Shown here one piece after another: positions 1 through 64,000 of a stretch of 64,000 bases of DNA. Below the pieces are notes generated by a model. That model saw only the letters and a program-made list of their open reading frames with translations. It did not search any database and was not told where the DNA came from. The DNA comes from an uncultured delta proteobacterium (GTDB lineage Bacteria > Myxococcota_A > Polyangia > Polyangiales > JAFGIB01), in contig CAVZVA010000009.1 in the NCBI GenBank assembly GCA_963778655.1, positions 906,235 to 970,234 of the forward strand, in the 5' to 3' direction. The number at the start of each line of letters is the position of its first letter. Within the stretch, counting starts at the first letter, position 1. The position numbers and the translations under genes were made by a program.

Positions 1-50
1 CCATCGCCAAGCTCGTGCTCGAGAAGCTCGCCTCCGGGGGCGCGGGGTGA
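1..50 (+). CDS. 3' end of an unidentified CDS (5' part lies outside the window)
   Basis: Frame 3 reads ...IAKLVLEKLASGGAG and ends at TGA 48-50. Every codon ends in G or C, as in the real genes here. The product cannot be identified from 15 residues. Confidence 0.3.
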   Translation, partial: IAKLVLEKLASGGAG

Positions 51-130
51 GCTCGGCGCGCGGGCGTCCGTGGCGGACGCCCGCGACCCCCCTTGATCTA
101 CAGCCGCCCAGCCTGGAACATGAGGGGACC

Positions 131-355
131 ATGGAAGAGACATTGAGAGAGATCGTGTCCAGAATCGGCGAGATCGATCCCGACTTCGGCGCCGACGCGC
201 GCCTGACCGACGATCTCAACATCGATTCGTTTCGCGCGGTGGAGATCGTGTTCGAGATCGAGCGCAGCTTCAGCATCAAGGTACCTGATACCCGCTACAG
301 CGAAGTGCAGACGTTTGCCGACATGGTCAAGCTGATCGGCGAGCTCACGGGATGA
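131..355 (+). CDS. acyl carrier protein (stand-alone ACP)
   Basis: ATG 131 is preceded by GAGGGGA. The 74-aa product has the carrier-protein core LTDDLNIDSFRAVEIVFEIE, with the phosphopantetheinyl Ser in the DS motif. The ORF-track start at 47 only adds an Arg/Pro-rich leader. Confidence 0.85.
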   Translation: MEETLREIVSRIGEIDPDFGADARLTDDLNIDSFRAVEIVFEIERSFSIKVPDTRYSEVQTFADMVKLIGELTG

Positions 356-406
356 GGCGATACGACGTGATGCGATGAACGCTTCAGCTCGACAGGGAGG
401 CCCCGC

Positions 407-1627
407 GTGCCGCGACGGGTGGTGATCACCGGCTGCGGGGTGGTCACCGCTGCCGGAACCGAGCTCGACGCGTTCTGGCAAGGGCTGCTCGACGGAACGT
501 GTCGGATCGGGCCATTGCGCGGATTCTCGGCCCCGGGCATGGAAGGGCTGTACGGCGCGGAGGTCGCGCTGCCGGAGGCCGATCGCCTGCCGCCCAGCGT
601 GGACGAGGACCCCCGGCGTGCGCGCTGCCTGGAGCTTGCTCTGGCCGCAGCGCGTCGCGCGCTGCGCGACGCTGGCGCGATCGACCGGCGCGACCTGTTG
701 ACGCCTGCCGGCATGGTGTTCGGGACGACCCTGGGCGAAGAGCGCCAGATCGGTGACCTGACGGAACGCAAGCTGGCCGCCGGCGGGTCTGTTGCCGACG
801 CCGGCTTCTTCACCCGCAGCAACAACCATCGGCTCGCCGCGCTGATCGCGGCACAGCACGGGCTGAGCGGTCCGGTGTTGCTCGCCGCCACGGCGTGCAG
901 CTCTGGCAACACGGCGCTCGCGCTGGCCTACGACGCGCTTGTCGACGGCGAGGCCGAGCTGATGCTGGCCGGGGGCGCCGACACCTTCACGCGCCTGATC
1001 TACTGCGGGTTTCAGCGCATGGGGGCGCTGTCCAAGGCGATCTGCAAGCCGTTCGACAAGAACCGCGACGGGGTCGCGTTCGGCGAAGGCGCCGGCGCGC
1101 TGGTGCTCGAGGAGCTGGAGCACGCCCGCGGCCGCGGCGCGCAGATCTACGCCGAGCTCGCCGGCTACGCCTTCAGTAACGACGCCCACCACATCACCGC
1201 GCCCGGGCCCGAGGGTGAGGGCTTCGTGCGCGCCATGCGCGACGCGCTCGCTCGCACCGGGACCCGCCCGCAGGACGTGAGCTACGTCAGCGCGCACGGT
1301 ACTGGGACGCCCTACAACGATCGCGGTGAGTGCCAGGCGATGCAGGCGGTCTTCGCAGAGCATGCGCCGCGCGTGCCCATCAGCTCGATCAAGTCGATGA
1401 TCGGCCACACCAACGGAGCGGCGAGCGCGATCGAGACGGTCGCGTGCGCGCTCGCGTTGCGTCATCAGGCGGTGCCGCCGACGGCCAATCTGGTCGAGCC
1501 GGAGCCGGGCTTCGATCTCGATTTCGTGCCGGGCAAGGGGCGTTCGACGCCGGTGCACACGTGCCTGAACCTCGCGGCCGGTTTCGGCGGCGCGAACGTG
1601 TGCCTGGTATTGAAGGAGGCGCCGTGA
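407..1627 (+). CDS. beta-ketoacyl-ACP synthase (FabF / type II KS-alpha-like)
   Basis: GTG 407 lies 6 nt after AGGGAGG. KS catalytic motifs are present: ATACSSGN (Cys), SAHGTGTPYND (His) and GHTNGAAS (His). Confidence 0.9.
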   Translation: MPRRVVITGCGVVTAAGTELDAFWQGLLDGTCRIGPLRGFSAPGMEGLYGAEVALPEADRLPPSVDEDPRRARCLELALAAARRALRDAGAIDRRDLLTPAGMVFGTTLGEERQIGDLTERKLAAGGSVADAGFFTRSNNHRLAALIAAQHGLSGPVLLAATACSSGNTALALAYDALVDGEAELMLAGGADTFTRLIYCGFQRMGALSKAICKPFDKNRDGVAFGEGAGALVLEELEHARGRGAQIYAELAGYAFSNDAHHITAPGPEGEGFVRAMRDALARTGTRPQDVSYVSAHGTGTPYNDRGECQAMQAVFAEHAPRVPISSIKSMIGHTNGAASAIETVACALALRHQAVPPTANLVEPEPGFDLDFVPGKGRSTPVHTCLNLAAGFGGANVCLVLKEAP

Positions 1628-2835
1628 GCTGGCCGCGCCCCGACGACCCGGCCGTGGTGGTCACCGGGGTGTCCGTGTTGACGCCGCTGGGCGACGGGTT
1701 GCAGACGCTGGCCGGGGCGCTCGGCGAAGGGCGCGATGCGATCGCGCCGGCCTCCGATCCTGCCGGCGGGGCCGAGACGAGGATCGCGGGCTTCGAGGCC
1801 GCCCGCTATGCCAACGTGCGCGGCATGCGGGTCTATCACCGCACCACGCAGCTCGGGATCTGCGCGACCAAGCTTTCGCTCGATGACGCCGGCCTGAAGC
1901 CCGAACAGCTCGAGCCGGCGCGGTTTGGCGTGATCAATGCTTCGACCTACGCGCACCTGGACACGCTGCTGGCCTACGACGAGGGTCTGGTCACGCTCGG
2001 CATCCAGCGCACCAACCCGACGCTCATGCCGCTGGGCTTGCACAGCGCGCCGGGCGCAGCCGTCGCGCTCGCCTTCGGCGCCAAGGCCTTCTCGGTCACG
2101 CTCAGCGACGGTGGCGCGGCCGGTCTCGCAGCCCTCGGCCTGGGCGCGCGCATGCTGGCGGACCGGCGCGCCGATGTCTGCGTCGTGGTCGGGGCGATGG
2201 GGCCGTGCCGCGAGCTGGCGGCCTCCGCGACGGAGGCGTCTTTCGCGGCGAGCGCGGAGGAGTTCGCGGTGCTCGACGAGCGCGCGTGCGGGCTGGCCTT
2301 CGGCGAGGCCTCGGCCGCGCTGGTGCTGGAGCGGGCCGACAGCGCGCACGCACGCGGCGCGCAGCCGAAGCTCGCAATCGCTGGGCTGGCGAGCGCGTTC
2401 GCGCCCGAGCCTGCGGGGCTGGATCACGCGCTCGGACGAGCCTGTGCGGGCTCCCTGCGCCTGGCGGGAATCGAGCCGGGCCAGCTCGCGCTGGTGAGCA
2501 CGGGCGCCAACGGCCTCCGCGCACACGACGATGCGCACGCTCGCGCGTTGCTCGCGCTGCTGGGACCGGCCGCCGGCTGCACGCCACTGTTGGCTACCAA
2601 GGCCAATCTTGGCGAGACCTTCGACGTCTCGGGGCTGCTGCAGAGCGTCGCGGCCCTGGCCGCGCTGCGCTTGGGCGTTGCGCCCCCGATCGCGCGCCTG
2701 CGCCGCCCGCGCGCGCCGGGCCTGTGCTGCCCGCGCGAGCCCACCGCGCTGGCTCCGGGCCGCGCGCTGGTCACCGCTACCTCGTTCACGGGCGCCTGCT
2801 CCGCGCTGGTGCTAGAGCAGCCCGATGAGCGCTGA
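1624..2835 (+). CDS. non-catalytic KS paralogue (KS-beta / chain-length-factor-like partner)
   Basis: GTG 1624 overlaps the KS stop (GTGA at 1624-1627). The protein is a thiolase-fold paralogue. The Cys position reads SDGGAAG, the HGTGT position reads GANGL, and the GHxxGA position reads NLGETF. The ORF-track start at 1330 lies inside the KS gene. Confidence 0.75.
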   Translation: MSWPRPDDPAVVVTGVSVLTPLGDGLQTLAGALGEGRDAIAPASDPAGGAETRIAGFEAARYANVRGMRVYHRTTQLGICATKLSLDDAGLKPEQLEPARFGVINASTYAHLDTLLAYDEGLVTLGIQRTNPTLMPLGLHSAPGAAVALAFGAKAFSVTLSDGGAAGLAALGLGARMLADRRADVCVVVGAMGPCRELAASATEASFAASAEEFAVLDERACGLAFGEASAALVLERADSAHARGAQPKLAIAGLASAFAPEPAGLDHALGRACAGSLRLAGIEPGQLALVSTGANGLRAHDDAHARALLALLGPAAGCTPLLATKANLGETFDVSGLLQSVAALAALRLGVAPPIARLRRPRAPGLCCPREPTALAPGRALVTATSFTGACSALVLEQPDER

Positions 2836-3583
2836 AGCAACCCCGAGCCAGGATCGCGTCGCGATCGTCACCGGAGGGTCGCGCGGCATCGGCAAGGCGG
2901 TGGTCGAGCGGCTGTGCCGTGCGGGCGTGGAGGTCTGCTTCACCTTCCTCAGCAACGAACAGGCGGCCGACGCGGTCGTGCAGGCGCTGCGCGGCGAAGG
3001 CCACAGGCTGCGCGCCGTGCGCGCGGACTCGCGCGACAAGGCCGCGCTCGCGGCGCTCGTGGAGGGCGTGCTGGCGGAGCGCGGCAAGCTCGACGTCCTG
3101 ATCAACAACGCAGGCGTCACCGCCGATCGACTTCTGCCCATGATGAGCGACGACGAGTGGTCGAACGTGCTCGACACCAGTCTCAATGGGCTGTTCGGCG
3201 CCACGCGGCCGGCAGCGCGCCAGATGATGCGCCAGCGCGCCGGCCGCATCGTCAACCTGACCTCGGTCTCGGGGGTGATCGGCATCGCGGGGCAGACCAA
3301 CTACTGCGCGGCCAAGTCGGCGATCATCGGCTTCACCCGCGCGCTGGCCAAGGAGCTCGCCCCGTGGGGCGTGTGTGCGAACGCCGTCGCGCCGGGCTAC
3401 GTCGACACCGATATGCTGGGCTCGTTCACGCCCGCGCAGCGCAAGGCGGCGCTCGAGCGCGTGCCCATGCGCCGCTTCGCCAGCGCCGACGAGATCGCTG
3501 CGCTGGTCGCCTACGTGGCGTTGGAAGCGCCGTCATTCCTCACCGGACAGACGCTGGTGATCGACGGCGGCATGAGCACGTAG
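2825..3583 (+). CDS. 3-oxoacyl-ACP reductase (FabG-like SDR)
   Basis: ATG 2825 overlaps the upstream stop (2833-2835). Motifs: TGGSRGIGKA (NADP-binding), NNAG, and the S...YCAAKSA catalytic YxxxK. Confidence 0.9.
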   Translation: MSAEATPSQDRVAIVTGGSRGIGKAVVERLCRAGVEVCFTFLSNEQAADAVVQALRGEGHRLRAVRADSRDKAALAALVEGVLAERGKLDVLINNAGVTADRLLPMMSDDEWSNVLDTSLNGLFGATRPAARQMMRQRAGRIVNLTSVSGVIGIAGQTNYCAAKSAIIGFTRALAKELAPWGVCANAVAPGYVDTDMLGSFTPAQRKAALERVPMRRFASADEIAALVAYVALEAPSFLTGQTLVIDGGMST

Positions 3584-3747
3584 ATGTGGTCGCAAGCGAC
3601 CGCTAGCCTGCGCCGCGCCCCGCCTTGTGCGCGACTCGAGGACGCCATACGATCCTGCATCCATGAGTTGGGTCCCCATCGTCGCCAGCACCGATCGCGC
3701 TCGCCCGCCTCGATGCGCGGCGACGGGCGGCAAGCAGAAACGCATCC

Positions 3748-4353
3748 GTGCGGCTCGAAGCTGCTGCCGTTGCACCGGGGGTTGACGCTGTGCGTTTGAT
3801 TTCCACGGCGCTTGAAGGCGTGGTCGTGATCGAGCCGGACGTGTTCGAGGACCCGCGCGGATACTTCTTCGAAAGCTATTCGGCGCGACGCTTTGCGGAG
3901 CGGGGTCTGCCCGCTAGCTTCGTTCAAGACAACGTCTCGCGTTCGTGCCGGCACACGCTGCGCGGTCTTCACCTGCAGTCTCCGCCATTCGCGCAGGGCA
4001 AGCTCGTATACGCGCTCGAGGGCGAGGTGCTCGACGTCGCAGTCGACGTGCGCCCTGGCTCCCCGACCTTCGGCAGCGCCGTGGCCCAAGTGCTTTCAGA
4101 GAAGAATCGCCGGCAGTTCTACGTGCCGCCAGGTCTCGCGCACGGCTTCTGCGTCATCAGTGAGCACGCCGTCGTGGCGTACAAGTGCACCCAGTACTAC
4201 ACGCCGCAAGCCGAGCTATCGGTGTTGTGGAGTGACCCCGACCTCGGCATTGAATGGCCGACGTCGACCCCGCTGCTGTCAGCGAAGGACGCGGCGGCTC
4301 CTCGGCTGCGCGATATTGCCCTAGAGCGCCTGGCGCCAGGGGAGCGGGAGTAG
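3748..4353 (+). CDS. rmlC: dTDP-4-dehydrorhamnose 3,5-epimerase
   Basis: RmlC cupin motifs are present: VVVIEPDVFEDPRGYFFESY, RGLHLQ, QGKLVYALEGEVLDVAVDVR and FYVPPGLAHGF. The true start may be the in-frame GTG at 3790. Confidence 0.9.
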   Translation: MRLEAAAVAPGVDAVRLISTALEGVVVIEPDVFEDPRGYFFESYSARRFAERGLPASFVQDNVSRSCRHTLRGLHLQSPPFAQGKLVYALEGEVLDVAVDVRPGSPTFGSAVAQVLSEKNRRQFYVPPGLAHGFCVISEHAVVAYKCTQYYTPQAELSVLWSDPDLGIEWPTSTPLLSAKDAAAPRLRDIALERLAPGERE

Positions 4354-4355
4354 GC

Positions 4356-5210
4356 GTGCAGAGCACCGAGCTGTCGCCGTTGCTCCTGGTCGGCGCCACG
4401 GGCATGCTGGGTCGCGCGTTCGCCGCGCTGCTCACGCGCGAGAACCTCGCCTTCAAAGTGATGGATCTGCCGGAAATCGATCTCGCTGTTCCGGAGAGCA
4501 TTTGCGCAGCGGTGCAGCTCGGCGTGCGCACCGTGATCAATTGCGCGGCCTTTACCAACGTGGACGCCGCCGAGAGCGACGAGGCCACCGCAACCGCCAT
4601 CAATGGCGAGAGCGTCGGCGTTCTGGCGCGGCGCTGTGCGGAGCTCGGCGCAACGCTGGTGCACTTCAGCACGGACTATGTGTTCGATGGTTACGCAGAT
4701 CGACCCTATCCCGTGGATCACCAGCGTGCGCCGATCAACGCGTACGGTCGCAGCAAGGCACTCGGTGAGCGCTTGCTAGAGCAGAGCACGGCCCGCCACC
4801 TGCTCGTCCGGACCAGCTGGCTGTATGCCCCGTGGGGCAAGAACTTCGTGCTGACAATGCGCGAGCTGATGCGAACACGCGCATCGGTCAAGGTGGTCGG
4901 CGACCAGGTCGGGCGTCCCACCAGCGCCGAGTATCTGGCGGAGCGGTCGTTTGCGTTGCTGCGGCGCGGCTGCACCGGGAGCTTTCACGTGACCGATGGG
5001 GGCCAGTGCTCCTGGTACGGGTTTGCCGCTCGGATCGCGGCCTCCGAGGGGTCGAGCTGCCAGATCGTCCCCTGCACGACCGAGGAGTTTCCACGACCCG
5101 CTTCCAGGCCGCGCTACAGTGTGCTCGATCTGAGCCTCACCGAGGCGGAGATCGGACCGTCGCGCCCGTGGGAGGAGAGCTTGGAGCGCGTCCTGTCGGC
5201 GCTTTCGTGA
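4356..5210 (+). CDS. rmlD: dTDP-4-dehydrorhamnose reductase
   Basis: GTG 4356 lies 2 nt after the rmlC stop. Motifs: LLLVGATGMLGRAF Rossmann start, YGRSKALGE (YxxxK), and a C-terminal RPxYSVLD-type motif (RPRYSVLDL). The ORF-track start at 4254 overlaps rmlC. Confidence 0.9.
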   Translation: MQSTELSPLLLVGATGMLGRAFAALLTRENLAFKVMDLPEIDLAVPESICAAVQLGVRTVINCAAFTNVDAAESDEATATAINGESVGVLARRCAELGATLVHFSTDYVFDGYADRPYPVDHQRAPINAYGRSKALGERLLEQSTARHLLVRTSWLYAPWGKNFVLTMRELMRTRASVKVVGDQVGRPTSAEYLAERSFALLRRGCTGSFHVTDGGQCSWYGFAARIAASEGSSCQIVPCTTEEFPRPASRPRYSVLDLSLTEAEIGPSRPWEESLERVLSALS

Positions 5211-5278
5211 TCGTGGCGGCTGCGATTTGACTTGTCGAGGCTTCAGGGTCACAGCAGACGCGACCGCCATACTCGGGT

Positions 5279-5854
5279 ATGGGCTTCTTCCTCACGCAGA
5301 CTCCGGAAGGCGATTGGGCTCCCGGCATCGGCGACCCTACGCCACTCGGATGGTTCACGGTGTTCGCCTATCTGGTGGCGGCCGTCCTGTGCTTCCGAGC
5401 TTGGCAGAGAGCTCGCCGCGGGGCAACGGCCGAGCCGCGTCTGGCCTTTGCCTGGGGCTGCTTTGCCGTATTGATGTTGGCGTTGGGCATCAACAAGCAG
5501 CTCGATCTGCAGACCTTGCTGACCGTAGTCGGCAGGCGCGTGGCCCAGCGCGACGGCTGGTACGAGCGCCGCCAAGTCGTTCAGCGACTGTTCATCCACG
5601 GGCTCTTGGGGCTGGCTTCTGCGTCCCTCTTGGCTGGCTTCTGGTTCATGCGCAAGCACCTGCGAGAGCTATGGCTTGCGGGCTTCGGGGCGATCTTCAT
5701 CGCCACCTTCGTGTTGATCCGCGCCGCGTCGTTCCACCACGTGGACATCCTGCTCGATCGCACCTACCTAGGGGCTCGCGTCAACTGGATACTCGAGCTC
5801 GGTGGCATTGCCTGCGTAGCAGCGGGCGCGCGCCTGCAGGGGCGCCGCCAGTGA
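5279..5854 (+). CDS. hypothetical integral membrane protein (about 5 predicted TM segments)
   Basis: The 191-aa ORF has several hydrophobic helices (FTVFAYLVAAVLCF, FAWGCFAVLMLALGI, LLGLASASLLAGFWF, AGFGAIFIATFVLI). Third-position GC bias is good. I recognise no family. Confidence 0.55.
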   Translation: MGFFLTQTPEGDWAPGIGDPTPLGWFTVFAYLVAAVLCFRAWQRARRGATAEPRLAFAWGCFAVLMLALGINKQLDLQTLLTVVGRRVAQRDGWYERRQVVQRLFIHGLLGLASASLLAGFWFMRKHLRELWLAGFGAIFIATFVLIRAASFHHVDILLDRTYLGARVNWILELGGIACVAAGARLQGRRQ

Positions 5855-5901
5855 CTTCGCCGCCCCATTGCCGTCGAGCCGCGAGCGGGCGGCCGCGCGC
5901 G

Positions 5902-7545
5902 TCAGGCCCACCAGCGCAAGTGCCCGAATAGCAGGGCATCGGCCGCAAGCAGCAGGTTGGTGACCGCGTGCGCCGCGATCGCGTCGGTCACGCGCCCGCG
6001 CCGCTGTTGCGCCAGGGCGTAAGCCAGACCTGCGCAGGTGCCGGCGAGCCAGTCTGCATGCAGGATGCCGAATCCGAGCGACGATACGACCCATGCTACC
6101 CAGGCGATCCGTCGCGGGTCCGCCTCGGTGAAATCCGCGCGCATGAGCCGTCGCAGCAGGTAGCCCCGAAACGCAAGCTCTTCGGCGATCGGCACCACCA
6201 CGCACGCTCCCAGCGCGCGTCCCGCGAGCCATACGCCAGCACGCACTGGCCCCAACATGCGCAGTCCCTGGCGCAAGTCCCGCACCGCTGCTTCGTCGCC
6301 GCCCGCGGCTAGCAGATACCAGAGCCCGAACACCGCCACGCCGATCCCAACGCTCTGCCAGTGCAACCCCAGCGGCAACTCGCGATAGCGTGAGCGTAGC
6401 GCGAACAGCACCGCGAGCACACATGCCGCGCGCACCGGATAGAGCCAGTCGAACCCGATGTTGAGCAAGCCTGTGGCCAATCCGGTCGCGAGCAGCGTCA
6501 GCAGCGGCAGCAGATAGGCGGTCGCCGAGTTTGTATGCCCCTGGTTCGCGGTGTCGCCTTCGCTGGCAAAATAGCGTGCATTGCGCGCTATCGCGACGAA
6601 GCCCAGCGCAACGGCCGAAAAGAGGAGCCAGCCGGCCTTGGAGTGGAATCCACCGATCGCGAGTTGCGGCGATAGGTAGGTTCCGACGAGGATCAGCGCG
6701 GCGATGCGGACGATGTTCGCCATCCACACAGTGATCACGGCGATTGGAAGCAGCGCCAACGTGCGGGGGAACCGCAAGTGTCGACGTTCGATGAGCATGT
6801 ACCCAGACAGCAAGACCACGATCAGGCCGATGCCCTCGAATCCAGAGCAAATGGGTGCGACCTGCACGGCGAAGTGCGCGGTGCCAATTGTCAACGCGGC
6901 CGGTCGGACGAGGACGTCGTCCACGATCGGTCGCAGCACCGCTGCAACCGCGGAGAGCGTGATCGACGCCATCTTGTGCCAGCCTACCGAGGACAGCTCG
7001 CCGCCAACCCAGGCGGCCATGCCCGCAGCCACCCCTACACCGAGCGCGGCGGCGAACACGCGCCGCAGCTGTGAGAACGCACGCCAGGGCAGCGCGAGCG
7101 GTAGCCACGTGCCGAACACCACCAGGCCCGATAACAGCCAGCCGATTCCCCAACCGAGGCCCGGTCGAACCCCCGGATCGCCAGCGAAGACGTGGCGCGT
7201 GACGAGCAAGAACAGGGAGTAGGCGGCTGCATGCACGGCCGCGAGCGGCCATGGGTTACCCTCGGATCCGGATCTCGGCGAAAGCCCGGACAGCGCGCGC
7301 CGCAGCGTGGGCCCCATCAGCGCGAGGGCCGCCGCGGTCGCGACCAGCGCAATTGAGCCGAGGTCGCCGACGTAGTGCAGGCCCGACAGCAGGTCGCCGT
7401 TTGCTTGCAGCGACTGGGCGTCGAACAGGAAGCTGATCAGCAGGTACTCGCCGAGCAGCAGTGCCCCCGCCGCAAGCAGGCGCCTGACCAGAGGCCTGCC
7501 TTGCGCCGGCGACACTTTGAGGTCTTCGGGCGAAGGAAGGGCCAC
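5902..7545 (-). CDS. exosortase fused to a CPBP (CAAX-type) intramembrane protease domain; matches the 'exosortase E/protease, VPEID-CTERM system' architecture
   Basis: The N-terminal polytopic part carries the exosortase Cys/Arg/His signature: APICSGFEG (Cys codon 6847-6849), ANIVRIAALILVG and GFHSKAGWLLF. The C-terminal part carries CPBP motifs: EELAFRGYLLRRL, FGILHADW and HAVTNLL. The gene starts 21 bp downstream of the substrate gene. Confidence 0.8.
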   Translation of the reverse strand: MALPSPEDLKVSPAQGRPLVRRLLAAGALLLGEYLLISFLFDAQSLQANGDLLSGLHYVGDLGSIALVATAAALALMGPTLRRALSGLSPRSGSEGNPWPLAAVHAAAYSLFLLVTRHVFAGDPGVRPGLGWGIGWLLSGLVVFGTWLPLALPWRAFSQLRRVFAAALGVGVAAGMAAWVGGELSSVGWHKMASITLSAVAAVLRPIVDDVLVRPAALTIGTAHFAVQVAPICSGFEGIGLIVVLLSGYMLIERRHLRFPRTLALLPIAVITVWMANIVRIAALILVGTYLSPQLAIGGFHSKAGWLLFSAVALGFVAIARNARYFASEGDTANQGHTNSATAYLLPLLTLLATGLATGLLNIGFDWLYPVRAACVLAVLFALRSRYRELPLGLHWQSVGIGVAVFGLWYLLAAGGDEAAVRDLRQGLRMLGPVRAGVWLAGRALGACVVVPIAEELAFRGYLLRRLMRADFTEADPRRIAWVAWVVSSLGFGILHADWLAGTCAGLAYALAQQRRGRVTDAIAAHAVTNLLLAADALLFGHLRWWA

Positions 7546-7566
7546 CCGCGCTGCCTCGTTCTCGAG

Positions 7567-7824
7567 CTAGGGCGCGACTCGCCGTCGCCGAGAACGGTCC
7601 ACTGCCAGCGCGATACCCCCGAGGAGCAAGGCCAAAGCCTCTCCCCCCTGGGTGGGGTTGAGCTCCGGTACCGAGGGCACCTGCTCGCCGCGCTGCAAAC
7701 TCCAGCGCCGCCATGTGTGGTGAGCGCGGAGGCTGTGTTGCGGCGGTTCGGCCAGACCGCTAGCTGGCAGCACCATTGAACCCAGGGTCCAGAGAACGAG
7801 TCCTGTGCCGATATACTTTTTCAT
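7567..7824 (-). CDS. small secreted protein with a VPEID-CTERM/PEP-CTERM-type C-terminal sorting signal (putative exosortase substrate)
   Basis: ATG 7824 is preceded by GAGGGGA. The signal peptide is MKKYIGTGLVLWTLGSMVLPASG. The C-terminus reads VPSVPELNPTQGGEALALLLGGIALAVDRSRRRRVAP, that is, a VPE motif, a TM helix and an Arg cluster. The ORF-track start at 7926 adds a non-hydrophobic leader. Confidence 0.75.
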   Translation of the reverse strand: MKKYIGTGLVLWTLGSMVLPASGLAEPPQHSLRAHHTWRRWSLQRGEQVPSVPELNPTQGGEALALLLGGIALAVDRSRRRRVAP

Positions 7825-7880
7825 GATGTGTCCCCTCATTCTAGGAGGTCCGTAGGACTCATGGTCCTCAAAGGGAGATT

Positions 7881-7899
7881 CTTGCACGCTTCGTGCCAA
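7881..7899 (-). promoter_or_regulatory. candidate sigma-54 (-24/-12) promoter for the substrate/exosortase operon
   Basis: The minus strand reads TTGGCACGAAGCGTGCAAG. This is TGGCACG-N4-GTGCA against the consensus TGGCACG-N4-TTGCW, with exact GG-N10-GC spacing. The GC lies 60 nt upstream of ATG 7824. Confidence 0.5.
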
Positions 7900-8146
7900 G
7901 TCGTTCACTGCGCGATCATGCGCCACTCCAAGATACGATCACGCAAGCAAGGGCGACGAATCGCCTCTAGGATCCAGGAGCGACGGTATCACTCTCAACA
8001 CAGGCTCGCAAATCGTTCGCCCAGCTGACGCAGAGCCTGCACAACCCTGTTGAAGTACTGGCCCTTGTGTTTCCGTGCGGAAACCGGCGCTCAGAATCGC
8101 GGCTTGCCTGCCGTCCGACAGGAGATCGAGCCGACCACACATTGGC

Positions 8147-8227
8147 CTGCGCAGTTGGGGGAGCAATCGTCGTGATCAGGCTGCGCCGCTTCTGCGCGGC
8201 TGGCTGCACAGTCTGCGCAGCTGCGCA
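8147..8227. promoter_or_regulatory. cluster of CTGCGC repeats including a perfect 14-bp palindrome (candidate enhancer/UAS)
   Basis: CTGCGC starts at 8147, 8181, 8192, 8213 and 8221. CTGCGCAG (itself palindromic) is at 8147-8154 and 8213-8220. TGCGCAGCTGCGCA at 8214-8227 is a perfect palindrome about 55 bp upstream of the plus-strand -24 element. Confidence 0.35.
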
Positions 8228-8282
8228 CCGACCCGTGGCGAAGGCCAGCATTCAAGCCCCAGCAAAGCCCCTGTGATTTGGG

Positions 8283-8299
8283 TGGCACGGTCCATGCTT
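8283..8299 (+). promoter_or_regulatory. candidate sigma-54 (-24/-12) promoter for the glycosylphosphotransferase/export operon
   Basis: TGGCACGGTCCATGCTT is TGGCACG-N4-ATGCT, with exact GG-N10-GC spacing. The GC lies 55 nt upstream of ATG 8352. Confidence 0.5.
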
Positions 8300-8351
8300 A
8301 TGATTGAAGCCAGTATCTCCTTCAACCCGTTCCTCCTGAGGCTTTGCTGCC

Positions 8352-9761
8352 ATGCGTGACCCCCGCGGTGTGATTCGGCCGTACGAAACGGAAGTCGAGT
8401 TTGCCTCGCGCCTTGCGGACATGGTGTGGATCAGCGTCGCGTTGTTCATCGTGTCGCTGGTCTTCGGTGAGCCGTGGCACAACGGTGAGAGCCTCGCTGC
8501 CGCTGCGGCTTCCATCCTCTTCTACCTGTTCGGCGAGGCTAGCGGGCTCTACCGCCCCCAGCGTGGGGAGCCCGTGCGCGAAGAGCTCATGCACCTGGCG
8601 ACCGCCTGGCTGGGGGTCGTCGCGATGCTCCTGCTCGTGGCGTTCTTGACCAAGACCTCGGCGCACTATTCCCGAAAGATGATGGCCGCGTGGGTGGTCG
8701 TTGCGCCGGGAGCACTTTGGGCTTGGCGCGTCGTCTTGCGCATCATGCTGCAGGAAGCGCGCGTGCGCGGCTACAACAGCCGGGCCGCGGCGATCGTCGG
8801 GGTGTCGGCGGTCGGCGAGCGGTTGGCGCGCCGCATTGCGCTGTCGCCTTGGATGGGCGTCAGGCTGGTCGGGTTCTTCGACGACCGCGGCATCGAACGG
8901 TTGGAGCCGAACAACGAGGTGCAGATCGAAGTGCAGGGCGGCTTCGACGCGCTGGTCGACAAGGCTCGCCGTCGCGAGGTCGACATGGTGTACATCGCGC
9001 TGCCACCTCGCGCCGAGCCGCGCATCAACGCCCTGGTGCGGCGTCTGGCAGATACCACCGCTTCGGTGTACTTGGCGTACGACTTCGGCGGCTATGATCT
9101 CCTCAGCGCGCGCTGGTCCAGCGTGGGCGAGGTGCCGGTCATGAGCGTGGTCGAGGACCCGTTTCACGGCGTCGATGGCCTCGTCAAGCGTCTCGAGGAC
9201 ATCGTGATGGCCGGCATCATCCTCGGCATCATCGCGGTTCCGATGGCGGTGATCGCACTGGCCGTCAAGCTGACCTCTCGCGGTCCAGTGTTCTTCCGCC
9301 AGCGCCGATATGGCCTCAACGGCGAGGAGATCCGCGTGCTCAAGTTCCGCACCATGACCGTGTGCGAGGACGGCAACGAGGTCGTGCAGGCGACGCGCAA
9401 CGACAAGCGGGTCACCCCGATCGGGGCGATCTTGCGGCGCACCTCGCTCGACGAGCTGCCGCAGTTCCTCCAGGTGCTCTCGGGCACCATGTCGATCGTC
9501 GGGCCCCGGCCGCACGCGGTCGCCCACAACGAGCAATACCGCTCGCTCATCCGCGGCTACATGCGGCGGCACAAGGTCAAGCCCGGCATCACTGGTTGGG
9601 CGCAGGTCAACGGCTGGCGGGGTGAGACCGATACCGTCGACAAGATGGAGAAGAGGGTCGAGTTCGACCTCGAGTACATCAATCGCTGGAACCTCGGCCT
9701 CGACCTCAAGATCATCCTCTTGACCGTTTGGACCGTGCTGCGCAACCGCAACGCGTACTGA
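8352..9761 (+). CDS. exopolysaccharide polyprenyl-phosphate glycosylphosphotransferase (WcaJ/EpsZ-type priming sugar transferase)
   Basis: The 469-aa protein has N-terminal TM helices, a central Rossmann-like region (AAIVGVSAVGERLARR) and the C-terminal bacterial sugar-transferase domain. Domain motifs: KRLEDIVMAGIILGI, VFFRQRRYGLNGEEIRVLKFRTM, SLDELPQFLQVLSGTMSIVGPRP and PGITGWAQVNG. Confidence 0.88.
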   Translation: MRDPRGVIRPYETEVEFASRLADMVWISVALFIVSLVFGEPWHNGESLAAAAASILFYLFGEASGLYRPQRGEPVREELMHLATAWLGVVAMLLLVAFLTKTSAHYSRKMMAAWVVVAPGALWAWRVVLRIMLQEARVRGYNSRAAAIVGVSAVGERLARRIALSPWMGVRLVGFFDDRGIERLEPNNEVQIEVQGGFDALVDKARRREVDMVYIALPPRAEPRINALVRRLADTTASVYLAYDFGGYDLLSARWSSVGEVPVMSVVEDPFHGVDGLVKRLEDIVMAGIILGIIAVPMAVIALAVKLTSRGPVFFRQRRYGLNGEEIRVLKFRTMTVCEDGNEVVQATRNDKRVTPIGAILRRTSLDELPQFLQVLSGTMSIVGPRPHAVAHNEQYRSLIRGYMRRHKVKPGITGWAQVNGWRGETDTVDKMEKRVEFDLEYINRWNLGLDLKIILLTVWTVLRNRNAY

Positions 9762-9916
9762 GCATGCGCGTACTGAGCATGCGGGCGGTGCCAGCCGCAA
9801 GCGCGCCCTCATGCGTTTTGGTTTGCCTCCAAATTTGGCGATGCGGCGGTTCGACAACGCAGCTCGCTGATCTACTGTAGACCGGCCGCGCTGCGGCGCC
9901 GGCCGCAGCGGGCCCC

Positions 9917-10987
9917 ATGTACCCATTCCCTCGGGCACGGATTTCGCTCAGCAAGAAGAGCGCGCTGGGATGCCGAGCCACGTCACCGGCGCCGTCGCAT
10001 TGGGCCCTTTCTGCCACGGCACTTGCGGCGATCGTCGCCGCGGGCTGTGCGTCGTTTCCGCCGCCGCCTATTCTGCACTCGGGCATGGGCACCGCCCCAG
10101 GCATCGCCAACGATCGGCCGCCGGATGGCTCCTTGCGCGCGGGGGACCAAGTCTTGATCGATGTCATCAGCGGGGGCCGGGTACGTCAACGCCGAGGCGT
10201 GGTGGATGCGCGGGGCCAGTTGCACGCAGCCTCCGAGCGCGATGTCGCCGTTGCGGGCTTGTCCCTGCCTCAGGCCGAAAGACGGATCGCCGAGGCCGTG
10301 CATACCTCTGACAAGTTTGCCGAAATCGAGTTGCACCTGTCGCCCCGCTCTCCCCGTCGCATGAGCGCATTCGGTGCGTTGACCAGGCCCGGGTACGTCA
10401 CGCTGACTCCGGGAATGCGCGTGGTCGATGCCATCGCGGCCGCGGGCGGGGTGCAGAGGGCGTCGGCGTCCATCCTCGGCGGAGGGCCGTTGCCGGTGCC
10501 GGTAGGCGATCTCGAGGAAGCCGTGTTGATCCGCAACGGCAAGGCCCTGCCCATCAACGTCGATCAGGCGTTGCGTGGGCAGCGTCGCCACAACGTGTAC
10601 CTGCACGCTGGCGACCAACTCTACGTTCCGCCTGCCACGGACAACGGGGTCAGCGTCTTGGGGCAGGTGGGCGCCCCCGGAATCTTTCCCCACCGCCACG
10701 GTCTGCGATTGACCGAAGCGCTCAGCGAAGCCGGCGGCATCACGATCGGCGGCGACAAGGACGACATCCGTCTGATCCGCGGACCGGTCGAGGCGCCCGC
10801 GGTGTACAGGGCGAGCCTGACGGCCATTGCCGAGGGCAAGCGTAGAGACGTGCGGCTACGATCGGGGGACGTGATCTTCGTCACCGACCACCCAATGGAA
10901 GACCTGGGCGAGGTGATGAGGCTCGTCATCCCATTCGTCGCGATCGGCGTGAGCGCGCTGGTCGTCGCCCTGATCGTGTCGCAGTGA
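9917..10987 (+). CDS. polysaccharide export protein (Wza/Poly_export + SLBB-like), lipoprotein, copy 1
   Basis: A lipobox-like AAIVAAGCAS is present. Poly_export/SLBB-type segments: GDQVLIDV, GQLHA...VAVAGLSLPQAERRI, VSVLGQVGAPGIFP and LRLTEALSEAGGIT. It ends in a hydrophobic helix (VIPFVAIGVSALVVALIV). Confidence 0.8.
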   Translation: MYPFPRARISLSKKSALGCRATSPAPSHWALSATALAAIVAAGCASFPPPPILHSGMGTAPGIANDRPPDGSLRAGDQVLIDVISGGRVRQRRGVVDARGQLHAASERDVAVAGLSLPQAERRIAEAVHTSDKFAEIELHLSPRSPRRMSAFGALTRPGYVTLTPGMRVVDAIAAAGGVQRASASILGGGPLPVPVGDLEEAVLIRNGKALPINVDQALRGQRRHNVYLHAGDQLYVPPATDNGVSVLGQVGAPGIFPHRHGLRLTEALSEAGGITIGGDKDDIRLIRGPVEAPAVYRASLTAIAEGKRRDVRLRSGDVIFVTDHPMEDLGEVMRLVIPFVAIGVSALVVALIVSQ

Positions 10988-11053
10988 GCGATTGACCGAG
11001 CGGTTGGGCCTGGCAAGATGCATGGCCGGAGCTCCCGCGGAGGAGATGCAAGC

Positions 11054-12076
11054 ATGTGGCGCCGGATCTGCAGCATCGTGTGCATCTACAGCGTGGTCGC
11101 CAGCTGTGGCGGACTGCCCCAGGCGCCCGCCTACCCGCGCAAGGGAGACGGTTTCTCGGGACCCAATCCTCTGGCCCGCCCCGGGCTTCCCCGGGATCGC
11201 GCTCCGGCGCTCACGCTCCAACCCGGCGACGTGCTGAGCATAGACGTCGCGTCCGAGCAGACCAAGACCTGGACGGGCATCGTGGTCGACGCTACCGGGC
11301 AAGTACATCTGCCGATGGCGGGCGACGTCGAAGTCGGCGGTCGGGGCTTGAGTGAGGCCGAGAGAAGGGTGCAAGAAGCCCTGCGCAAGTTCGACCGCTT
11401 CGTGCAAGTCACGATCGAGCTCACGGACGCCAAGGGGCAGCATGCCACCGTTCTCGGCGCGGTCACCACGCAGGGCTCGGTTCAGCTCATCCCAGGGGCG
11501 CGGGTGGCAGACGTGATTGCGAGCGCCGGGGGACCCCTGACAGCGCCCGCAACTCCGGGCTCCCCGCCGCTATCCATGGCAGACCTGGACGGAGCGGTGC
11601 TGATTCGAGGCGGCAAGCCGCTGCCGATCAGCATCGCCAAAGCGCTACGAGGCGACCCCGCGCACAACGTGTACGTCCACCCCGGAGACCACATCTACGT
11701 GCCGCCCGCGCTGGGCTCGAGCATCAGCGTGCTGGGGCAAGTCGGTACGCCGCGCGTGTTTCCGCACCATGCAGGGCTGCGGCTCACGCAGGCACTCGCG
11801 CTGGCGGGCGGCGTCACCGTGGGCGCCGACAAGAGCGATATCCGCGTGATTCGGGGCACGCTCGAGGCGCCGCGTGTCTACCGCGCCAGCTTGCGTGCCG
11901 TCGTCGACGGCGATTCGCACGACGTGCTGCTGCAGCCGGGCGACATCATCTTCGTGACCGACCACCCGATCGAGGACATTGGAGAGGTCGTCGGGCTGGT
12001 TGCGCCCGTGCTCTCGCTCGGTCTGAGCAGCGCGTTGCTGGCCGTTACGCTCAACCGCACCACCACGAGCCACTGA
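11054..12076 (+). CDS. polysaccharide export protein (Wza/Poly_export + SLBB-like), lipoprotein, copy 2 (tandem paralogue)
   Basis: ATG 11054 lies 9 nt after GGAGGAG. The signal/lipobox is MWRRICSIVCIYSVVASCGG. The protein is colinear with copy 1, for example ISVLGQVGTPRVFPHHAGLRLTQALALAGGVTVGADKSDIRVIRG...GDIIFVTDHPIEDIGEV. The ORF-track start at 11018 is possible but lacks an RBS. Confidence 0.8.
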   Translation: MWRRICSIVCIYSVVASCGGLPQAPAYPRKGDGFSGPNPLARPGLPRDRAPALTLQPGDVLSIDVASEQTKTWTGIVVDATGQVHLPMAGDVEVGGRGLSEAERRVQEALRKFDRFVQVTIELTDAKGQHATVLGAVTTQGSVQLIPGARVADVIASAGGPLTAPATPGSPPLSMADLDGAVLIRGGKPLPISIAKALRGDPAHNVYVHPGDHIYVPPALGSSISVLGQVGTPRVFPHHAGLRLTQALALAGGVTVGADKSDIRVIRGTLEAPRVYRASLRAVVDGDSHDVLLQPGDIIFVTDHPIEDIGEVVGLVAPVLSLGLSSALLAVTLNRTTTSH

Positions 12077-12091
12077 GGCGGTGCGGCGGCT

Positions 12092-14128
12092 TCAGGGCGG
12101 GGTTCCTTCCGCCGCCGGCGCCTGCCGTTTCAGCAGCCGCCGGTATTCGACCGCATGCGATCCGGCCGGATAACTCTCGAGGTAGCGATTCATGGCTCGT
12201 TCGGCCCTGGGCTGCTCGCCCATCGCGCGGTAGGTCGCGATCAGCAGCTCCAGCTCGCGGGCGCTGCTCGCTTTGTCCTTGAGCACGCGCACCACGCAGT
12301 CGTTGTCACCGCGTGACAGACAGTCGAGCGCCTGTTGCAGCCGAGCTTGAGGTGCGTCGGCAGCAGCTGGCGCCGGCCGCGCGGCGGGTGGCGCCTGGGG
12401 CGGGGCGGACGGTTGTATGGCCGGCGCGGGTGTGGGGCTCGGCTCTGGCGGCGCGGGGCTCGGGGCGCTGGCTCTCGGCGGTTGGCTCGGCTCCACCCCC
12501 GAGAGCGCCGTGGTTTGAGCGGCTCGCGCCGGTCCGTGGCTCGAGGTGTGCGGCACGCCGCTCGGCGGCGCGTGCGGCGCCTCGTGTGTCGAGGAGGAGC
12601 CCGCGGAGGAACCTCTGGGCGGTTCGTTGTTGGGCGGTGCCAGCGCCTGGGATGACCCGCTGCCCAGCGTCGGTGCGCTGGCAGCCGGCTGGCCGGCGTG
12701 AGCCGCGTGCGTGGGGGCTGCCGAGGCCGGCGCTGCCGCCGCCGGAGCAGGTAACGGTGCTGGAGGAGCCTTTGGCGCGGACGCTGCAGGGCTCGGGGCG
12801 GGCTCGGGATGACTGACGACCTCTTGCCCCGCGCCGACCGTGCCTCCGCCGAACACGCGGGCCAGCCCTGCCGCCGCGGCTAGCCCCGTACCGAGAATCA
12901 CCCACAGCATCCAGCGCGATCCCTCTGAGTGGCGATCGACATCCGGGAGCATGAACGGGGTTTCGTCGAGCGCGTGCTCATCGTCGCCTGAGGGCAGGGT
13001 CACGCGGGAAGCAGCCTCGCGCACGGTGGTGGCACTCGGCGCGCGCTCCCCAGGGTCGCTGCCGGGGGCCACGGGTCTTGCCGCCTGTGCCCGCAGATCA
13101 TCGGTGCGCCCCGGACCAGGAGGTCGATCGCTGGTCACACGCGACGGCCGATCGCTGTCGCCCGCGCCGGGGTGGCCGGTTCGCGCGGAGAGGCTTTCGG
13201 GTGGGGGCCGGCTGCTGTCTCCCGTCGGGCTGAGCGGGACGGACCGTTCCGGCGCCGCGGGGCCATTGCTCCCAAGCGAGGCGCCACGCCGGGTTCGATC
13301 CAGCCGCTCCCGCAGCGTGCCGGTCGCCGCGCCCGGCGACAACGATCGGGGCAGCAAGGGCGAGGGGCCGGCGTTCCTACGGGTCGCGGCCGCCGGCCGC
13401 GGCGGCAGGGGCGACCGCGGTGGGGGCCGTGGGGAAGGCCAAGGGCTGGGGTCGGCCGGGGCGCGCGAGGCGCGCGCCGGGGGCGAGGACGAAATAGGCT
13501 TGTTGGCGGCGACCTCTACAGTCGGGCTGGCGGGCAAGGGGGAGGGAGGCAGCGGCGAACGCGGGGCGGCTTTGGGCTGCGGAGGCGAGGACTCGGGTCG
13601 CGTGGCCGCGACCCCGCGCAGGGTCGGAGAGCGGCGCATCAGGGCGCTATCGATGATCTGGCGCGTCCCGGGGCTCGGCTCGCCCGGAGTGGCCAGGATT
13701 GCGAACGGCTGGGCGGCCGTGTCCGATGCCCGCACCCGCGGTGGTGGCCCGCTGCTGGTGCGGCGGTCCGAATCGGTCCGATTACGCTGGCGCTCGATCA
13801 GGGCGCGTTCGACGATGCGCTCCACGGCCTCGCGTCCGTCCGCCTCCAGGCGCACAAAGCGCACGCCCATGCCGGCAGGGCCACGGGGATCGCTCTTGTT
13901 TCGCTGCCAGACCACGCGGCCGGTTCCGCGGAAGTAATCGTCGGCCACGTCCGCCGCGCATTCGAAGCGGATCAGGGCGCCGCGCGGGGACGGGCGAGGG
14001 GTGAGGATGAACATCCCGCCCGGGGAAATGTCCCGGCACTCGCCTTCGCGTGGCTCGGTCATCGTCGGCTCGCGGTACCGAGCCACGAGCGATACCTGCA
14101 GGCGGCCTTCTTTTCGGGTGTCGTTCAC
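12092..14128 (-). CDS. PilZ-domain (c-di-GMP receptor-type) single-pass membrane protein with Pro/Ala-rich linkers and a TPR-like C-terminus
   Basis: GTG 14128 overlaps the rmlA stop (GTGA at 14128-14125). Both PilZ motifs are intact: RKEGR (RxxxR) and DISPGG (DxSxxG). About 330 aa of Pro/Ser/Ala-rich low complexity follows, then a TM helix ([21 protein letters not shown]), more Pro/Ala-rich sequence, and a helical C-terminus ([30 protein letters not shown]). The ORF-track start at 14227 would overlap rmlA by about 100 bp. Confidence 0.7.
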
Positions 14129-15009
14129 GCGTTGGGGAGGTCGTCGAGCAGGGACATCAGGTACTGCCCGTACGCGGTCTTGCTCAAGGCAGTGCCCAGT
14201 TGCTCCAGCTGGGCAGTCGTGATCCAACCATTGCGGAAGGCGATTTCTTCAGGGCAGGCGAGCTGCAGGCCCTGGCGCACCTCGATCGTATGAACGAATT
14301 GGGCCGCGTGCAGCAGGGCGTCCGGGGTGCCGGTGTCGAGCCAGGCAAAGCCGCGCCCGAGCCTCTCCAGGTGGAGCGCTCGGCGCTCGAGGTAGAGCCG
14401 GTTCAAGTCGGTGATCTCGAGCTCTCCGCGGGCGGAAGGTCGCAACGAAGCCGCCAAGTCGCTGGCTTGGCCGTCGTAGAAGTACAGGCCGGTGACAGCG
14501 TAGTGCGACTTCGGCTTGGCCGGCTTCTCCTCGAGGCTGATCACGCGGTCCTGCGCGTCGAGCTCGGCCACGCCGTAGGCCTCGGGGTCTTTGACCCAGT
14601 AGCCGAATACCGTGGCCCCGGTCTCGCGCTTGGCCGCGCGCTCCAGCACGCCGCTAAGCCCGCCCCCGTAGAAGATGTTGTCGCCCAAGACCAGGGCGCA
14701 CGGTCGGCCGCCCAGAAACTCGCGCCCGATCAGGAACGCTTGAGCCAGGCCGTCCGGGCTGGGTTGGACCGCGTACGAGAGGTCGAGCCCCCACTGGCTG
14801 CCGTCCTGGAGTAAGGCACGGAACGCGCTCTGTTCGTGGGGCGTGGTGATGACCAGGATGCGCCGGATCCCCGACAGCATCAGCGTGGTGAGCGGGTAGT
14901 AGATCATCGGCTTGTCGTAGACCGGCATGAGCTGCTTGCTCACGCCACGAGTCAGCGGGTGCAGCCTCGTGCCTGTGCCTCCCGCCAAGATGATCCCCTG
15001 TTCAATCAT
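14125..15009 (-). CDS. rmlA: glucose-1-phosphate thymidylyltransferase
   Basis: [40 protein letters not shown] is the canonical RmlA N-terminus. The protein is full length at 294 aa. Confidence 0.95.
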
Positions 15010-15248
15010 TGAGTCTCTCCTGGTGTTCCCGCCGTTCGGCTAGCGGAACCTGCCGCTCGGCGCAAGGGGCCGCCATTCGAGGTGCGACCCGTGCTCGAGA
15101 GCCTAGCGGGCCACCCCGGGACCGGCCACAGGATACCGCAGCAATGTGCTGGCAACGGAATAACGCGCGCCAGGACGAGCTGGTCTGGGCACCCACTTGT
15201 GCGATACTCCTCCGATCCGCAAGGCCGACGGCAAGGGACCGCGCGCAC

Positions 15249-16313
15249 ATGAGCTCAGGCAACATCCTCGTTACCGGCGGAGCCGGCTTCATCGGCTCGA
15301 ACTTCCTCAACCTGTGGGTGCCGCGCCAGCCCGATCGGCTGTTCGTCAACGTCGACAAGCTCACCTATGCCGCCAACCTCGGCAACCTGCGCGCGATCGA
15401 TGCACGCGACAACTACCGCCTCGAGCGCATCGACATCGCGGACCGCGACCAGGTCGCGGACGTGTTCGAGCGGCACCAGCCCGAGCTGGTCGTGCACTTC
15501 GCCGCGGAGAGCCACGTGGACCGCAGCATCGAGGAGCCGGACGCGTTCATCCGCACCAACATCGATGGCACCTTCAACCTGCTCGAGGCATTCCGCCGCC
15601 TGCACGCGCGCCGGCCGAGCGCACTGTTCCACCACGTCAGCACCGACGAGGTGTACGGCTCGCTGGGCGATCAAGGGTATTTCACCGAGAGCACGCCCTA
15701 TGATCCCTCGAGCCCGTATTCGGCATCCAAGGCCTCGAGCGATCTGCTGGTGCGCGCGTATGCCCGCACCTACGGCTTGTCGGTCAAGATCACCAACTGC
15801 TCGAACAACTACGGCCCGTACCAATTTCCCGAGAAGCTGATCCCGTTGATGATCCTCAACGCGCTCGAGCGCAAGCCGCTGCCGGTCTACGGCGAGGGCA
15901 AGAACGTGCGCGATTGGCTCCACGTGGAGGACCACTGCGAGGCGATCTGGGCGGTGATCGAGCGCGGCCGCATCGGCGCGACCTACAACGTGGGCGGTCG
16001 CAGCGAGCGCCGCAACCTCGACGTGGTCCAGGAGATCTGCCGGCTGGTCGCGGAGGAGACCTCCGCGCCGAGCGCGGAGTTGCTCGGTCTGATCACCTAC
16101 GTGCGCGACCGGCCCGGCCACGACCTGCGCTACGCGATCGACGCCTCCAAGATCGAGCGCGAGTGCGGCTGGCGCCCGCGGCACACCTTCGCTACCGGCC
16201 TGCGCGGCACCGTGCGCTGGTACCTCGAGAACCGCGCATGGGTCGACGAGGTTCGCACCGGCGACTACCAGCGCTGGATCGACGCCAACTACGGGCGGCG
16301 CTCCCCGGCTTGA
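15249..16313 (+). CDS. rmlB: dTDP-glucose 4,6-dehydratase
   Basis: ATG 15249 gives [19 protein letters not shown]. Further motifs: [21 protein letters not shown] (YxxxK) and [17 protein letters not shown]. The ORF-track start at 15009 adds an implausible 80-aa leader across the divergent intergenic region. Confidence 0.95.
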
Positions 16314-16367
16314 GCCTCGCTTGCGTCGCGCGTTCGGCGCTGCAAGCGGGAACGCGGGAGCCCCCGG

Positions 16368-17624
16368 TCAGGCAGGCTCCTGCACGCGCAGCAGCACCGC
16401 GCCACCGGCGGCCAGCAGCAGCGTGAGCGAGAGGATCGACAGCCGCGGATTTCCGGTGAGCAGGCTGGTCAGTCCCATCAGCGCCGGTCCGATGATGGCC
16501 GCGGACTTGCTCAGCATGTTGTAGAAACCGAAGAACTCACCGGCTTCGGCCTCGGGGATGAGCCGGCTGTAGAGCGCGCGGCTCAGCGATTGCACACCGC
16601 CCTGCACCAGCCCGATGACCACTGCCAGCGCGTAGAACTCTCGCTCGGTGCGCATGCCGTAGCCGTAGAGCGTGACGCCCACGTATACGACCAGCCCGAG
16701 CAGCACCGCGCGCTTGCTGCCGATCGCGGTGCCGAGCCGGCCGAAAGCGAGCGCCGCGGGGAAGCCGACGAATTGCGCGATCAGCAGCGCGATCGTCAAG
16801 CTGCTGGCCTTCAGCTTGAGCGAGAGCCCATAGTCCATGGCCATCGTGATCACGGTGTCGACCCCGTCGATGTACAGCCAGTACGCCAGCAGAAACATCC
16901 ACACCACGCGCATCGAGCGCACGCGCAGCAGCGTGGCCCGCAGCTGACGCAGCGCGCCGGCGATCGCCTGCAGCGGTGGCACGGGCGTGCCGTCGGCATC
17001 CGGCTCGGGCACGTAGCGCAGCAAGGGCAGCGTGAACGCCACCCACCAGAGCGCAACCGTAACGAACGACAGGCGCACTCCAGCCTCGACGCCGGAGAGC
17101 CCGAAGCGCGCAGGCTGCAGCGCCATCAGCGTGTTGAGCGCGAACAGCGAGCCCCCGCCGAGGTAGCCCAGCGCGTAGCCGAGCGCCGAGGCGCGATCGG
17201 TCTGTTCGGGCCGGGCGACCGCCAGCAGTAAGCTGTCGTAGAACACCAGGCTGGCGAAGAAGCCGATGCTGGCCGCCGCGTAGACCCACGCGGCGGTCTG
17301 CCAGTCGCCTTTGGAGACGAGGCACAGCGCGCCGGTCATGCTCGCCCCGAGCACGGCGAAGAAGGCGAGCATGCGCTTCTTGGCGCGGCCCTTGTCGGCG
17401 ATCGCGCCGAGCAAGGGCGCGCTCAACGCGACCACCAGGCTCGCGCTGGAGTTGGCCATGCCGAGATGGAACGTGCTGGTCGTGACGTCGGCGCCTGCGC
17501 TCCAGTACTTCTTGAAGAAGAGCGGAAAGAAGCCGGCCATCACCGTGGTGGTGAAGGCCGAGTTGCCCCAGTCGTAGAAAGCCCAAGCCCAGAGCGCGCG
17601 CGTTGCCGGAGGCTCTCGCGACAT
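16368..17624 (-). CDS. MFS transporter (UMF1/Atg22-like family)
   Basis: The 418-aa polytopic protein has about 12 hydrophobic segments. The N-terminus WAFYDWGNSAFTTTVMAGFFPLFFKKYW is typical of the UMF1 MFS family as I remember it. Confidence 0.75.
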   Translation of the reverse strand: MSREPPATRALWAWAFYDWGNSAFTTTVMAGFFPLFFKKYWSAGADVTTSTFHLGMANSSASLVVALSAPLLGAIADKGRAKKRMLAFFAVLGASMTGALCLVSKGDWQTAAWVYAAASIGFFASLVFYDSLLLAVARPEQTDRASALGYALGYLGGGSLFALNTLMALQPARFGLSGVEAGVRLSFVTVALWWVAFTLPLLRYVPEPDADGTPVPPLQAIAGALRQLRATLLRVRSMRVVWMFLLAYWLYIDGVDTVITMAMDYGLSLKLKASSLTIALLIAQFVGFPAALAFGRLGTAIGSKRAVLLGLVVYVGVTLYGYGMRTEREFYALAVVIGLVQGGVQSLSRALYSRLIPEAEAGEFFGFYNMLSKSAAIIGPALMGLTSLLTGNPRLSILSLTLLLAAGGAVLLRVQEPA

Positions 17625-17700
17625 GGCGCGATGTGATCACAGCTGCGCGCCCGCGGCAAGCACGAGGGCACCCGCACCCGGCGGACCTCGACACGGCGAG

Positions 17701-18144
17701 TCAGTCGGTGCGAACGGTTCGCACCAGCAGCCCGGCTTCGTCGAGCATCGCAGCGCTCAGGTCGAAGTCCTCCCGCCAGCGCTCCGGGATCTCGAGGCCG
17801 GCCGGGTACGCGATTTCGGCGATGCCGGCTTGTATCAGCGAGCGCGCGCAACGCGTACAGGGCGGCCAGGTCACGTACGCGATGCAGCCCTTGAGCGAGA
17901 CGCCGATGCGCGCGGCGTGCATGATCGCGTTCTCCTCGGCATGGCACGCCAGTGGGTATTTCTTCTCCCGGTCTTGGAGGCGTTCGGCGTTGTCCTCGAT
18001 GCCGCGGGGAAAGCCGTTGAAGCCGGTGCTGCGGATCTCGCGGTCGGGGCCCACGACCACGCAACCGACCTGCGTCGACGGGTCCTTGCTCCACTGCGCA
18101 ATATGCTTCGCAAGAGCTACGAAACGCGCGTCCCAGTTCGCCAT
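17701..18144 (-). CDS. deoxycytidylate (dCMP) deaminase / ComEB-like cytidine-deoxycytidylate deaminase
   Basis: ATG 18144 gives MANWDARFVALAKHIAQWSKDPSTQVGCVVVG. Zinc motifs CHAEENAI and PCTRCA are present. The ORF-track start at 18642 adds a non-homologous leader. Confidence 0.88.
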   Translation of the reverse strand: MANWDARFVALAKHIAQWSKDPSTQVGCVVVGPDREIRSTGFNGFPRGIEDNAERLQDREKKYPLACHAEENAIMHAARIGVSLKGCIAYVTWPPCTRCARSLIQAGIAEIAYPAGLEIPERWREDFDLSAAMLDEAGLLVRTVRTD

Positions 18145-18439
18145 CGAGCGGCCGCTCCGGATCGGGTCCAAAAGGGCGGCGCGGCTGTCTCGCGGGCGCC
18201 CGGAAGCTCGCTCATACCGCGTCGCGGGATTCGCAGCCAGCTCAAATCTCGGGCCTACGCACATGTGGGACAGGGTCAGCGCGCTTTTCTGCGTTTGCCG
18301 CGAGCCGACCGCTGGACATCGCGCACACTCCGGATACGAGATAGGCTGTAGCACGGACGCGGTTCGCTTAGGATTGGGTGAGGGTGACGGTGCGAGGTCG
18401 GTCCAGGTGGCGAAGGCGTTGTCTGTCGAAGTAGCCGAG

Positions 18440-20002
18440 ATGACCAGGTGGTTGGCTGGCGCACCGTGGGTGCTCGCGGCGGTCATTTTCGGCACGGGCT
18501 GCGGGCTCGCGCGAAGCCCCGAGCTTTCCGGCGACTCGCGCGCGCCACAGGCGACGGTGGCCGTGCCCACGCGCAATACCGTTACCAACAACAACGGCAA
18601 CGACACCACCCAGAGCTTCGGCCCCATGGCCGTGCCCACCACGCCGGTGATGCCGATGCAGACCGGCGGCCTGCAGTGCGGTGGAGTGTTTTGCCCCTTT
18701 GCCGCCGATCCGATTCAGCCGTGCTGCACGTCCGAAGCCGATGTCACGGCAGGCGCGGCGCGGACGGCGGGCCAGTGCGGCCTCGACTTCAGCCAAACCG
18801 CCGCCACCTACTACGGCGGCTCGTGCTGGCAGCGCGATCAGCTCGGCGTGGTCGATGACCGCTGTCCTGCGGTCATGGTGGCCGGCGGGCTGCAGGAGCC
18901 AGGCTGCTGCAGTGACCAGGGCAAGTGCGGGGGGCTGAACACGACCGAGATGCTCGGCTGTCATTACGCGGCCGGCGAGACGCCCAAGCCGTGCGGCATG
19001 ATGGACGTCGAAAAGGACAAGACCTGCGAGCCGCTCGGCATTTTCGGCATTCGCTCGCTGGTCGACGTGTCTTGGGGCGGGCGTTCCGGCGGATTGGTCG
19101 GCTTGACCGACGACGGCCGGGCAATGATGACCTTCCACTTGAAGGTCACCGTCAGCAGCATCGATCCCAACACCAACGAGGTGCACGGCGAGGTCCAGCC
19201 GTGCAACGTGGTGCTGCCGCCGTTCTACAGCACCACGCTGTGCGAGTCGTACTTCCCCGAGTTCCCGGTTTCGATCTGGGAGAGCCCGAAGCTGCCCAAG
19301 ATCGAGCTGAGCGGCCGCTACCAATGCCTCAATCCCGGCTGCATCATGACGATCGACGCCAAGACTGCGCTGCTCGGCATCGATCTGACCAATCCCGAAG
19401 CGCCGTGGCCATCACCCACGGATACGCCCTCGCTGAGCTGCCCTGCCGGAAGTGGTGCGCAATGCTTCCCCGATCAGGACAACGACAAGCTGCCTGGGAT
19501 GACGGTCAAGCTGCGCACGATGGGCATGGCGCCGCCCGGCGTCGGCTGTGCGAATACCGGATACGCCTTTCAAGGCGCGCCGCTCAGCTCGAGCCCGGCC
19601 GCGATCTTCGGCGGCGTGCGGCGCGCCGACCGTGTGCTGCTGGGAACGCGGACCAAGCTCGGCGGCTCGGGCAAGATCTCCGACGACTGCAACAGCGGAA
19701 GCGGTACCGGCATTGCCGAGTTCGTGCAGTCGCGGGCCTGGGGCTGCCTGGTGCAACCGGGCACCGCGGACTTTCCCGGGCCGGCGGCGGGGCCGAACGA
19801 GGCCTGCGGCGCGGCTCAGGCCCAGTTCCTCGATGAGAACATGCCGATCTACAACATCCTCGCCGTGGGACAGGCACCCGACCCGATGCTCAACGTGGTC
19901 GACAAGTCGGTCAGCGAGGGTTCCAAGTTCAGCATGGTGCGTCTGGGCAAGCTCGGCGACACCGTGACCTGCGCGGACGTGCGCAACGCGACTTATCCCT
20001 GA
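18440..20002 (+). CDS. secreted Cys-rich lipoprotein, unknown function (module A + module B)
   Basis: ATG 18440 gives MTRWLAGAPWVLAAVIFGTGCGLA (lipobox). The N-terminal Cys-rich module reads QCGGVFCP...CCTS...QCG...PGCC...CGG...GC. It also has a roughly 400-aa C-terminal domain shared with the next gene. The ORF-track start at 17603 runs antisense through the dCMP deaminase gene. Confidence 0.75.
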   Translation: MTRWLAGAPWVLAAVIFGTGCGLARSPELSGDSRAPQATVAVPTRNTVTNNNGNDTTQSFGPMAVPTTPVMPMQTGGLQCGGVFCPFAADPIQPCCTSEADVTAGAARTAGQCGLDFSQTAATYYGGSCWQRDQLGVVDDRCPAVMVAGGLQEPGCCSDQGKCGGLNTTEMLGCHYAAGETPKPCGMMDVEKDKTCEPLGIFGIRSLVDVSWGGRSGGLVGLTDDGRAMMTFHLKVTVSSIDPNTNEVHGEVQPCNVVLPPFYSTTLCESYFPEFPVSIWESPKLPKIELSGRYQCLNPGCIMTIDAKTALLGIDLTNPEAPWPSPTDTPSLSCPAGSGAQCFPDQDNDKLPGMTVKLRTMGMAPPGVGCANTGYAFQGAPLSSSPAAIFGGVRRADRVLLGTRTKLGGSGKISDDCNSGSGTGIAEFVQSRAWGCLVQPGTADFPGPAAGPNEACGAAQAQFLDENMPIYNILAVGQAPDPMLNVVDKSVSEGSKFSMVRLGKLGDTVTCADVRNATYP

Positions 20003-20122
20003 ACCAGCTGCGCGTTCCTGCGGCGCTCCCCCACGGCACTGTGCAAAACAGGCCACCGTTGTGTTCCGCAGGTAACCGCCTAGACTCCGCCTAGGGGAAA
20101 GCTTGCGAGGGTGCTGCCTGTG

Positions 20123-22981
20123 ATGCGGATTGATCGACTCGTCTCAACCGTCCCACTCGTGTTGTTGATGGCCGCCGGCTGTTCGGGCTCGCACAACGCG
20201 GACAAAGTCGACGGCGGCGCGATGCAAGATGCCGGCGGCGGGGGGAGCACCAAGAACGACGCCGGCAAGGACGGGTCGGTCAAGCCCGGCACCGGGGGAA
20301 AGGGCAGCGGCGGGACAGGCGGCAGCGGCGGGACAGGCGGCAGCGGCGGTGGCGGCGATGCCGGGTCGATGAGCTGCGGCAAGCAGACCTGCATGGCGCC
20401 CTCGACCTGCGACACCAGCGGAAGCACGCCGGTCTGCACCTGTCCCCCGCACTACCGGCTGACAACCTCGGGCACCACCTCGAGTTGTACGGATATCGAC
20501 GAGTGCGCCACTGCAGCGCTCAACGACTGCGACAGCCACGCGACCTGCACCAACACGCCCGGCGGCTATGACTGCGCCTGCAACGAGCCGGCCTGGAGCG
20601 GCGACGGCAAGAGCTGCGCCTGCGCCAGCGGCTACAGCGACAGCTCGGGCGACTGCAAGGCCGACGACGGCACCGCTTGCGGCTCTGACGACGACTGCAC
20701 CAACGGTCACTGCGTGGCTTCGGTGTGCTGCGCCAGCGCCTGCGATGGCCCCGGCGCGTGCCAAGTCGCCGACGGCGCCACCTGCGCGGATGGCTCGACC
20801 TGCGTGTATGCGGCGGCAGACGACGGCACCGCCTGCGACGACGGCGACGGCTGCACCATGACCGACACCTGCAGCGGTGGCGCCTGTACGGGCAGCGGCA
20901 CGCCGGATTGCAACGACGACAACCCATGCACGGCCGACAGCTGCGTGTCGCCGGGCGGCTGCACCCACGACGGCACTGGCATCACAGACGCCTGCATGGT
21001 CGGTGTCGCAGACGTGTGCAACACCTACCAGTGCCGTGGCGACGCCGCAGGCCATTGCGACAGCACCCCGACCGCGACGGCGATGAGCTGCACGAGCCTC
21101 AACAGCCAGTGTACGACCGGCATCTGCGATCCCACTGCCGGCTGCATGGCGATGGCGACCCGCGAAGGCATGGACTGCGACGACGGCGATCCCTGCACGG
21201 ACGGCGAGGTTTGCACCTCGGGCACGTGCACGGGTGGCACTGCGCAGAGCTGCAACGATGGCAATCCGTGCACCGACGATCTTTGTGCGGCGGGGGTGGG
21301 TTGTCAGTACAACGTCAACGCTGCGTCTTGCGACGACGGCAATCCGTGCACCCAGAACGACCAGTGCTCAAACGGTGCCTGCCAGCCCGGTGCTTTGAAG
21401 AGCTGCCCTGGGGACACCTGCAACGATGGCGTTTGCAACACGTCGAACGGTAACTGCGAGAAGACCCCGAAGTCGGGTACGATCTCCTGCGATGACAACA
21501 ATTCCTGCAGCGCCAGCAGCACCTGCTCGAACGGGACTTGCCCGTACAACGGCAGCACCGACGCATGTGGCGCCGGCGCCACGGACTGCAACGGGTCGGG
21601 CGCATCGCCCGACTGCACGTGCGACACGGCCAACGGCTACACCAAAGTCAACGGCGTGTGCGTGCCCACGGTCAACGAGTGCGACAGCAATCCCTGCGTG
21701 AACATTGCGAGCTGCACGGATCCTTCAGGCAACAGCGGAGACTTCAGCTGCCAATGCCCTGATGGCTACAGCGGCGACGGCAAGGTGTCCGGGACCGGCT
21801 GCACCAATATCAACGAGTGCGCCGGCGATCCATGCGGCACCGATTCCGGCACTCAGTGTGTCGAGAACTCGCCTGGGCAAGGCTACCATTGCAACTGCGG
21901 CTCGGGCTTGGTCTCCATCGATCCGACCGCAGACGGCGTCAACAACCCGACCTGCGCCTGCAACATGACCGGTACATTTGCGGTGCGCCTCGCCACGCCC
22001 CTCAGCTGGCCGCCGGTCACCAATTCGTTGACCGGAACCCAGGTCATCGACGGCGGCTCGGAGACCACCTATTCGTGGGCGATTCGGCGGATGACCTACG
22101 ATTCCAGCGGCAATCTGTCGGGCACCGTTATTCTCTGCGGCGCGACCACTCCCGATCTCTGCGGTGATGGGGTCACCGGGTTCATCGCGCCCGAGGCCTA
22201 CGCGCAGTTCGTGTCCAATCAGGCGTGGGGCACGGGGAACGCATGCCAGTGCGAGGGCACCTGCCAATGCTCGAGCTGTCCCAGCAAGGCGACCACGAGC
22301 ATTGCATCGTTCGCCCTGCCCAACGCGCGCAAGGATCAGCCGTATCAGGAGCCGCTTACCGCGCAGCTGTTCGGTATCTCTCTGACCGATCCGTTCGGCG
22401 CCTGGCCCGCGAGCCGCTCGAACGTTGGCGCCGCCGGATCGAGCGGCGGGACCAACGGGGCCGTCTGGGTCGACCACGACGGGGATTGCAACCCTGGCGT
22501 GACCAGCTACGCCGTGCCTTCGGGCGGCATCGGCATCGACAACGCGATCCCCGATCCTCCGTTCGCCTATCCAGCCAATTCCGCGGCGTGTCCGCGGGGC
22601 GCCAGCCATCAAAATGATCCACGCTTGCCGTACGCGTACGTTCCACAGAGCGAATTCGGGGCCGTTCGACGCGTCAACGAAGTCTACAGCGCACAACGTG
22701 TCATCAGTCAGCTCAAGGGCACCTTCGCCGACTGCGACAACATCTCCGGAGACGTGGTGGGCCCCAACAATGGGCCGATCCAGAGCGATTCCCGAATCCA
22801 GGGTTGCACCGACGACTCGTCTGACGGCGTGTGCGGCAGCAGTATCGTGAGCAGCCTCGACACCACGCCGCAGAGCCAAACCATCAGCAACGCGACGTTC
22901 GTGATGAAGCGCCTGTCCAACGACAGCAACTTCACGGTCAGCTGCGACCACATCCGGAACACCGACTTGCCCAAGCCGTAG
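20123..22981 (+). CDS. large secreted lipoprotein with cbEGF-like modules and Myxococcus-type cysteine-rich repeats (module B at C-terminus)
   Basis: The signal/lipobox is MRIDRLVSTVPLVLLMAAGCSG (GTG 20111 is an alternative start). A Gly/Ser/Thr spacer follows. EGF-like units are present: DIDECATAALNDCDSHATCTNTPGGYDCAC, VNECDSNPC...FSCQCPDGYSGDG and NINECAGDPCG...YHCNC. Repeats of the CxDGNPCTxDxC type occur many times. The C-terminal domain is homologous to that of 18440-20002. Confidence 0.85.
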   Translation: MRIDRLVSTVPLVLLMAAGCSGSHNADKVDGGAMQDAGGGGSTKNDAGKDGSVKPGTGGKGSGGTGGSGGTGGSGGGGDAGSMSCGKQTCMAPSTCDTSGSTPVCTCPPHYRLTTSGTTSSCTDIDECATAALNDCDSHATCTNTPGGYDCACNEPAWSGDGKSCACASGYSDSSGDCKADDGTACGSDDDCTNGHCVASVCCASACDGPGACQVADGATCADGSTCVYAAADDGTACDDGDGCTMTDTCSGGACTGSGTPDCNDDNPCTADSCVSPGGCTHDGTGITDACMVGVADVCNTYQCRGDAAGHCDSTPTATAMSCTSLNSQCTTGICDPTAGCMAMATREGMDCDDGDPCTDGEVCTSGTCTGGTAQSCNDGNPCTDDLCAAGVGCQYNVNAASCDDGNPCTQNDQCSNGACQPGALKSCPGDTCNDGVCNTSNGNCEKTPKSGTISCDDNNSCSASSTCSNGTCPYNGSTDACGAGATDCNGSGASPDCTCDTANGYTKVNGVCVPTVNECDSNPCVNIASCTDPSGNSGDFSCQCPDGYSGDGKVSGTGCTNINECAGDPCGTDSGTQCVENSPGQGYHCNCGSGLVSIDPTADGVNNPTCACNMTGTFAVRLATPLSWPPVTNSLTGTQVIDGGSETTYSWAIRRMTYDSSGNLSGTVILCGATTPDLCGDGVTGFIAPEAYAQFVSNQAWGTGNACQCEGTCQCSSCPSKATTSIASFALPNARKDQPYQEPLTAQLFGISLTDPFGAWPASRSNVGAAGSSGGTNGAVWVDHDGDCNPGVTSYAVPSGGIGIDNAIPDPPFAYPANSAACPRGASHQNDPRLPYAYVPQSEFGAVRRVNEVYSAQRVISQLKGTFADCDNISGDVVGPNNGPIQSDSRIQGCTDDSSDGVCGSSIVSSLDTTPQSQTISNATFVMKRLSNDSNFTVSCDHIRNTDLPKP

Positions 22982-23071
22982 ATCGGCCTCGCTCAAGGCG
23001 CGGCGCGCTGCTCGCGCCTGCGCCCCGCCCGACCGGCAGCGCTGGCGCTCGATGGCGCGCCTGGCACGAAG

Positions 23072-23374
23072 TCACTGGTTGAGCAGCCAGACCCACAGGC
23101 CGATCACAGAGGCTCCGACCCCGGCCATGCCGACGTAGACGAGCCAGTCCATGCTCAGCTGACTTGCGATGTAGGCCACGGCCCACGAGAGCAAGAACGG
23201 CACCATGAAGATGCGCACCGCGCGGAACAGCCCCTCAATCGGTCCGTCGGGCACGGGCTCGTCGTCGTCGTCCTCGAGCTCATCCTCCGCTCCGGGCGGC
23301 TCCTCCGGCCCGGAAGCCTCGGCGGCTTGCGGCTCGACCTCGGGCTCTTGCGGGTCCTGATCGGAGTGATCCAC
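23072..23374 (-). CDS. small membrane protein with an acidic N-terminus, unknown function
   Basis: The 100-aa product has an Asp/Glu/Pro-rich first half (EDELEDDDDEPVPDG). Two hydrophobic helices follow (IFMVPFLLSWAVAYIA, VYVGMAGVGASVIGLWVWLL). I recognise no family. Confidence 0.5.
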   Translation of the reverse strand: MDHSDQDPQEPEVEPQAAEASGPEEPPGAEDELEDDDDEPVPDGPIEGLFRAVRIFMVPFLLSWAVAYIASQLSMDWLVYVGMAGVGASVIGLWVWLLNQ

Positions 23375-23469
23375 GTCCTGCTCGCGGGGCGCAGCCTAGC
23401 CGCCGTCTCGCGGCAGCACCAGCCCCGAAAGCGAGGCCTCGGGAGCGGGGCAGGATCCGCCGTGCCGGC

Positions 23470-24195
23470 TCAGTGGCCGCCGGTGCCCATGCCGCCGGTG
23501 CCCATGCCGCCGGTGCCCATGCCGCCGGTGCCCATGCCACCGGTGCCCATGCCACCGGTGCCCATGCCGCCGGTGCCCATGCCGCCGGTGCCCATGCCGC
23601 CGGTGCCCATGCCGCCGGTGCCCATGCCGCCGGTGCCCATGCCGCCGGTCCCCGCGCCGGCCGCGCCCATCGGCGGAGCAGTGCCGTCGCAGTTCTTGGG
23701 TTGCAGGCCGGGCGCGATCAGCGCCAGGAGCATGCTGTTGCGCGGAATGCAGCCCATGCCGGTGAGCAGATCTTGGATGCCGCAGGTGTTCGTGTTGGGC
23801 ACGCAACAGCCCGGCACGTTGTTACCCATGATGGTTTCATCCGGGCACAGCGACGAATTCTGCATCGGCGCCATGCACTGCGCGTTCGAGGTGTCGAGCG
23901 CAGCGTTGTGCGTGCCGCACTGGTTGGCGCTGGTGCAGCAGATCTGCACGCACGCGGCCGCGAGGCCGGCTGACACCGCAGGGCACGCGACACCGCCGCA
24001 GCTCGTGATCGGCGTGGCCGGCATCGGGCACAAGCTCGCGGGCATACCGCCGGTCCCCGGCGCCGTGCTACCGCCCGTGCCGACCACGGTCGTGCCGCCG
24101 GTGCCTGCGGCCCCGGCTGCGTCGTTGTTCTTCTTGCTGCTGCAGCCTAGAGCCGTCACACAGCACACCCAAACCATCGTTGTTCTCCACCACAT
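23470..24195 (-). CDS. secreted Cys-rich lipoprotein (module A) with a C-terminal (GTGGM)n repeat tail
   Basis: The signal/lipobox is MVWVCCVTALGCSS. The Cys-rich module reads SCGGVACP...CCTSANQCG...PGCC...CG...GC. The C-terminus consists of 11 GTGGM pentapeptides and ends in GTGGH. Confidence 0.7.
   Translation of the reverse strand: MWWRTTMVWVCCVTALGCSSKKNNDAAGAAGTGGTTVVGTGGSTAPGTGGMPASLCPMPATPITSCGGVACPAVSAGLAAACVQICCTSANQCGTHNAALDTSNAQCMAPMQNSSLCPDETIMGNNVPGCCVPNTNTCGIQDLLTGMGCIPRNSMLLALIAPGLQPKNCDGTAPPMGAAGAGTGGMGTGGMGTGGMGTGGMGTGGMGTGGMGTGGMGTGGMGTGGMGTGGMGTGGMGTGGH
23476..23650 (-). repeat. 15-bp tandem repeat, about 11.7 copies (coding: GTGGM pentapeptide)
   Basis: The plus-strand unit is gccRccggtgcccat, repeated head-to-tail from 23476 to 23640 (11 full units), followed by a partial unit. 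The only variation is G/A at unit position 4 (A in the units starting 23536 and 23551). Confidence 0.95.
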
Positions 24196-24504
24196 GGCTT
24201 CGGGACGTTAGGCATTCTTTCGCGCTCAGGCAATGGGCTCCAGGGCGACATCCCACGTTGAGGACGCGCCACCAGTTGCTCGCAAGCGCCCGCACGCGAT
24301 CGCCGCGAGGTCCCTCGCCGCGGACGCGTCTCGAGCCCGTCGCGGGGTATCGACCTCCCCTCAGAAGTGGGGCGCGCGCACGTCCAGACCTACATGCGCG
24401 CGTCGCAGCGTCCACCTGGGCCGGCCGGACACACGTTCCCCGCGCCGTGCCGATCACATCGCGGCGTCGCAGTGCGTGCTGTAGAATTGAAGCCGAGTCC
24501 GCGG

Positions 24505-27500
24505 ATGGCCAACAGCCAGGTTCTAGCCAGCATCATACCCGGCAGCCTGATTGCCGGACGCTACACAGTGGAACACGCCCTGGGCAAAGGGGGTATGGGC
24601 ACGGTCTACGCCGTGCGCGACGCCTCGTCCGGGCGCTCGCTGGCGCTCAAGTACCTCCAGCGCGAAGCCGCCGTGGAGAAGGGGCCGGCGGCCGCGCTGT
24701 TCCAGCGCGAGTATCACACGCTCGCGCACCTGCGGCATCCGCGCGTGATCCAGGTGTACGACTACGGCGTCGACCACGGCCGGCCGTTCTACACGATGGA
24801 GCTGCTCGACGGCAGCGATCTGCGCGAGCTCGCGCCGGTGCAGTGGCCCCGCGCCTGTCGCTTGCTGCGCGACGTGGCGTCGTCGCTGGCGCTGCTGCAC
24901 TCGCGCCGCTTGCTCCATCGCGACCTCAGCCCACGCAACGTGCGCTGCACGCGAGACGGGCAGGCCAAGCTGATCGACTTCGGCACGATGGCGCCGATGG
25001 GTCTGGCCAAGGACGTGGCGGGCACGCCGCCGTACATGGCGCCTGAAGCGATCCACGGCCAGGTGCTGGACGCGCGCACGGACCTGTACGCGCTGGGCGC
25101 GCTGGCGTACTGGACGCTGACCGGGTACGACGCCTATCCGGCGCGCGACGCGCGCGAGCTGCGCCAGCTGTGGCCGCGCGCCATCCTGCCCCCGTCGGCA
25201 TTCGCCAAAGGCGTGCCCGAAGCGCTCGACGCGCTGGTGATGTCCCTGCTCAGCCTCGACCCCCAGGCGCGACCCAGCCACGCCGCCGAGGTGATCGAGC
25301 GCCTGACCGCGGTAGCGGCGCTTCCGCCCCTGGACCAACCCGAGGTCGCGCGCGCCTATCTGACTTCCCCGACGCTAGTCGGGCACACCGAGACCCTGAA
25401 CAGTTTCCACAGGCGTCTGGTGCGCGCCGTGCGTGGTCGCGGCAGCTCGGTGCTGGTGCGGGGCAGCGCGGGCAGCGGCCGCAGCCGCCTGCTGCAAGCC
25501 CTGGTGCTCGAGGCCAAGCTCAACGGCGTGCTGGTGCTCGCGGCGGACGCGGAGGACGCGCAGCGCGGCGAGCTGGGCGTGCTGCGCGCGCTGATCGAGC
25601 GCTTGGTCGAGGCGGCTCCCGATCTTGCGGCGAGCAGCTTCGAGCCCTACGCCGCCGTGCTGGGCGGGCTCTTTCGCGCGCTTCACGCGCGGCTTCCCAA
25701 CGCCCGGCCGACCAGCCTGCTGGCCGACCGGCGGGCACAGCTCGCGCGCGAGCTGCAAGCCGTGCGCGAGTGGCTGCTCGCGGTGTCGCGCGAGCGTGCG
25801 TTGATGGTGGCCATCGACGATGCGGACCATGCAGACGAAGCCTCCCGCGCGTGTCTGACGCTGCTGGCCGGAGACGCGCCGCATGCGTGTCTGGTAGTCG
25901 CGGCGGCGCTCGAGAGCGAGCAGGGCCACGAGGCGCTGGAGCTGCTGGCGGCCGGCGCCGTGCACGTCGCGCTGCGGCCGCTCGACGCGGAGCAATCGCT
26001 GCGGCTGCTGCGTTCCGTGTTCGGCGACGTACCGCAGCTGCAGGTGGTCGCGGACTTCATCCACACGCTCGCCCAGGGCAATCCGCGCACGATCATGGAG
26101 CTCGCGCAGTATCTGGTCGACCGCAGCATCGCACGCTACGAGCGCGGCACCTTTACCTTACCCGAAACGCTGCGCGATCAGGCCTTACCCAAAAGCATCG
26201 AGCAGGCGCTGTCCACGCGGATCGCGTCGCTCAGTCCTCCGGCGCGCGCGCTGGCCGAGGCGCTCTCGCTGGTGACCGATCACGGCCATCTCGAGCTCGA
26301 CGAGGTGGTCGAGCTCTCGGGTCCCCAGGGCCCGAAGCAGGCCTATGGCGCCGTCGACGAACTGGTCGCCTCGCAGGTGCTGGTCGCCGCAGGCAGCAAG
26401 CACCACCTCAGCCACCGAGGCCTGGCCCAGGCGCTGCAACGCAAGCTGCTGCCCGAGCGCCGGCGTCTGCTGCACCTGCGCTTGGCGGCCGTGTACGAGG
26501 ATCGCGCCATGCGCGCGCACGGGGCGGACGCCCGGCTGCTGGGCGCGTATCACCGCTACCTGGGCGGCGACATGGACGCCTGCCTGGCGGCAATCGCCAG
26601 CGAGAGGCTGATCGCCGATTCGGCGTTTCGACGCACGGCCGAGGCGGCCCAGATGTACGACGCTTGCGTCACGCACTTCGAGGCCGCCGGCTTGCCGCCC
26701 TCGCGGCTGTATCCGCTGCGCAAGGCGCTGCTGTGGCTCTCCTCGAGCACGGATCCCACGATGATCAAGCACGCCGGGCCCGCGCTGGCCCAGCTCTGTC
26801 ACGACTCGGGTCGGATCTACGTGGAAGAGATCACCGACGAGCCCGATCCGGTGGCACGGATCCGCCGCTGCATCGACCGCGCCCGCAGCACGTACGAACG
26901 CGCCGACCCCTCGCAGCGCGGGCTTACGCCGGTCGAGGCGATCCGTGAGCTCGGGACGTGCACGCTGATGCTGACCGAGACGTATGTGCTCAACAACGAC
27001 GCCGCGGCGCTCGCGCGCTTGCCCGACGCGATCGATCCCTTCCGGCCGCTCTCCGCCGTGCTTGGCCTGCTGCGCGAGCTGGCGAGCCAGGCGCTCGAGG
27101 CGCTGCGCGGCAAAGACGTCGCCCAGCGCCGTCTGGCCTTGCTCGAGCGGCTCGATCTCCCCCTCGAGGGCCTCGAGCCCAGGTCCCAGCATGCGATTCG
27201 GTGCAGCTTGATCTACTGGCACGCCATGGACGAGGCCGCGCTCGGCAAGCCCGCGGTGCTGGAGCGCGCCGCGGAGCTCGAGCGGCATCCGCTCTACGCG
27301 CCGCTGGGCGCCCAGGTGCGCAGCGTGTTCCATCTGTTCTCCGGCAACGAGGAGGAAGCCGAGCGCTGGCAGCGGCGCCGCGAGCGGCTGTCGTTGCAGA
27401 CCCCGTTCTCGAACTTCGCGAGCACCCGCGGGATCATTCACGAGGCCTTCGGCTACTACCTGTGCGGCAGCGTGCTCGGGATGCGGCGCACGCTGCAGGC

Positions 27501-28560
27501 TGCCAGCAAGCTGGCGGCGCGCCATCCCGGCTGGAAGCCGCTGTTGCGCACGGTCGAGGGGATGTACGCCCTGCTGCGCGGGGAGCCGGCAAACGCGCTC
27601 GTGCTTCTCGACGCCGAGCGCGCGCTATCGGGGCGCGTGCGCGCGTTACTTGCGCTGGGGCGCGCCGAAGAGGCGCATGCGCTGGCGCAGCGAGGGCTCA
27701 ACGATCCGGGTCGGGAGGGCGATCACCCGTTGTGGTTGCACCGCCTGCGCGCGGCCGCGGCGCTGGCACGCTCGGCGGCGGGCGACCCGGCCGGCGCGGC
27801 GCACGCGCTCGATGGCGACATCGAGCGTGCGGAGGCCGCGGGAGTCGGCGGCATGCTGCTCTGCGGCATGCACGAGGCGCGCGCCCGAATCGCGATCCAG
27901 ATGGACGATCGCAGTGCCTTTCGGCGGCACGTGCGCAAGCTCGGCGCGACCTACGGCCGTGGCACCTCCGCGCTGCGCGCGCGCTACGAGCAGCTCGGCG
28001 TGGCCGCGCGCCAGGCGCTGCTCTCCATGCCTCCGCCGCGCTCCGTGCCGGCGCCGAGCTCGCACTTTTCCGGCGCCTCGTCGGTGCGCTCGCTGCTCGA
28101 CTCGGCGATGACCCCCTCACAGCGCTTGCAGCTGGCGCTGCAAATCCTGGCCGACCAGGCGAGCTCGGCGCGCGGCTTTCTGTTCGCCATGCACGGCTCC
28201 GGTATGCGCGTGGCAGCCACGTTGGGCGGAGGGCCGCCCCCGGAGGGTCTGGACGACATGCTGGCCTTCTATCTCAGCGCAGAGCTGGACTCGGGTCCGG
28301 CAGCGCCCAGCGCCGCCGCGAGCATCACCGGCACCTTCGCGAGCGCGCCCGACATGGTGGCGTGGATCAACGACGGCCACAGCCTCTACTACCCGGTGCT
28401 GCTGAGCTGCGTGCGGGGCGAGCGCCGCGTGATCAGCGGCGTTGCCGTGCTCGCGCTGCCGGTCCAGCGCGACCCCAAGCTGCCGCCGGAGCTCGTCTCC
28501 GAGCTGAGCGGCGCGCTGCTCGATGCCGGCGACGTAGTGGGCGTGCAGGCGGCCGACTGA
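24505..28560 (+). CDS. Ser/Thr protein kinase fused to an AAA/STAND NTPase-like region and a long helical (TPR-like) C-terminus, paralogue 1
   Basis: ATG 24505 gives MANSQVLASIIPGSLIAGRYTVEHALGKGGMGTVYAV. Kinase motifs: LALKYL, HRDLSPRNV, DFG and PPYMAPE. The P-loop-like segment is GSAGSGRSRLL. About 900 aa of helical repeats follow. Confidence 0.88.
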   Translation: MANSQVLASIIPGSLIAGRYTVEHALGKGGMGTVYAVRDASSGRSLALKYLQREAAVEKGPAAALFQREYHTLAHLRHPRVIQVYDYGVDHGRPFYTMELLDGSDLRELAPVQWPRACRLLRDVASSLALLHSRRLLHRDLSPRNVRCTRDGQAKLIDFGTMAPMGLAKDVAGTPPYMAPEAIHGQVLDARTDLYALGALAYWTLTGYDAYPARDARELRQLWPRAILPPSAFAKGVPEALDALVMSLLSLDPQARPSHAAEVIERLTAVAALPPLDQPEVARAYLTSPTLVGHTETLNSFHRRLVRAVRGRGSSVLVRGSAGSGRSRLLQALVLEAKLNGVLVLAADAEDAQRGELGVLRALIERLVEAAPDLAASSFEPYAAVLGGLFRALHARLPNARPTSLLADRRAQLARELQAVREWLLAVSRERALMVAIDDADHADEASRACLTLLAGDAPHACLVVAAALESEQGHEALELLAAGAVHVALRPLDAEQSLRLLRSVFGDVPQLQVVADFIHTLAQGNPRTIMELAQYLVDRSIARYERGTFTLPETLRDQALPKSIEQALSTRIASLSPPARALAEALSLVTDHGHLELDEVVELSGPQGPKQAYGAVDELVASQVLVAAGSKHHLSHRGLAQALQRKLLPERRRLLHLRLAAVYEDRAMRAHGADARLLGAYHRYLGGDMDACLAAIASERLIADSAFRRTAEAAQMYDACVTHFEAAGLPPSRLYPLRKALLWLSSSTDPTMIKHAGPALAQLCHDSGRIYVEEITDEPDPVARIRRCIDRARSTYERADPSQRGLTPVEAIRELGTCTLMLTETYVLNNDAAALARLPDAIDPFRPLSAVLGLLRELASQALEALRGKDVAQRRLALLERLDLPLEGLEPRSQHAIRCSLIYWHAMDEAALGKPAVLERAAELERHPLYAPLGAQVRSVFHLFSGNEEEAERWQRRRERLSLQTPFSNFASTRGIIHEAFGYYLCGSVLGMRRTLQAASKLAARHPGWKPLLRTVEGMYALLRGEPANALVLLDAERALSGRVRALLALGRAEEAHALAQRGLNDPGREGDHPLWLHRLRAAAALARSAAGDPAGAAHALDGDIERAEAAGVGGMLLCGMHEARARIAIQMDDRSAFRRHVRKLGATYGRGTSALRARYEQLGVAARQALLSMPPPRSVPAPSSHFSGASSVRSLLDSAMTPSQRLQLALQILADQASSARGFLFAMHGSGMRVAATLGGGPPPEGLDDMLAFYLSAELDSGPAAPSAAASITGTFASAPDMVAWINDGHSLYYPVLLSCVRGERRVISGVAVLALPVQRDPKLPPELVSELSGALLDAGDVVGVQAAD

Positions 28561-28579
28561 GCGCGGCCGCCTGACGCCG

Positions 28580-29182
28580 CTATTTGCGCTTGTACGCGAG
28601 CTTGTAGCGGATCGCCTTGCTCAGGCGATCGCTCTTGAAGGTCACGCTGCGCTGCAGGGTCTTGCCGTCGGAGGACAGCGAGTACACGGTCGTCGTCGTG
28701 CCCTCGTCCCCGGACGAGACCTCGATCAAGCGCGATCCGTCGAAACGATGGGTGACCTTGATCGTGTACTTGCCATCCGGGCTCTTGACGTTCTCCGTCT
28801 TGCCGTCCTCGGTGGTGACGTTGGGCAGCTCGCCGGTCTTGATGCCGATTTGGCTGCCCTTGACGTCGATCACGATCACGTCGAAGAAGTGGTCCTCCAT
28901 CGCCTTCTTGATCATGAAACGCATCACCATGTTGAGGTCGGACAGCCCTTCATCGAGGGCCTTGTCCACGATGGCGATGCCTTGATCCTTGCTCCCGGCG
29001 TACTTGTACTTGCCCGAGAACTTGGCCAGAGCCGGCGGCGACTCGGCGTGGACGAGCGCCACGCCGCAAATCAAGGTCAGCCCGGCGCTCAGCGCGCACA
29101 GCGCGTGGCGCAACCGCCCCCGGCTCGTCATCCCTGCTCGCGTTTGCTCCTGCGTCGTTGTCTGCACGGCTCGACTCCTCAC
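28580..29182 (-). CDS. secreted hypothetical protein (beta-rich, Lys-rich)
   Basis: A signal-like segment LRHALCALSAGLTLICGVALVHAES is present. The mature part has alternating beta-type patterns (KYTIKVTHRFDGSRLIEVSS, TTTTVYSLSSDGKTLQRSVTF). The start is more likely ATG 29131. I recognise no family. Confidence 0.6.
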   Translation of the reverse strand: MRSRAVQTTTQEQTRAGMTSRGRLRHALCALSAGLTLICGVALVHAESPPALAKFSGKYKYAGSKDQGIAIVDKALDEGLSDLNMVMRFMIKKAMEDHFFDVIVIDVKGSQIGIKTGELPNVTTEDGKTENVKSPDGKYTIKVTHRFDGSRLIEVSSGDEGTTTTVYSLSSDGKTLQRSVTFKSDRLSKAIRYKLAYKRK

Positions 29183-29290
29183 GTGGGCTTTCGACGGCGC
29201 GGCCCCCGTTCTTGTTCAATCGCGACTGGTTTCAGGTGGTTCCAAAGCTTGCGACATCCTCGAAGCGAAGCGCATCGGCGCCGGCCCGGC

Positions 29291-30550
29291 CTACGGCGCG
29301 CCCCCTAGGGAGCACGCAGGCGAGACGGCCGAATGACTGCTCTTGACCGCCTTGATCCACTCGTCGGCACACTGGGCGCTGGCCTTGTCCTTCTTGGCCT
29401 CGCCCAGCGAGGCCAGTGCGGCGTCCTTGCGCTTGGTCTTGTAGTGGGCGATGCCGAGCAGCAGGTGGGCCTCGCCGGCCGCCTTCAGGCCGCCAAGCTG
29501 GAAGGCCTTGCTTAGCGCGTCGCGCGCCTTCGTCCACTTGCCGCGGACCAATTCGAGCCGCCCAATCTCCTGATACAGGTTGCCCGAGCCGACACCGTCG
29601 CCGGCGCGGGCCAGCACGGCCTCGGCGTGTTCCACGTCCTTGCCGGCCACCCAGCAGGTGGCGAGCAGATCGAGGTTCTCCGGCGACTTGCTGACCTTGC
29701 CGGCGCTCATCTGCTTGTCGAGCAGCGCCGCGCCCTTCAGCGCGGCGCCCGCTCGCAGGTACATCCGCGCGAGATTGACCAGGTCCTTCTCCTCGGTCAG
29801 CAGACCCTTGCCGTTCGCGGTCTCGAGCGTGGCCAGCGCCTTGTCTTCCTTGCCCATCGCTTCGTAGGTGGCGGAGAGCTGGAGCCAGTACTCCTTCTTG
29901 GGGAAGCTCGCGACCAGGCGCTCGAGCACCGCGGCCACCTGCGGATCCTGCTTGAGCTCGTAGTGCAGCGAGAGCAGCAGCTGCAGCCAGGGCTCCTTGG
30001 GCTCCTTCATGCCGGCGACGGCCTTCTTGGCGTAGGGCAGGCCCTCGGCAAAACGGTGTGCTTGGGCGAAGGCGCTCGCGATCAGGTAGTAGTTGTCTGG
30101 CGTGGGGCTCTTGGCCCGCTTCTCCCACTTCGCGAAGGCGTCCGCCGACTCGGAAAAGCGCTCGGCCGTAAAATAGGCCTCGGCCAGGTTGAACTCGGCG
30201 TCGAGCTGCTGGGCCTCGGGCATGGCATGGGGCGCGACCGCCTGCTCCATGTCCTTGACCACCTCGTCTGTCTTGTTCATTGCGAAGTGAATGCCGGCCC
30301 GCGCCGACCACAGCATCGCCCGCTCGTAGGGGTTGAGGTACTTGTGCTCGGCGATGCGATCGAGCGCCGCCAGCGCTTCGGCCCACTTCTTGTCCTGCGC
30401 GAGCTCGCCGACCTTCTTGAGCTGCTCGGCGACCTTCAGCGTGATCGTGTACTGCGGTTTCTCACTGTCGCTGCCCTTGCCGCTGTGCGCGCAACCGAGC
30501 AAGCACGCGGCGGTCAGACCCAAGCAGACGAGCTGGCGAAGTAGCGGCAT
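29291..30550 (-). CDS. TPR-repeat lipoprotein
   Basis: The signal/lipobox is MPLLRQLVCLGLTAACLLGCAHSG. Repeated 34-aa TPR-like units follow (W..A......A......P.. pattern, for example KKWAEALAALDRIAEHKYLNPYERAMLWSARAGIHF). Confidence 0.8.
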   Translation of the reverse strand: MPLLRQLVCLGLTAACLLGCAHSGKGSDSEKPQYTITLKVAEQLKKVGELAQDKKWAEALAALDRIAEHKYLNPYERAMLWSARAGIHFAMNKTDEVVKDMEQAVAPHAMPEAQQLDAEFNLAEAYFTAERFSESADAFAKWEKRAKSPTPDNYYLIASAFAQAHRFAEGLPYAKKAVAGMKEPKEPWLQLLLSLHYELKQDPQVAAVLERLVASFPKKEYWLQLSATYEAMGKEDKALATLETANGKGLLTEEKDLVNLARMYLRAGAALKGAALLDKQMSAGKVSKSPENLDLLATCWVAGKDVEHAEAVLARAGDGVGSGNLYQEIGRLELVRGKWTKARDALSKAFQLGGLKAAGEAHLLLGIAHYKTKRKDAALASLGEAKKDKASAQCADEWIKAVKSSHSAVSPACSLGGAP

Positions 30551-30947
30551 GGCTCTCCTCGAACCCAGGGTGACGCGCAGCGTGGGCCCGACGTCGTGGC
30601 CGGCGCGAGCACGCCCGGCGCCGTGTCTGGCTCCACGTATGCGCGTGATGTGGGGAAGGGTAGTGGACGCGCGCGCCGTGGATCAAGGACGCGCGCGAGC
30701 AGGCGCGTTCGAAATTTAATTCAAAATTCGGCGCGGGCCGGCGCCCGCCCTTCGGGCGCCCTCGGGCGCCCTCCGCCGCAGCCTCGTGGCGATCGTCTAA
30801 CTCAATGAGATCGCACTCGTTTTTTCTCTTCGCCGGGTCCGCGAGATTCTGCTAAGGTACGCGCGATTGAAGCCGGGGCCGACCTGCACCGCAGGGGCGG
30901 CGCGGGCCCCCGGCGTGCTGCAGCGAGACGAGGTCGTGCCTCACACG

Positions 30948-31667
30948 ATGTTCACAGACGGGTTTCTGGAGACCGTGCGCCGCTGGGACGGCACCCTGCT
31001 CGGCCCGAGCGCCGAGAACCGGCGGCTCGAGGGCGTTCGCGTGTTCAAGAGCGACTGGTTCGAGCGCTACTTCGCGCAAGCCCACCCGATCATGCCCGGC
31101 GTGTTCTGGGGGCCGATCATCGCGACCTGCATCTATGCGACCGCGGCCGATCCGCGCTTCGAGGTGCTCACGGCGCTCTCGGGCTTCGTGCTCGGTCTGC
31201 TGGCGTGGACGCTGCTCGAGTACTTGCTGCACCGCTACGTCTTCCACCTCAGTCCCGACAACAGCTTCGAGAGCAAGCTGCGCCAGTTCATGGTCCACGG
31301 CTACCATCACGAGTTTCCCAACGACCGCATGCGCCTGGTCGCGCCGCTGCTGCTCAGCCTGCCGATCGCGGTGGTGATCTTGCTGCTCTACGTGATGGTG
31401 CTCGGCCGCTACCACTTCATGATGTGCTTCGCCGGGACCGCGGCCGGATACGTCGCCTACGACTGGACGCACTACTACACCCACCACTTCCGCCCGACCA
31501 CGCGGGTCGGTCGCTTCCTGCGGCGCTACCATATGGAGCACCACTACAAGGACAGCGAGTCGCACTTCGGCATCAGCTCGCCGCTCTGGGATTGGGTGTT
31601 TGGAACGGCCAAGGGCCGTAGCGACGCCTCAGGTCCCGATCAAACGATCGCCACGACCGACGCGTAG
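30948..31667 (+). CDS. fatty acid hydroxylase superfamily protein (di-iron His-box membrane hydroxylase/desaturase)
   Basis: His boxes are present: HRYVFH, HGYHHEF, HYYTHH and HMEHHY. There are four hydrophobic segments. The ORF-track start (TTG 30867) is possible; I prefer ATG 30948. Confidence 0.8.
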   Translation: MFTDGFLETVRRWDGTLLGPSAENRRLEGVRVFKSDWFERYFAQAHPIMPGVFWGPIIATCIYATAADPRFEVLTALSGFVLGLLAWTLLEYLLHRYVFHLSPDNSFESKLRQFMVHGYHHEFPNDRMRLVAPLLLSLPIAVVILLLYVMVLGRYHFMMCFAGTAAGYVAYDWTHYYTHHFRPTTRVGRFLRRYHMEHHYKDSESHFGISSPLWDWVFGTAKGRSDASGPDQTIATTDA

Positions 31668-31791
31668 CTGCCCGCCGCGCGGAGCCGGTGCCGCACGGGC
31701 GGCGTGCTTGACGGCCCGCGTCCAGCGTGGAAATGAGCGGGCGGGAGGGCCGCGTGACCCTGGCGGTCCCAAGAGCTTGGAGAGCAGGACG

Positions 31792-32910
31792 ATGAGAGTC
31801 GGGTTCATTGGCTGGCGCGGCATGGTCGGATCAGTGTTGATGCAGCGCATGCGCGAGCAGGGCGACTTTGCCGGGCTCGAGCCCAGTTTCTTTTCGACCT
31901 CCGCGGCGGGCGGGGAGGGCCCCCGCATCGACGGCCGCAGCCACGCGCTGCTCGACGCCTATGACCTCGCTGCCTTGCACAAGCTGCCGGTGCTGGTGAG
32001 CTGTCAGGGCAGCGAGCACACCCAGGAGGTCTACCCGCGCCTGCGCGCCGAGGGCTGGGACGGGTACTTCATCGATGCTGCCAGGGCGCTGCGCATGAAC
32101 GACGACGCGGTGCTGGTCCTCGACCCGGTCAACCGCAAGGTGATCGACGCCGGGCTGGCGCGTGGGATCAAGACGTTCTGCGGCCCCAACTGCACCGTCA
32201 GCCTGATGTTGATGGCGATCGACGGGCTGCTCAAGGCCGGGCTGGTCGAGTGGGTGAGCAGCATGACCTACCAGGCCGCCTCCGGGGCCGGGGCGCAGAC
32301 CATGCGCGAGCTGATCGCGCAGATGGCGATGGTCGGCGAGGCGGCGCGCCCGCTGCTGGAGGATCCCGCGATCGGGGCGCTCGAGATCGACGCGCGCGTG
32401 CTGCAGACCATCCGCAGCCCGGAGCTGCCGATCGAGCACTGCGGCGCGCCGCTGGCCGCGAGCCTGATTCCGTGGATCGACAAGGCCGTCGAAGGCGGGC
32501 AGACGCTGGAGGAGTGGAAGGCGCACGCCGAGGGCAACAAGATCCTGGGCGCGTCGCCGGAGATCCCGTTCGACGGCGCGTGCGTGCGGGTCGGCGCGAT
32601 GCGCTGTCACTCGCAGGGCCTGACCATCAAGCTCAAGCGCGACGTGCCGCTGCCGGACGTGACGGCACAGCTGGCCGCGGGCAATCCCTGGGTCCGGGTG
32701 GTGCAAAACGAGCGCGCCGAGACGCTGCAGCAGCTCACCCCGGCGGCCGTGAGCGGCCGGCTCGAGGTGGCGATCGGCCGCATTCGCAAGCTGCGCATGG
32801 GGCCCGAGTACCTGACCGCGTTCACGGTGGGTGACCAGCTGTTGTGGGGTGCCGCGGAGCCTCTGCGGCGTATGCTCGGGATCCTGCGCGAGCACCTCGG
32901 CAGCGCTTGA
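31792..32910 (+). CDS. asd: aspartate-semialdehyde dehydrogenase
   Basis: ATG 31792 gives MRVGFIGWRGMVGSVLMQRMREQGDF. The active-site region GPNCTVSLMLMAI and the segment VRVGAMRCHSQ are present. The ORF-track start at 31600 adds a spurious leader. Confidence 0.93.
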   Translation: MRVGFIGWRGMVGSVLMQRMREQGDFAGLEPSFFSTSAAGGEGPRIDGRSHALLDAYDLAALHKLPVLVSCQGSEHTQEVYPRLRAEGWDGYFIDAARALRMNDDAVLVLDPVNRKVIDAGLARGIKTFCGPNCTVSLMLMAIDGLLKAGLVEWVSSMTYQAASGAGAQTMRELIAQMAMVGEAARPLLEDPAIGALEIDARVLQTIRSPELPIEHCGAPLAASLIPWIDKAVEGGQTLEEWKAHAEGNKILGASPEIPFDGACVRVGAMRCHSQGLTIKLKRDVPLPDVTAQLAAGNPWVRVVQNERAETLQQLTPAAVSGRLEVAIGRIRKLRMGPEYLTAFTVGDQLLWGAAEPLRRMLGILREHLGSA

Positions 32911-33087
32911 GCCGAGGCCGGCCCGGGCCCGCGCGAGCCGATCAGGCGCGCTAATCGCACGAAACTACTGGCTGATCCTTGCAAAGTCGGGCCCGGGTCC
33001 GTGCCGCTGCAAGGGAGCACGGGGAGCAGCCCAAGTCTTCCGGGGATACTGGACAAGTCTTCCGCAGCCTGGCTAGGATGTCCTCAT

Positions 33088-33492
33088 ATGGGGACACGAG
33101 ACGACGGCGGGCGGTTGAAGTCGGGCTCAGATGCGCCGGGGGGATTCGAGGAGCGCGGCACGGACGCCGGAGCCCTGCCCTCGTATTGGCCCAAGCGCAT
33201 GACCGAGGCGGTGCTGGCCGAGTCCGCCAGTCCCAGCTGGAGCAACGCCGCGGAGCCCGAGGAGCCGCTCTGGGAGCGTTGGTTCGAACGCGCGCTCGAG
33301 GAAGGGGTCGACGAGGAGCTGGCGAGCCTGGGCCGCAGGTTGATGCGGCAGGCCCGCCGGCAGCGCTGGGACCGCGAGCGCCGCGCCGAGTGCGGCTGGC
33401 TCGACCAGGGCGATGCCATGCTCGAGCTCGCCCTGCTCGACAGCGAGCGCGCGCGCGCCCGCTGGCAAGCCTTACTCGACGGCGAGCAGTGA
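33088..33492 (+). CDS. hypothetical protein (acidic/Arg-rich, helical)
   Basis: The frame has strong GC3 bias. The 134-aa product has no recognisable motifs. The start is uncertain (ATG 33088 or a later Met). Its stop lies 1 nt from the convergent thiolase stop. Confidence 0.4.
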   Translation: MGTRDDGGRLKSGSDAPGGFEERGTDAGALPSYWPKRMTEAVLAESASPSWSNAAEPEEPLWERWFERALEEGVDEELASLGRRLMRQARRQRWDRERRAECGWLDQGDAMLELALLDSERARARWQALLDGEQ

Positions 33493-33493
33493 C

Positions 33494-34699
<1,206 letters not shown>

Positions 34700-34811
34700 G
34701 GTCTTCTCCGAAAAGGGCACCGGCCGCGCCGGCCCGGGGGCCCGACTTTCCAAGCTCTAGCACACGGGGGCCCCGGCGCGGAGGCCTGCGCGGCCTGACG
34801 GGCGGGCGGCT

Positions 34812-37800
34812 ATGCCCTATCATGGGACGAACCAGATCGGCTGGCTCATGAGCACCCTGCCGCGCACCGTTCCGAGCCCCAGCACGATGTCGTTCGTCAG
34901 CGGCCGCTTCGAGATCAAGCGCCGGCTGGGCGAGGGCAGCATGGGGGCGGTCTACCTGGCCTTCGACCGCGAGCGAGGCGCGGACGTGGCGCTCAAGACC
35001 TTGCGGCGCGTGGACGCGGTAGGCATCTACCGCTTCAAGCGCGAGTTCCGCGCGCTCTCCGATGTGATCCACCCCAACCTGGTCGCGCTCTACGACCTGT
35101 TTCAGGAGGGCGACCTCTGGTACTTCACCATGGAGCACGTGCAGGGAGTCGACTTCCTGCGCTACGTGCACGGCGCTTCGCACAGTCAAGGCGCATGGCA
35201 AACGCCGCGCTCGACCCCGGAGGGCGCCGCCTTCGTGGCGCCGGTGCAGGGCGGCCCGCGCGAGCCGCAGACCCGCGGGCTCGAGCTGCTCTTTCCTTCA
35301 CCGCTGCAAGACGAGGACCGGCTGCGAGAGGTGCTGATCCAGATCGCGCGCGGCCTGCTCGCGATCCACGCCGCAGGCAAGCTCCACCGCGACCTCAAGT
35401 CCGACAACGTGATCGTCAGCAGCGATGGACGCGCCAAGGTGCTCGACTTCGGCATCGTGATCGATCGCGCGCCTGGGCCGCACGGCACGCTCGAGCTCGG
35501 GGTGATGGGCACGCCGGCGTACATGTCGCCCGAGCAGGCCGCGGGGCGGCCCGTCGACGAGTCGACCGACTGGTACGCGTTCGGGGTGATGTTGTACGAG
35601 GCGCTCACCGGCAACGTGCCCTTCGACGGCAGCTACCTCGACGTGATGAGCCAGAAGCAGCACATCGATCCCACGCCGCCGTCGCAGGTGGTGAGCTCGG
35701 TGCCGCACGACCTCGACGACTTGTGCCTGCGGCTGCTGCTGCGTGACCCCAGCGCGCGCCCGCAGGGGCTTGCGGTGCTGCGAGCGCTCGAGCACCGGCG
35801 TCCGCCGTCCCTGCGGCCGCCGGCGGCCGCGGTCCCCTCCAGCTCGAGCGTGCCGGCCGAGCCCGACGCGCCGTTCGTGGGTCGTGCCGACGAGCTGGTC
35901 GCGCTGCGACGTCATCTCGGCGAGACCGATCGCGGCCGGCCCGTGGTCACGTTGGTGCAAGGGCCGTCGGGCATCGGCAAGACCACGCTGGTCGAGCGCT
36001 TCATCGCCGAGGTGCGGGCGGACCGCGACGCGGTCGTGCTCAAGGGCCGCTGCTACGAGCGCGAGGCGGTGCCGTTCAAGGCGTTCGACAGTCTGATCGA
36101 CGCGCTGAGCCGGCACTTGCGGCGGCTGCCGGGCGTGGAGGCGGCTGAGATCCTGCCGCGCGACATCCTGGCCTTGGCGCACCTGTTTCCGGTGCTCAAG
36201 CGCGTGGACGTGGTGGCTGCCGCGCGCCGCCGCGCGGGCTTGCCGCTGGATCGGCAGGAGATTCGGCGCCGCGCCTTTTCGGCGCTCAAGGAGCTGCTCT
36301 GCCGGCTGGCGGATCGCGCGCCGCTGCTGCTGTTCATCGACGACCTGCAGTGGGGCGACATGGACAGCGCACAGCTGATTAGCGAGCTGATCGCGGGCGC
36401 CGACGCGCCGGCGATGCTGCTGCTGCTGGCGCACCGCAGCAGCGAGACCACCGAGAGCCCGTGCCTGCAGGCGCTGTCCGAGCACGTCCGCGACAGCGAG
36501 GAGCTGGAGGTCCACGATCTCCAGCTGCGGCCGCTCAGCGAGCAGGAGAGTGTCGAGCTCGCCCGGCAGCTTTTGGGACCGGCCGTCGCCGGCGCCGCCA
36601 GCGGGGTCGGGCTGGAATCGCGCGGCAGCCCGCACCTGCTCACCGAGCTGGCGCGCCACGTGCTGCTGCGGCGCAGCGCCGGCACCGCCTCGCCCGACAC
36701 CCAGCGCGGGCTGGTCACCTTCGAGCGCGCGTTGATGAAGCGCGTCGCAGAGCTCAGCCCGGGGGCGCGCACCTTGCTCGAGCTGCTGTCGGTCGCGGGC
36801 CGGCCGGTGCTCGAGGAGAGCCTGCAGCTGGTCTCGAGCTTCGACATCGACCTGCAGCAGGCGGTGACCGAGCTGCGCGGGGCGAAGCTGGTGCGCGGAG
36901 TCGGCACCCACGCACAGCGCGCGATCGAGACCTACCACGACCGCATTCGCGAGGCCGTGGTGGCCGCGCTCGAGCCCGTGCAGCTCGAGCTATGGCACAA
37001 GCGCCTGGCCAGCACGCTGGAGGCGACCGGCTCGGGCGACCTCGAGGCGATCGTCGAGCACCTGCTCGGCGGCGGTGACAGCAAGCGCGCGCAGATCTAC
37101 GCCATCCGCGCGGCCACCCAGGCGGCCGAGGCTCTCGCGTTCGAGAAGGCGGCGCGATTGTTCGCGATTGCGGTCGAAAACCAGGACGATCAGGGCTGGA
37201 GCCACGAGCTGCTGGTGCGTTGGGCCGATTCGCTGGTCAACGCCGGCCACGCGCGGCGCGCCGCAGCGGTGTATTTCGACGCGGCCCATTCGGCGCCGGA
37301 GCCCGAGGCCAAGGTGTTGCGGCGCAAGGCCGGGCTGCAGCTGCTGGCCAGCGGCCACGAGGAAGAGGCGCTCGAGCTGCTCGGCGGCACGCTGCAGCAG
37401 CTGGGCGTGGACATTCCCGCAAGCGCGGAGGCAGGCGCGGCCCAGCTCTTGGTGCTGCGGGCGCGGATCGGCGAGCGCGGCTTCGGGCTCGGCGCCGCGC
37501 GCGCGGAGCGCTCCGCGGCCGATCTCGAGCGGGTCGACATGCTGTGGACGCTCACCCTCAGCATGACGCAGACCGATCCGGATCGTGCCCTGCAGCTGGT
37601 CGCGCGCCACCTGCTCGAGGCGCTGGAGCTCGGCGACCCGGCGCGCGCGGTGCGCGCCCTGTGCCTGTATCACAACGCGATCGACGCGCCGCTGAGCGCG
37701 CTCGAGGGGCGTGCGCCGCAGGGCGCGCTCGCGGCTGCCGAGGCGCTCGAGCGGAGTCTCGGCCTGCCCGATGCCCAAGCACGGGTGCAGCTCGCTCACG

Positions 37801-38669
37801 GTTTGGAGGTGATGCGCAGCGGGCAGCTCAAACCGGCGCTGCGCGCGCTGGTGCGCGCCGAGGAGCTGCTGCGGACCCGCTGCCCGGGGAGCGGCGCGGA
37901 CATGCGCATGTGCCGCGTGGCCATGGCCTATCTGTTCGTCGCGTTCAACCAGCTCGAGCGCGTGGCCGCGATTGCCCAGTGGGCGGAGGAGGCCGAGGAG
38001 CACGAGGACCTGCTCGCCTTGACCCGGCTGCGCGTGCTGCAGACCTTCGGCTCGCTGGTCGCAGGCGACCCGGAGCGGGCCGCGCGTGAGCTATCCCGCG
38101 CCGCCGCGCGCTGGGGCCGCGAGCGGCGGGACCTCACCAGCATGCTGCACGCAATGGCGCGCGGTAATCTGGTGCTGTACCGCGGCGACGCAGCCGGGTG
38201 TCGCTCGTTGCTGGGCGACTACGAGTGGTTCTTTCGTTCCACGCTCGGGGCGATGGCGCTGCTGCGCGGCAAGGCCCTGCTGCTGCGCGCTCGGCTCGCC
38301 CTCAGCGCGAGCTTGCAAGGCGACGACACCGACGCGCAGCTGCAGCGCGCGGAGGAGGACGCGCGCGCGGCTGCGGCGCTCGGGCTGGCCTGCTTCGAGC
38401 ATTCGATCCGGCTGGTGCGCGCCGGCGTGGCGGCGCGGCGCGGGGATGCCGATACCGCGCTGACCATGCTCTCAGCCGTGCTGGCCGATCGCGGCGAGCA
38501 CCCCGATGCGGCTTTGACCGTGGCCGCGGCCGGGCGACGCATGGGCGAGCTGCAGGGCGGCGGGGAGGGCCGCCTGCGCATCGAGAACGCCGACGATACG
38601 CTGCGCGCCCACGGGATCGAGGACCCGGAGGCGTTCTTCCGCCTGCTCGCGCCGGGCTTTTCCGGCTAG
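34812..38669 (+). CDS. Ser/Thr protein kinase fused to AAA/STAND NTPase and TPR-like region, paralogue 2
   Basis: Kinase motifs: GEGSMGAVYLA, VALKTL, HRDLKSDNV, DFG and TPAYMSPEQ. The Walker A is canonical (QGPSGIGKTTLV) and the Walker B-like segment is LLLFIDDLQWGD. A long helical C-terminus follows. The start could also be ATG 34848. Confidence 0.88.
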   Translation: MPYHGTNQIGWLMSTLPRTVPSPSTMSFVSGRFEIKRRLGEGSMGAVYLAFDRERGADVALKTLRRVDAVGIYRFKREFRALSDVIHPNLVALYDLFQEGDLWYFTMEHVQGVDFLRYVHGASHSQGAWQTPRSTPEGAAFVAPVQGGPREPQTRGLELLFPSPLQDEDRLREVLIQIARGLLAIHAAGKLHRDLKSDNVIVSSDGRAKVLDFGIVIDRAPGPHGTLELGVMGTPAYMSPEQAAGRPVDESTDWYAFGVMLYEALTGNVPFDGSYLDVMSQKQHIDPTPPSQVVSSVPHDLDDLCLRLLLRDPSARPQGLAVLRALEHRRPPSLRPPAAAVPSSSSVPAEPDAPFVGRADELVALRRHLGETDRGRPVVTLVQGPSGIGKTTLVERFIAEVRADRDAVVLKGRCYEREAVPFKAFDSLIDALSRHLRRLPGVEAAEILPRDILALAHLFPVLKRVDVVAAARRRAGLPLDRQEIRRRAFSALKELLCRLADRAPLLLFIDDLQWGDMDSAQLISELIAGADAPAMLLLLAHRSSETTESPCLQALSEHVRDSEELEVHDLQLRPLSEQESVELARQLLGPAVAGAASGVGLESRGSPHLLTELARHVLLRRSAGTASPDTQRGLVTFERALMKRVAELSPGARTLLELLSVAGRPVLEESLQLVSSFDIDLQQAVTELRGAKLVRGVGTHAQRAIETYHDRIREAVVAALEPVQLELWHKRLASTLEATGSGDLEAIVEHLLGGGDSKRAQIYAIRAATQAAEALAFEKAARLFAIAVENQDDQGWSHELLVRWADSLVNAGHARRAAAVYFDAAHSAPEPEAKVLRRKAGLQLLASGHEEEALELLGGTLQQLGVDIPASAEAGAAQLLVLRARIGERGFGLGAARAERSAADLERVDMLWTLTLSMTQTDPDRALQLVARHLLEALELGDPARAVRALCLYHNAIDAPLSALEGRAPQGALAAAEALERSLGLPDAQARVQLAHGLEVMRSGQLKPALRALVRAEELLRTRCPGSGADMRMCRVAMAYLFVAFNQLERVAAIAQWAEEAEEHEDLLALTRLRVLQTFGSLVAGDPERAARELSRAAARWGRERRDLTSMLHAMARGNLVLYRGDAAGCRSLLGDYEWFFRSTLGAMALLRGKALLLRARLALSASLQGDDTDAQLQRAEEDARAAAALGLACFEHSIRLVRAGVAARRGDADTALTMLSAVLADRGEHPDAALTVAAAGRRMGELQGGGEGRLRIENADDTLRAHGIEDPEAFFRLLAPGFSG

Positions 38670-38845
38670 CGACCTCCCTCCCGCGGTCTCACATGAGTCA
38701 TGGACCGCCGCGCCGCCCGGCTGCGTCCATCTCAGGGCACGCGCACGACTGCGACTATGACTACGACCAAGCACGAGTTCGAGGACGAGTACGAGGACGA
38801 CTCTGGGACGAGGACGTCGGTCAGAGCATCGCTGGCGGCTCGGGC

Positions 38846-39820
38846 TCAGCGTGGGGCACGGCGCGGACCATGGATCTGGGCGCGCAGGCTTTCGGCCAGC
38901 TCCAGCATGGGTAGGCCGGGGTCGTCGGCCAGATCAGGGTCGAGCTCGGCGATCCGGCCCTGGCCGTGACACGGGCGCAGCTGCGAAAGCCCGGGCGCGT
39001 TGCAGATCGACTGCGCCATGCCGCGCCGCGTGACCAGCACGTCAGGATCCAGGCTCAATACCTGTTCGGCGTCGAGCGCAGGCCAGCCGTGGTAGCGCTC
39101 GGCCGCGTCGATGAGACCCGCGTAGTGCAACACGTCATGGTAGCTGGTACCGCGCGCGCCGCCGAACAGTTGCTTGCCGTAGAGCGCGAGGTAGAGCCCG
39201 CGCGGTCGGGCCGCGCGCGGCACGTCGCTTGCGACCGCCTTCAGCCGCTGTACGAAGTGGGTAGCCAGCGCGGCAGCGCGCTGCGGCTCGCCGACCAGCA
39301 CGCCGATCACGCCGATGGTGGGCAGCAGGGTGTCGAGGCCACCCATCTCGCCCAGGTCGAACACCACCACGCCCTGCGCGCGCAGGCGGGCCGCGTAGCG
39401 AGGGTCGCCGAAGTGGTTGATGAGCAGCAGGTCGGGGTGCAGGCTGAGGATCGGCTCGAGGTCGGCGGGCGAGTCGATGCCGGCGCGGCCGCGGTAGCGG
39501 TAGCCGAGCAGCGGGTTGTCCTTGCTGTAGCGCGACACCGCGACGATACGCTCGGGCGCGCACAGCTCCCACAGCACCGAATCGGCAACCAGGCTCGCCG
39601 ATGCGATGCGCCGATAGCGGCGAAGCGGTGCGATCGCGCTGGAGGCGTCGCGAATGCCGCGGCCGCCGCCCGGCAGCACGACCTCCGCGACCTTTGCCGC
39701 GCGCGGCTCGATCTGCTCGACCCGCACCTGGGGCTCGCGGCGGGCGCCCGCGGCGCCGAGCAAGCTCGCGGAGAGCGCCAGCAGCACGGCCACACCGTTG
39801 TGCAGGTCGACGCGGGTCAT
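38846..39820 (-). CDS. ABC transporter periplasmic substrate-binding protein (iron-siderophore/haem/cobalamin FecB-BtuF-type)
   Basis: ATG 39820 overlaps the ATPase stop (ATGA). The signal-like N-terminus is VAVLLALSASLLGAAG. The layout is typical of this binding-protein class (RIVAVS..., LEPILSLHPDLLLINHFG, GVVVFDLGE). The gene is in an operon with FecCD-type permease and ATPase genes. The ORF-track start at 40444 lies inside the ATPase gene. Confidence 0.72.
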   Translation of the reverse strand: MTRVDLHNGVAVLLALSASLLGAAGARREPQVRVEQIEPRAAKVAEVVLPGGGRGIRDASSAIAPLRRYRRIASASLVADSVLWELCAPERIVAVSRYSKDNPLLGYRYRGRAGIDSPADLEPILSLHPDLLLINHFGDPRYAARLRAQGVVVFDLGEMGGLDTLLPTIGVIGVLVGEPQRAAALATHFVQRLKAVASDVPRAARPRGLYLALYGKQLFGGARGTSYHDVLHYAGLIDAAERYHGWPALDAEQVLSLDPDVLVTRRGMAQSICNAPGLSQLRPCHGQGRIAELDPDLADDPGLPMLELAESLRAQIHGPRRAPR

Positions 39821-40602
39821 GGTTTGTGCGCGCCCCCGACCAGCCGAAACCCGAGCGCGCCGCCCGCGATCGGCTCCACACCGTACACGCGCCGCACGTT
39901 GTCCGCGGTGAGCACGGCGCTGCTGGCGTCCAGCGCCACGCTGTGGCCGTGGTCCAGCAGCAGCGCGCGGTCGGTGAAGTGCAGCGCGTCGTCGAGCTGG
40001 TGCAGAACCGCCACCACGCAGTGGCCGTCCTTGGCAAGCGCGCGCAGTGTGGCGAACAGCGACAGCGCGTGCGAGACGTCGAGCGCCGCGGTGGGCTCGT
40101 CGAGCAGCAGCACGCGCGCCTCGGTGGCCAGCGCGCGCGCCAGCAGCACGCGGCGCTGCTCGCCGGCCGAGAGCTCCGGTAGCATGCGGCTCGCCAGGTG
40201 CGTCACGTCCGCGCGTTCCATCGCGGCCTCGATCGCGAGCCGGTCGCGCGCGGACAGGCCGGCGAGCGCGCCCCTGTGCGCGTAGCGGCCGTGGCCGACC
40301 ACGGCGTAGACCGAGAGCCGGGAGGTGAGCTGCGAGCGCTGCGGGACCAGCGAAAGGCGCCGGCCCAGCTCGCGCCGGGTTAGCCGCGCGCCGTCGACGC
40401 CCGACAGCTCGATGCAGCCGCCGTGCTCGATCAGCCCGGCGCACGCGCGCAGCAGCGTGCTCTTGCCCGCGCCGTTGGGACCGAGCACGGCCAGCAGCGA
40501 GCCGAAGTCGGCGTCGAACGACACGTCGTGCAGCACCGGCGCGCGGCCGAGCGCGACGCTGACGCCGCGGGCGCGCAGCGCGGGCGGCTCAGCCATAGCC
40601 AC
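39817..40602 (-). CDS. ABC transporter ATP-binding protein (FecE/BtuD/HmuV-type)
   Basis: Motifs: Walker A GPNGAGKSTLLRA, signature LSAGEQRRVLLARAL, Walker B LLLDEPTAALD and the H-loop LHQL. The start is GTG 40602 or ATG 40596; both overlap the permease 3' end. Confidence 0.92.
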   Translation of the reverse strand: MAMAEPPALRARGVSVALGRAPVLHDVSFDADFGSLLAVLGPNGAGKSTLLRACAGLIEHGGCIELSGVDGARLTRRELGRRLSLVPQRSQLTSRLSVYAVVGHGRYAHRGALAGLSARDRLAIEAAMERADVTHLASRMLPELSAGEQRRVLLARALATEARVLLLDEPTAALDVSHALSLFATLRALAKDGHCVVAVLHQLDDALHFTDRALLLDHGHSVALDASSAVLTADNVRRVYGVEPIAGGALGFRLVGGAHKP

Positions 40603-41674
40603 CCCGGCGCCAGGTGCGCAGCAGCAGCACGAGGAAGAGCGGCGCGCCGAACAGGCCGGTGATCACGCCCAGCGGCAGCTCGGTTTGCGAGGGCACTACG
40701 CGCGCGAGCGCGTCGCAGCCGATCACGAATGCGCCGCCGCCGAGCGCCGCGGCGGGCACCAGCCGCCGGTGCTCCGCGCCGAGCACGCTGCGCAGGCCGT
40801 GGGGCACGATCAGTCCCACGAAGCCGATGTTGCCGCCGAGCGAGACCGCCGCTCCTGTCAAGGTCGCGCTCCACACCACGATCCAGCGCCGTACCGCCGC
40901 GACGTCGACGCCGAGCGAGGCCGATTCGTCCTCGCCGCTGAGCAGCAGGTCGAGCGGGCGGCCCCACAGCCAGGCAGCGATCACGCCCGGCAGCACCAGC
41001 GGCCAGGCCATCGCCACCTGCGCGCCGGAGGTGCCCGAGAGCCCGCCCAGCACGAACGCCACCATCGCGCGCGCAAGGTCCCACTTCTCCTGCGCCAGGC
41101 TCATGATGAAGTTGCCGAGGCCCAGGAACAGCGACGACAGGATGAAGCCGGTGAGCAGCAGCAACACGAGGTCGCCGTGCTGGCGCGCGATCACCAGCAG
41201 GATCCCGAGCGCGAGCAAGGCGCCGAGCAGGCAGCCCACGGGCAGGAAGAGCTGCGCGGGTAGGACCGCGCCGAGCGCACCCGCAGGCAGCGCCTGATAC
41301 AGCATCATCGTGGCCTGGCCGCCGAAGCTCGCGCCCGCGGTGGCGCCGAGCAGCGAGGGGTCGGCCAGCGGATTGCGGAACAGGCCCTGCACCACCACGC
41401 CCGCCACGGCCAGCGCGGCCCCGGTCAGGAAGGCCGCCAGCAGGCGGTAGCCGCGCAACTGCAGTAGCGTGTCGCGCAGCCGCGGGTCGTGCAGGTCGCC
41501 GTGGCCGGCCAGCAAGCCCGCAACGCACGCGGCTGCGAGCGCGAACAGCAACGCCGCGTATACGCGCGCGGTGCGCGAGCTCTGCGCTGGCGCCAGAGCC
41601 GCAGCCTCCGAGCCCGCGCTGGCCGTGCCTTCCAAGATGGGCCGCAAAATGGTGCGAGCCTGCAAGCCTGTCAA
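40589..41674 (-). CDS. ABC transporter permease (FecCD/BtuC family)
   Basis: The 361-aa polytopic protein has FecCD-family hallmarks as remembered: LLLTGFILSSLF, GNIGFVGLIVPHGLR and ELPLGVITGLFGAPLFLVLL. Confidence 0.88.
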   Translation of the reverse strand: MTGLQARTILRPILEGTASAGSEAAALAPAQSSRTARVYAALLFALAAACVAGLLAGHGDLHDPRLRDTLLQLRGYRLLAAFLTGAALAVAGVVVQGLFRNPLADPSLLGATAGASFGGQATMMLYQALPAGALGAVLPAQLFLPVGCLLGALLALGILLVIARQHGDLVLLLLTGFILSSLFLGLGNFIMSLAQEKWDLARAMVAFVLGGLSGTSGAQVAMAWPLVLPGVIAAWLWGRPLDLLLSGEDESASLGVDVAAVRRWIVVWSATLTGAAVSLGGNIGFVGLIVPHGLRSVLGAEHRRLVPAAALGGGAFVIGCDALARVVPSQTELPLGVITGLFGAPLFLVLLLRTWRRGGYG

Positions 41675-41699
41675 GCGGCCGCAGCCCGCGCGGGCAGCA

Positions 41700-41742
41700 G
41701 GCCACGGCGCCGCAGCCCGCGCACGGGCGGGGCGCCGTGGCC
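41700..41742 (-). terminator. strong GC stem-loop between the DUF2330-like gene and the ABC importer operon
   Basis: A perfect 12-bp inverted repeat pairs ggccacggcgcc (41700-41711) with ggcgccgtggcc (41731-41742). The 19-nt loop can itself form a 5-bp inner stem (gcccg/cgggc). On the minus strand it lies about 30 nt after the stop at 41774. No U-tract follows, so its function (terminator or processing site) is uncertain. Confidence 0.3.
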
Positions 41743-41773
41743 TGCGCCCTCGCAGGCCGTCAGAACCAGTGCG

Positions 41774-43615
41774 TCAGAACCGTCGCCGCCGGATCAGCGC
41801 CGCCAGGGCGAGCAGCAGCAGCGAGCCGCTGCCACCTGCCTCCGGTAAGCCGCCGCCGACGTTGCAGCCGCCGCTGTGCGCGACGCTGCTGCCGCTCTTG
41901 CCGCCGTCGTCCACGCCGGCATCGCTGGTGCCACCGCTCGAGCCACCGGAGCCGGCGCTGCCGCCGCCGCCGCTCTTACCGCCCGTGCTGCCGCCGCTCG
42001 TGCCGCCCGTGCCGCTGTCGGCTGTGCCGCCATCGCTGGTGCCGGCGCCGTTCTGCTTGAGCATCGCGACGATCATGTCCGTGCGATCGTCGATCACCTT
42101 GCCCTGACCCTGCTTGCCGTACTGCAGGATCTTGAGCGCCGCGGGCTGACTGTCGATCATGATCGGCCAGGTCCCGATGGTCGTGCCGTGCACCTCGCCG
42201 CCCTGCGGCAGCACGAGCCGCCACGGGCTGTTGGATGTGCCGCCGCCATTCCCGCACTCGATGTAGAAGTCGGCGGTGTGGATGTTGCTGACGTCGCCGA
42301 GGTCGGAGTTGAAGTCGAAGGCGGGATCGAGGGTCATCTCGGCCGCGCTCATCGTGGTGTACAGGCGCGTGATGTAGGGGCGCGAGTCGAGCAGCGCCTG
42401 GGTATCGGCCAGCGGCTTGATCACCATCTCGTAGAGCTTGGTCAGGAAGGTCTGGGTGTCGAAGGTCACGCCCGCCGCGTTGATGTAGCAGGATAGACAG
42501 CGCTGGAAATCCGAGAACGCGATGTTGCTGGGCAGCGTGACCGAGGCCTGCAGTGCGTCGTTGAAGCCGTCGTAGTTGCCAAACATGTTGGTGGCGTCGC
42601 GGACCATCGAGGCCGCGTCGGTGTAGCTCGTCGCCTGGAACTGATTCCACTGCTGCTGCTGGTAGCCGGCGAAGATCTGGACGCCCGTGTTGTTCACCAG
42701 ATCAGAGACCTTGCCCGCATACTCGGTCACGAAGCCCTGGCCCATGGCCTCGTCGGCAGCCTTGCTCACGACCTCGTTGTAGTTGTTGTTGGGATTGAAC
42801 CAGTCGATCAGCGCCTCGTTGAGCTCGAGCGCCTTGTAGTTCTCCGGAATCGCGCGCGCGTCCGACAGCACCCACACCAGCACGCCCATGTCGTCGTTGG
42901 CCGCGACCGCGGTGGGCCTGATCGGAATCGACGGCAGCGCCGAGTCATAGGTGATCATGACCGGGCGGATCGAGCCGGTCATGTTGCCCTTGCTCAGCTT
43001 GAACGCGAGCAGGTTGAGCCCGTCTTCGAGATAGGGGCGCAGCACCACGTCGCCCATCGGGCCCACGTCGTAGCTGTGCGCGGTGAGCCAATCGACCGCG
43101 ACCTGGGCCGCGTCGCTCGCTCCGGGGTCGACCATGATGACGTCGTAGTCATAGGGACCGACCGCACCGGAAGCCACCACCGTCACTGCGGGCGCAGACG
43201 CGGCCCCCCCCGTGCCCGAGGCGTTGCCAAATCCGACCGCACCGGTTGCCATCGGCACCGCGCAGCTGCCATCGAACATGGTCTGCCGGGTGTACTGGGG
43301 GTTGGTCGCCTGCTTGAGCGCCTGGAAGGCCGAGTCCGAGGAAACCGCGACCGTCGGGTTGCCGGGCACCGGCAGCACCCAGGCGAACTTCTGCGACGGC
43401 CCGTCGTACATGATCTGGATCACCGCGGTCACCGTGCCGTCCGCGTTCTTCGAGAACACAATCTGTTCGGCGGCCTGGTTGACCGGATTGGCCGCGGAGC
43501 AGAAGAAGCCGCCGCAGGCCTTGGCCGGGCTCGGCGCCATCGCAATTGCAGCCGCGGTCAGGCCGGCCAATGCCGCGCCCACCCATGCGAACCCCTGTGG
43601 TCGTTCGAAGCGCAT
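41774..43615 (-). CDS. DUF2330-like secreted protein with a MYXO-CTERM-like C-terminal sorting tail
   Basis: ATG 43615 lies 7 nt after GGGAGAG. The signal peptide is followed directly by the ACGGFFC motif that I associate with DUF2330. The C-terminus has a Gly/Ser-rich spacer and then HSGGCNVGGGLPEAGGSGSLLLLALAALIRRRRF, that is, Cys, a hydrophobic helix and an Arg cluster. The 1114-aa ORF-track version adds 500 aa of Arg-rich shadow sequence antisense to 43862-45235. Confidence 0.75.
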   Translation of the reverse strand: MRFERPQGFAWVGAALAGLTAAAIAMAPSPAKACGGFFCSAANPVNQAAEQIVFSKNADGTVTAVIQIMYDGPSQKFAWVLPVPGNPTVAVSSDSAFQALKQATNPQYTRQTMFDGSCAVPMATGAVGFGNASGTGGAASAPAVTVVASGAVGPYDYDVIMVDPGASDAAQVAVDWLTAHSYDVGPMGDVVLRPYLEDGLNLLAFKLSKGNMTGSIRPVMITYDSALPSIPIRPTAVAANDDMGVLVWVLSDARAIPENYKALELNEALIDWFNPNNNYNEVVSKAADEAMGQGFVTEYAGKVSDLVNNTGVQIFAGYQQQQWNQFQATSYTDAASMVRDATNMFGNYDGFNDALQASVTLPSNIAFSDFQRCLSCYINAAGVTFDTQTFLTKLYEMVIKPLADTQALLDSRPYITRLYTTMSAAEMTLDPAFDFNSDLGDVSNIHTADFYIECGNGGGTSNSPWRLVLPQGGEVHGTTIGTWPIMIDSQPAALKILQYGKQGQGKVIDDRTDMIVAMLKQNGAGTSDGGTADSGTGGTSGGSTGGKSGGGGSAGSGGSSGGTSDAGVDDGGKSGSSVAHSGGCNVGGGLPEAGGSGSLLLLALAALIRRRRF

Positions 43616-43861
43616 TCGTGCTCTCCCTTGCATCCCGGTGTACCCGGGGCTGGGCCACGCCCTGTGGCACAGCCTGGCACAGCCCGCACCCAATCCTCCA
43701 AGCATACTGCAACCCCCATGCCAGCGCCCCGGCCGGCCTGAACCGCCCTGAGACAGGCGAACATACCGAAACAGTTCCGGGTTTCGCGCCTCGCAGCCGA
43801 TTGTCATCATCCGGCAACGGGCCGGTTTGGGGTCCGAGCCGCGCCGGCGCGGGAGGCGTTC

Positions 43862-45235
43862 ATGGAGGGAACCCAGAAGCTCCGCCCAGTGGGCGTGTCC
43901 GTTTCGGGACGCCTCACCGGGCCCCTGGTGATCGCCGGGTTTGTGCTCGCCGCAACCTGCGCCTACGTCGCGCTGGCGCTGCGGCCGCAATGGGCGGCTG
44001 CGCTGCGCGCCGCGTGGGACGGCGTGCTGCAAGCCGGCCGCGGCGGCGTCTGGATCCTGCCGCTGCTGGCCGCTGTCGCGGCAGTGCTCGGCGTGGTGCT
44101 GGCCGCGTTCCTGCTGTCGGCGTTCGTGCGCGGCGTGCAAGCGGCGCCCTATGCGTGGCTGGCGCCGGTGCTGGTCGGCTTCTCCAGCTTCGTGCTGGCG
44201 CGCATGCGCATCGACCTGCCGCTGGGCCCCGTTCCGGCGCCGCTGTTCGCGACGCTGAGCGGGTTGCTGCTGCTCGGCGGCGGTGCGCTGGCGCAAGTGC
44301 GCGGCTGGCCTGCCAAGCTCTCGGGAGCGCTTGCGCTCGGCTTGCCCCTGCTGCTGCTGGGCTGCGCCTACGCGCGCGCGGGCGGCGGCCTGCTGCCGGC
44401 CTGGCGCGCGCTCGACCCGACCGCGGGTCTGTTTCTGTTCGTGCTCGGCTTGACCAGCGTCGGCGTGGCGCTGGTGGCGGCGGTGGCCCGTCCTGCCGGC
44501 CCGATCGGCGAGGCGGCCCAGCGCGCGCGCAGCTGGCGCGAGCACAGGCAGCAGCTGGCGCAGGCGCTGAACCACGCGCGCGAGAGCGAGCTGCGCGCGG
44601 CCGAAGCCGAGCGCCGCGCCGAGCTCGCCGAGCACGCGTTGCAGGCGGCGCATGCGGTGGCGGCTCGCGCGCCCGCGTTCGGGCACGGGGAAGACACCGG
44701 GCGATTCATGGCGCTCGCGCGGCCGCCGCTCTTGAGCCGCACCGCCCGGCTGTGGATCGGTGCGCCGCTGCTGCTGGTCACGGCCTTGCTCGTCGCGTAC
44801 CTGGCGGCCTATAGACCGCTCGCCCGGCGCGCGGCCGCGCAGCAGGTGTTCTCGACCGAGAGCGCCAAGGAGCACGCCGAAGAGATCGACGCGCTGCGCA
44901 AGCGCTTCGCAACGGAGCGCCAGCACCTGTACGAGGCGCTGGCCGCCGAGCGCGCCCACAGCGAGCAGCTGCTGCAGCAAGCGCGCGAACAGGCGGCGAC
45001 GCAGCCGGCGCCGAGCGCGGAGCGGACCCCTGCGGCGGTAGCGCCGGAAGTGGCGAGGCCCGTGGCCAGGGCTGTCAGGCACGCGACCAGGGCGAATGGC
45101 CGGCACGCGCGCCGCCATGCGGCCAGGAGCCGAGCGCGCACGCGCACGCAGCCCGCGAAGCGCGAAGCGGCCCAGCCGCGCGAGTCGGGCGAGACCCTCG
45201 ACGACGATCCGATCGGCGGCCTCGAGGGCATGTAG
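43862..45235 (+). CDS. hypothetical membrane protein with a coiled-coil/charged C-terminal half
   Basis: ATG 43862 lies 5 nt after GGAGG. About six hydrophobic helices occupy the first 210 aa. Next come Ala/Glu/Arg-rich helical segments (ESELRAAEAERRAELAEHALQAAH), one more TM helix and a basic tail. I recognise no family. Confidence 0.6.
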   Translation: MEGTQKLRPVGVSVSGRLTGPLVIAGFVLAATCAYVALALRPQWAAALRAAWDGVLQAGRGGVWILPLLAAVAAVLGVVLAAFLLSAFVRGVQAAPYAWLAPVLVGFSSFVLARMRIDLPLGPVPAPLFATLSGLLLLGGGALAQVRGWPAKLSGALALGLPLLLLGCAYARAGGGLLPAWRALDPTAGLFLFVLGLTSVGVALVAAVARPAGPIGEAAQRARSWREHRQQLAQALNHARESELRAAEAERRAELAEHALQAAHAVAARAPAFGHGEDTGRFMALARPPLLSRTARLWIGAPLLLVTALLVAYLAAYRPLARRAAAQQVFSTESAKEHAEEIDALRKRFATERQHLYEALAAERAHSEQLLQQAREQAATQPAPSAERTPAAVAPEVARPVARAVRHATRANGRHARRHAARSRARTRTQPAKREAAQPRESGETLDDDPIGGLEGM

Positions 45236-45253
45236 CGCGGGGGCGTTCCGAGG

Positions 45254-48200
45254 CTACTCGGCCGCGCTTTCGCCCTCTTCGGCGATCCGCTCGTCGTGCT
45301 CGGCCGCGGGCTCGCCGTGCACGGCCACGCCGCTCTCCGCCCTGCGCGCGAACCCACTGCGCCCAGGCACGTGGATGCGCACTCGGCTGATCAGCGGGTG
45401 CGAGGAAGGGCGCTCGATCACGGCGGGCTCGGCGCGCTCGAGCTTGCGCTTCGGGAAGTCCAGCCAGTGGCGCTCGCGTTGGAAGGGATAGCTCGGCAGC
45501 GTGAGCTTGGCGCGCGGGTAGGGCGCGTCGAACGCGCGCCAGTCGATCTCGGCGCCGCGCGCGTAGAGCTGAGCTAGCGTGCCGAGCAGCGCGGCCCAGT
45601 CGTCGCCGCTTGCGCAGAGGGAGGGCAGGGCGAGCTCTGCAGGCCCCGGATCCGCGGCCGCCGCGGGGCCGAGCTCGAGGCAAATGTCCGCGTGCTCGCC
45701 GATCAGCGCCGGCACGCCGCCGGCTGCGGTGGGCTCGTGGTAGAGCTGGCGCGCCCAGTGCTCGGTGTTCGGCAGCTCGCCCGGCGCGAGCCAACCCCCG
45801 CGCCACGCGCTGGCCAGCGGGAGCTCGGGCGCTGCGTACTGAGCGGCGTCCAATGCGACGCGCAGCCCATGTACGGTCAGGCGCTGCGTGGCGCCCGGCG
45901 CCAGCCCTTCGAGCACGACCCCGCGGCGGGTCGCGAGCACCAGCGCCTGCTCCCACGACATCGCGCCTGCGGCGGCAGCGGCCGCGTATTCGCCCGCGCC
46001 CGAGCCGTAGACCGCGCTCGGCTCGAGCCCCCAGCTGCGCCACAGCGCGTGCAGCGCGTAGTGCAGCGCCAGAAGCGCGGCGTGGCCGTAGCTCGGACGG
46101 CAGAGCAACGCCGCGCGCTCGCTCTGGGGCGCGTGGTAGAGCGCGTCGAGCAGCGGGTGTTCCAGCTCCTGGGCAAGCACACGGTTGCAGTGCTCCAGGC
46201 TCTGGCGCAGCCGAGGGTGGGCCTGCCACAGCGCCAGGGCGGCACCGGGCGACACCACGCGCTGTGGAAAAGCGAACGCGACGCGCAGGCGCGCGCCCGG
46301 CTTGAGCACGCCGGCGTGCACGCCCGGGGCAGGCGCGCCGCCGGCGAAACGCTGCAGCGCTTCGCGCGCGTCGGCGGCATCGGCCGCGCTCACCCCCAGG
46401 CGGTGCGCGAAGTGGCTGCGGCCCACGCCCGCGGTGAAGCAGTAGTCTGCGAATAGCTCGGGCGGCGCGTGGGCCAGCGCGTGCCGCGTGCGCGCCGCGA
46501 GCTGGGACAGGGCTGCGGGCGTGCGCGCCGACAACACCAGCAAGTGGCGCGGCCGCTCGTGGTCGCAAGGGTGCACGCGCGCCGCGGGCGCCTCGCGCAG
46601 CACCACGTGTGCGTTGGTGCCGCCGAAGCCGAACGCGCTCAGCCCGGCGAAGCGCGGGCGCTCGCCGCGCCGCCAGGGCACGGCCAGAGTGGGGATCTCG
46701 AGCGGCAGCGCGTCGATGCCGATGTCGGGGTGCACGTCCCGCAGGTGCAAGTGAGGCGGGATCTCGGCGTGGTGCAGCGCCAGGGCGACCTTGATCAACG
46801 CGACCATACCGGAGGCGGCTTCGAGATGCCCGACGTTGGTCTTGGCCGAGCCCACCAGCAGCGGACGGCCCGGCGGGCGCCCCGCCATCACCTCGCCGAG
46901 CGCGCGCAGCTCGACCGCGTCGGCCACCGGGGTGCCCACGCCGTGACACTCGACGTAGTCGATCTCGTCCGCGCTGACCTCGGCCGAGCGGAGCGCCTGC
47001 TGCAGCAGCGCCTGCTGCGAGCGGCCGTTCGGCGCCAGCAGGCCGTTGCTGCGGCCGTCGTGGTTGACCGCGCCCCCCGCGAGCAGCGCGTAGACGCGGT
47101 CGCCGTCCGCCAGCGCGGCCGACAGCGGCTTGAGCACCACCACTCCGGCGCCCTCGCTGCGCACGAATCCATCCGCCCGGCTGTCGAAGCTCTTGCAGCG
47201 GCCGTCGCGGGATAGGGCGCGCGCGTGCGAGAAGTACACGCTCGCCTCCGGCGCGAGCACCACGTTGACGCCGCCCACGATGGCAAGCTCGCAGTCTAGC
47301 TCGCGCAGGCTGCGGCAGGCGTGCTGCAGCGCGACCAGCGAGGACGAGCAGGCGCTGTCGACGGTCTCGCTCGGACCCTTGAGGTCGAGGAAGTACGAGA
47401 GCCGGTTGGCGACGATGCTGGGCGCGTTGCCGGTGCCGTAGTCGGCGTCGATCATCTGCAGGTCGCCGCCATACAGCAGGCTGTACTCGCTGCCGCACAC
47501 GCCCGCGAACACACCGGTGGCGCTGCCCGCGAGCGCGGTGGGCGCCTGGCCCGCGTCCTCGAGCGCCTCCCACGCGACCTCCAGGAACATGCGCTGCTGC
47601 GGATCCAGGCGCGCCGCCTCGTGCGTGGAGATGCCGAAGAAGGCGGCGTCGAACGCATCCACTCCCTCGACGAAGCCGCCCCACTTGCTGCACATCTTGC
47701 CGCGGGCGCCGGGCTCGGGATCGTAGAGCGCGTCCGCGTCCCAACGCTCCGGCGGCACCTCGCTGATCGCATCGACCCCGTTGCGCAGCAGCTGCCAGAA
47801 GCCCTTGAGGTTGGGTGCGCCGGGGAAGCGACAGGCCATGCCCACGATCGCGATCGGCTCCTGTGCCCGCGCGCGCGCCCGCTGGCGCGGCGCGCGCACG
47901 GCCGGCGCGGAGGGCCGCGTGGCGGCGTCGCCGCCCGACAGAGCGCGCGCGAGATCGGCGATGGTCGGGTTGTCGTACGAGATGGTCGCGGGCAGCTGCG
48001 TGCCGAGCCACTGCTGCAGCTCCTCGGTCAGCTCGGCGGCGAGCAGCGAGTCCACGCCGTAGCGCGCGAGCGGCTCGCGCGGGTCGATCTCGCCGGCGTC
48101 GCGCTCGAGCTTCTCGGCCAGGCGCTCGCGCAGCCACTGGACGATGCGCTGCTCGCGCTGAAGCGCGGTCGGCCGGGTGAGCGTGCGAAACGGGGGCGCA

Positions 48201-50071
48201 TCGTCGCCGCCTTGGCTCTGTTCGACGGTTCGAGGCGGCGGTGCGTCGGCGCTGCGCTGCGGCCGTTCGCTCCAGCGAGGCGACGGCAGAGAGCCCGCTG
48301 AAGGCGCGGAGCTCTGGTCGCGCCCCCGGTCGGCACCCGCGAGCTGCCACGACGCCACCACCTGCAGGTCGCCGGCGAGGTAGGCCTGCCTGGTCGCGCG
48401 CCGCTGCACCTTGCCGCTCGAGGTTTTCAGCATGCTGCCGCGCTTGATCAGCACCAGTGCGGCCGGCGCCAGGTCGTGCGCCTCGCGGATCGCCTGCGCC
48501 GCGCCCCGCAGCAGCGCGTCCTGATCGGCGCCCAGCCGCTTGTCGAGCTCCTGCACCACCACCAGCTGCTCGCCCAGCTCGCCGTCGACGGAGAACGCCG
48601 CGCCGGCGTCCGCCACCAACGCCGCGTGCATGTCCTGCACCGTGCGCTCGATGTCCTGGGGGTAGTGGTTGCGCCCGCGCACGATGATCAGGTCCTTGAG
48701 CCGGCCAGTGATGAACAGCTCGCCCTCGTCGAAGAACCCGAGGTCGCCGGTGCGCAGAAAAGGCCCCTCGTGCGTATCCGCGGTGTGCGCGCGAAAGGTC
48801 CGCTCCGTCTCCTCGGGTCGATTCCAATACCCGAGCGCCACGGACCGGCTCTGCACCCAGATCTCCCCGACCCGCCCTTCCGGCAGCGTGCACAGCGTGT
48901 ACGGGTCGACGATCAAAATGCGCTCGTCGAGCAACGCATGCCCGCACCCGACCAGCGTGCGGGTCCGTGGCGCGGATTCGGACGGGCCGGCGACGCGCGC
49001 CGCGTGCCCCTGCTCCAGCTCGCCGGCATCATATGCGCGCACCAGAGGAGGCGACGCCGGATCGCCGCCCGAGATCATCAGGGTCGCTTCCGCCATGCCA
49101 TAGCAGGGGTACATGGCTTCGCGCCGCAGCCCGTGCGCGGCGAAGGCATGCGCGAAGCTCGCGATGGTCGAGGGTTTGATCGGCTCGGCGCCATTGCAGA
49201 CCACGCGCACCGAGGTGAGGTCGAGACCGACGCGGTCCCTGGCATCGATGCGGCGTAGGCACAGGTCGAAGGCGAAATTGGGAGCCATCAAGACGCTGGC
49301 CCGGTGGTGTTGGGCAGCGACAAGCCAGCGCTTGGGGCGGCGCACGAACGCCTGGGACGGCATCAACACGGCTCTGCCACCGACGTACAGCGCTTGGAAG
49401 ATGCCGCCCATCAGCCCCATGTCGTGGAACGGTGGCAACCAGCTGAGAAAGACGTCGTCCGCGGTCGTGGTGCTGCCGGCCCGGATGATCTCCTGGCCAG
49501 CGAGCAGCTGAGCGTTCGTCAGCAGCACACCCTTGGGCTCGGAGGTGGATCCCGACGTGTACTGGAGAATGGCGGGCCGCTCCGGCGCGGCGCCCACCAC
49601 GACGCCGCCCAAGGCGTCGCCCTGGACCGCGCTGGAGACGTCGACCAACGCGATCTCGCCGAGCGGGCGCTCCGCGTCTGCCGCCCAGCGCGCGCGCAAC
49701 TCACCGGTAGTCAGCGCGCTCTGCGCGCCCGAGTCCTGCGCGATCGCCCGAATCCGTTGCCAAGCCCGAGCCACGCCGCCTTTCCCCGGTGGGTATGCAG
49801 GCACCGCGATCGCGCCGGCGTACAGGCAGCCGAGCAGGGCGACGACGTAATCGAGGCCCTCCGGGCAGAGCACTAGCACGGCGCGGCCTTCTGCACCCAG
49901 CGAGATCAGGGCGGCACCTGCGGCCCGCGCACGCCGGTCCAGCGAGGCGTAGGTCAGCTCGACCGCCGCCGTAGCGGCTGAGTCGAGAAACGTATACGCC
50001 ACGCGATTGGGGTGCTGGCCGCTGTGCCGCTGCAATACGTCCAGCAGGGATTCATCAACAGCGACAGCCAT
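45254..50071 (-). CDS. hybrid loading/PKS module: fatty acyl-AMP ligase (FAAL) - ACP - KS - acyltransferase-like domain lacking the catalytic Ser
   Basis: FAAL motifs: ILQYTSGSTSEPKGVLLT, WLPPFHDMGL and LRTGDLGF. ACP: ARYGVDSLLAAELTEEL. KS: IAIVGMACRFPGA, DSACSSSLVAL (Cys codon 47348-47350), ECHGVGTPVADAVE and NVGHLEAASG. The AT-like region reads ...HAALLALHYALHALWRSWGLEPSAVYGSGAGEYAAAAAAG, with GSGAGE (45989-46006) where GHSxGE is expected. No carrier domain follows the AT-like region. Confidence 0.88.
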   Translation of the reverse strand: MAVAVDESLLDVLQRHSGQHPNRVAYTFLDSAATAAVELTYASLDRRARAAGAALISLGAEGRAVLVLCPEGLDYVVALLGCLYAGAIAVPAYPPGKGGVARAWQRIRAIAQDSGAQSALTTGELRARWAADAERPLGEIALVDVSSAVQGDALGGVVVGAAPERPAILQYTSGSTSEPKGVLLTNAQLLAGQEIIRAGSTTTADDVFLSWLPPFHDMGLMGGIFQALYVGGRAVLMPSQAFVRRPKRWLVAAQHHRASVLMAPNFAFDLCLRRIDARDRVGLDLTSVRVVCNGAEPIKPSTIASFAHAFAAHGLRREAMYPCYGMAEATLMISGGDPASPPLVRAYDAGELEQGHAARVAGPSESAPRTRTLVGCGHALLDERILIVDPYTLCTLPEGRVGEIWVQSRSVALGYWNRPEETERTFRAHTADTHEGPFLRTGDLGFFDEGELFITGRLKDLIIVRGRNHYPQDIERTVQDMHAALVADAGAAFSVDGELGEQLVVVQELDKRLGADQDALLRGAAQAIREAHDLAPAALVLIKRGSMLKTSSGKVQRRATRQAYLAGDLQVVASWQLAGADRGRDQSSAPSAGSLPSPRWSERPQRSADAPPPRTVEQSQGGDDAPPFRTLTRPTALQREQRIVQWLRERLAEKLERDAGEIDPREPLARYGVDSLLAAELTEELQQWLGTQLPATISYDNPTIADLARALSGGDAATRPSAPAVRAPRQRARARAQEPIAIVGMACRFPGAPNLKGFWQLLRNGVDAISEVPPERWDADALYDPEPGARGKMCSKWGGFVEGVDAFDAAFFGISTHEAARLDPQQRMFLEVAWEALEDAGQAPTALAGSATGVFAGVCGSEYSLLYGGDLQMIDADYGTGNAPSIVANRLSYFLDLKGPSETVDSACSSSLVALQHACRSLRELDCELAIVGGVNVVLAPEASVYFSHARALSRDGRCKSFDSRADGFVRSEGAGVVVLKPLSAALADGDRVYALLAGGAVNHDGRSNGLLAPNGRSQQALLQQALRSAEVSADEIDYVECHGVGTPVADAVELRALGEVMAGRPPGRPLLVGSAKTNVGHLEAASGMVALIKVALALHHAEIPPHLHLRDVHPDIGIDALPLEIPTLAVPWRRGERPRFAGLSAFGFGGTNAHVVLREAPAARVHPCDHERPRHLLVLSARTPAALSQLAARTRHALAHAPPELFADYCFTAGVGRSHFAHRLGVSAADAADAREALQRFAGGAPAPGVHAGVLKPGARLRVAFAFPQRVVSPGAALALWQAHPRLRQSLEHCNRVLAQELEHPLLDALYHAPQSERAALLCRPSYGHAALLALHYALHALWRSWGLEPSAVYGSGAGEYAAAAAAGAMSWEQALVLATRRGVVLEGLAPGATQRLTVHGLRVALDAAQYAAPELPLASAWRGGWLAPGELPNTEHWARQLYHEPTAAGGVPALIGEHADICLELGPAAAADPGPAELALPSLCASGDDWAALLGTLAQLYARGAEIDWRAFDAPYPRAKLTLPSYPFQRERHWLDFPKRKLERAEPAVIERPSSHPLISRVRIHVPGRSGFARRAESGVAVHGEPAAEHDERIAEEGESAAE

Positions 50072-50465
50072 AGACGCAGCCCGGCGAAGAAGCGCAGCCT
50101 AGCCTATCCGAAAGCTTGTTCGGAAAATGTTTCGATTTCGATTCTGGCTCGATGCTGACGGCGATCAGCCCCAGGTTGCAGACTAATTGCGTCGGCTCCG
50201 GAGCGCGTGAGCTCCGGCCGCCGCCCACTGACAGCGCCGAGTATCGGATCACAAGGGCCAGTTGGGACTCGAACATGTGTATAGCGAGGAGCTGAACGCG
50301 CGTGCGGGCTTCCGACTCTTGGCTAAAGAAGTTACGGGATTGGAGTGCCAAGCCCGGAGTCAAAGAGAGAGCTGGCAGCACCCCGGTGCGCGGGGAGTTG
50401 CGTACTCCATGACCGACCCGCGGCGGTTGTCCGTTGCGGGTCAGCGGCTACGTTGACCTAAGAAT

Positions 50466-53400
50466 ATGTCCGAGGATCGAGACCGACCTGCAGGCGCGCC
50501 GCCCCCGCGCAAACACCGGCACGACGCGGACGCGCCGTCGTTCATAGAGCTGGAGTGCGACGTAGCCCGCGCTGCCCTCGCCCTTCCCTCCGATGCACAC
50601 GGGCTGCTGGCGCTCGCAATCGCGCTCGATGCCGTGGCGGCCGGGGTGGCCGAAGTGCTCGGTATGCCCAAGGACTTGGCTTGCATCGACGTGGCGCCAG
50701 CTCTGTTCGAGCCGGGTGTGGTGACATTGAATGTCGGCGTCGACGTTCTCGAGTCCACCTTTCTCGTCAAGGCGAGTCGCGCTGGCGCGGGAGGGGAGCA
50801 ACTCACGATCGCCGCAATGGGCCGGCTCGAGGATCCTCGCGCCGCAGGCATCCCGCGCTTATCCATGATCCTGTCCCGCACCGGCGGGACGGTCGCGATC
50901 GAGCTCGACGCCGTCAGCAACGAGGGCCCCGGCGCCGAGCTCATCGCGCTGGAGCGAGCGTTGAGGCTCGCCGGAGAAGCCGCCGGATCCACGACGCGCC
51001 CGTGGGCACGGCCCGCGCACATCGCGCGGTTTTCGCAGGCGCCCAACCGGGCCGCGGTGGTCAGCATCCGCGCCGTGGCCGTCGAGCCCAACATGGCGTG
51101 GGTCACGTTGTTGGACGCGGAAGGAGCGCCGGCCGCTACCCTCGAAGGAGTCGACTTTGGCGATTCAGCAAGCGGGCGACAGGCCCTGCCGGCCCTGGTG
51201 ATGGAAGTCGCGCGCGCGACGCTCGGTGAGGCATTCGGCCCGAACGACAATTTGGTGCGCGCGGGCCTGGGGTCATTGGACATCCTGCGTCTGCTCGACG
51301 CGATCGAACACGCCTTCCACAGGCGCATCGGTCGTAACGCGTTCCTGCGTGACCCCACGCTCGCCGGTCTCGCGGCGTTGTGCGAGCTGGAAGCCTGCGC
51401 CGATCCCGCGTTCGACGCGCGGCTTTCCGAGGGGGAGCCGCGTCCGGCCCGCGCTGTCCCACTCACCACGGCCGAACGCCATCTGTGGCTGTTGGAGCAG
51501 AGCGGCACCCTCGCTGGAACCTACAACGAGCTGATCGTCTTTCGACTCGACGGCCGTCTCGACCGCGATGCTCTTTCAGCCGCGATGGCACAGGTCGTCC
51601 ACCGGCACCCTGGACTTCGCTCCGGGTTCCACGCGGAGGGCGCAGAGTTGCTGCGCAACGCGCTCATCCGGGCGATTCCCGACAGCCGGTTCCATGACTT
51701 CGCCTCGCTCGACCCGGAGGCCGCGCAACGCGCGGCGACCTCAGCCATCGCGGCCCACGCGTGTGAGCCGTTCGACCTGCACCGCGGTCCCCTGCTGCGC
51801 TGGATCAGCGTCAGGATGCCTGACGCCACGGATCTGCTCGCGCTGGTCGCTCATCATCTGGTGATCGACGAGTGGTCTCTCGGGAGGGTGCTGCTACCCG
51901 AGCTGTGCGACTTCTATCGTTTGCCCGCCGACGTACGACCGGAGCCCTCGCCAGCGCCGGCGAGCCTGCCCGACCGGGCGGCGCGCGAGGAAGCGTCCCG
52001 GACCGGATCGGCCTACGCGGCCTCGCTGGCTTGGTGGACGCGGTACCTGGACCAGGCGGTACAGCCTCTGCAGCTGTCGGCGGCTGCAGCGGCCGATGAG
52101 GGCGCCGGCTACGACGGGCACGTGGAGACATTTCCTCTGGACCCAGCTGCCATACAGCGGCTCGGTGCGCTTGCGAGGTCGGCGGGCGCAACACCGGCAT
52201 CCGGCGTCATGGCTGCATTGCAGCTCGTGCTCAATCGGCTGTGCGAGGAGGAGGTCTTCTGCATCGGCGTCTTCTGCGCCGGGCGAGATCTCGTCGCCGA
52301 CGCCGGCGAGGTGGGGTATTACGCCAACCTACTTCCCGTCCGCGCTGATCTGAGGGGCGAGCCGAGCGTCGCGGAGCTCATCGCGCGCGTGCACGAGAAT
52401 ATGAGCGGCGTGCTCGCCCATTCGAGGGTGCCCTTTGCCGAGATTGCGCAAGCGGCGCGCCGCGCTGGTGGGTCGTCTTCTGCCGCGGGGCTGGTGCAGG
52501 TGGTCTTCGCCCAGGACGATCTCCCCGACCGGTTGGAGCTAGGCTCTCTGCGGGCGACGCGAATCGGCCTGGACAAGGGGCGTGCCAAGTTCGAGCTCAC
52601 CGTCACCACGCGGCTCGGCGGTGCCGCCCGGGCGCCGACCATGACGTGGGAATACCGCACCGGCATCCTCGACGGCGACAGCGTACGGAGGCTCGCCCAG
52701 TTGCTGGGGGCCTCCATCGATTGGATGTCCAAGAACCCGGAAAGCTCGATCTCGAACGTCGAGCTGCTCAGCTCCCGACAAGCCTCGGCCGTGATCGCGC
52801 GCGGTTCGGGACCGCAGAGCGCCCTTCCGCTCAAGCGTGTGTCGCAGATGATTGTCGAACAGGCAGCCTGCACCCCCGACGAGATTGCGGCCGTCTCGCA
52901 CGCGAAGAGCCTTTCGTACCGAGACATTGAGAGGGGCAGTCGGGCGCTTGCGGCTGCTGTCCATCGAGCCGGCGTGCGGCCGGGCAGCTTCGTGGGCGTT
53001 GCGTTGGAGCGTGGGGTCGAGCTGCCGATGGCGCTTCTCGCCGTCCTGCGCGCGGGTTGTGCCTATGTTCCACTCGACCTGGACCAACCGCCCGATCGTT
53101 TGCGGTGGATCGTTCGGGATGCAGGCGTCAGCGCCGTGCTTTCGTCTGGTGGCAGCGCGCGGCGGACGCTCTCGGAGCTGATCCACGTGGATGTCCCCGC
53201 CGGCGTTGTCGAGGAAGAGTTGCTTCCTCTCGACGAGGGGCAACTCTCGATCGAGGACGTTGCGTATGCGATCTACACCTCGGGTTCCACCGGACAACCA
53301 AAGGGGGTGCTGGTCAGACACGCGGGAGTTTCGAACGTGTTTCACGGTGTCGCGGAGCGCTTGGGGCGGCACGAGTCCAGCGTTTGGCTCGCGGTCACGA

Positions 53401-55784
53401 GCCTTGCGTTCGACATCGCTGCTCTCGAGCTGCTGTGGCCGCTGTGTTTCGGAGGGGTCGTCGCTGTCGATCCGGGACTCGCCGCCGACCAGCCGGACGC
53501 GCAGGATTGGCCCGGCCGGCTCGCGGAGGTGGGCCTTCCGCAAGGAGTCACGCACCTGCAGTGCACTCCGACCGGCCTCGCAATGTTGCTTCGCACGGCC
53601 GAGGGCCGTGCGCTGTTGCGCGGCGTGCGCGAGCTCATGATCGGCGGTGAGGTCCTTTCTCCGGCGCTCGTCGGGCGAGCGCGCTCCGCCGGCAGCGCCC
53701 GGATCTGGAACATGTACGGGCCCACGGAGACGACCATCTGGTCCTCGATGCACGAGGTGGGTCGGGTGGAAGGCCCGGTTCCCATCGGGCTTCCGCTGCG
53801 CAACACGCGGTTCTACGTGCTCGATCGCCGCGGCCGCCTAGCGCCCGACGGGCTGCCTGGAGAGCTCTGCATCGCAGGCAGAGGCGTGGCCAAGGGCTAC
53901 GTCGGGCAGCGGCCCGAGGGCGATTCGGTCTTCGTCCGAGATCCGTTTCAGCCAGGCGCGAGCGGGCCGATGTACCGAACCGGCGATCGAGTCCGATGGA
54001 ATGCGGACGGCGAGCTGGAGTTCCTCGGTCGCTACGACGGCCAGATCAAGATGCGCGGGTTTCGAATTGAGCCCGCCGAGATCGAGGAGGTTTTGCTCCG
54101 GCACCCGTGCGTGAGGCTGTGCGCGGTGGTCGTCCACCGACTTGCTGGCCGTGACCAGTTGGTCGCGTTCGTCGAGTTGCAGCAACCAGGCGTCGAGCTC
54201 GGCGAGCTGCGCCGGCATGCGGAGGGGTTTCTGCCTCGCTACATGGTCCCTCATGCATTCGTGGTTCGCGATGCGTTGCCGACACTTTCGAGCGGCAAGA
54301 TCGATCGCAAGAGCCTGGCGCTCGCAGCCCCAGATGCGACGCGATCCATCGTCCACCGGGAGCCGGCCACGGCACTCGAGGCGGCGCTGCTGCGGATTTG
54401 GAGAGAGGAGCTCGTTGCGCCGGCGGTCGGCGTCGACGAGGACTTTGCAGACGCAGGAGGCGACTCGCTGCTCGCGCTACCGTTGCTCGCCCGTCTGCGC
54501 AGCGAGCTCGGACAAGCAGTCACATTGCCACTCCTTCTGGAGAACCCGACGGTGGCGAAGCTCGCGATGGCTCTGGAACGAAGTGCTCGTATCGGGCCTG
54601 AAGCATCGTCTATGGCCCCCGGCGATGCGGTGGGAACGAGGAGCAATGCGAAGATTCTCGACAGGGCGCTTGACCAAGGGCTAGACGGGCCGGTGATTGC
54701 CGCCGCCTTGGCCACGGTTCCGGACGCAATGCTTCCTCACGTCGCGGACGCGAGCTGGAGAGGTTCTCCGATGTGGGTCGCATCCCTGCACACGGATTGG
54801 GGAACGCTGGCGCTCCTGACCCTGCCTGTCGCTGACTCCGAGGTCTACGACGAGCGCGGGCGGCTCCAGGCGCGATGCCAGGATGCGCTCGTGCTGGCTT
54901 CGGAGCTCGGGGCCAAGACGGTGTCGCTCACCGGGCTCACGGCCTCTGCCACGGGTTACGGCCGTTTGCTCAGTGTGCCCGACGAGCGCATCAAGATCAC
55001 GACTGGGCACGCGACCACCTGCGGTGCGGTGGTTCTCACCCTCGCTGGACTGCTGCGAGAGACGGGTCGCCGCATCGACGAGGAGAGGCTCGCCATCGTC
55101 GGTTTGGGCTCCATGGGGCATGGTGTCATGCGCCTGCTACTCGCGCTGGGAATGCATCCCAAATCGCTGGTGCTGGCGGATACGCCGGCGCGAGCATCCC
55201 GTCTGCTGAGAATCGAAGCGGAAGCCAGAAGCCTGGGCTACCTCGGCGAAGCGATGTGCTGCTCGGCCGGAGCGCACGCCAGCCACAAGATATATGCGGC
55301 GACCGCGGTCGTCGGAGCAACGAACGTCGGCGGAGTCCTCGATGTTGCCCGCTTGCCAGCGGGTTGCCTGGTCGTAGACGACTCCGCACCTCACTGCTTT
55401 TCGGTCACGGCCGCGTTCGAGCGCATGAGAGTGCAGAGGGACGTTCTGTTTACGGGCGCAGGCGTGTTGCGCTGCCCGGAGCGCGTCGGGATCAAGGTGA
55501 GCCCGAGCTGGCCCGACCGCTCAGGGCACTCGATCGTCGCCGCCTTCGGTCCGGCCGCCGAAGAGATTCCGGCTTGCATGTTGTCGAGCCTGATGACGAC
55601 GGTGGCGCCTTCGGAGGCGGTGGCCACCGTCGGCGAGGCGCAACTCGAAGCCTTGCTGGGCCATTACCGATGGCTGACTGCGCATCACGTCGGGCACGCC
55701 TCGTTTCACCTTCAGAGCCAGGCTATCGCAACCGCGGACCTCGTCGAGTTCGCCCGCAGATTCGGACACCGGCTGGTCCTCTGA
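50466..55784 (+). CDS. NRPS module with an N-terminal unknown domain and carrier protein: X - ACP - C - A - PCP - acyl-ACP-reductase-like terminal domain
   Basis: Carrier 1: LVRAGLGSLDILRLLDAIE (Ser codon 51273-51275). C domain: HHLVIDEWS (51852-). A domain: YAIYTSGSTGQPKGV, NMYGPTETT, YRTGDRVRW and GRYDGQIKMRGFRIE. PCP: DAGGDSLLALPLLARL (Ser codon 54465-54467). The C-terminal ~400 aa has ITTGHATTCG, the Rossmann segment IVGLGSMGHGV, and IPACMLSS (Cys codon 55575-55577). Confidence 0.88.
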   Translation: MSEDRDRPAGAPPPRKHRHDADAPSFIELECDVARAALALPSDAHGLLALAIALDAVAAGVAEVLGMPKDLACIDVAPALFEPGVVTLNVGVDVLESTFLVKASRAGAGGEQLTIAAMGRLEDPRAAGIPRLSMILSRTGGTVAIELDAVSNEGPGAELIALERALRLAGEAAGSTTRPWARPAHIARFSQAPNRAAVVSIRAVAVEPNMAWVTLLDAEGAPAATLEGVDFGDSASGRQALPALVMEVARATLGEAFGPNDNLVRAGLGSLDILRLLDAIEHAFHRRIGRNAFLRDPTLAGLAALCELEACADPAFDARLSEGEPRPARAVPLTTAERHLWLLEQSGTLAGTYNELIVFRLDGRLDRDALSAAMAQVVHRHPGLRSGFHAEGAELLRNALIRAIPDSRFHDFASLDPEAAQRAATSAIAAHACEPFDLHRGPLLRWISVRMPDATDLLALVAHHLVIDEWSLGRVLLPELCDFYRLPADVRPEPSPAPASLPDRAAREEASRTGSAYAASLAWWTRYLDQAVQPLQLSAAAAADEGAGYDGHVETFPLDPAAIQRLGALARSAGATPASGVMAALQLVLNRLCEEEVFCIGVFCAGRDLVADAGEVGYYANLLPVRADLRGEPSVAELIARVHENMSGVLAHSRVPFAEIAQAARRAGGSSSAAGLVQVVFAQDDLPDRLELGSLRATRIGLDKGRAKFELTVTTRLGGAARAPTMTWEYRTGILDGDSVRRLAQLLGASIDWMSKNPESSISNVELLSSRQASAVIARGSGPQSALPLKRVSQMIVEQAACTPDEIAAVSHAKSLSYRDIERGSRALAAAVHRAGVRPGSFVGVALERGVELPMALLAVLRAGCAYVPLDLDQPPDRLRWIVRDAGVSAVLSSGGSARRTLSELIHVDVPAGVVEEELLPLDEGQLSIEDVAYAIYTSGSTGQPKGVLVRHAGVSNVFHGVAERLGRHESSVWLAVTSLAFDIAALELLWPLCFGGVVAVDPGLAADQPDAQDWPGRLAEVGLPQGVTHLQCTPTGLAMLLRTAEGRALLRGVRELMIGGEVLSPALVGRARSAGSARIWNMYGPTETTIWSSMHEVGRVEGPVPIGLPLRNTRFYVLDRRGRLAPDGLPGELCIAGRGVAKGYVGQRPEGDSVFVRDPFQPGASGPMYRTGDRVRWNADGELEFLGRYDGQIKMRGFRIEPAEIEEVLLRHPCVRLCAVVVHRLAGRDQLVAFVELQQPGVELGELRRHAEGFLPRYMVPHAFVVRDALPTLSSGKIDRKSLALAAPDATRSIVHREPATALEAALLRIWREELVAPAVGVDEDFADAGGDSLLALPLLARLRSELGQAVTLPLLLENPTVAKLAMALERSARIGPEASSMAPGDAVGTRSNAKILDRALDQGLDGPVIAAALATVPDAMLPHVADASWRGSPMWVASLHTDWGTLALLTLPVADSEVYDERGRLQARCQDALVLASELGAKTVSLTGLTASATGYGRLLSVPDERIKITTGHATTCGAVVLTLAGLLRETGRRIDEERLAIVGLGSMGHGVMRLLLALGMHPKSLVLADTPARASRLLRIEAEARSLGYLGEAMCCSAGAHASHKIYAATAVVGATNVGGVLDVARLPAGCLVVDDSAPHCFSVTAAFERMRVQRDVLFTGAGVLRCPERVGIKVSPSWPDRSGHSIVAAFGPAAEEIPACMLSSLMTTVAPSEAVATVGEAQLEALLGHYRWLTAHHVGHASFHLQSQAIATADLVEFARRFGHRLVL

Positions 55785-55861
55785 AGCAACTTCCAGGGCG
55801 GACCAGAGCCAGTGGCGTTTCCCCTGCGATCGGCGATTCGAATCGCCTCACCAGCAGCGGC

Positions 55862-58800
55862 TCAGGACCGATCTTGCGTGGGGTGGGCAAATCCAGGTGC
55901 GTAGGTGGCGACCCACCGCTCCGGGTGCTTGACCCCCTGCGCCCTCAGGGCCGCATCCACGGCGTCGATCTCTCGTGTCCCATCGAGGCCGCCTCTCATC
56001 GCTCCGCGGTTCCGCCGAGCGTACAAGGTGAAGAGCGGCATCTGGCTGCGGTCGCAAGTCGCTACTGCCTCGTCGAGAAGCTGGAGCGCGTGCTCCTTCC
56101 GGCCCTCGATCCGAGCGATCCCCGCACGCGCAATCAGCGACCAGGCCTTCGCGTCCGTCCGGCCCATGTGTTGCAGCGTGGTGGCCTGCTCGCGGGCGAC
56201 GCGAAGCGCCTTCAAGACGTCCCCGCCCCCTTGAGCGGCGCCGAGGGCGGCGCGCGCCAGAAACCAGTGTCCGAGCACCCGGATCGGCAGCGCCCGAAAC
56301 AGGAGACTGTGTTGGAACGCCTCCCAATGCGAAAGGTGATGGGCCAGCGCATCGGAGCCGCGACCGCAGTACAGGTGGACGTCGACGGTGCGGTGGACTC
56401 CCCACAGTCGCAGCGTCGTGAACTCGCCGGTCGCCAGGTCGCGTTGCTCCCGCAGGATTTCTAGCGCTGAGGAAGGGTCGTCGGCCATCAGCCGCGATGC
56501 GGGCACCGCCAACGCCAGGAAACCTCGCGAGAAGTGATCATCGCGCTCCAGCGCTTGGCGGGCCAGATCAGGCGCCTCGCGTGCCACCTCGAGCAAGCTG
56601 CCGGTCTGCTCGATCGCCCCCAGACGGAAGGTCGTGAGTAGATTCTGTTCCCAGGAGGTGCCCGGGCAGTAATTGCGAAAGGTCTCCAGCGCTTCCGAAG
56701 CAGGCGCCAAGGCGTCGGCGAAACGAGCGAAGAAGAACTCGCAGCCGGCTCGTGCCATTTGCGCGGTGGCGTGTGCGTAAGGTGTGCCGACCGTGGACGC
56801 GACCTCCTCCGTGCGCGCCAGTAGCGCTCGAGTACGGGCCTCGTTTCGGGAGCCGCCGATCAGGGCGGCGTCGAATGCTTCCCATGCCAAACCGAGCAGC
56901 AGCCGGTTCGGCTCGCCAGCGCGCAGCACCTCGCTCAGATAGCGCCGCTGGAGCGCGGCCCCGCGAAGCGCATCGATCGCGGAAAGCTCGCGAAACACTG
57001 AGCCGAGCACGTCGACTCGCTCGACAATGAAAGGCGGAACATCGCGGGCGTTGCGCAGGCCCGTATCGAGCCCACGCACGGCGATCGACAACTTGCTCCA
57101 CATCAGCGTGCCGAGCACCGCTGCCGTGCTGCGAGGCCAGGCGACGCCGACGCCCCTCAGAAGCTCTTTGGTGAGGGCCACGCCCTCCTCGATTCTCCCG
57201 CTGCGCAGGTACTGCTGGGCGGCCATCCGCTGCAGAGCTCGCGCTTCCGCCCCTTCGAGCCCCTCCGCCGCCTGCAGGTACGCTTCCGCCGCTTGTGCGC
57301 CGCGGCCGGCGTTGGCGAGGGCGTCACCCAGGTGCTTGTGCAGCTCGCGCCCGGTCGCGTCATCGGGCGGGACGAGGTCGATCGCCTTGCGGAACAGGTC
57401 CGCAGCGCGGTTGAAGGCGAGCTTGGCCGCCGCGGCGTGGGCCGCTTGCATGGCGGTCTCGCCAGCACGGCCGCCGTCGCCGGCCCCGCTGTAATGCACG
57501 ACCAGACGTTCGGGGTCGCCCACGTCGTGGTGCTCCATCGCGTCCGCGATGTGAGCGTGGATGTTGCGCACCACGTCCGGATGCAAGTTGCGCACGACGG
57601 TTTCGCGCACGCGGTCGTGGTAGGTCTCTGCGCGGTCGGTCTGACGCGTGCCGCGGGTCCGAATCAGCCGGGCCGCCCGCAGCGCCAGCAGGGCCGAGCG
57701 GTCGCCGGTCTGTAGCGCCGCCGCCTCGATCGCGACGCCCTGCTCGAGCGGTCCCGCGGCCACGCTGAGCACGCGCAACAGGCGCTGCGCGTCTTCGGGC
57801 ATGCCGGCGATGCGCTCGAGGATGACCTGGTCGAGCGAGACCGGCTGGGCGGCCAGCGCGAAGTGACCCTGCTCGGAATGGGTCTTGAGGTGATGGACCA
57901 GCTCGGCGATGAAGAATGGGACGCCCTCGGCCTCGGCGGCGACGGTCTCGGCGAGCAGCCCACCGGCCTCGCCCAGCTCGCGCAGCAGCGCGGATGCCAG
58001 CTGTCGGGCCTCGTCCTCGCCGAGCGCGTCGACCGCCAGCTCGCGCACCTCGGCCGAGCCCTCGCGCAAGCTGCGCTCGCCGACGATGTGCTGCAGAAAT
58101 GGGCTGTTGTCGGCCTCGTCCCGGCGGTAGGTGCCGACCAGGAGCAAGGGCGGCGGCTCCGGCGGTCCCATCAAGAAGGCCATCAATCGGGCGCTGTCCA
58201 TATCCGCCCACTGCAGGTCGTCGATGTTCAGCACTAGCGGCTGGTAGTCGGTGATGCGCAGCAACAGATCTTTGAGCGCGGCAAACGCCTGGTTGCGCAG
58301 CTCGCGCGCGTCGGTGGTCTGCTTCTGCGAGCGGCGGGCATGGGCGACGGCCTTGACGCGCTTGAGCACCGGAAACAGCAGCGCCAGCGAGTGCACATTG
58401 CGCGGCAAGAGCTCGGCAGCCTGCTCGGCCGGCAAGCGCATCATGTAGCGGCTGAGCGCGTCGATGATGTTGTCGAAGGCTTTGTAGGGCACGTTTTCGC
58501 GCTCGTAGCAGCGACCGCGCAGCACCACCGCCTCGTCGGAGCGGATCAGCTCGTTGGCGAAGCAGCGGACCAGCGCGCTCTTGCCCATGCCCGACAGGCC
58601 GTGCACGAACACCGTGACCGGCTTGCGATTGCGGCTGACCTCGAAGGCGTCGCGCAGCTCCGTCAGGTGCTGCTCGCGTCCGACGAACAGCTCTCCCTGT
58701 TTGCGGATTACGGCCGACGCCTGAGCGTCGAAGACTGGGGGCGGCACCGAGTGACCGGTCAGGTAGCGCAGGATCTCGCTGCCACTCGGGCGCTGCGTGG

Positions 58801-59698
58801 GATCGCGGTGCAGCAGGTCGCGGCAGAGCTGATCGAGATCATCCGGCACACCCTTGACCAGGTCGCTCGGCGGCACCGGCTCGGCTTCGTTCTTGAGTCG
58901 CAGGATCTCCAGCACCGTGCCGTCGAACGGCAGCTGGCCCGTGAGCGCCTCGTACAGCATGCAGCCGACCGCGTACCAGTCGCTGGCTGTGGAGATGGCG
59001 TCGCCCGCGGCCTGCTCGGGTGACATGTACGCGGGCGTTCCGAACACGCAGCCTCCGACCGAGCGCTCGGCGTCCTGAGCTTCCACCTCGACCAGCGTGC
59101 TGCTGCTGACCAGCCCGAAGTCGAGCACGACCACGCGTCCTTCGGGCGTCACCAGCACGTTGCTCGGCTTGAGATCGCGGTGCAGCTTGCCCGCGTCGTG
59201 CAAGGCCGCGACCGCTTCCACCAGCTGGCGCAGCGCGTGGCGCAGGCGCTTGACGTTCGCCGTCACGTGCGGCAGCGGGAACTCGCTGCCGATGGCGCGC
59301 TGGCTGAGCGTGATCGAGACGTCGCGCATGAAGCGCCCGGCGAGCGTCGGCGCCTTCCAGCGCTCGGGCGGATCGCTGCCGCCGCGCGACTCGGTCACGT
59401 ATGCGTCGAAGCTCTGTCCCTCCACCAGCTCCATGGTGAAGAACCACAGCCCGCCCTCGTTGCACAGCTCGTGCAGCGTCACGAGGTTGGGGTGGCTCAG
59501 GTCGGCGAGCTGGCGGAACTCGTTCTTGAGCCGGTAGATGTTGATGGCGTCGCGCTGGCTCAACGCCTTGAGCGCGACCCGCGCGTTGCGCTCGAGATCG
59601 AGCGCCTGGTAGACCACGCCCATACCGCCTTGTCCGAGCTGGCGCTCGATTACGAAGCGCTTGGTGCTCAGGAAGCTGTGGGCGGCTTGGGGCTGCAT
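55862..59698 (-). CDS. Ser/Thr protein kinase fused to AAA/STAND NTPase and TPR-like region, paralogue 3
   Basis: Kinase motifs: GQGGMGVVYQA, VALKAL, HRDLKPSNV, DFG and TPAYMSPEQ. The Walker A is canonical (HGLSGMGKSALV) and the Walker B-like segment is LVLNIDDLQWAD. A long helical C-terminus follows. Confidence 0.9.
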   Translation of the reverse strand: MQPQAAHSFLSTKRFVIERQLGQGGMGVVYQALDLERNARVALKALSQRDAINIYRLKNEFRQLADLSHPNLVTLHELCNEGGLWFFTMELVEGQSFDAYVTESRGGSDPPERWKAPTLAGRFMRDVSITLSQRAIGSEFPLPHVTANVKRLRHALRQLVEAVAALHDAGKLHRDLKPSNVLVTPEGRVVVLDFGLVSSSTLVEVEAQDAERSVGGCVFGTPAYMSPEQAAGDAISTASDWYAVGCMLYEALTGQLPFDGTVLEILRLKNEAEPVPPSDLVKGVPDDLDQLCRDLLHRDPTQRPSGSEILRYLTGHSVPPPVFDAQASAVIRKQGELFVGREQHLTELRDAFEVSRNRKPVTVFVHGLSGMGKSALVRCFANELIRSDEAVVLRGRCYERENVPYKAFDNIIDALSRYMMRLPAEQAAELLPRNVHSLALLFPVLKRVKAVAHARRSQKQTTDARELRNQAFAALKDLLLRITDYQPLVLNIDDLQWADMDSARLMAFLMGPPEPPPLLLVGTYRRDEADNSPFLQHIVGERSLREGSAEVRELAVDALGEDEARQLASALLRELGEAGGLLAETVAAEAEGVPFFIAELVHHLKTHSEQGHFALAAQPVSLDQVILERIAGMPEDAQRLLRVLSVAAGPLEQGVAIEAAALQTGDRSALLALRAARLIRTRGTRQTDRAETYHDRVRETVVRNLHPDVVRNIHAHIADAMEHHDVGDPERLVVHYSGAGDGGRAGETAMQAAHAAAAKLAFNRAADLFRKAIDLVPPDDATGRELHKHLGDALANAGRGAQAAEAYLQAAEGLEGAEARALQRMAAQQYLRSGRIEEGVALTKELLRGVGVAWPRSTAAVLGTLMWSKLSIAVRGLDTGLRNARDVPPFIVERVDVLGSVFRELSAIDALRGAALQRRYLSEVLRAGEPNRLLLGLAWEAFDAALIGGSRNEARTRALLARTEEVASTVGTPYAHATAQMARAGCEFFFARFADALAPASEALETFRNYCPGTSWEQNLLTTFRLGAIEQTGSLLEVAREAPDLARQALERDDHFSRGFLALAVPASRLMADDPSSALEILREQRDLATGEFTTLRLWGVHRTVDVHLYCGRGSDALAHHLSHWEAFQHSLLFRALPIRVLGHWFLARAALGAAQGGGDVLKALRVAREQATTLQHMGRTDAKAWSLIARAGIARIEGRKEHALQLLDEAVATCDRSQMPLFTLYARRNRGAMRGGLDGTREIDAVDAALRAQGVKHPERWVATYAPGFAHPTQDRS

Positions 59699-60069
59699 GC
59701 GATCGTCCCAGATCGGCAGTGGGCGCCAAATTGTTCTGCAGCGCGCCTCCCGAGATCAATGACGGCACCAGTATTTTTTTTCGACTCAGATGTATGCACG
59801 TGTAGGGTCATCGACCATTAGATAAATCATTCTCATTAGATACGTGGCGTGCGCCGCATGTGAATTTCTTCGTGAATAACGCGTGTAATGCGGTGGATAG
59901 GCGGTGGACAGGGAGTGAGCAGCTGCGCGCCTCGGTGACCTGGCAGGAATCTCGAGAAGCGCGAGTTGGTGTGTGAAAGGCGTCACGGGCGGGCGCGTGC
60001 GAACGTCGTAAGCTTTGCACTTCCGCGCGAGGGAGCGGACGCGGTGCGCGGGGCGTACATGAGTCGGAC

Positions 60070-61341
60070 ATGATGACCGGAGAGAACCAGCCGCAACCGA
60101 TCGCCACCGGAGACCTAGGCAAGACCCCGTTCGCCCACCTGGTGCTCTATCTCAACCGCGAGGGTCTGAGCGGGACCCTGGTGGTCGATCGCAGCGGCTT
60201 CGAAACGAAGATTCTGTTTCGCGCCGGCAAGGCCGTGGCGGCTCGCCCGCTGCCGAGAGGAACCGCGCTGCAGGAAGGGCTGCTCGAGCTGTGCGCGCTG
60301 GCCGACTCGCCTTATGCGTTCTGGGAAGGCGACCTGCTGGGCGACTCGCCGGGCGTGGTCAAGGGCACCGTCAATCCGCTGACCTTCGTGGCGGACTCGT
60401 TGCGCGGCCACGTGCGTGAGGCCGTGGTTGTGTCGGTGCTGCAACGCTACCGCGGGGTCCGACTCGTGCTCGCCGCCAACGCCGACGTGCGCCGGCTGGG
60501 CCTGCACGGCCAGGCCGTGCGGCTGCTCGAGCGGCTGCGCGCCGTGCCAACCGCGCCCGAAGAGCTCGTCACGCGTCCTGAGCTGCCCACCGACGAAGCA
60601 CGGCGCTTGTTGTACGTTGGGCTGGTCACCGGGCTGGTGGTCCCCGCCCAGGGCGCGCCGAGCAACCGCTCCGGCGTACGCACGGCGGTGAGCTCGGCCC
60701 CGCCGCCCCCGTCCGAGCGAGTCTCCTCGCAGCCCGCGCGCTCGCCCTCGACGCCCTCGGCTCGCGCGCCGGGGTCGCTTTCGTCGCGCCCGAGCGCCTC
60801 CTCGCTGCCGGCCGCCGACCCGCGCGTTTCGTCGGCGCCGCGCCCTTCGCGCAGCTCGCTGCCCGCGTGGCAGCAACTCGCGTCGCTGCGGGCCGCCGCC
60901 CAAGGCAGCAGCATCCCGCCGGCGCGCGCGCCTACTCCGTCGATGGCGCCGCCGCCGCTCGAGGCGCTCGACGACGCGGGCAAGCTCAGGCGCGCCGAGC
61001 AATGGGTCGAGCGCCGCAACTACGCCGAGGCGATGCGGATCGCCGAGGAGCTGATTCAGCACGACGCGACCAATGCCGATCACGAAGCGCTGCGGGCGTG
61101 GATCCTGTACGCGCAGCTCACCGGCAACAAGCCGTCGCGTCTGCTGATCGAGGCCATCGACGCAGCCCTGCGGCTCGACCCCGAGCACCCGCGGGCGCTC
61201 TACATCAAGGGCATGGTGCTCAAGCGTCTGGGGCGACACCCCGAAGCGATACGGGCGTTTCAGCGCACGCTCGAGGCAGACCCCAAGCACCTGGAGGCGC
61301 AGCGCGAGCTGCGCCTGGCCAAGATGCGACGCGAAAAGTAG
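60070..61341 (+). CDS. DUF4388-type N-terminal domain protein with a Ser/Pro-rich linker and C-terminal TPR repeats
   Basis: The N-terminus is GDLGKTPFAHLVLYLNREGLSGTLVV, the DUF4388-like start as I remember it. The central region is SxP-rich low complexity. The C-terminus is TPR-like (AEQWVERRNYAEAMRIAEELIQHD...ALYIKGMVLKRLGRHPEAIRAFQRTLEADPKHLEA). Confidence 0.65.
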   Translation: MMTGENQPQPIATGDLGKTPFAHLVLYLNREGLSGTLVVDRSGFETKILFRAGKAVAARPLPRGTALQEGLLELCALADSPYAFWEGDLLGDSPGVVKGTVNPLTFVADSLRGHVREAVVVSVLQRYRGVRLVLAANADVRRLGLHGQAVRLLERLRAVPTAPEELVTRPELPTDEARRLLYVGLVTGLVVPAQGAPSNRSGVRTAVSSAPPPPSERVSSQPARSPSTPSARAPGSLSSRPSASSLPAADPRVSSAPRPSRSSLPAWQQLASLRAAAQGSSIPPARAPTPSMAPPPLEALDDAGKLRRAEQWVERRNYAEAMRIAEELIQHDATNADHEALRAWILYAQLTGNKPSRLLIEAIDAALRLDPEHPRALYIKGMVLKRLGRHPEAIRAFQRTLEADPKHLEAQRELRLAKMRREK

Positions 61342-61372
61342 GCGGCCGGGCGGACACCCGGCCCTCCCGCGC

Positions 61373-62557
61373 TCAACAGATTTCGAACAGCCCGGCGGCA
61401 CCCATACCGCCGCCGATGCACATGGTGACGACCGCGTATTTGGCCTTGCGCCGCTGGCCCTCGATCAACGCGTGGCCGGTCATGCGCGAGCCGCTCATGC
61501 CGTAGGGGTGGCCGATCGCGATCGCGCCGCCGTTGACGTTCAGGCGCTCCATCGGGATGCCGAGCTTGTCGCGGCAGTAGATCACCTGCACCGCAAACGC
61601 CTCGTTGAGCTCCCACAGGTCGATGTCGTCGACCTTCAAGCCGTTGCGCTTGAGCAACTTGGGGATCGCGAATACCGGTCCGATGCCCATCTCGTCGGGC
61701 TCGCAGCCGGCCACTGCCAGCCCGCGGTACAGCCCCAGCGGCGAAAGCCCGCGCTTGGCGGCCAGCGAGCGCTCCATCAGCACGCAGGCCGAAGCCCCGT
61801 CCGAGAGCTGGCTGGCGTTGCCGGCGGTGATGAAGCCACCTTCGCCGCGCACCGGCTTGAGGCTCGCCAGCCCCTTCAGGCTGGTGTCGGGCCGGTTGCC
61901 CTCGTCGCGGGTCAGCGTGACCTGCTCGTAGCTGACCGCCTTGGTCTCCTTGTTCACGTTCGCGCGCGTGGTCGCAAGCGGCACGATCTCGGCGTCGAGC
62001 TTTCCTTCGCGCTGCGCGGCCGCGATGCGCATCTGGCTCTGGTAGGAGTACTCGTCCTGCGGCTCGCGCCCGATCTTGTAGCGCTTGGAGACGATCTCGG
62101 CGGTGTCGATCATCGGCAGGTAGAGCTCGGGCTTGGTCTTCAGCAGCTGCGGGTCCTGCGCCCGGTAGCGGTTCTGGTGCTCGTTCTGCACCAGGCTGAT
62201 CGAGTCGATTCCGCCTCCCACCATCACGTCGACGCCGTCGCACACGATGGTCTTGGCTGCGGTCGCGATCGCCATCAGCCCCGAGGAGCACTGGCGATCG
62301 ACGCTCATGCCTGCGGTGGTCACGGGCAGCCCTGCAGCCAGCGCGCACTGGCGCGCGACGTTGAAACCCTGCGTGCCCTGTTGCAGCGCGGCTCCCATGA
62401 TCACGTCCTCGACTTCCTGCGGATCGAGGCGGGCGCGCTTGACCGCCTCGCGGATCACGTGCCCGCCGAGGCTGGGCGATTCAGTGTTGTTGAAGGCGCC
62501 GCGAAACGCCTTGCCGATCGGCGTGCGGGCGGTGGACACGATCACGGCTTCTCTCAT
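61373..62557 (-). CDS. acetyl-CoA acetyltransferase (thiolase II-like)
   Basis: ATG 62557 gives [22 protein letters not shown]. Thiolase motifs: [12 protein letters not shown] (Cys), [18 protein letters not shown] (His) and CIGGGMG (Cys). The ORF-track start at 62776 adds a spurious leader. Confidence 0.92.
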
Positions 62558-62929
62558 CGTGGGCTCCAATCTTTCGAGACGTTCGGGTGCTCGGCGGTCG
62601 AGCTTCGCGAACGTAGCGAGTCGTCCGCGATTCGCAACAAGGACGCGGCACGGCGCGGTCGCCGGGACCCGGGGCACACCCGGCCATTTTGAAATTTTCC
62701 ATGTAGGGAGCACGGCAGCAGGCATCCGCTGGCCCCGGAGTCGATCGTCCTTGCGCGCCTGCCGGCCCGGGGCCAATTGCGAGCGGACTCACCGCCGAGC
62801 GCAAAAGTCATTTCCTTCGTCCCCGCGGCTCCCTATGCTGGGCGACCCTGTCTTCGGGGGGGGCCTCGGAGCGGCCGCGTTGTGCGCTCCGATCCGAATC
62901 AACCGCACGCCGCGATTGTCTGTGGCTCG

Positions 62930-64000
62930 ATGACTCAGACCCCGCAATTCGAGACGCTCGTGGCCATGTTCGAGCACGCAGTCGCCGAGCACGGTAGCCG
63001 GCCGGCGTACGGCAGTCTGCGCGGCGGCCAGTGGGAGTGGGCGAGCTATGCGCAGCTCGGAGAGCTGGTCGCGCGCTGCCGCGGGGGGCTGGCTGCGCTG
63101 GGCCTCGGACGCGGCGACCGCGTCGCCATCATCACCGGCAACCGCCTCGAGTGGGTGGTCGTGGCGCACGCCTGCTACCAGCGGCGCGCGATCTTCGTGC
63201 CGATGTCAGAGGTGCAGGCCGAGTCCGAGTGGCGCTACATCCTGGCCGACTCCGGCGCGCGCATGTGCTTCGCCGCCACAGCAGCGATTGCGAGCCGGGT
63301 CAGCGCGCTGCGCGAGGACCTGCTCGACCTGCAGTACATCATCAACCTGGAGGCGCCGGAGCACGACGAGAGCTCGTTTGCGCGCCTGCTCAAGCTCGGG
63401 GCCGAGCGCCCGATCAAGACCCGCGAGCCGCTGCCAGGCGACTGCGCCACCGTGGTCTACACCTCCGGTACCACCGGTGAGCCCAAAGGCGTGCGCCTCA
63501 CTCACGCCAACCTCGCGGTCAACGCCTGCGCCCGTGCGGAGGCACGCGATTATGGCAGCGATCCGCTCTCGATGTCGTTTCTGCCCTGGGCGCACGTGTT
63601 CGGCGGCCACGTCGAGCTCAACGTGATGCTGGCGGTCGGCGGCGCGGTCGCGATCTGCGCCAGCGCCGACGAGCTGTTCGCGCAGATGCCGCAGGTCAAG
63701 CCCACCGTGCTGTACGCGGTGCCGCGGATCTGGACCCAGATCTATCACGAGATCCAGCGCGATCTGGCGGCCGAACCCGATATGAGCCGGCACATGTTCG
63801 ACGACGGCATCCGCCTGCTGCAGCGCCAGCGCCGCGGTGAGAGCCTCAAGCTGACCGAGCGCATCTTCCTCAACATGGCCGACAAGCTCGTGATCTCGAA
63901 GCTCAAGGCGCGCTTTGGCGGCAAGCTGCGACTGGCGCTGTCCGGCGCCGCGGCGCTGCCGATCGAAGTGGCCGAGCTGCTGCACAACATGGGGGTGACC
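62930..64000 (+). CDS. long-chain acyl-CoA synthetase / AMP-dependent ligase (3' end outside the window)
   Basis: This gene is not in the ORF track because no stop is reached. My own translation from ATG 62930 gives MTQTPQFETLVAMFEHAVAEHGSRPAYG...VVYTSGTTGEPKGVRLTHANL (AMP-binding core motif). The frame stays open to position 64000 and shows strong GC3 bias. Confidence 0.85.
   Translation, partial: MTQTPQFETLVAMFEHAVAEHGSRPAYGSLRGGQWEWASYAQLGELVARCRGGLAALGLGRGDRVAIITGNRLEWVVVAHACYQRRAIFVPMSEVQAESEWRYILADSGARMCFAATAAIASRVSALREDLLDLQYIINLEAPEHDESSFARLLKLGAERPIKTREPLPGDCATVVYTSGTTGEPKGVRLTHANLAVNACARAEARDYGSDPLSMSFLPWAHVFGGHVELNVMLAVGGAVAICASADELFAQMPQVKPTVLYAVPRIWTQIYHEIQRDLAAEPDMSRHMFDDGIRLLQRQRRGESLKLTERIFLNMADKLVISKLKARFGGKLRLALSGAAALPIEVAELLHNMGVT

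Follow-up and report, generated by a model that had tools for sequence, protein, structure and literature searches.

The social behavior and predation of myxobacteria rely on proteins of the envelope and the matrix, and most myxobacterial lipoproteins have no assigned domain. Among the closest described systems to the locus that we analyzed is TraA of Myxococcus xanthus, a polymorphic cell-surface receptor whose distal, lectin-like domain, for which a Ca2+ site is predicted, is held on a Cys-rich tandem-repeat "rigid stalk" that resembles Pfam00526; the membrane anchor lies at the opposite end, and full disulfide bonding is expected (PMC3325183). TraA is defined by a PA14 domain, by TIGR04201 Cys-rich repeats, and by a MYXO-CTERM tag, TIGR03901 (PMC3325183). 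Among the proteins of our window (the whole stretch of DNA that was analyzed, 64 kb in length), none of these three features was found by Pfam or NCBIfam at E ≤ 1. The window does encode three adjacent Cys-rich proteins, P1, P2 and P3, that are predicted to be lipoproteins. P1 and P2 share a C-terminal domain (module B), and P1 and P3 share a smaller, disulfide-rich domain (module A). We are confident that the shared modules are real, that both belong to families that are undescribed in the libraries we searched, and that the locus is conserved and non-shuffling.

All three open reading frames are present where the preliminary description of this DNA had proposed three neighboring lipoproteins, and every motif that it quoted is found in the translations. 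P1 (18440..20002, plus strand, 520 amino acids) consists of a signal and Cys21, a low-complexity linker (residues 22-75), module A (residues ~78-186; 18671..18997, plus strand), which has 12 cysteines, and module B (residues 196-520; 19025..19999, plus strand), which is β-rich and also has 12 cysteines. P2 (20111..22981, plus strand, 956 amino acids) has a lipobox with Cys24, a Gly-rich linker (25-95), an EGF/cbEGF region (~96-175), Cys-rich repeats (176-505) that include five C-x-D-[DG]-[GDN]-x-C-T units, a further EGF region (506-616), and module B (617-956; 21959..22978, plus strand), as identified by BLASTP and hhalign against P1. P3 (23470..24195, minus strand, 241 amino acids) has a lipobox with Cys18, a Gly/Thr-rich linker, module A (~64-150), and a (GTGGM)x12 tail with a terminal histidine. 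The tail is encoded by a 15-bp tandem repeat (23476..23653, minus strand) of 11.9 copies that are 98% identical. It is kept in the orthologs, in which the fifth residue of the unit is M, T, K, R or H. Between P2 and P3 lies a small conserved open reading frame of 100 amino acids (23072..23374, minus strand), acidic in its N-terminal half and hydrophobic in the C-terminal one. Pfam has no match to it, and counterparts of 81-108 amino acids (33-51% identity) occupy the same position in three related contigs (L001, L002 and L004).

We called the lipoboxes of the three proteins by eye, using the pattern [LVI][ASTVI][GAS]C. Those of P2 (LLMAAG-C) and P3 (VTALG-C) are canonical; that of P1 (IFGTG-C) is non-canonical at position -3, yet its cysteine is kept across the family alignment. 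A loose version of the pattern is found in 82 of 119 complete representatives of the family. Beyond the lipid cysteine, P1, P2 and P3 contain 24, 90 and 14 cysteines, respectively, an even number in each. Because the predicted anchor is the N-terminal lipid, the EGF/Cys-repeat region of P2 would be a stalk that lies between the anchor and a distal module B. This reverses the earlier view of the EGF/Cys repeats as an adhesion-like head.

Module B of P1 and of P2 are homologous beyond doubt, as judged from sequence comparison: they are 23% identical over 368 columns by BLASTP (E = 4e-5), and a profile-profile alignment with hhalign gives a probability of 99.2% and E = 3.2e-19 over 303 columns. 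The shared domain is about 325-340 amino acids long, and not ~400 as first proposed. Since the identity of the two copies is only 23%, the duplication must be old.

The similarity of module A in P1 and P3 is remote but, by profile alignment, real. A tblastn search of the window returns each copy as the best match of the other, but only at E = 0.07-0.38. Profiles trimmed to the module align by hhalign over 80 columns with 90% probability and E = 1.6e-6, and 11 cysteines are collinear. (With a full-length P1 profile, the alignment to the P3 profile was register-shifted, with 48 columns and a probability of 42%; trimming to module A cured this.) Adding three more P3-type sequences to the P3 profile gave 91% and E = 1.1e-6. 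Module A looks like two tandem CP...CC...CG half-units: the C-terminal half from P1 matches the N-terminal half from P3 (92%, E = 6.5e-7), and the N-terminal half of module A in P3 matches its own C-terminal half (E = 1.2e-4). The two halves of the P1 copy did not match when they were compared with each other.

Neither module was recognized as a named family in the preliminary description, and our searches bear this out. With hmmscan, counting a match at E ≤ 1 over the module, Pfam-A has no match to P1, to P3, or to the module B part of P2, and NCBIfam has nothing on either module, its one chance-level match being on the P3 tail (E = 0.54). PDB sequences do not match module A or module B, and our literature search found no description of them. 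Furthermore, Foldseek searches against PDB and BFVD gave no significant fold match for either module, despite models with pLDDT of 89-91. The AlphaFold2 model of P1 (pLDDT 89.1, pTM 0.87) has eight long strands in module B; its pTM indicates a defined placement of modules A and B relative to one another, and in P1 module A seems to be packed onto module B. Module A of P1 modeled alone has a pLDDT of 90.6. The domain is a knot of roughly 100 amino acids with six predicted disulfides. The Foldseek matches are all weak (best E = 6e-3, TM 0.14-0.32, probability ≤ 0.38) and are to β-barrel proteins such as PsbO, OmpX/OmpA, a COG4313 channel, and LolA-like proteins, so the fold class of module B is only suggested. 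Two more specific candidates were rejected. A membrane-embedded outer-membrane barrel, as in the weak matches to OmpX, OmpA and an autotransporter, was set aside because module B has conserved disulfides and charged residues in its long strands. A cyanovirin-N (CVNH) lectin was suggested by a sub-threshold match to an engineered cyanovirin chain (E = 0.012, 65 residues), and there was no match to the CVNH family of Pfam.

For a database-scale search, we used a mixed alignment of P1 and P2, because a profile from P1 alone barely reached P2-type proteins across the database. Clustered at 50% identity, the module B family comprises 826 or more clusters at E ≤ 1e-3, of which 221 reach E ≤ 1e-30. 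For every one of the 150 matches listed, the match to module B stops at the C-terminus or at most ~45 residues short of it. The proteins fall into length classes of about 390-480, about 500-560, and about 700-1190 amino acids. P1 itself has 111 homologs, most of which are near full length. One MAG carries several dispersed paralogs (locus tags OEZ06_03815, OEZ06_21265 and OEZ06_30705).

Across the family, module B is joined to at least four types of N-terminal partner: a bare Gly-rich linker, module A, arrays of EGF and Dicty_CTDC repeats, and, once, a PT-HINT domain. The short members have a Gly-rich linker after the lipobox, and module A lies beside module B in a dozen clusters. When we scanned P2 and 26 relatives, 16 of the 27 proteins matched Dicty_CTDC at E ≤ 1e-3 (best E = 9.4e-69), 15 matched EGF_3, 11 matched cEGF, and 9 matched EGF_CA. 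P2 of the window matches EGF_CA (PF07645) at residues 128-169 (27.9 bits, cutoff 27) and EGF (PF00008) at residues 524-556 (26 bits, cutoff 21.5); its match to Dicty_CTDC (PF00526) is below the cutoff (16.5 bits, E = 0.0075, cutoff 27), and five copies of the motif are found by pattern. The HINT domain is in a distant lipoprotein of the family (P0243), where a pretoxin HINT at residues 69-197 (E = 6e-9) is directly followed by module B (224-575). Pfam finds no PT-HINT in P1, P2 or P3.

An alignment of 123 representatives of module B shows a conserved core with an aspartate triad and a glycine (D345 in 93%, D347 in 99%, D349 in 98%, and G353 in 93%, in P1 numbering) and four conserved arginines (R404 in 93%, R432 in 92%, R501 in 89%, and R515 in 93%). 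W323-P324 and the cysteines C255, C417, C436, C456 and C511 are also part of the core. The family consensus at the aspartate triad is D-x-D-x-D-G-x-P-G. In the copies of the window, the glycine of DxDxDG is replaced, by lysine in P1 (DQDNDK) and by cysteine in P2 (DHDGDC).

The P1 alignment also retrieved 8 related loci, all from MAGs. At least six further contigs derived from MAGs (L001, L002, L004, L005, L006 and L009) preserve the gene order MFS transporter - dCMP deaminase - P1 - P2 - small membrane protein, and their P1 is 54-72% identical to that of the window. The kinase is next in 4 of these 6 contigs (L001, L002, L005 and L006), and a P3-type gene is nearby in 4 (L001, L004, L005 and L009). 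The neighbors (the MFS, dCMP deaminase and Ser/Thr kinase genes) give no clue to function. Rough gene-wide dN/dS values are 0.2 for P1, equal to the flanking MFS and kinase genes, 0.24-0.40 for P2, and 0.53-0.57 for P3, so that selection on all three genes is purifying overall. Replacements build up in P2 and P3 at two to three times the rate seen in P1 and in the flanking genes. Module B of P2 in L001 stands out: its identity to the copy in the window is 48%, as compared to 71% for that of L005, and it has 9 cysteines versus 15-17 in the others. For the stalk and for P1, by contrast, L001 and L005 are at about the same distance. Judging from these sequences, module B of L001 could have been replaced or could have gone through a burst of divergence. 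Within the 64-kb window, we found no more copies or cassettes of either module.

Could the similarities simply reflect Cys- and Gly-rich composition, without true shared modules? For module B this is already refuted by the profile alignment. For module A, the pairwise BLASTP comparison is not significant (E = 14), and HMM-to-sequence scores are marginal (E = 0.02-0.11), both in favor of this reading. Against it, the profile alignment scores 37.8, as compared to a mean of 10.7 (standard deviation 2.1) and a maximum of 18.7 for 200 column shuffles of the P3 profile, and it is stable to the addition of the three P3-type sequences. Furthermore, neither module A profile matches the far more Cys-rich head of P2 (563 amino acids, 76 cysteines; probability 0.1-0.3%, E = 0.23-0.55), so Cys richness does not explain the similarity of P1 and P3. 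We consider a compositional origin extremely improbable, and the proposal that P1 and P3 share module A holds up. More weight belongs to the preliminary suggestion that neighboring genes actively exchange heads, bodies and tails and so form a surface or matrix system that diversifies locally. Part of it stands: module B is joined to several N-terminal types across the wider family. The faster replacements in P2 and P3, the outlying module B of L001, and the nearly uniform 15-bp array in P3, which should expand and contract easily, would also fit. However, the same gene order and architecture persist while P1 diverges to as little as 54% identity, the module B copies are far apart and the module A copies are detectable only with profiles, so no recent exchange is visible, and every part has a dN/dS below 1, with P1 as constrained as its housekeeping neighbors. 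Nor does the window contain additional copies or cassettes. The locus is an old, conserved arrangement that is not actively shuffling, and we think that a diversifying system is unlikely.

Two other explanations concern what module B does. It might be an enzyme, such as a lyase or hydrolase of polysaccharides that depends on Ca2+ and works through the aspartate triad and the arginines, or an effector that is freed from its anchor. Pectate-type lyase chemistry uses Ca2+ with an arginine base, and the near invariance of the triad and of the four arginines would be consistent with this; the HINT domain of P0243, directly before module B, also puts module B in the place of the released C-terminal domain of polymorphic toxins. 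But module B has no likeness to the enzyme families of Pfam, NCBIfam or the PDB, and the family core lacks the conserved His, Ser, Glu or Lys that are typical of hydrolases and lyases. For an effector, the HINT domain is found in just 1 of the 27 scanned proteins, no evident immunity-like gene adjoins P1 or P2, and the many disulfides speak against a toxin with a cytoplasmic site of action. We rate an enzyme or effector as quite improbable. The other proposal is that the proteins face the periplasm and that module B is a barrel akin to LolA, LppX, lipocalins or PsbO, which would handle hydrophobic cargo as a carrier or in the manner of a chaperone. This fits with the eight long strands of the P1 model and with the weak Foldseek matches, which are mostly to barrels or half-barrels (LolA3, a DUF1329 protein, LmcA, PsbO, and a viral lipocalin), but those matches never exceed a probability of 0.38 or a TM of 0.32. 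The conserved positions are charged (Asp and Arg) and do not form a hydrophobic cavity lining, and the EGF/CTDC stalk of P2, at roughly 500 amino acids, is hard to reconcile with such a role. We judge a carrier barrel to be very unlikely.

Our preferred explanation, that module B is a binding domain on an envelope lipoprotein, begins with a vertically inherited neighborhood in Polyangiales-type Myxococcota that would encode three disulfide-rich, N-terminally lipid-anchored envelope proteins. P1, P2 and P3 would be exported by Sec, lipidated, and disulfide-bonded, and they would then reside on an envelope membrane, most likely the outer membrane. Module B would sit at the far end of a spacer that varies and would depend on Ca2+ to bind its ligand, which would be anionic, such as a polysaccharide or a component of the matrix or the envelope. 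As the spacer, some members of the family have a bare Gly/Thr-rich tether, whereas P1 has module A and P2 has a long EGF/Dicty_CTDC array; P1 would keep module B near the membrane, and P2 would lift it on a rigid, Ca2+-stabilized stalk. In P3, module A stands alone and is followed by a slippage-prone Gly-rich tail. We hold the binding mechanism tentatively, at somewhat less than an even chance, and no annotated homolog backs any function; the explanation as a whole, description and mechanism together, seems to us slightly favored. More speculatively, module B could represent a new fold family whose lectin-like domains need Ca2+ to bind their ligands, are confined to Myxococcota, and have expanded into many paralogous surface lipoproteins; the conserved pair of P1 and P2 might cooperate as a two-tier display for matrix attachment or for contact with other cells or prey in uncultured Polyangiales; and module A might be a second new disulfide-knot domain that also works alone, as in P3. 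We regard this extended picture as rather doubtful.

Several known systems share parts of this architecture. EGF/cbEGF and Dictyostelium CTDC arrays (PF07645, PF00008 and PF00526) resemble the stalk of P2 and account for the stalk only, as modules A and B are unlike these repeats. DxDxDG loops are calcium-binding. Their resemblance to module B is at the level of the motif only: the three aspartates are 93-99% conserved in the family, and the copies in the window lack the glycine. TbpB and fHbp are surface lipoproteins with a C-terminal soluble eight-stranded β-barrel. As is predicted for P1 and P2, a lipid anchors them at the N-terminus, a flexible linker follows, and the C-terminal domain is β-rich and binds a ligand (the P1 model has about eight long strands), but they have no sequence or Foldseek match to module B, which is disulfide-rich. 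Polymorphic toxins pair a conserved delivery part at the N-terminus with a pretoxin domain (PT-HINT, for example) and a C-terminal toxin that varies, and an immunity gene lies next to them; in the module B family, conservation is in the C-terminal domain and variation in the N-terminal part.

What the analysis adds is two delimited domain families that lie outside Pfam, NCBIfam and the PDB as searched here, one of them large, with enough data to define new family models. Module B, the large one, comes with a confident predicted structure and a candidate functional site, the aspartate triad and the conserved arginines. The locus is not a new type of biological system: Cys-rich envelope proteins of modular, stalk-and-tip design, TraA among them, were already known from the phylum. 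Like TraA, P2 is a myxobacterial envelope protein, by prediction, with a distal and putatively Ca2+-dependent domain, a Cys-rich stalk, and an anchor at the opposite end. TraA-like polymorphism is not in evidence at this locus, where P1 is as conserved as its housekeeping neighbors. The topology is inverted: TraA has a C-terminal MYXO-CTERM anchor and an N-terminal PA14 domain, whereas P2 would have an N-terminal lipid and carries module B at its C-terminus.

Three neighbouring genes encode predicted Cys-rich lipoproteins that share two domains: P1 (18440-20002, + strand, 520 aa), P2 (20111-22981, + strand, 956 aa), and P3 (23470-24195, - strand, 241 aa). These domains, modules A and B, are two new domain families within a phylum-restricted lipoprotein family; the preliminary description, which had proposed from the sequence alone that the modules are shared, had read them correctly.

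Module B is the clearer case and is really shared by P1 and P2. By BLASTP, P1 196-520 aligns with P2 617-954 at 23% identity (E = 4e-5). When we compared a profile of 69 P1-family sequences to a profile of 9 sequences of the P2 C-terminal region, the match had 99.2% probability (E = 3.2e-19, 303 columns), with every block that had originally been quoted in register. The domain spans about 325-340 residues, not the 400 first estimated.

Module A, which is shared by P1 and P3, is real but remote, as judged from profiles. Pairwise BLASTP between the two copies is not significant (E = 14), and they are reciprocal best tblastn matches within the window at E = 0.07-0.38 only. Once trimmed to the module, the P1 and P3 profiles match with 90% probability (E = 1.6e-6, 80 columns), a result that did not change when the P3 profile was enriched with three further P3-type sequences taken from related loci (91%, E = 1.1e-6). 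In the alignment, P1 cysteines 80, 85, 95/96, 113, 129, 142, 156/157, 163, and 174 match P3 cysteines 66, 71, 86/87, 93, 107, 117, 130/131, 138, and 149. Two controls argue against the possibility that this similarity merely reflects a Cys-rich composition: when the columns of the P3 profile were shuffled 200 times, the scores were 10.7 ± 2.1 (maximum 18.7, versus 37.8 observed), and both module A profiles matched the Cys-rich head of P2 (563 aa, 76 Cys) with probabilities of just 0.1-0.3%. Module A appears to consist of two tandem copies of a unit of about 40 aa, C-P-x(8-13)-C-C-x(3-6)-C-G, as indicated by an additional alignment in a shifted register and by comparing its halves (P1 C-terminal half versus P3 N-terminal half, 92%, E = 6.5e-7; P3 N-terminal half versus its own C-terminal half, E = 1.2e-4).

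As first suspected, neither module belongs to a named family. P1 and P3 had no match in Pfam, and NCBIfam gave nothing meaningful for any of the three proteins. In P2, Pfam identified EGF_CA and EGF above the cutoff, cEGF below it, and a sub-threshold Dicty_CTDC. Among all PDB sequences, the sole match to our profiles was a sub-threshold hit to cyanovirin-N (E = 0.012, 17.5 bits), which we regard as chance because Pfam reported no CVNH match. A confident AlphaFold2 model from the P1 alignment (pLDDT 89.1, pTM 0.87) has about 70-75 disordered N-terminal residues, a small mixed domain for module A (pLDDT 90.6 when modelled alone), and a module B with eight long strands of 8-20 residues each. With Foldseek (E ≤ 1e-3), neither the P1 model nor the module A model matched anything in PDB or BFVD. 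The best weak matches of the P1 model (PsbO, a COG4313 channel, OmpX/OmpA, and LolA-like proteins; TM-scores 0.14-0.32) hint at a beta-barrel fold class.

All three proteins begin with a signal peptide ending in Cys, as read by pattern (the Cys follows LLMAAG in P2, VTALG in P3, and IFGTG in P1), and then a Gly/Thr/Ser-rich low-complexity linker. The P1 lipobox is non-canonical at -3; nevertheless, its Cys is conserved across the P1 family. Beyond the lipid Cys, the mature proteins have 24 cysteines (P1), 90 (P2), and 14 (P3), and these even counts are consistent with full disulfide bonding outside the cytoplasm. In the family alignment, P1-type proteins and several short-linker members also have a common motif right after the lipid Cys, C-x-[LFI]-[DE]-R-[ST/x]-P (CGLARSPEL at residues 21-29 of P1, window 18500-18530; CTLDRSPAL, CSIDRSPEF, and CALDREPSQ in relatives), where P2- and P3-type proteins have C-S-S/G-G. 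The motif may act as a signal for sorting or retention.

We identified 111 homologues of P1, most of them near full length (33-72% identity), and all those bearing an organism name are from Polyangiales or Myxococcales MAGs. P1 patterns occur at just eight loci in the species-representative genome collection, all in Polyangiales, Myxococcales, or Sandaracinaceae MAGs. With a mixed P1 and P2 profile, an exhaustive HMMER search found 826 clusters (at 50% identity) at E ≤ 1e-3, of which 221 reached E ≤ 1e-30. Members of about 390-480 aa have a lipobox, a Gly-rich linker, and module B; P1-type proteins, which carry module A (roughly a dozen clusters), are about 500-560 aa long; and members of about 700-1190 aa have up to 127 Cys. 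Across P2 and 26 long relatives, Pfam found Dicty_CTDC in 16 of 27, EGF_3 in 15, cEGF in 11, and EGF_CA in 9. A single MAG (locus-tag prefix OEZ06_) has P1-type, short-linker, and second long-type genes at dispersed loci, so the family has expanded paralogously within genomes.

Some family members lie in other contexts. At locus L011, a P1-type paralogue has no P2 neighbour, and an Hsp70-like ORF (4762-7542, 926 aa) is immediately upstream. At locus L013 (4535-12195), the short-linker gene P0153 is flanked by a Redoxin/AhpC-TSA thiol-disulfide protein and by four uncharacterised genes (603, 300, 592, and 244 aa) that do not match the module A or B profiles; an HSP70-family gene (13017-14591, 524 aa) is nearby. 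The presence of Hsp70/MreB-like genes in these two otherwise unlike contexts may be a coincidence.

In module B, the core residues conserved over 123 representatives are G200, W212, C255, G256, P260, W280, G313, W323-P324, D345-x-D347-x-D349...G353, R404, C417, R432, C436, C456, D465, R501, C511, and R515. The consensus at the Asp triad is D-x-D-x-D-G-x-P-G, which has the form of a DxDxDG calcium loop; in the window, the Gly is replaced by Lys in P1 and by Cys in P2. The Asp triad and four arginines are almost invariant, which suggests a candidate Ca2+ site adjoining an anionic-ligand site. No conserved His/Ser/Glu/Lys constellation lies beside them in the core of these representatives, which points to a probable binding module more than an enzyme. 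We keep alive the alternative that module B is an enzyme or a released effector because of P0243, a metagenomic protein of 577 aa in which a lipoprotein signal is followed by a pretoxin HINT domain (PT-HINT, 69-197) and, immediately after it, module B (224-575); P0243 suggests that module B is cleavable from its anchor in some lineages.

The preliminary description also proposed a diversifying, recombining surface or matrix system. For the locus as a whole, this did not hold up. The order MFS transporter, dCMP deaminase, P1, P2, small membrane protein is kept at no fewer than six related loci (L001, L002, L004, L005, L006, and L009; L003 and L008 duplicate the L002 gene set), the kinase is next in L001, L002, L005, and L006, and a P3-type gene lies within a few kb on the opposite strand in L001, L004, L005, and L009. 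Compared to L001 and L005, P1 module B is 77-78% identical (dN/dS 0.20-0.21), similar to the flanking MFS transporter (75-81%, 0.18-0.31) and kinase (79-83%, 0.17-0.20), so P1 is an ordinary gene under constraint. Change is faster in P2 and P3: identities are 56% for the EGF/Cys-repeat region of P2 (dN/dS 0.32-0.39), 41-67% for P2 module B (0.24-0.40), and 43-54% for P3 module A (0.53-0.57). These are rough Nei-Gojobori estimates (dS was 0.65-1.3), all below 1, with no sign of gene-wide positive selection in P1, P2, or P3. One oddity, in L001, fits episodic change. In a separate comparison of best domains, P2 module B of L001 (8023-9075) is 48% identical to that of the window (21959-22978), versus 71% for L005, and it has 9 Cys, versus 15-17 in the others, a loss of about half; P1 and the P2 repeat region are about equally distant from the window in both loci. 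The pattern suggests that in one lineage the domain was replaced or has decayed.

The P3 tail is encoded by a 15-bp tandem repeat (23476-23653, - strand; 11.9 copies, 98% identical) that yields (GTGGM)x12 and a terminal His. Orthologues keep the tail while its fifth residue varies (M, T, K, R, or H), which, with the near-identity of the units, implies that the all-Met array was homogenised recently. The regular Met spacing and terminal His might confer putative metal binding. Another site prone to length variation is an 18-bp repeat in the Gly-rich linker of P2 (20303-20357, + strand; 2.6 copies, 100% identical, GGTGGSGGTGGSGG).

The surrounding region (the window is about 69% G+C) has an Atg22-like MFS transporter and the dCMP deaminase on one flank and a Ser/Thr kinase of 1397 aa with an AAA_16 domain on the other. 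Between P2 and P3, a conserved ORF (23072-23374, - strand, 100 aa) combines a highly acidic N-terminal half with a hydrophobic C-terminal one; it matched no Pfam family, and its counterparts in L001, L002, L004, L005, and L006 (33-51% identical) occupy the same place, between P2 and either P3 or whichever gene comes next. Deoxysugar genes lie upstream, near the lipoprotein locus: by reading translations, we assigned a glucose-1-phosphate thymidylyltransferase-like ORF (14125-15009, - strand) and a dTDP-glucose 4,6-dehydratase-like ORF (within 15009-16313, + strand). L001 has dTDP-sugar isomerase and RmlD-type genes at the matching position.

Alongside these observed homologies, architectures, and synteny, we propose how the proteins are arranged. 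The module B match reaches the C-terminus or ends at most about 45 residues before it in 150 of 150 cases among the matches listed. With the anchor at the N-terminus and module B at the C-terminus of every listed member, module B would be the distal, presumably functional end, and the EGF/Cys repeats of P2, which had been called a head, would instead be a spacer. Because arrays of EGF and CTDC modules are rod-like and stabilised by disulfides and Ca2+, module B of P2 would stand well away from the membrane. In P1, module B would be close to the membrane and module A would pack against it. That the model reaches a pTM of 0.87 although about 75 of its residues are disordered supports such a fixed arrangement. 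Overall, the two domain families are an annotation-level discovery with a testable candidate functional site, and not a new kind of system. The nearest functional precedent for P2, by analogy, would be TraA of M. xanthus. In TraA, a lectin-like PA14 domain for which a Ca2+ site is predicted forms the distal end, a "rigid stalk" rich in Cys has been compared to Pfam00526, and the protein is anchored in the membrane by its other end (PMC3325183). P2 has none of TraA's defining domains (Pfam, NCBIfam) and therefore falls outside the TraA family, but it appears to follow the same logic with the polarity inverted.

Follow-up and report, generated by a model that had tools for sequence, protein, structure and literature searches.

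Two giant ORFs, encoding proteins of 1605 and 1772 aa, are transcribed away from each other at positions 45254-55784 of the window (the whole stretch of DNA that was analyzed, 64,000 nt or 64 kb), and they raise the question of whether both work in a single assembly line and, if so, what that line would release. An earlier note, made from the sequence alone, had described a FAAL-ACP-KS-(AT-like) protein and a carrier-C-A-PCP protein with a further terminal domain, encoded on either side of a 394-bp spacer of lower GC content. The coordinates, the spacer, and the domain order of both proteins were all reproduced by our ORF calls, GC counts, and Pfam scans (Table 1). The matches are cases of ordinary protein homology, with E-values that chance does not approach.

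Table 1. Positions of the two genes, their domains, and adjoining features in the window
Feature	Position	Strand	Evidence
457-aa membrane-like protein, possible accessory gene	43862..45235	+	Convergent with gene A; GC3 0.89
Gene A: FAAL-ACP-KS-AT0 polyketide synthase (PKS), 1605 aa	45254..50071	-	ORF; Pfam and NCBIfam domain order
FAAL domain, residues 14-572	48356..50032	-	Pfam AMP-binding (E 1.9e-64) and AMP-dom_DIP2-like
ACP1, residues 645-711, Ser675 in GVDSL	47939..48139	-	PP-binding (E 1.5e-16); motif
KS, Pfam residues 738-1110	46742..47860	-	ketoacyl-synt (E 2e-95) and Ketoacyl-synt_C
KS-AT linker (flanking subdomain), Pfam residues 1115-1245	46337..46729	-	KAsynt_C_assoc, CurL-like_PKS_C, RhiE-like_linker
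AT0, truncated acyltransferase-like domain	45482..46243	-	Pfam Acyl_transf_1; CurL alignment
Post-AT linker (LPSYPFQRERHWL) and 65-aa C-terminal tail	45257..45481	-	Conservation; unsplit relatives
Tail motif SSHPLISRVRIH, first PKS dehydratase strand	45371-45406	-	Conserved in relatives
Divergent intergenic spacer, 394 bp	50072..50465	.	60.7% GC vs 69.3% in the whole window
Gene B: X-ACP-C-A(Gly)-PCP-TAD non-ribosomal peptide synthetase (NRPS), 1772 aa	50466..55784	+	ORF; Pfam
X, 245-aa orphan N-terminal region	50466..51200	+	Position before ACP2
ACP2, residues 247-305, Ser270 in GLGSL	51204..51380	+	PP-binding (32.8 bits)
C domain, Pfam residues 330-774, HHLVID at 463-468	51453..52787	+	Condensation (E 4.5e-50); motif
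A domain, Pfam residues 798-1278	52857..54299	+	AMP-binding, AMP-binding_C, TIGR01733
PCP, residues 1307-1367, Ser1334 in GGDSL	54384..54566	+	PP-binding; motif
TAD-family terminal domain (AAR-like), residues ~1430-1770	54753..55775	+	PDB match; invariant residues

Genomic context of the divergent gene pair

The same divergent pair was found at two syntenic loci, L053 and L088, whose flanking kinases are 61% and 59% identical to that of the window. Because the pair recurs in this way, the two ORFs most likely encode one two-subunit hybrid PKS/NRPS line, as had been proposed from the sequence. Against the L053 PKS, the gene A product shows 50% identity, with the KS reaching 69%, and the gene B product, compared from its ACP on, shows 36% identity to the L053 NRPS. 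Only the ~20 nt directly upstream of the NRPS start resemble the L053 spacer; searches of the spacer for a sigma-70-like promoter or terminator pattern and for a riboswitch or other Rfam family returned no match.

Downstream of gene A lies a convergent gene for a 457-aa protein without a match in a Pfam scan. Its product is 39% identical to that of a gene in the same convergent position beside a related PKS fragment at locus L081, and it may be part of the system, although its membership is uncertain. We rejected an operon of the DUF2330, FecCD, and ABC genes with gene A, since a 1114-aa minus-strand ORF is an over-extended call and this conserved plus-strand gene lies at 43862-45235. Genes for a trans-AT, PPTase, aminotransferase, amidotransferase, or MbtH protein were not detected within the 64-kb window.

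Gene A and its inactive acyltransferase

The best NCBIfam matches of the first domain of gene A were FAAL families (E 1e-130 to 1e-102, including PRK05850 at 1.7e-130), all of them under the curated cut-offs for full-length proteins. ACP1 follows directly, and the KS behind it has an intact triad of Cys908, His1043, and His1082, in motifs (DSACSSS, ECHGVGT, and KTNVGH) that are also kept in L053. No carrier domain was found after the AT-like region by Pfam, even when the search was relaxed to E 0.5, which bears out the earlier description of a protein without a terminal carrier.

The AT-like region itself had been called dead, and alignment with CurL agrees with that call. The Acyl_transf_1 match is limited to residues 1277-1394, corresponding to profile positions 14-128 of 319; GHSvGE is replaced by GSGAGE and GQGsQ by QRVVS, and ~70 residues are absent (CurL 717-801 aligned to query 281-294). 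What is left, AT0, thus has neither the GHSxG serine nor the GQG(S)Q motif nor the complete large and small subdomains of a functional PKS AT. The G-x-G-x-G-E of AT0 is invariant in 10 relatives and in >25 metagenome loci, and judged by these alignments the AT0 form is a conserved feature of >30 related FAAL-PKSs and not a sign of decay. AT0 is also conserved in unsplit and otherwise complete relatives such as L091, which encodes a single FAAL-ACP-KS-AT0-DH-ER-KR-ACP protein with an active HxxxGxxxxP, and AT0 modules are therefore taken to be working modules.

An inactive AT, in a window that holds no acyltransferase gene, could also mean that the PKS module does not elongate, so that the KS would merely hand ACP2 the acyl chain of ACP1, leaving a plain N-acyl-glycine amide or aldehyde as the product. 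The earlier note had left room for this by writing of a chain "possibly extended once". Non-elongating KS0 domains, however, usually lack one of the KS histidines, whereas the KS of gene A and that of L053 still have both histidines on which decarboxylative condensation depends. The unsplit AT0 relatives carry a full DH-ER-KR loop, which is sensible only if a beta-keto group forms, and keeping a 1000-aa KS-AT0 block just for acyl transfer would be unparsimonious. We consider a non-elongating module unlikely.

A probable dehydratase split between the two subunits

Since gene A has no carrier after AT0, the N-terminal carrier of gene B was thought to be the acceptor for the KS, and our results agree: the split PKS module has its carrier in ACP2, whose Ser270 is kept in L053. 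The unsplit relatives show the order FAAL-ACP-KS-AT0-DH-ER-KR-ACP, from which we take this to be the ancestral arrangement. In these relatives the same post-AT spacing leads to HPLLG and then to an active DH. The corresponding tail motif of gene A, SSHPLISRVRIH, has invariant H314, P315, and L316 in alignment A2, with R319, V320, and R321 nearly so, and the tail that carries it is a probable docking element between the subunits.

The other part of the DH can be seen in L053, where the partner N-terminus begins at position 13 of the PKS_DH_N profile. When the L053 PKS tail is joined to this N-terminus, the PKS_DH_N match grows to cover positions 1-97 and its score climbs from 28.6 to 41.0 bits (+12.4). 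The L053 counterpart of X is a Pfam DH (38.5 and 28.6 bits) in which Leu replaces the catalytic His, and this DH is, from that substitution, catalytically dead.

In the window, the only recognizable part of the DH is the HPL strand on gene A. X matched nothing in Pfam (even at E 0.5), NCBIfam, or the PDB, and exhaustive HMMER against 1.84 billion representatives returned only its own protein and one spurious repeat protein. Comparison of X with the L053 X and five solved DHs by BLAST and hhalign gave no significant similarity (hhalign probability 0.2%), a chimera of the gene A tail and X gave no DH match in a Pfam scan, pairwise BLAST comparisons of four X regions with each other and with the L091 DH yielded nothing, and a homologue search with the dead L053 DH as query had no matches. 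The marks of a PKS DH, namely a PKS_DH_N or PS-DH match, the His of HxxxGxxxxP, and the Asp of DxxxQ/H, were not found in X. An AF2 model built without an alignment was of low confidence (pLDDT 44); it gave a helix-plus-sheet pattern twice, which is suggestive. The codon-position GC pattern is that of coding sequence from codon 1. Translation of gene B could in principle begin at Met246, just before ACP2.

By its position and by analogy with L053, X is most likely the decayed remainder of the split DH. The earlier description of this region as unassigned stands, but a new domain is the less likely reading. The split itself appears to be a KS(-AT0)/DH intramodular junction, a class already known from trans-AT PKSs, and we could not uphold the claim that the line is divided in an unusual place.

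The predicted glycine module of gene B

Realignment to GrsA-PheA numbering returned the A-domain code DILQMGMIWK, the same code that had been extracted by hand. It is identical at 9/10 positions to the documented Gly code DILQLGMIWK, and the sole difference lies at position 299, which is among those that vary between Gly codes; L053 and L088 have DILQLGMVWK. From its code, therefore, the A domain reads as glycine, in keeping with the earlier assignment and with the Gly code literature. The final Lys517 had been given the correct letter but the wrong location, in GQIKMRG; it belongs to motif A10 (SSGKIDR).

The dead AT, the unrecognizable DH, and the fast-diverging NRPS could together be read as pseudogenization, with the cluster a decaying and non-functional remnant. 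Gene B is 30-43% identical per domain to the L053 NRPS, compared with 69% for the KS and 61% for the flanking kinase; its GC3 of 0.785 is below that of its neighbors (0.90 in gene A); and X was without a homologue among the 1.84 billion representatives. Against this, the ORFs run unbroken for 1605 and 1772 codons, the catalytic and carrier motifs are all intact except those of the AT and DH, the AT0 and tail motifs are conserved in dozens of loci, three relatives conserve the glycine code, and the TAD invariants described below are all in place. Decay of the cluster thus appears very improbable.

The terminal domain belongs to the TAD family

The protein ends, after the PCP, in a region of ~400 aa for which no Pfam family scored above threshold, and NAD_binding_4 and Epimerase (SDR) gave no match there even at E 0.5. 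In a phmmer search, this region matched PDB 9e4s/9e4x at E 8.3e-52 over both subdomains, the N-terminal macro-like one and the Rossmann one (query residues 61-401 to chain residues 70-417 of 9e4s), at ~35-38% identity. The chain numbering of these entries matches that of the CarI TAD (bioRxiv 10.1101/2024.10.28.620694), and we identify them with it on that ground. The invariant columns of alignment A1 are present as TTG 1512-1514, GLGSMG 1546-1551, Asp1572, and Cys1704; in CarI the invariant cysteine is Cys2238 and the aspartate selects NAD over NADP (Rankin et al., bioRxiv 10.1101/2024.10.28.620694). The CarI loop Asp-Asp-Ser-Gly-cisPro, with an Asp stacked on the nicotinamide (bioRxiv 10.1101/2024.10.28.620694), corresponds to DDSAP 1638-1642, where both Asp, Ser, and Pro are kept and Gly is changed to Ala, as in most A1 relatives. 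By these sequence features, the terminal domain is of the TAD family, a family with an AAR-like fold, and is not an SDR reductase. It had previously been called an atypical reductase, a label that we revise to TAD.

Release of primary amides by TADs is proposed but was never demonstrated; no turnover was seen with any nitrogen donor, and the activity was reconstituted for neither CarI nor VatR (Rankin et al., bioRxiv 10.1101/2024.10.28.620694). TAD modules correlate with the terminal amides of carmabin, vatiamide E/F, and hectoramide B (bioRxiv 10.1101/2024.10.28.620694), and a reduce-then-aminate route is among the options listed by the same authors. Distant homologues that have been tested experimentally, AAR, the PigE N-terminal domain, and the TamH TR, are all thioester reductases, and TamH is NADH-dependent. 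In Opitutales, a PKS-NRPS likewise ends in a Gly module followed by a TAD. We rejected the idea that TADs are always coupled to glycine, as many different codes turned up in the TAD-terminal modules of 80 genomes.

Proposed pathway and release chemistry

We propose a two-subunit line in which FAAL priming, one C2 extension, and glycine incorporation would be followed by TAD release as N-(3-oxoacyl)glycinamide, and we hold this complete scheme to be about as probable as not. The FAAL would adenylate a free fatty acid and load it onto ACP1, from which the KS, with its Cys-His-His triad, would accept the acyl chain. With the Ser, the GQG motif, and ~70 residues gone from the resident AT, malonylation of ACP2 would fall to a hypothetical acyltransferase encoded elsewhere. 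A single decarboxylative condensation would then give 3-oxoacyl-ACP2, whose keto group would stay because there is no KR and the DH is a relic. The subunits would be joined at the split dehydratase, gene A ending with the first DH strand and gene B starting with the DH-body remnant, which would serve as a catalytically dead spacer or docking piece. The C domain would link the 3-oxoacyl chain to Gly-S-PCP, and the TAD would take the N-(3-oxoacyl)glycyl group onto the invariant Cys1704 and release it.

The likely product is a derivative of N-(3-oxoacyl)glycine, set free either as an amide or as an aldehyde. By analogy with the nearest studied relatives, CarI, VatR, and HcaD, the primary amide N-(3-oxoacyl)glycinamide is the most likely form. 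The same line could instead end with the TAD reducing the Cys1704 thioester with NADH to N-(3-oxoacyl)glycinal, which could be processed further or cyclize by spontaneous Knoevenagel condensation to a 3-acyl-pyrrolin-2-one. This outcome would suit the AAR-like fold, in which a catalytic Cys lies beside nicotinamide C4, the proven thioester reduction by PigE-N and the NADH-dependent TamH TR, and the match of the window domain to the PigE model (E 2.8e-12). It would also suit the NAD_binding_4 R domains that occupy the same position in L088 and in a further locus, L108, as well as the reduce-then-aminate route named by Rankin et al. However, the domain is much closer to the CarI TAD than to AAR and PigE, to which it is only distantly related (E 2e-5 against the PigE structure), and at the position where AAR has Gly it retains the Asp that marks the DDS(G/A)P loop of TADs. 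None of the three natural products connected with TADs is an aldehyde, each being an amide; the swap of off-loading domains between relatives may signal different chemistry rather than the same; and the cyclization step is drawn from fungal PKS-NRPS chemistry. Aldehyde formation is, in our judgment, possible rather than expected. Reductive release, the route favored in the earlier note, is one of two live options, the product correlations of TADs being with amides only.

Partner exchange among related loci

Among the related loci, the FAAL-ACP-KS-AT0 protein is kept while its partner is exchanged for a Gly-NRPS-TAD, a Gly-NRPS-R, or a PKS-R. L088 encodes C-A(Gly)-PCP-R, with a canonical NAD_binding_4 reductase where the window has the TAD, and the PKS-R partner at L108 has a classical NAD_binding_4 R domain. 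A tentative reading is that these loci form a plug-and-socket family, in which a starter subunit docks via a split, dead DH onto interchangeable finishers, and in which the TAD version would make a small N-(3-oxoacyl)glycinamide-type lipid by NAD-dependent amidation. The family also illustrates how a PKS module can be divided within its DH, the AT and DH surviving as conserved non-catalytic scaffolds while the downstream partner changes, a combination of relevance to the engineering of docking domains.

TADs occur widely as the last domain of NRPS lines, and the only study of them saw no turnover, possibly for want of authentic substrates. The TAD substrate predicted here, N-acyl-glycyl-S-PCP, would be easy to synthesize and load, making the question of amide versus aldehyde directly testable. 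If the plug-and-socket reading is true, its TAD version would be a minimal system for solving an amidation chemistry that nobody has reconstituted. The product is probably a small lipo-amino-acid, a class whose members often serve as signals, and a signaling role here would be an analogy with that class.

Comparison with known systems

No characterized pathway with this architecture was found in our comparison, which was made without MIBiG or antiSMASH. The closest parallel to gene B is given by the CarI, VatR, and HcaD modules, C-A-(MT)-PCP-TAD (bioRxiv 10.1101/2024.10.28.620694; PDB 9e4s, 9e4u, 9e4x, 9e50, and 9e56), which likewise carry a ~400-aa domain after the last PCP and have in common with it TTG, GxGxxG, the NAD-selecting Asp, the DDSxP loop, and the invariant Cys. 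The CarI loop, however, is DDSGP where the window has DDSAP, at the ~35-38% identity given above, and the host of these modules is a marine cyanobacterium, whereas that of the window is myxobacterium-like. Their substrate is a long N-methylated lipopeptide in contrast to the small N-acyl-glycine predicted here, and unlike them, the window line has only two subunits and two modules.

For the junction, the gladiolin GbnD4/GbnD5 KS/DH split with its dehydratase-docking (DHD) tail (PMC9113145) is likewise intramodular, with the KS side on one subunit and the DH on the other. Both the DHD splits (PMC9113145) and gene A have an upstream C-terminal extension of ~65-70 aa and an AT that is non-functional in cis. 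The KS of gene A, however, retains both a flanking subdomain, which is missing from DHD-type KSs (PMC9113145), and the AT relic. As the break between the subunits falls after the first DH strand (HPLxxRV), the gene A tail may supply the missing part of the DH fold instead of docking on its surface. Compared with the trans-AT DHD splits, moreover, the DH is dead in L053 and unrecognizable in the window, and an NRPS follows as the downstream subunit.

Myxalamid MxaA, C-A(Ala)-PCP-R, is a myxobacterial precedent for a polyketide N-linked to a small amino acid with nucleotide-dependent off-loading. MxaA-R carries out a four-electron reduction to an alcohol, for which nothing comparable is known among TADs, and the domain in the window is not of the SDR/NAD_binding_4 type. 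In mycosubtilin/iturin MycA, a single polypeptide of FAAL-ACP-KS-...-C-A-PCP order, an aminotransferase domain gives a beta-amino acid and malonyl comes from a discrete operon-encoded AT, FenF. MycA-type lines and the window share FAAL priming, one KS extension without a working cis-AT, and direct handover to a C domain, but the window has no aminotransferase and no linked AT, and its subunits are split. Finally, AAR, the PigE N-terminal domain, and the TamH TR have a Rossmann fold in common with the terminal domain, as well as a catalytic Cys to which a phosphopantetheine carrier passes its acyl group. They release aldehydes and are not fused to an NRPS, whereas the TAD clade has N-terminal subdomain features of its own and the nicotinamide Asp.

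Organization of the divergent gene pair

The two genes studied here, a minus-strand PKS (gene A) and a plus-strand NRPS (gene B), match the ORF calls exactly at the coordinates of the earlier note, as does the 394-bp spacer between them, which has 60.7% GC against 69.3% for the whole window. Codon-position GC marks both as clearly coding, and each protein is a singleton in a 15-billion-protein collection. Pfam agrees with the domain order previously read by eye, namely FAAL-ACP-KS-(AT-like) for gene A, in which no carrier domain was found C-terminal to the AT-like region, and carrier-C-A-PCP after an unassigned region for gene B. No Pfam family scored above threshold in the last ~400 residues of gene B. 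The KS active site is complete (Cys908, His1043, and His1082), and all carrier serines are kept (Ser675 in gene A; Ser270 and Ser1334 in gene B).

Features of gene A and gene B (ORFs in window positions, domains in residues)
Feature	Location	Strand	Basis and remarks
Gene A ORF	45254-50071	minus	1605 aa
FAAL (AMP-binding)	gene A 14-572	minus	Pfam; best NCBIfam matches are fatty-acid-AMP ligase families
ACP1 (PP-binding)	gene A 645-711	minus	Pfam
KS	gene A 738-1110	minus	Pfam
KS-AT linker	gene A 1115-1245	minus	Pfam
Acyl_transf_1	gene A 1277-1394	minus	Pfam; covers profile positions 14-128 of 319 only
Gene B ORF	50466-55784	plus	1772 aa
X, no assignable domain	gene B 1-245	plus	Pfam
ACP2 (PP-binding)	gene B 247-305	plus	Pfam
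C	gene B 330-774	plus	Pfam; HHLVID intact
A	gene B 798-1278	plus	Pfam
PCP	gene B 1307-1367	plus	Pfam

A conserved inactive acyltransferase

Alignment with the CurL KS-AT structure bore out the suspicion that the AT is dead: gene A has GSGAGE at GHSvGE and QRVVS at GQGsQ, and a large deletion leaves just 13 residues aligned with CurL residues 717-801. G-x-G-x-G-E is invariant in an alignment of gene A, its counterpart at L053 (a related locus on a MAG contig) and eight metagenome fragments (44-58% identical), which argues that this domain (AT0) is a conserved inactive form rather than the product of random decay. Over 25 additional soil-metagenome loci share the motif GxG(A/V)GEY.

Many AT0 loci encode unsplit proteins, such as the 2715-aa FAAL-ACP-KS-AT0-DH-ER-KR-ACP protein of L091, in which the AT matches profile positions 3-134 (truncated) and the DH retains HxxxGxxxxP. 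Because a complete reducing loop follows AT0, such modules probably elongate, with malonate supplied by an AT whose gene lies elsewhere. The 64-kb window contains no AT gene, so for the gene A/gene B line we only infer a trans-acting AT. Single proteins of the L091 type (6482-14629 in that locus) form a large soil-metagenome family (L085 to L104 and L112), all with GAGVGEY instead of GHSxGE, and in a multimodular PKS (L109) three consecutive modules share the serine-less AT motif.

In this family, the gene break falls within a dehydratase

Past the post-AT linker (LPSYPFQRERHWL), gene A continues into a 65-aa tail with the core SSHPLISRVRIH, which is among the most conserved stretches in the family alignment (with HPL invariant and RVR almost invariant). 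In unsplit relatives, equal spacing leads to HPLLGERV, the first DH strand, and then to the DH body in the same protein, and in split relatives the reading frame ends 20-45 residues past the tail motif. At L053, the NRPS N terminus matches PKS_DH_N from profile position 13 (28.6 bits) and PS-DH (38.5 bits), and aligns with the DH structures of CurF, PksJ, and DEBS, with Leu at the catalytic His. When the L053 PKS tail was fused to this N terminus, the PKS_DH_N match grew to positions 1-97 (41.0 bits). Taken together, the tail motif, the spacing in unsplit relatives, and the L053 matches indicate that the gene break in this family is inside the DH, past its first strand.

The corresponding region of gene B, X, had been noted as an unassigned N terminus of ~255 aa, and it indeed has no match in Pfam, NCBIfam, or the PDB. 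In an exhaustive HMMER search against 1.84 billion representatives, the sole hits were its own protein and one repeat-inflated artefact. X could not be aligned with the catalytically dead DH of L053, the DH profile, or the counterpart regions of the related loci L088 and L108; the N-terminal regions of all four partners (~300 aa) are mutually unalignable. Unlike the L053 chimera, a fusion of the gene A tail to X gave no DH match. The AF2 model of X is unreliable (pLDDT 44), with a helix-plus-sheet pattern predicted twice. We read X, from its position only, as a putative fast-evolving remnant of the DH body that acts as a spacer or dock, and not as a new domain. Gene B translation could possibly start at Met246 instead of codon 1; its codon-position GC has a coding pattern right from codon 1, and the ~20 nt upstream of that start are similar to those at L053.

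Related loci share the starter subunit and differ in the partner

The earlier proposal that gene A and gene B form one assembly line is supported by conservation of the pairing at related loci. L053 carries the same divergent pair (PKS 50% and NRPS 36% identical), followed downstream by the same 1270-aa kinase gene (61%). By domain, identity between the window and L053 falls from 69% for KS through 53% for FAAL, 43% for A, 37% for the terminal domain, and 30% for C to none for X. At L088, where KS is 70% identical and a flanking kinase shares 59% identity with the one at window 34812-38669, the partner (777-6083) is X-ACP-C-A(Gly)-PCP-R, in which R is a classical reductase of the NAD_binding_4 type. 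The closest PKS, at L108 (KS 75%, FAAL 59%), is paired with X-ACP-KS-AT-ACP-R (243-5654), again with a classical NAD_binding_4 domain. These partner differences indicate that the starter subunit is conserved and that the finishing subunit is exchanged or fast-evolving. GC3 is 0.90 in gene A and 0.785 in gene B, the latter below all its neighbors (flanking genes, 0.85-0.92), and is equal (0.81) in the two L053 genes. The low GC3 of gene B and its strong divergence from its L053 counterpart may reflect partner replacement or recombination.

Glycine code and terminal domain

Alignment in GrsA numbering gave the A-domain code DILQMGMIWK, the same letters as the earlier hand reading, although Lys517 sits in A10 (SSGKIDR) and not in GQIKMRG. 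A gap at position 331 was an alignment artefact (the sequence reads ETTIW). The code is one residue off DILQLGMIWK, a documented Gly code for which 299, 322, and 330 are variable positions among 83 Gly domains, and L053 and L088 both have the similar DILQLGMVWK; the window code is of the Gly type.

The terminal domain had been called reductase-like. It is not an SDR reductase, with no NAD_binding_4 match even at E 0.5, and it instead matches PDB 9e4s/9e4x (E 8e-52, ~340 residues), whose chain numbering (TTG 2042-2044, GLGSVG 2076-2081, Asp2102) agrees with the CarI putative terminal amidation domain (TAD) of Rankin et al. (bioRxiv 10.1101/2024.10.28.620694). All TAD invariants occur in gene B (TTG, GxGxxG, Asp1572, DDS(A)P with Ala in place of the CarI Gly, and Cys1704), and at the sequence level the domain is a TAD family member. 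Among 185,579 species genomes scanned, 180 TAD relatives turned up, all at most 41% identical to that of the window. The modules preceding TADs have many different A-domain codes; one Opitutales line ends in KS-AT-DH-cMT-ER-KR-ACP-C-A(DILQLGLIWK)-PCP-TAD, so the order of Gly then TAD recurs.

According to Rankin et al., TADs adopt an AAR-like fold, take NAD(H) and not NADP(H) as ligand, and end lines that make primary amides (carmabin, vatiamide E/F, and hectoramide B); in vitro, none of the nitrogen donors gave turnover. Given this nearest homology and these product correlations, we favor release as an amide. Reductive release by the TAD is nearly as likely, as the window's relatives carry R domains and the tested homologues (AAR, PigE-N, and TamH TR) are demonstrated aldehyde-forming thioester reductases; the gene B domain itself matches, more remotely, the thioester-reductase domain at the PigE N terminus (NCBIfam, 2.8e-12; PDB 4ppm, 2e-5). 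Archangium gephyra encodes a 1494-aa FAAL-ACP-TAD protein with ~450 aa lacking a Pfam match before the TAD (L060, 6650-11134), and Archangium FAAL-ACP-TAD proteins also occur at L036, L045, L062, L075, and L077. In these, the TAD appears to be mounted directly on a fatty-acyl carrier without an NRPS module.

Other genes in the window

Gene content is myxobacterium-like, with several giant Ser/Thr kinase-AAA16-TPR proteins and exosortase and polysaccharide genes. Three kinase-AAA16(-TPR) paralogues (~1280-1430 aa) lie at 24262-28560, 34812-38669, and 55862-59698, two of which flank the PKS/NRPS locus as synteny anchors to L088 and L053. The minus-strand 1114-aa ORF within 41774-45235 (DUF2330 at residues 532-805) is called too long: ~420 codons at its start overlap a 457-aa plus-strand gene (43862-45235; GC3 0.89). 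The product of the latter is membrane-like and Ala-rich with no Pfam match, and is 39% identical to that of an L081 gene that is likewise convergent with, and adjacent to, a related PKS fragment. Minus-strand genes for a FecCD-type permease and an ABC ATPase (39817-41674) separate the DUF2330 gene from the kinase, and no substrate-binding protein was identified for them.

At the window edge (371-3583), a type II KS pair (a KS and a more divergent KS-like protein) precedes a FabG-like SDR, with no link to gene A or gene B. The polysaccharide/exosortase region (4254-16313) encodes an RmlD-like protein, an exosortase/CAAX protease, a sugar transferase, two Poly_export/SLBB proteins, a nucleotidyl transferase, and a GDP-mannose dehydratase-like protein. 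Near the locus, 30801-34756 and 61373-62776 hold lipid-metabolism genes for a fatty acid hydroxylase, a semialdehyde dehydrogenase-like protein, and two thiolases; a role in providing or tailoring the acyl chain is conceivable, but synteny gives no tie to the locus.

Proposed assembly line and comparison with known systems

In the line we propose, ACP2 would be malonylated in trans, and a single elongation would keep the keto group. The chain would then be condensed with glycine and released through Cys1704. This line is of value mainly because it offers a minimal setting in which to study the unsolved TAD reaction. No characterized pathway with this architecture was found in a search that left MIBiG outside its scope. 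All parts come from known families; the novelty lies in how they are combined and in a split-DH junction whose partners are interchangeable. In trans-AT PKSs, KS/DH junctions that lie within a module and bear a docking extension at the C terminus are a known feature (PMC9113145); the window line differs from them in retaining the flanking subdomain and a relic of the AT.

Follow-up and report, generated by a model that had tools for sequence, protein, structure and literature searches.

Organization of the locus

The window, that is the whole 64,000-nucleotide stretch of DNA that was analyzed, contains a polyketide synthase (PKS) gene and a divergently transcribed non-ribosomal peptide synthetase (NRPS) gene (Table 1). 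The PKS reading frame is uninterrupted across 1605 codons with a coding-type GC3 of 0.90. Its domains follow the order fatty acyl-AMP ligase (FAAL), ACP, ketosynthase (KS), KS-AT linker, acyltransferase (AT)-like domain, post-AT linker and short tail; no ACP follows the AT-like domain within the protein. The top NCBIfam matches of the FAAL domain were all FAAL families. A MYXO-CTERM protein is encoded next door, which suggests a myxobacterial origin.

On the plus strand, translation of the region to which the first-pass annotation had assigned the AT-like domain is riddled with stops; the gene lies on the minus strand. Two overlapping ORFs of 1290 and 1114 aa were rejected as high-GC shadow frames, their translations being Arg/Ala-rich nonsense.

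Table 1. Positions of the PKS and NRPS features in the window.
Feature	Residues	Window position	Strand	Basis
PKS gene	1605 aa	45254-50071	minus	ORF, GC3 0.90; Pfam and NCBIfam domains
FAAL domain	14-572	48356-50032	minus	Pfam AMP-binding, AMP-dom_DIP2-like
ACP1 (GVDSLL, Ser675)	645-711	47939-48139	minus	Pfam PP-binding, E 1.5e-16; motif position
KS	738-1110	46742-47860	minus	Pfam ketoacyl-synt, E 2e-95
KS-AT linker domain	1111-1262	46286-46741	minus	Pfam KAsynt_C_assoc, CurL-like_PKS_C, RhiE-like_linker
AT-like core (RVAFAFP...CLELGP)	1263-1469 (207 aa)	45665-46285	minus	Acyl_transf_1; CurL and family alignments; AF2 model
Degenerate nucleophile elbow, GSGAGE replacing GHSxGE	1356-1361	45989-46006	minus	
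Deletion junction	1396-1408	45848-45886	minus	13 residues versus 84 in CurL
Post-AT linker, ending LPSYPFQRERHW	1470-1536	45464-45664	minus	Alignment to CurL 802-937
Conserved C-terminal tail motif HPLISRVRIHVPG	1558-1570	45362-45400	minus	Ortholog alignment
NRPS gene	1772 aa	50466-55784	plus	Pfam
Carrier domain at NRPS N-terminus (GLGSLD)		51204-51380	plus	Pfam PP-binding, E 8e-8; aligned to L003 equivalent

The AT-like domain lacks its active site and lid subdomain

The similarity to AT domains that the first-pass annotation saw after the KS is real and far above chance. The AT-like domain was matched by Pfam Acyl_transf_1 with 48.7 bits (cutoff 32.7, E 1e-12), and the CurL KS-AT structure 4mz0 matched the PKS at E 2e-62. 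The Acyl_transf_1 match is partial, spanning only profile positions 14-128 of 319. In the alignment to CurL, GSGAGE matches GHSVGE column for column. As originally read, the nucleophile position is Gly1358 (codon 45998-46000, GGC), and the preceding codon is TCG, encoding Ser where His is expected. The GQGSQ oxyanion-hole motif is absent: the stretch aligned with it reads FAFP-QRVV (P-QRV), which is the FAFPQRVV that had been proposed as the counterpart of a GQGxQ-type motif. It occupies aa 1266-1273 (window 46253-46276), slightly past the end first given to the domain.

The losses go further than the annotation had noticed. The alignment to CurL breaks at residues 717/802, and CurL residues 718-801 (about 84) correspond to just the 13 residues of the deletion junction. 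The missing segment comprises the whole ferredoxin-like small 'lid' subdomain together with the His of the HAFH motif. The lack of a HAFH-type motif had thus been recognized correctly, and the motif was deleted with the small subdomain. The string LASAWRG (aa 1419-1425), which had been offered as its closest counterpart, does not represent a displaced HAFH and aligns instead with P-x-V/I-S-x-x-T-G, which canonically follows the HAFH helix. LASAWRG had appeared 40 aa too close to the elbow because the HAFH region and the small subdomain have been deleted. The domain was also described as structurally retained. This holds for the large alpha/beta subdomain, the only one left, and not for the lid; the remaining core measures 207 aa as against an estimated 290 or so for a canonical AT core.

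The AF2 model of the KS and AT-like domains (pLDDT 94.2, pTM 0.93) predicts a KS-AT-like fold that superposes on the CurL KS-AT structure with a TM score of 0.89, and the KS-AT linker domain is modeled with high confidence. CurL 4mz0 is the best match both in sequence and in predicted fold.

In ATs a carboxylate-binding Arg lies about 25 residues past the nucleophile, and its presence alone gives no activity. This Arg is kept here, in LATRRG, which corresponds to LVxxRG in the alignment and does not vary among orthologs. Its retention would be odd in a pure scaffold. Within the AT-like domain conservation is highest in the nucleophile elbow, for which a structural reason would be sufficient and a binding role is conceivable.

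Overall, the earlier view of the domain as catalytically dead is strongly supported by the alignments and the model, with Ser, His, lid and GQGSQ all lost. Since the lid and the His are gone, Ser is replaced by Gly and GQGSQ has decayed, the domain would not be expected to take up malonate from malonyl-CoA.

The same losses are found across relatives

The nucleophile position carries no Ser in 52 of 75 aligned relatives and is Gly in 46. All Ser-less relatives that could be measured (48 measurable relatives) have the same deletion. The distance from the elbow to the YPF motif is 89-191 residues in Ser-less relatives (median 174) and 247-264 in canonical GHSxGE relatives, so that the ranges are disjoint; the window protein has 172-173, depending on the origin of counting. 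In orthologs at 50-55% identity AVYGxGAGEYAAAAA is invariant. In a scan of contigs a single locus, L003, proved to be a true ortholog with both genes, and the remaining loci carry canonical GHSxGE ATs. Synteny of the locus is conserved, and L003 has the same divergent two-gene layout. These comparisons identify the loss of Ser and the lid deletion as a family-wide pattern and not as a one-off decay.

Identity between the window protein and its L003 ortholog is 69% in the KS, 58% in the post-AT linker, 57% in the ACP, 53% in the FAAL and 30% in the AT-like domain. The KS is thus the most conserved domain and the AT-like domain the fastest-evolving part of the PKS, and to judge from the alignment its low identity reflects relaxed constraint.

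Relatives would work with ACPs on separate proteins: some genes of this KS-AT type adjoin free-standing ACP genes, and others lie beside an FkbH/I/J/K-type cassette in which the extender is assembled on a dedicated ACP.

The KS triad is intact

The KS retains Cys908, His1043 and His1082 in the motifs DSACSSS, ECHGVGT and TNVGHLE. The L003 ortholog likewise keeps Cys-His-His, as do 29 of the 31 relatives with the degenerate AT and a complete KS. An intact triad is no proof of elongation.

The partner NRPS

The NRPS consists of a divergent N-terminal region (1-245), a carrier (247-305), C (330-774), A (798-1278) and PCP (1307-1367) domains and a thioester-reductase-like domain (approximately 1430-1770). 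The last resembles the N-terminus of PigE (PDB 9e4s/9e4x, E 1e-51; NCBIfam PigE). The N-terminal carrier probably serves as the downstream ACP of the KS module encoded by the PKS gene. Its motif is GLGSLD where GxDSL is usual.

The N-terminal 245 aa of the window NRPS gave no Pfam match and no match in a word-indexed search, found only themselves among 1.84 billion representatives, and showed no significant BLAST similarity to the N-termini of the L003 and L029 partner proteins. The L003 NRPS N-terminus matches PKS_DH_N and PS-DH. The L029 partner protein has the layout X-ACP-KS-AT-ACP-R and thus also starts with X-ACP. A single-sequence AF2 model of the 245 aa was unusable (pLDDT 41); the order of helices and strands is compatible with a double hot-dog.

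At the other side of the putative interface, the PKS tail motif HPLISRVRIHVPG resembles the opening strand of PKS dehydratases with its His motif (HPLxxR...PG). Its H/P/L/R/V/R columns are invariant in ortholog alignment A1, and the L003 tail reads DHPLLQRMTSTPG. On the strength of this alignment the motif is a candidate docking element.

No ketoreductase (KR) is present in the window. No other AT was found within 64 kb by tblastn with four canonical ATs or by a GHSxGE motif scan in all frames, nor on neighboring ORFs by Pfam.

Comparison with known systems

The closest parallel in organization is ClyE (NocP) of the chlorosphaerolactylate/nocuolin locus, a KS0-AT0-DH-T protein situated between a FAAL/ACP pair and an NRPS (PMC7923214). 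Its AT0 has lost the active-site Ser and is short (annotated aa 543-769), which the authors read as evolutionary degradation; its DH is not accompanied by a KR, its KS is without one catalytic His, and the module has been proposed not to elongate (PMC7923214). Compared by published description, ClyE and the window share FAAL/ACP priming, a KS, a short AT without Ser, a carrier and an NRPS. They differ in that the window KS has an intact and conserved triad and is not a KS0. In the ClyE system the FAAL and the ACP are proteins of their own and KS-AT0 shares a chain with DH-T, whereas in the window FAAL, ACP, KS and AT-like domain form one protein, the carrier is on the divergently encoded NRPS, and a DH-like region is seen by Pfam in the L003 counterpart. 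Release would involve the PigE-like reductase domain in the window and a TE in the ClyE system.

With canonical cis-AT proteins (CurL 4mz0, DEBS modules 3 and 5) the window protein shares the KS, the linker, the AT large subdomain and a post-AT linker with YPFxRxRxW. It differs from them in the loss of the small subdomain, of the catalytic Ser and His and of GQGSQ, and in having no ACP downstream on the same protein.

In modules of trans-AT PKSs the linker (flanking) subdomain is all that remains of the AT region, and a KS at a DHD junction does not have even this (PMC9113145). The window resembles these systems in that the extender would come from outside, in the division of the module between the KS and, on the partner protein, a putative DH-like region, and in the conserved C-terminal tail after the KS block. 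In contrast to them it keeps the full large AT subdomain and has no free-standing AT gene in its 64 kb. The PKS tail carries the dehydratase-like HPLxxR...PG motif.

Two other candidates were set aside. NocG of nocuolin is a KAS III/PpyS-type enzyme, unrelated as a parallel for an AT-independent KS, and the 'AT0' of reedsmycin denotes a loading-module AT. A literature search on AT remnants and inactive ATs and on PDB 9E4S/9E4X found nothing usable.

Proposed function and alternatives

We propose, with a probability of roughly 75%, that the AT-like domain is a scaffold-only AT0, a relic of a cis-acyltransferase in a fatty-acid-primed PKS whose extender is loaded in trans. A clean deletion would have removed the lid subdomain and the catalytic His, Ser would have changed to Gly and GQGSQ would have decayed, with only the large alpha/beta subdomain surviving between its two flanking linkers. 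This remnant may have been retained because the block of KS, linker, AT and post-AT linker is one structural unit, which would hold the KS dimer and form the carrier-docking cleft. The PKS protein would then make up the front half of a lipo-initiation module: the FAAL would adenylate a fatty acid and load it onto ACP1, and the KS would accept the acyl chain from ACP1. The partner carrier at the NRPS N-terminus would receive its malonyl group in trans; the most likely enzyme is housekeeping FabD, which is our assumption, or an AT encoded elsewhere. The KS would yield a 3-oxoacyl-carrier thioester, which the NRPS would condense with an amino acid before reductive release.

Extender loading in trans and a KS that does not extend had both been raised by the first-pass annotation, and they are still the two live options. 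The second would make the module a ClyE-like shuttle, in which the KS merely transfers the fatty acyl group from ACP1 to the NRPS carrier and no extender is used. ClyE demonstrates that this occurs: in its cluster it follows FAAL/ACP and precedes an NRPS, and the products lack a C2 extension (PMC7923214). The parts of the window come in the matching order, no AT is encoded there, and without a KR a DH-like region would be pointless after elongation. However, the ClyE KS has lost an active-site His, while both His residues and the Cys are present in the window KS, in L003 and in nearly all of the relatives compared. In addition, the KS is the best-conserved domain of the PKS, whereas an acyl shuttle requires Cys alone. 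We therefore favor loading in trans over a non-extending KS, on the basis of the intact and conserved triad, and consider a shuttle unlikely, with about one chance in five.

It is very improbable that the AT-like domain is still an enzyme, either with another nucleophile such as Ser1357 or, after rebuilding of its active site, as a hydrolase or transferase. The conserved Arg of LATRRG, the conserved elbow and the confidently predicted fold of the large subdomain would suit such an activity. However, no Ser and His were found in catalytic geometry, because both candidate residues vary in orthologs. Ser1357, the Ser of GSG and the only Ser nearby, is replaced by Ala in each of the six close orthologs (YGAGAGE), and more distant relatives have Y, Q, R, E or D in its column. 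The sole His of the junction (TVHGL) is Arg in orthologs, and the family alignment has no conserved His in the junction. Furthermore, the lid, which makes up half of the substrate cleft, is missing in every member, and no part of the PKS evolves faster than this domain.

A decaying pseudogene, or assembly errors behind the Gly and the deletion, could be suspected from the poor conservation of the AT-like domain and from the PKS being the only member of its cluster at 90% identity, but this reading is already contradicted by the intact coding-type frame, by the same elbow and deletion in sequences at 30-55% identity that come from independent metagenomes and genomes, by the high conservation of the catalytic domains and by the confident fold prediction.

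Implications

Decay of an AT in enzymes of this kind is already known, with ClyE as the precedent. For annotation, a KS followed by an Acyl_transf_1 match would mispredict a self-sufficient cis-AT module and the wrong substrate; here the call should be AT0, with the extender source to be sought elsewhere. The PKS gene itself is an orphan in a putative two-gene pathway of the lipo-amino-aldehyde type, which is probably myxobacterial. The pattern of lid deletion could also guide the choice of AT excision sites that spare the KS.

More tentatively, the lidless GxGxGE relic may be more than random decay and represent a stable and widespread class of non-catalytic domain: a fixed intermediate between cis-AT and trans-AT systems that keeps the docking cleft, so that the KS elongates on ACPs, free-standing or carried by a partner, which other enzymes such as FabD or FkbH-type systems load. 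In the clade of the window protein this might be coupled to PKS-NRPS docking by strand complementation of a split dehydratase, with HPLxxR...PG on the PKS tail and the rest of the hot-dog fold opening the partner. We consider this wider proposal possible and less probable than its contrary. In the family as a whole, the combination of a lid removed by the same clean deletion, Gly in place of Ser and a kept KS triad marks a natural minimal scaffold for a KS, and these proteins would constitute a visible step from cis-AT toward AT-less modules.

Domain order and loss of the acyltransferase active site

The PKS gene (GC3 0.90, of the coding type) encodes a protein of 1605 aa that is the sole member of its own 90%-identity cluster. 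It lies on the minus strand; plus-strand translation of the interval first given for the AT yields nonsense. Its domain order was obtained by Pfam and NCBIfam profile searches and is given in the Table together with the other features. The acyltransferase (AT)-like identity read by the first-pass annotation is well above chance: Acyl_transf_1 scored 48.7 bits against a cutoff of 32.7, and the top phmmer match among solved structures was CurL, a canonical cis-AT KS-AT didomain (PDB 4mz0, E 2e-62). The alignment with CurL falls into two pieces, query 1-288 with CurL 410-717 and query 302-431 with CurL 802-937. GSGAGE lies under CurL GHSVGE, with Gly (GGC, 45998-46000) at the nucleophile position and Ser (TCG) in place of the preceding His, and FAFP-QRVV lies under the GQGSQ strand; all three replacements had been noticed from the sequence.

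CurL has 84 residues (718-801) where the window protein has 13 (aa 1396-1408). In FabD-type ATs this segment is the ferredoxin-like small subdomain, or lid, together with the HAFH histidine. The core of the lidless relic, here called AT*, measures 207 aa from RVAFAFP to CLELGP; we estimate a canonical core at about 290 aa. LASAWRG, suggested earlier as the closest HAFH-type string, was rejected as a displaced motif: it aligns with the P-x-V-S-x-x-T-G segment after the HAFH helix, the His motif itself belongs to the deleted segment, and the deletion accounts for the string seeming to sit about 40 residues too early. Comparison with orthologs revealed no conserved alternative Ser/His pair in AT*: in close orthologs the Ser of GSG is always Ala (YGAGAGE) and the sole junction His (TVHGL) is Arg. 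AT* keeps the Arg of LATRRG, which in active ATs holds the carboxylate of the malonyl group. With Ser, His, GQGSQ and lid gone, neither the Ser-His chemistry nor the substrate cleft of an AT can exist in AT*, in agreement with its initial description as catalytically dead.

Features of the window and of related loci
Locus	Feature	Position	Strand	Remarks
Window	PKS gene	45254-50071	-	
Window PKS	Fatty acyl-AMP ligase (FAAL)	aa 14-572	-	
Window PKS	ACP (ACP1)	aa 645-711	-	
Window PKS	Ketosynthase (KS)	aa 738-1110	-	
Window PKS	KS-AT linker families	aa 1115-1245	-	
Window PKS	Partial Acyl_transf_1	aa 1277-1394	-	profile positions 14-128 of 319
Window PKS	GSGAGE elbow	aa 1356-1361; 45989-46006	-	GGC TCG GGC GCG GGC GAA
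Window PKS	Tail motif	aa 1558-1570; 45362-45400	-	
Window	NRPS gene	50466-55784		divergent from PKS
Window NRPS	First 245 aa	50466-51200	+	
Window NRPS	N-terminal carrier domain	aa 247-305		GLGSLD
Window NRPS	Rossmann-type end domain	54753-55775	+	
Window	Membrane protein	43862-45235	+	
Window	KS, CLF-like, SDR genes	371-3583	+	
Window	Polysaccharide genes	4254-16313		
Window	Kinase-STAND/AAA_16 genes	24262-28560; 34761-38669	+	
Window	Kinase-STAND/AAA_16 gene	55862-59755	-	
Window	DUF2330, FecCD permease, ABC ATPase genes	39817-43699	-	
L003	PKS tail	10778-11008		
L003	NRPS	849-6269	-	
L029	Partner PKS	375-5786	-	
L021; L024; L025	Membrane-protein orthologs	3046-4512; 1444-2859; 2273-3685		position beside PKS kept
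L018; L023	Minimal cassettes	10001-14516; 8001-12043		
L001; L002; L017; L019	Fkb-, desaturase- and halogenase-type neighbourhoods	10001-16631; 6896-12484; 6891-12442; 487-7748		

Predicted fold

Modelling of aa 735-1560 with AlphaFold2 on an alignment of 75 sequences gave a confident structure (mean pLDDT 94.2, pTM 0.93). In it a short loop joins the post-elbow helix directly to the helix found after HAFH in canonical ATs. Foldseek matched the model to KS-AT didomains (CurL TM 0.89 query-normalised, 0.82 target-normalised), so KS, linker domain, large AT subdomain and post-AT linker stay together as a unit; with the lid, half of the substrate cleft has disappeared. The AT had been described as structurally retained: this fits the large subdomain and the linkers but not the lid, which is deleted rather than mutated. 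AT* may persist because it folds together with the KS and both linkers as a single unit, and because of the cleft that they form: in solved cis-AT structures the elongation-mode ACP occupies the KS/linker/AT cleft, as in the cross-linked DEBS module 3 complexes, which are among the structures in the Foldseek listing.

The family of KS-AT* proteins

A homologue search with the last 498 aa of the PKS returned 106 relatives, and 75 sequences were aligned. The nucleophile column lacks Ser in 52 of the 75, query included (46 Gly, 4 Asp, 1 Ala, 1 Arg), and elbows such as YGAGAGE, MGYGVGE, IGDGDGE and FGAGAGE give the consensus G-x-G-x-G-E. The distance from elbow to YPFxR is 89-191 residues (median 174) in Ser-less sequences against 247-264 in canonical GHSxGE relatives, with no overlap. 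The KS Cys-His-His triad is kept in 29 of the 31 AT* proteins having a complete KS. Loci L004, L012 and L013 share the FAAL-ACP-KS order and have canonical GHSxGE ATs, so descent from a functional cis-AT is the simplest origin for the relic.

Many AT* relatives consist of KS-AT* alone, in proteins of about 800 aa. Some occur in the gene order FAAL, fatty-acid desaturase, ACP, KS-AT*, which we read as JamABC-like; others occur in the order FAAL, ACP, CylC-like halogenase, KS-AT*, ACP. In a Kitasatospora genome, NRPS genes and KS-AT* precede an apparent FkbH/I/J/K and O-methyltransferase set, whose Pfam families we read as an FkbK/J/I/H set building an extender on its own ACP. Minimal cassettes on two metagenomic contigs, with other PKS parts absent around them, consist of KS-AT* and an 81-aa ACP followed by a PPTase and an unknown 303-aa protein, or by an alpha/beta hydrolase. 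What these neighbourhoods have in common is a type I KS served by carrier proteins on separate polypeptides.

Orthologous loci and flanking genes

In the close ortholog fragments P0001-P0006 (49-55% identity) AVYGxGAGEYAAAAA is invariant. The metagenome-assembled locus L003 repeats the divergent gene pair of the window: a 1514-aa FAAL-ACP-KS-AT* protein (elbow LGQGVGE, KS triad intact) faces an 1806-aa NRPS. Identity between the two loci is 69% for KS, 58% for the post-AT linker, 57% for ACP, 53% for FAAL, 45% for the KS-AT linker and 30%, with gaps, for AT*. By these values AT* is the least constrained folded part of the PKS, which fits a scaffold better than an enzyme. A recent pseudogene is ruled out by this domain-wise pattern. 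L029 is the closest long ortholog locus (FAAL 59%, KS 75% identical). Its divergent gene encodes a PKS in place of an NRPS, with the order X-ACP-KS-AT(canonical)-ACP-R; the AT of this partner could serve both ACPs. The same initiation protein is thus paired with different downstream partners. In the window, L003 and L029 alike the partner begins with X-ACP, whose ACP probably makes the KS-AT* module complete.

A multi-pass membrane protein of 457 aa, with a coiled-coil segment and a basic tail, converges on the PKS 3′ end and matched no Pfam or NCBIfam family. Its orthologs (39% identity) keep this position on the three short contigs L021, L024 and L025, so it may belong to the pathway. The DUF2330 protein has a weak MYXO-CTERM sorting signal, which points to a myxobacterial source; the adjoining FecCD permease and ABC ATPase suggest that an operon for iron or siderophore-type uptake lies next to the PKS. 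Three Ser/Thr protein kinases fused to STAND/AAA_16 NTPases (about 1300-1430 aa) flank the locus. The FabF-like KS, a second degenerate KS (CLF-like, weaker Pfam matches) and the SDR at the window start are a separate type II FAS/PKS-like set without AT, followed by rhamnose, sugar-transferase and polysaccharide-export genes.

Proposed function of the module

The NRPS consists of a 245-aa divergent region, carrier, C, A and PCP domains and a Rossmann-type end domain of about 340 aa. The latter matches PDB 9e4s/9e4x (E 1e-51; record name 'amino acid adenylation domain protein'), for which a literature search found no publication, and the N-terminal part of PigE, which was shown to reduce a thioester (PMC8341465); it is neither a TE nor a standard NAD_binding_4 reductase. 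The PKS-NRPS pathway contains no KR. No other AT homologue or GHSxGE motif was found in any frame of the 64 kb, or by Pfam on the neighbours.

Judged by its residues, the KS has everything needed for decarboxylative condensation, and the next carrier domain after KS-AT* is encoded on another protein. Most likely, FAAL would load a fatty acid on ACP1 and the KS would take over the acyl chain; FabD, or an AT encoded far away, would malonylate the partner carrier in trans, and the KS would make a 3-oxoacyl thioester, to which the NRPS would add an amino acid before the terminal reductase releases an aldehyde.

The main rival also has a dead AT but makes the module a non-elongating shuttle like ClyE of the chlorosphaerolactylate cluster. 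ClyE (KS0-AT0-DH-T, its AT without the active-site Ser) stands between FAAL/ACP and NRPS, and the window parts follow the same order. ClyE has a DH without KR, its products lack a C2 extension and its KS has lost one catalytic His (PMC7923214). It is the KS that sets the two cases apart: the window, L003 and nearly all AT* relatives show no such loss, and the KS is the most conserved domain of the window PKS. We rate trans-loaded elongation as likelier than a shuttle.

A possible split dehydratase

After YPFQRERHW the PKS tail reads HPLISRVRIHVPG, in which H, P, L, R, V and R are invariant among close orthologs; the L003 equivalent is DHPLLQRMTSTPG. The motif looks like the HxxxGxxxxP first strand of PKS dehydratases. 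The N-terminus of the L003 NRPS matches PS-DH, and PKS_DH_N only from profile position 13 (positions 1-12 absent), and its ORF has no room to extend upstream; this is a dehydratase without its first strand. The dehydratase therefore seems to be shared out between the two divergent gene products, and strand complementation is suggested as their means of docking. The first 245 aa of the window NRPS had no Pfam match, found only themselves among 1.84 billion representatives and gave an unusable model (pLDDT 41); the rest is 36% identical to the L003 ortholog. This region is probably an extremely diverged DH-like one, and the split remains a lead. Trans-AT PKSs are known to contain modules divided between KS and DH, with a C-terminal 'DHD' docking region; in these, by contrast, the KS has no flanking subdomain and the DH is reported to be whole (PMC9113145).

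Inactive AT0 relics have already been described in FAAL-primed PKS-NRPS lines of this type (PMC7923214). What goes beyond the literature we reached is the uniform lidless G-x-G-x-G-E architecture shared by about 50 diverse KS-AT* proteins whose KS triads are intact and, possibly, a dehydratase split between partner proteins.
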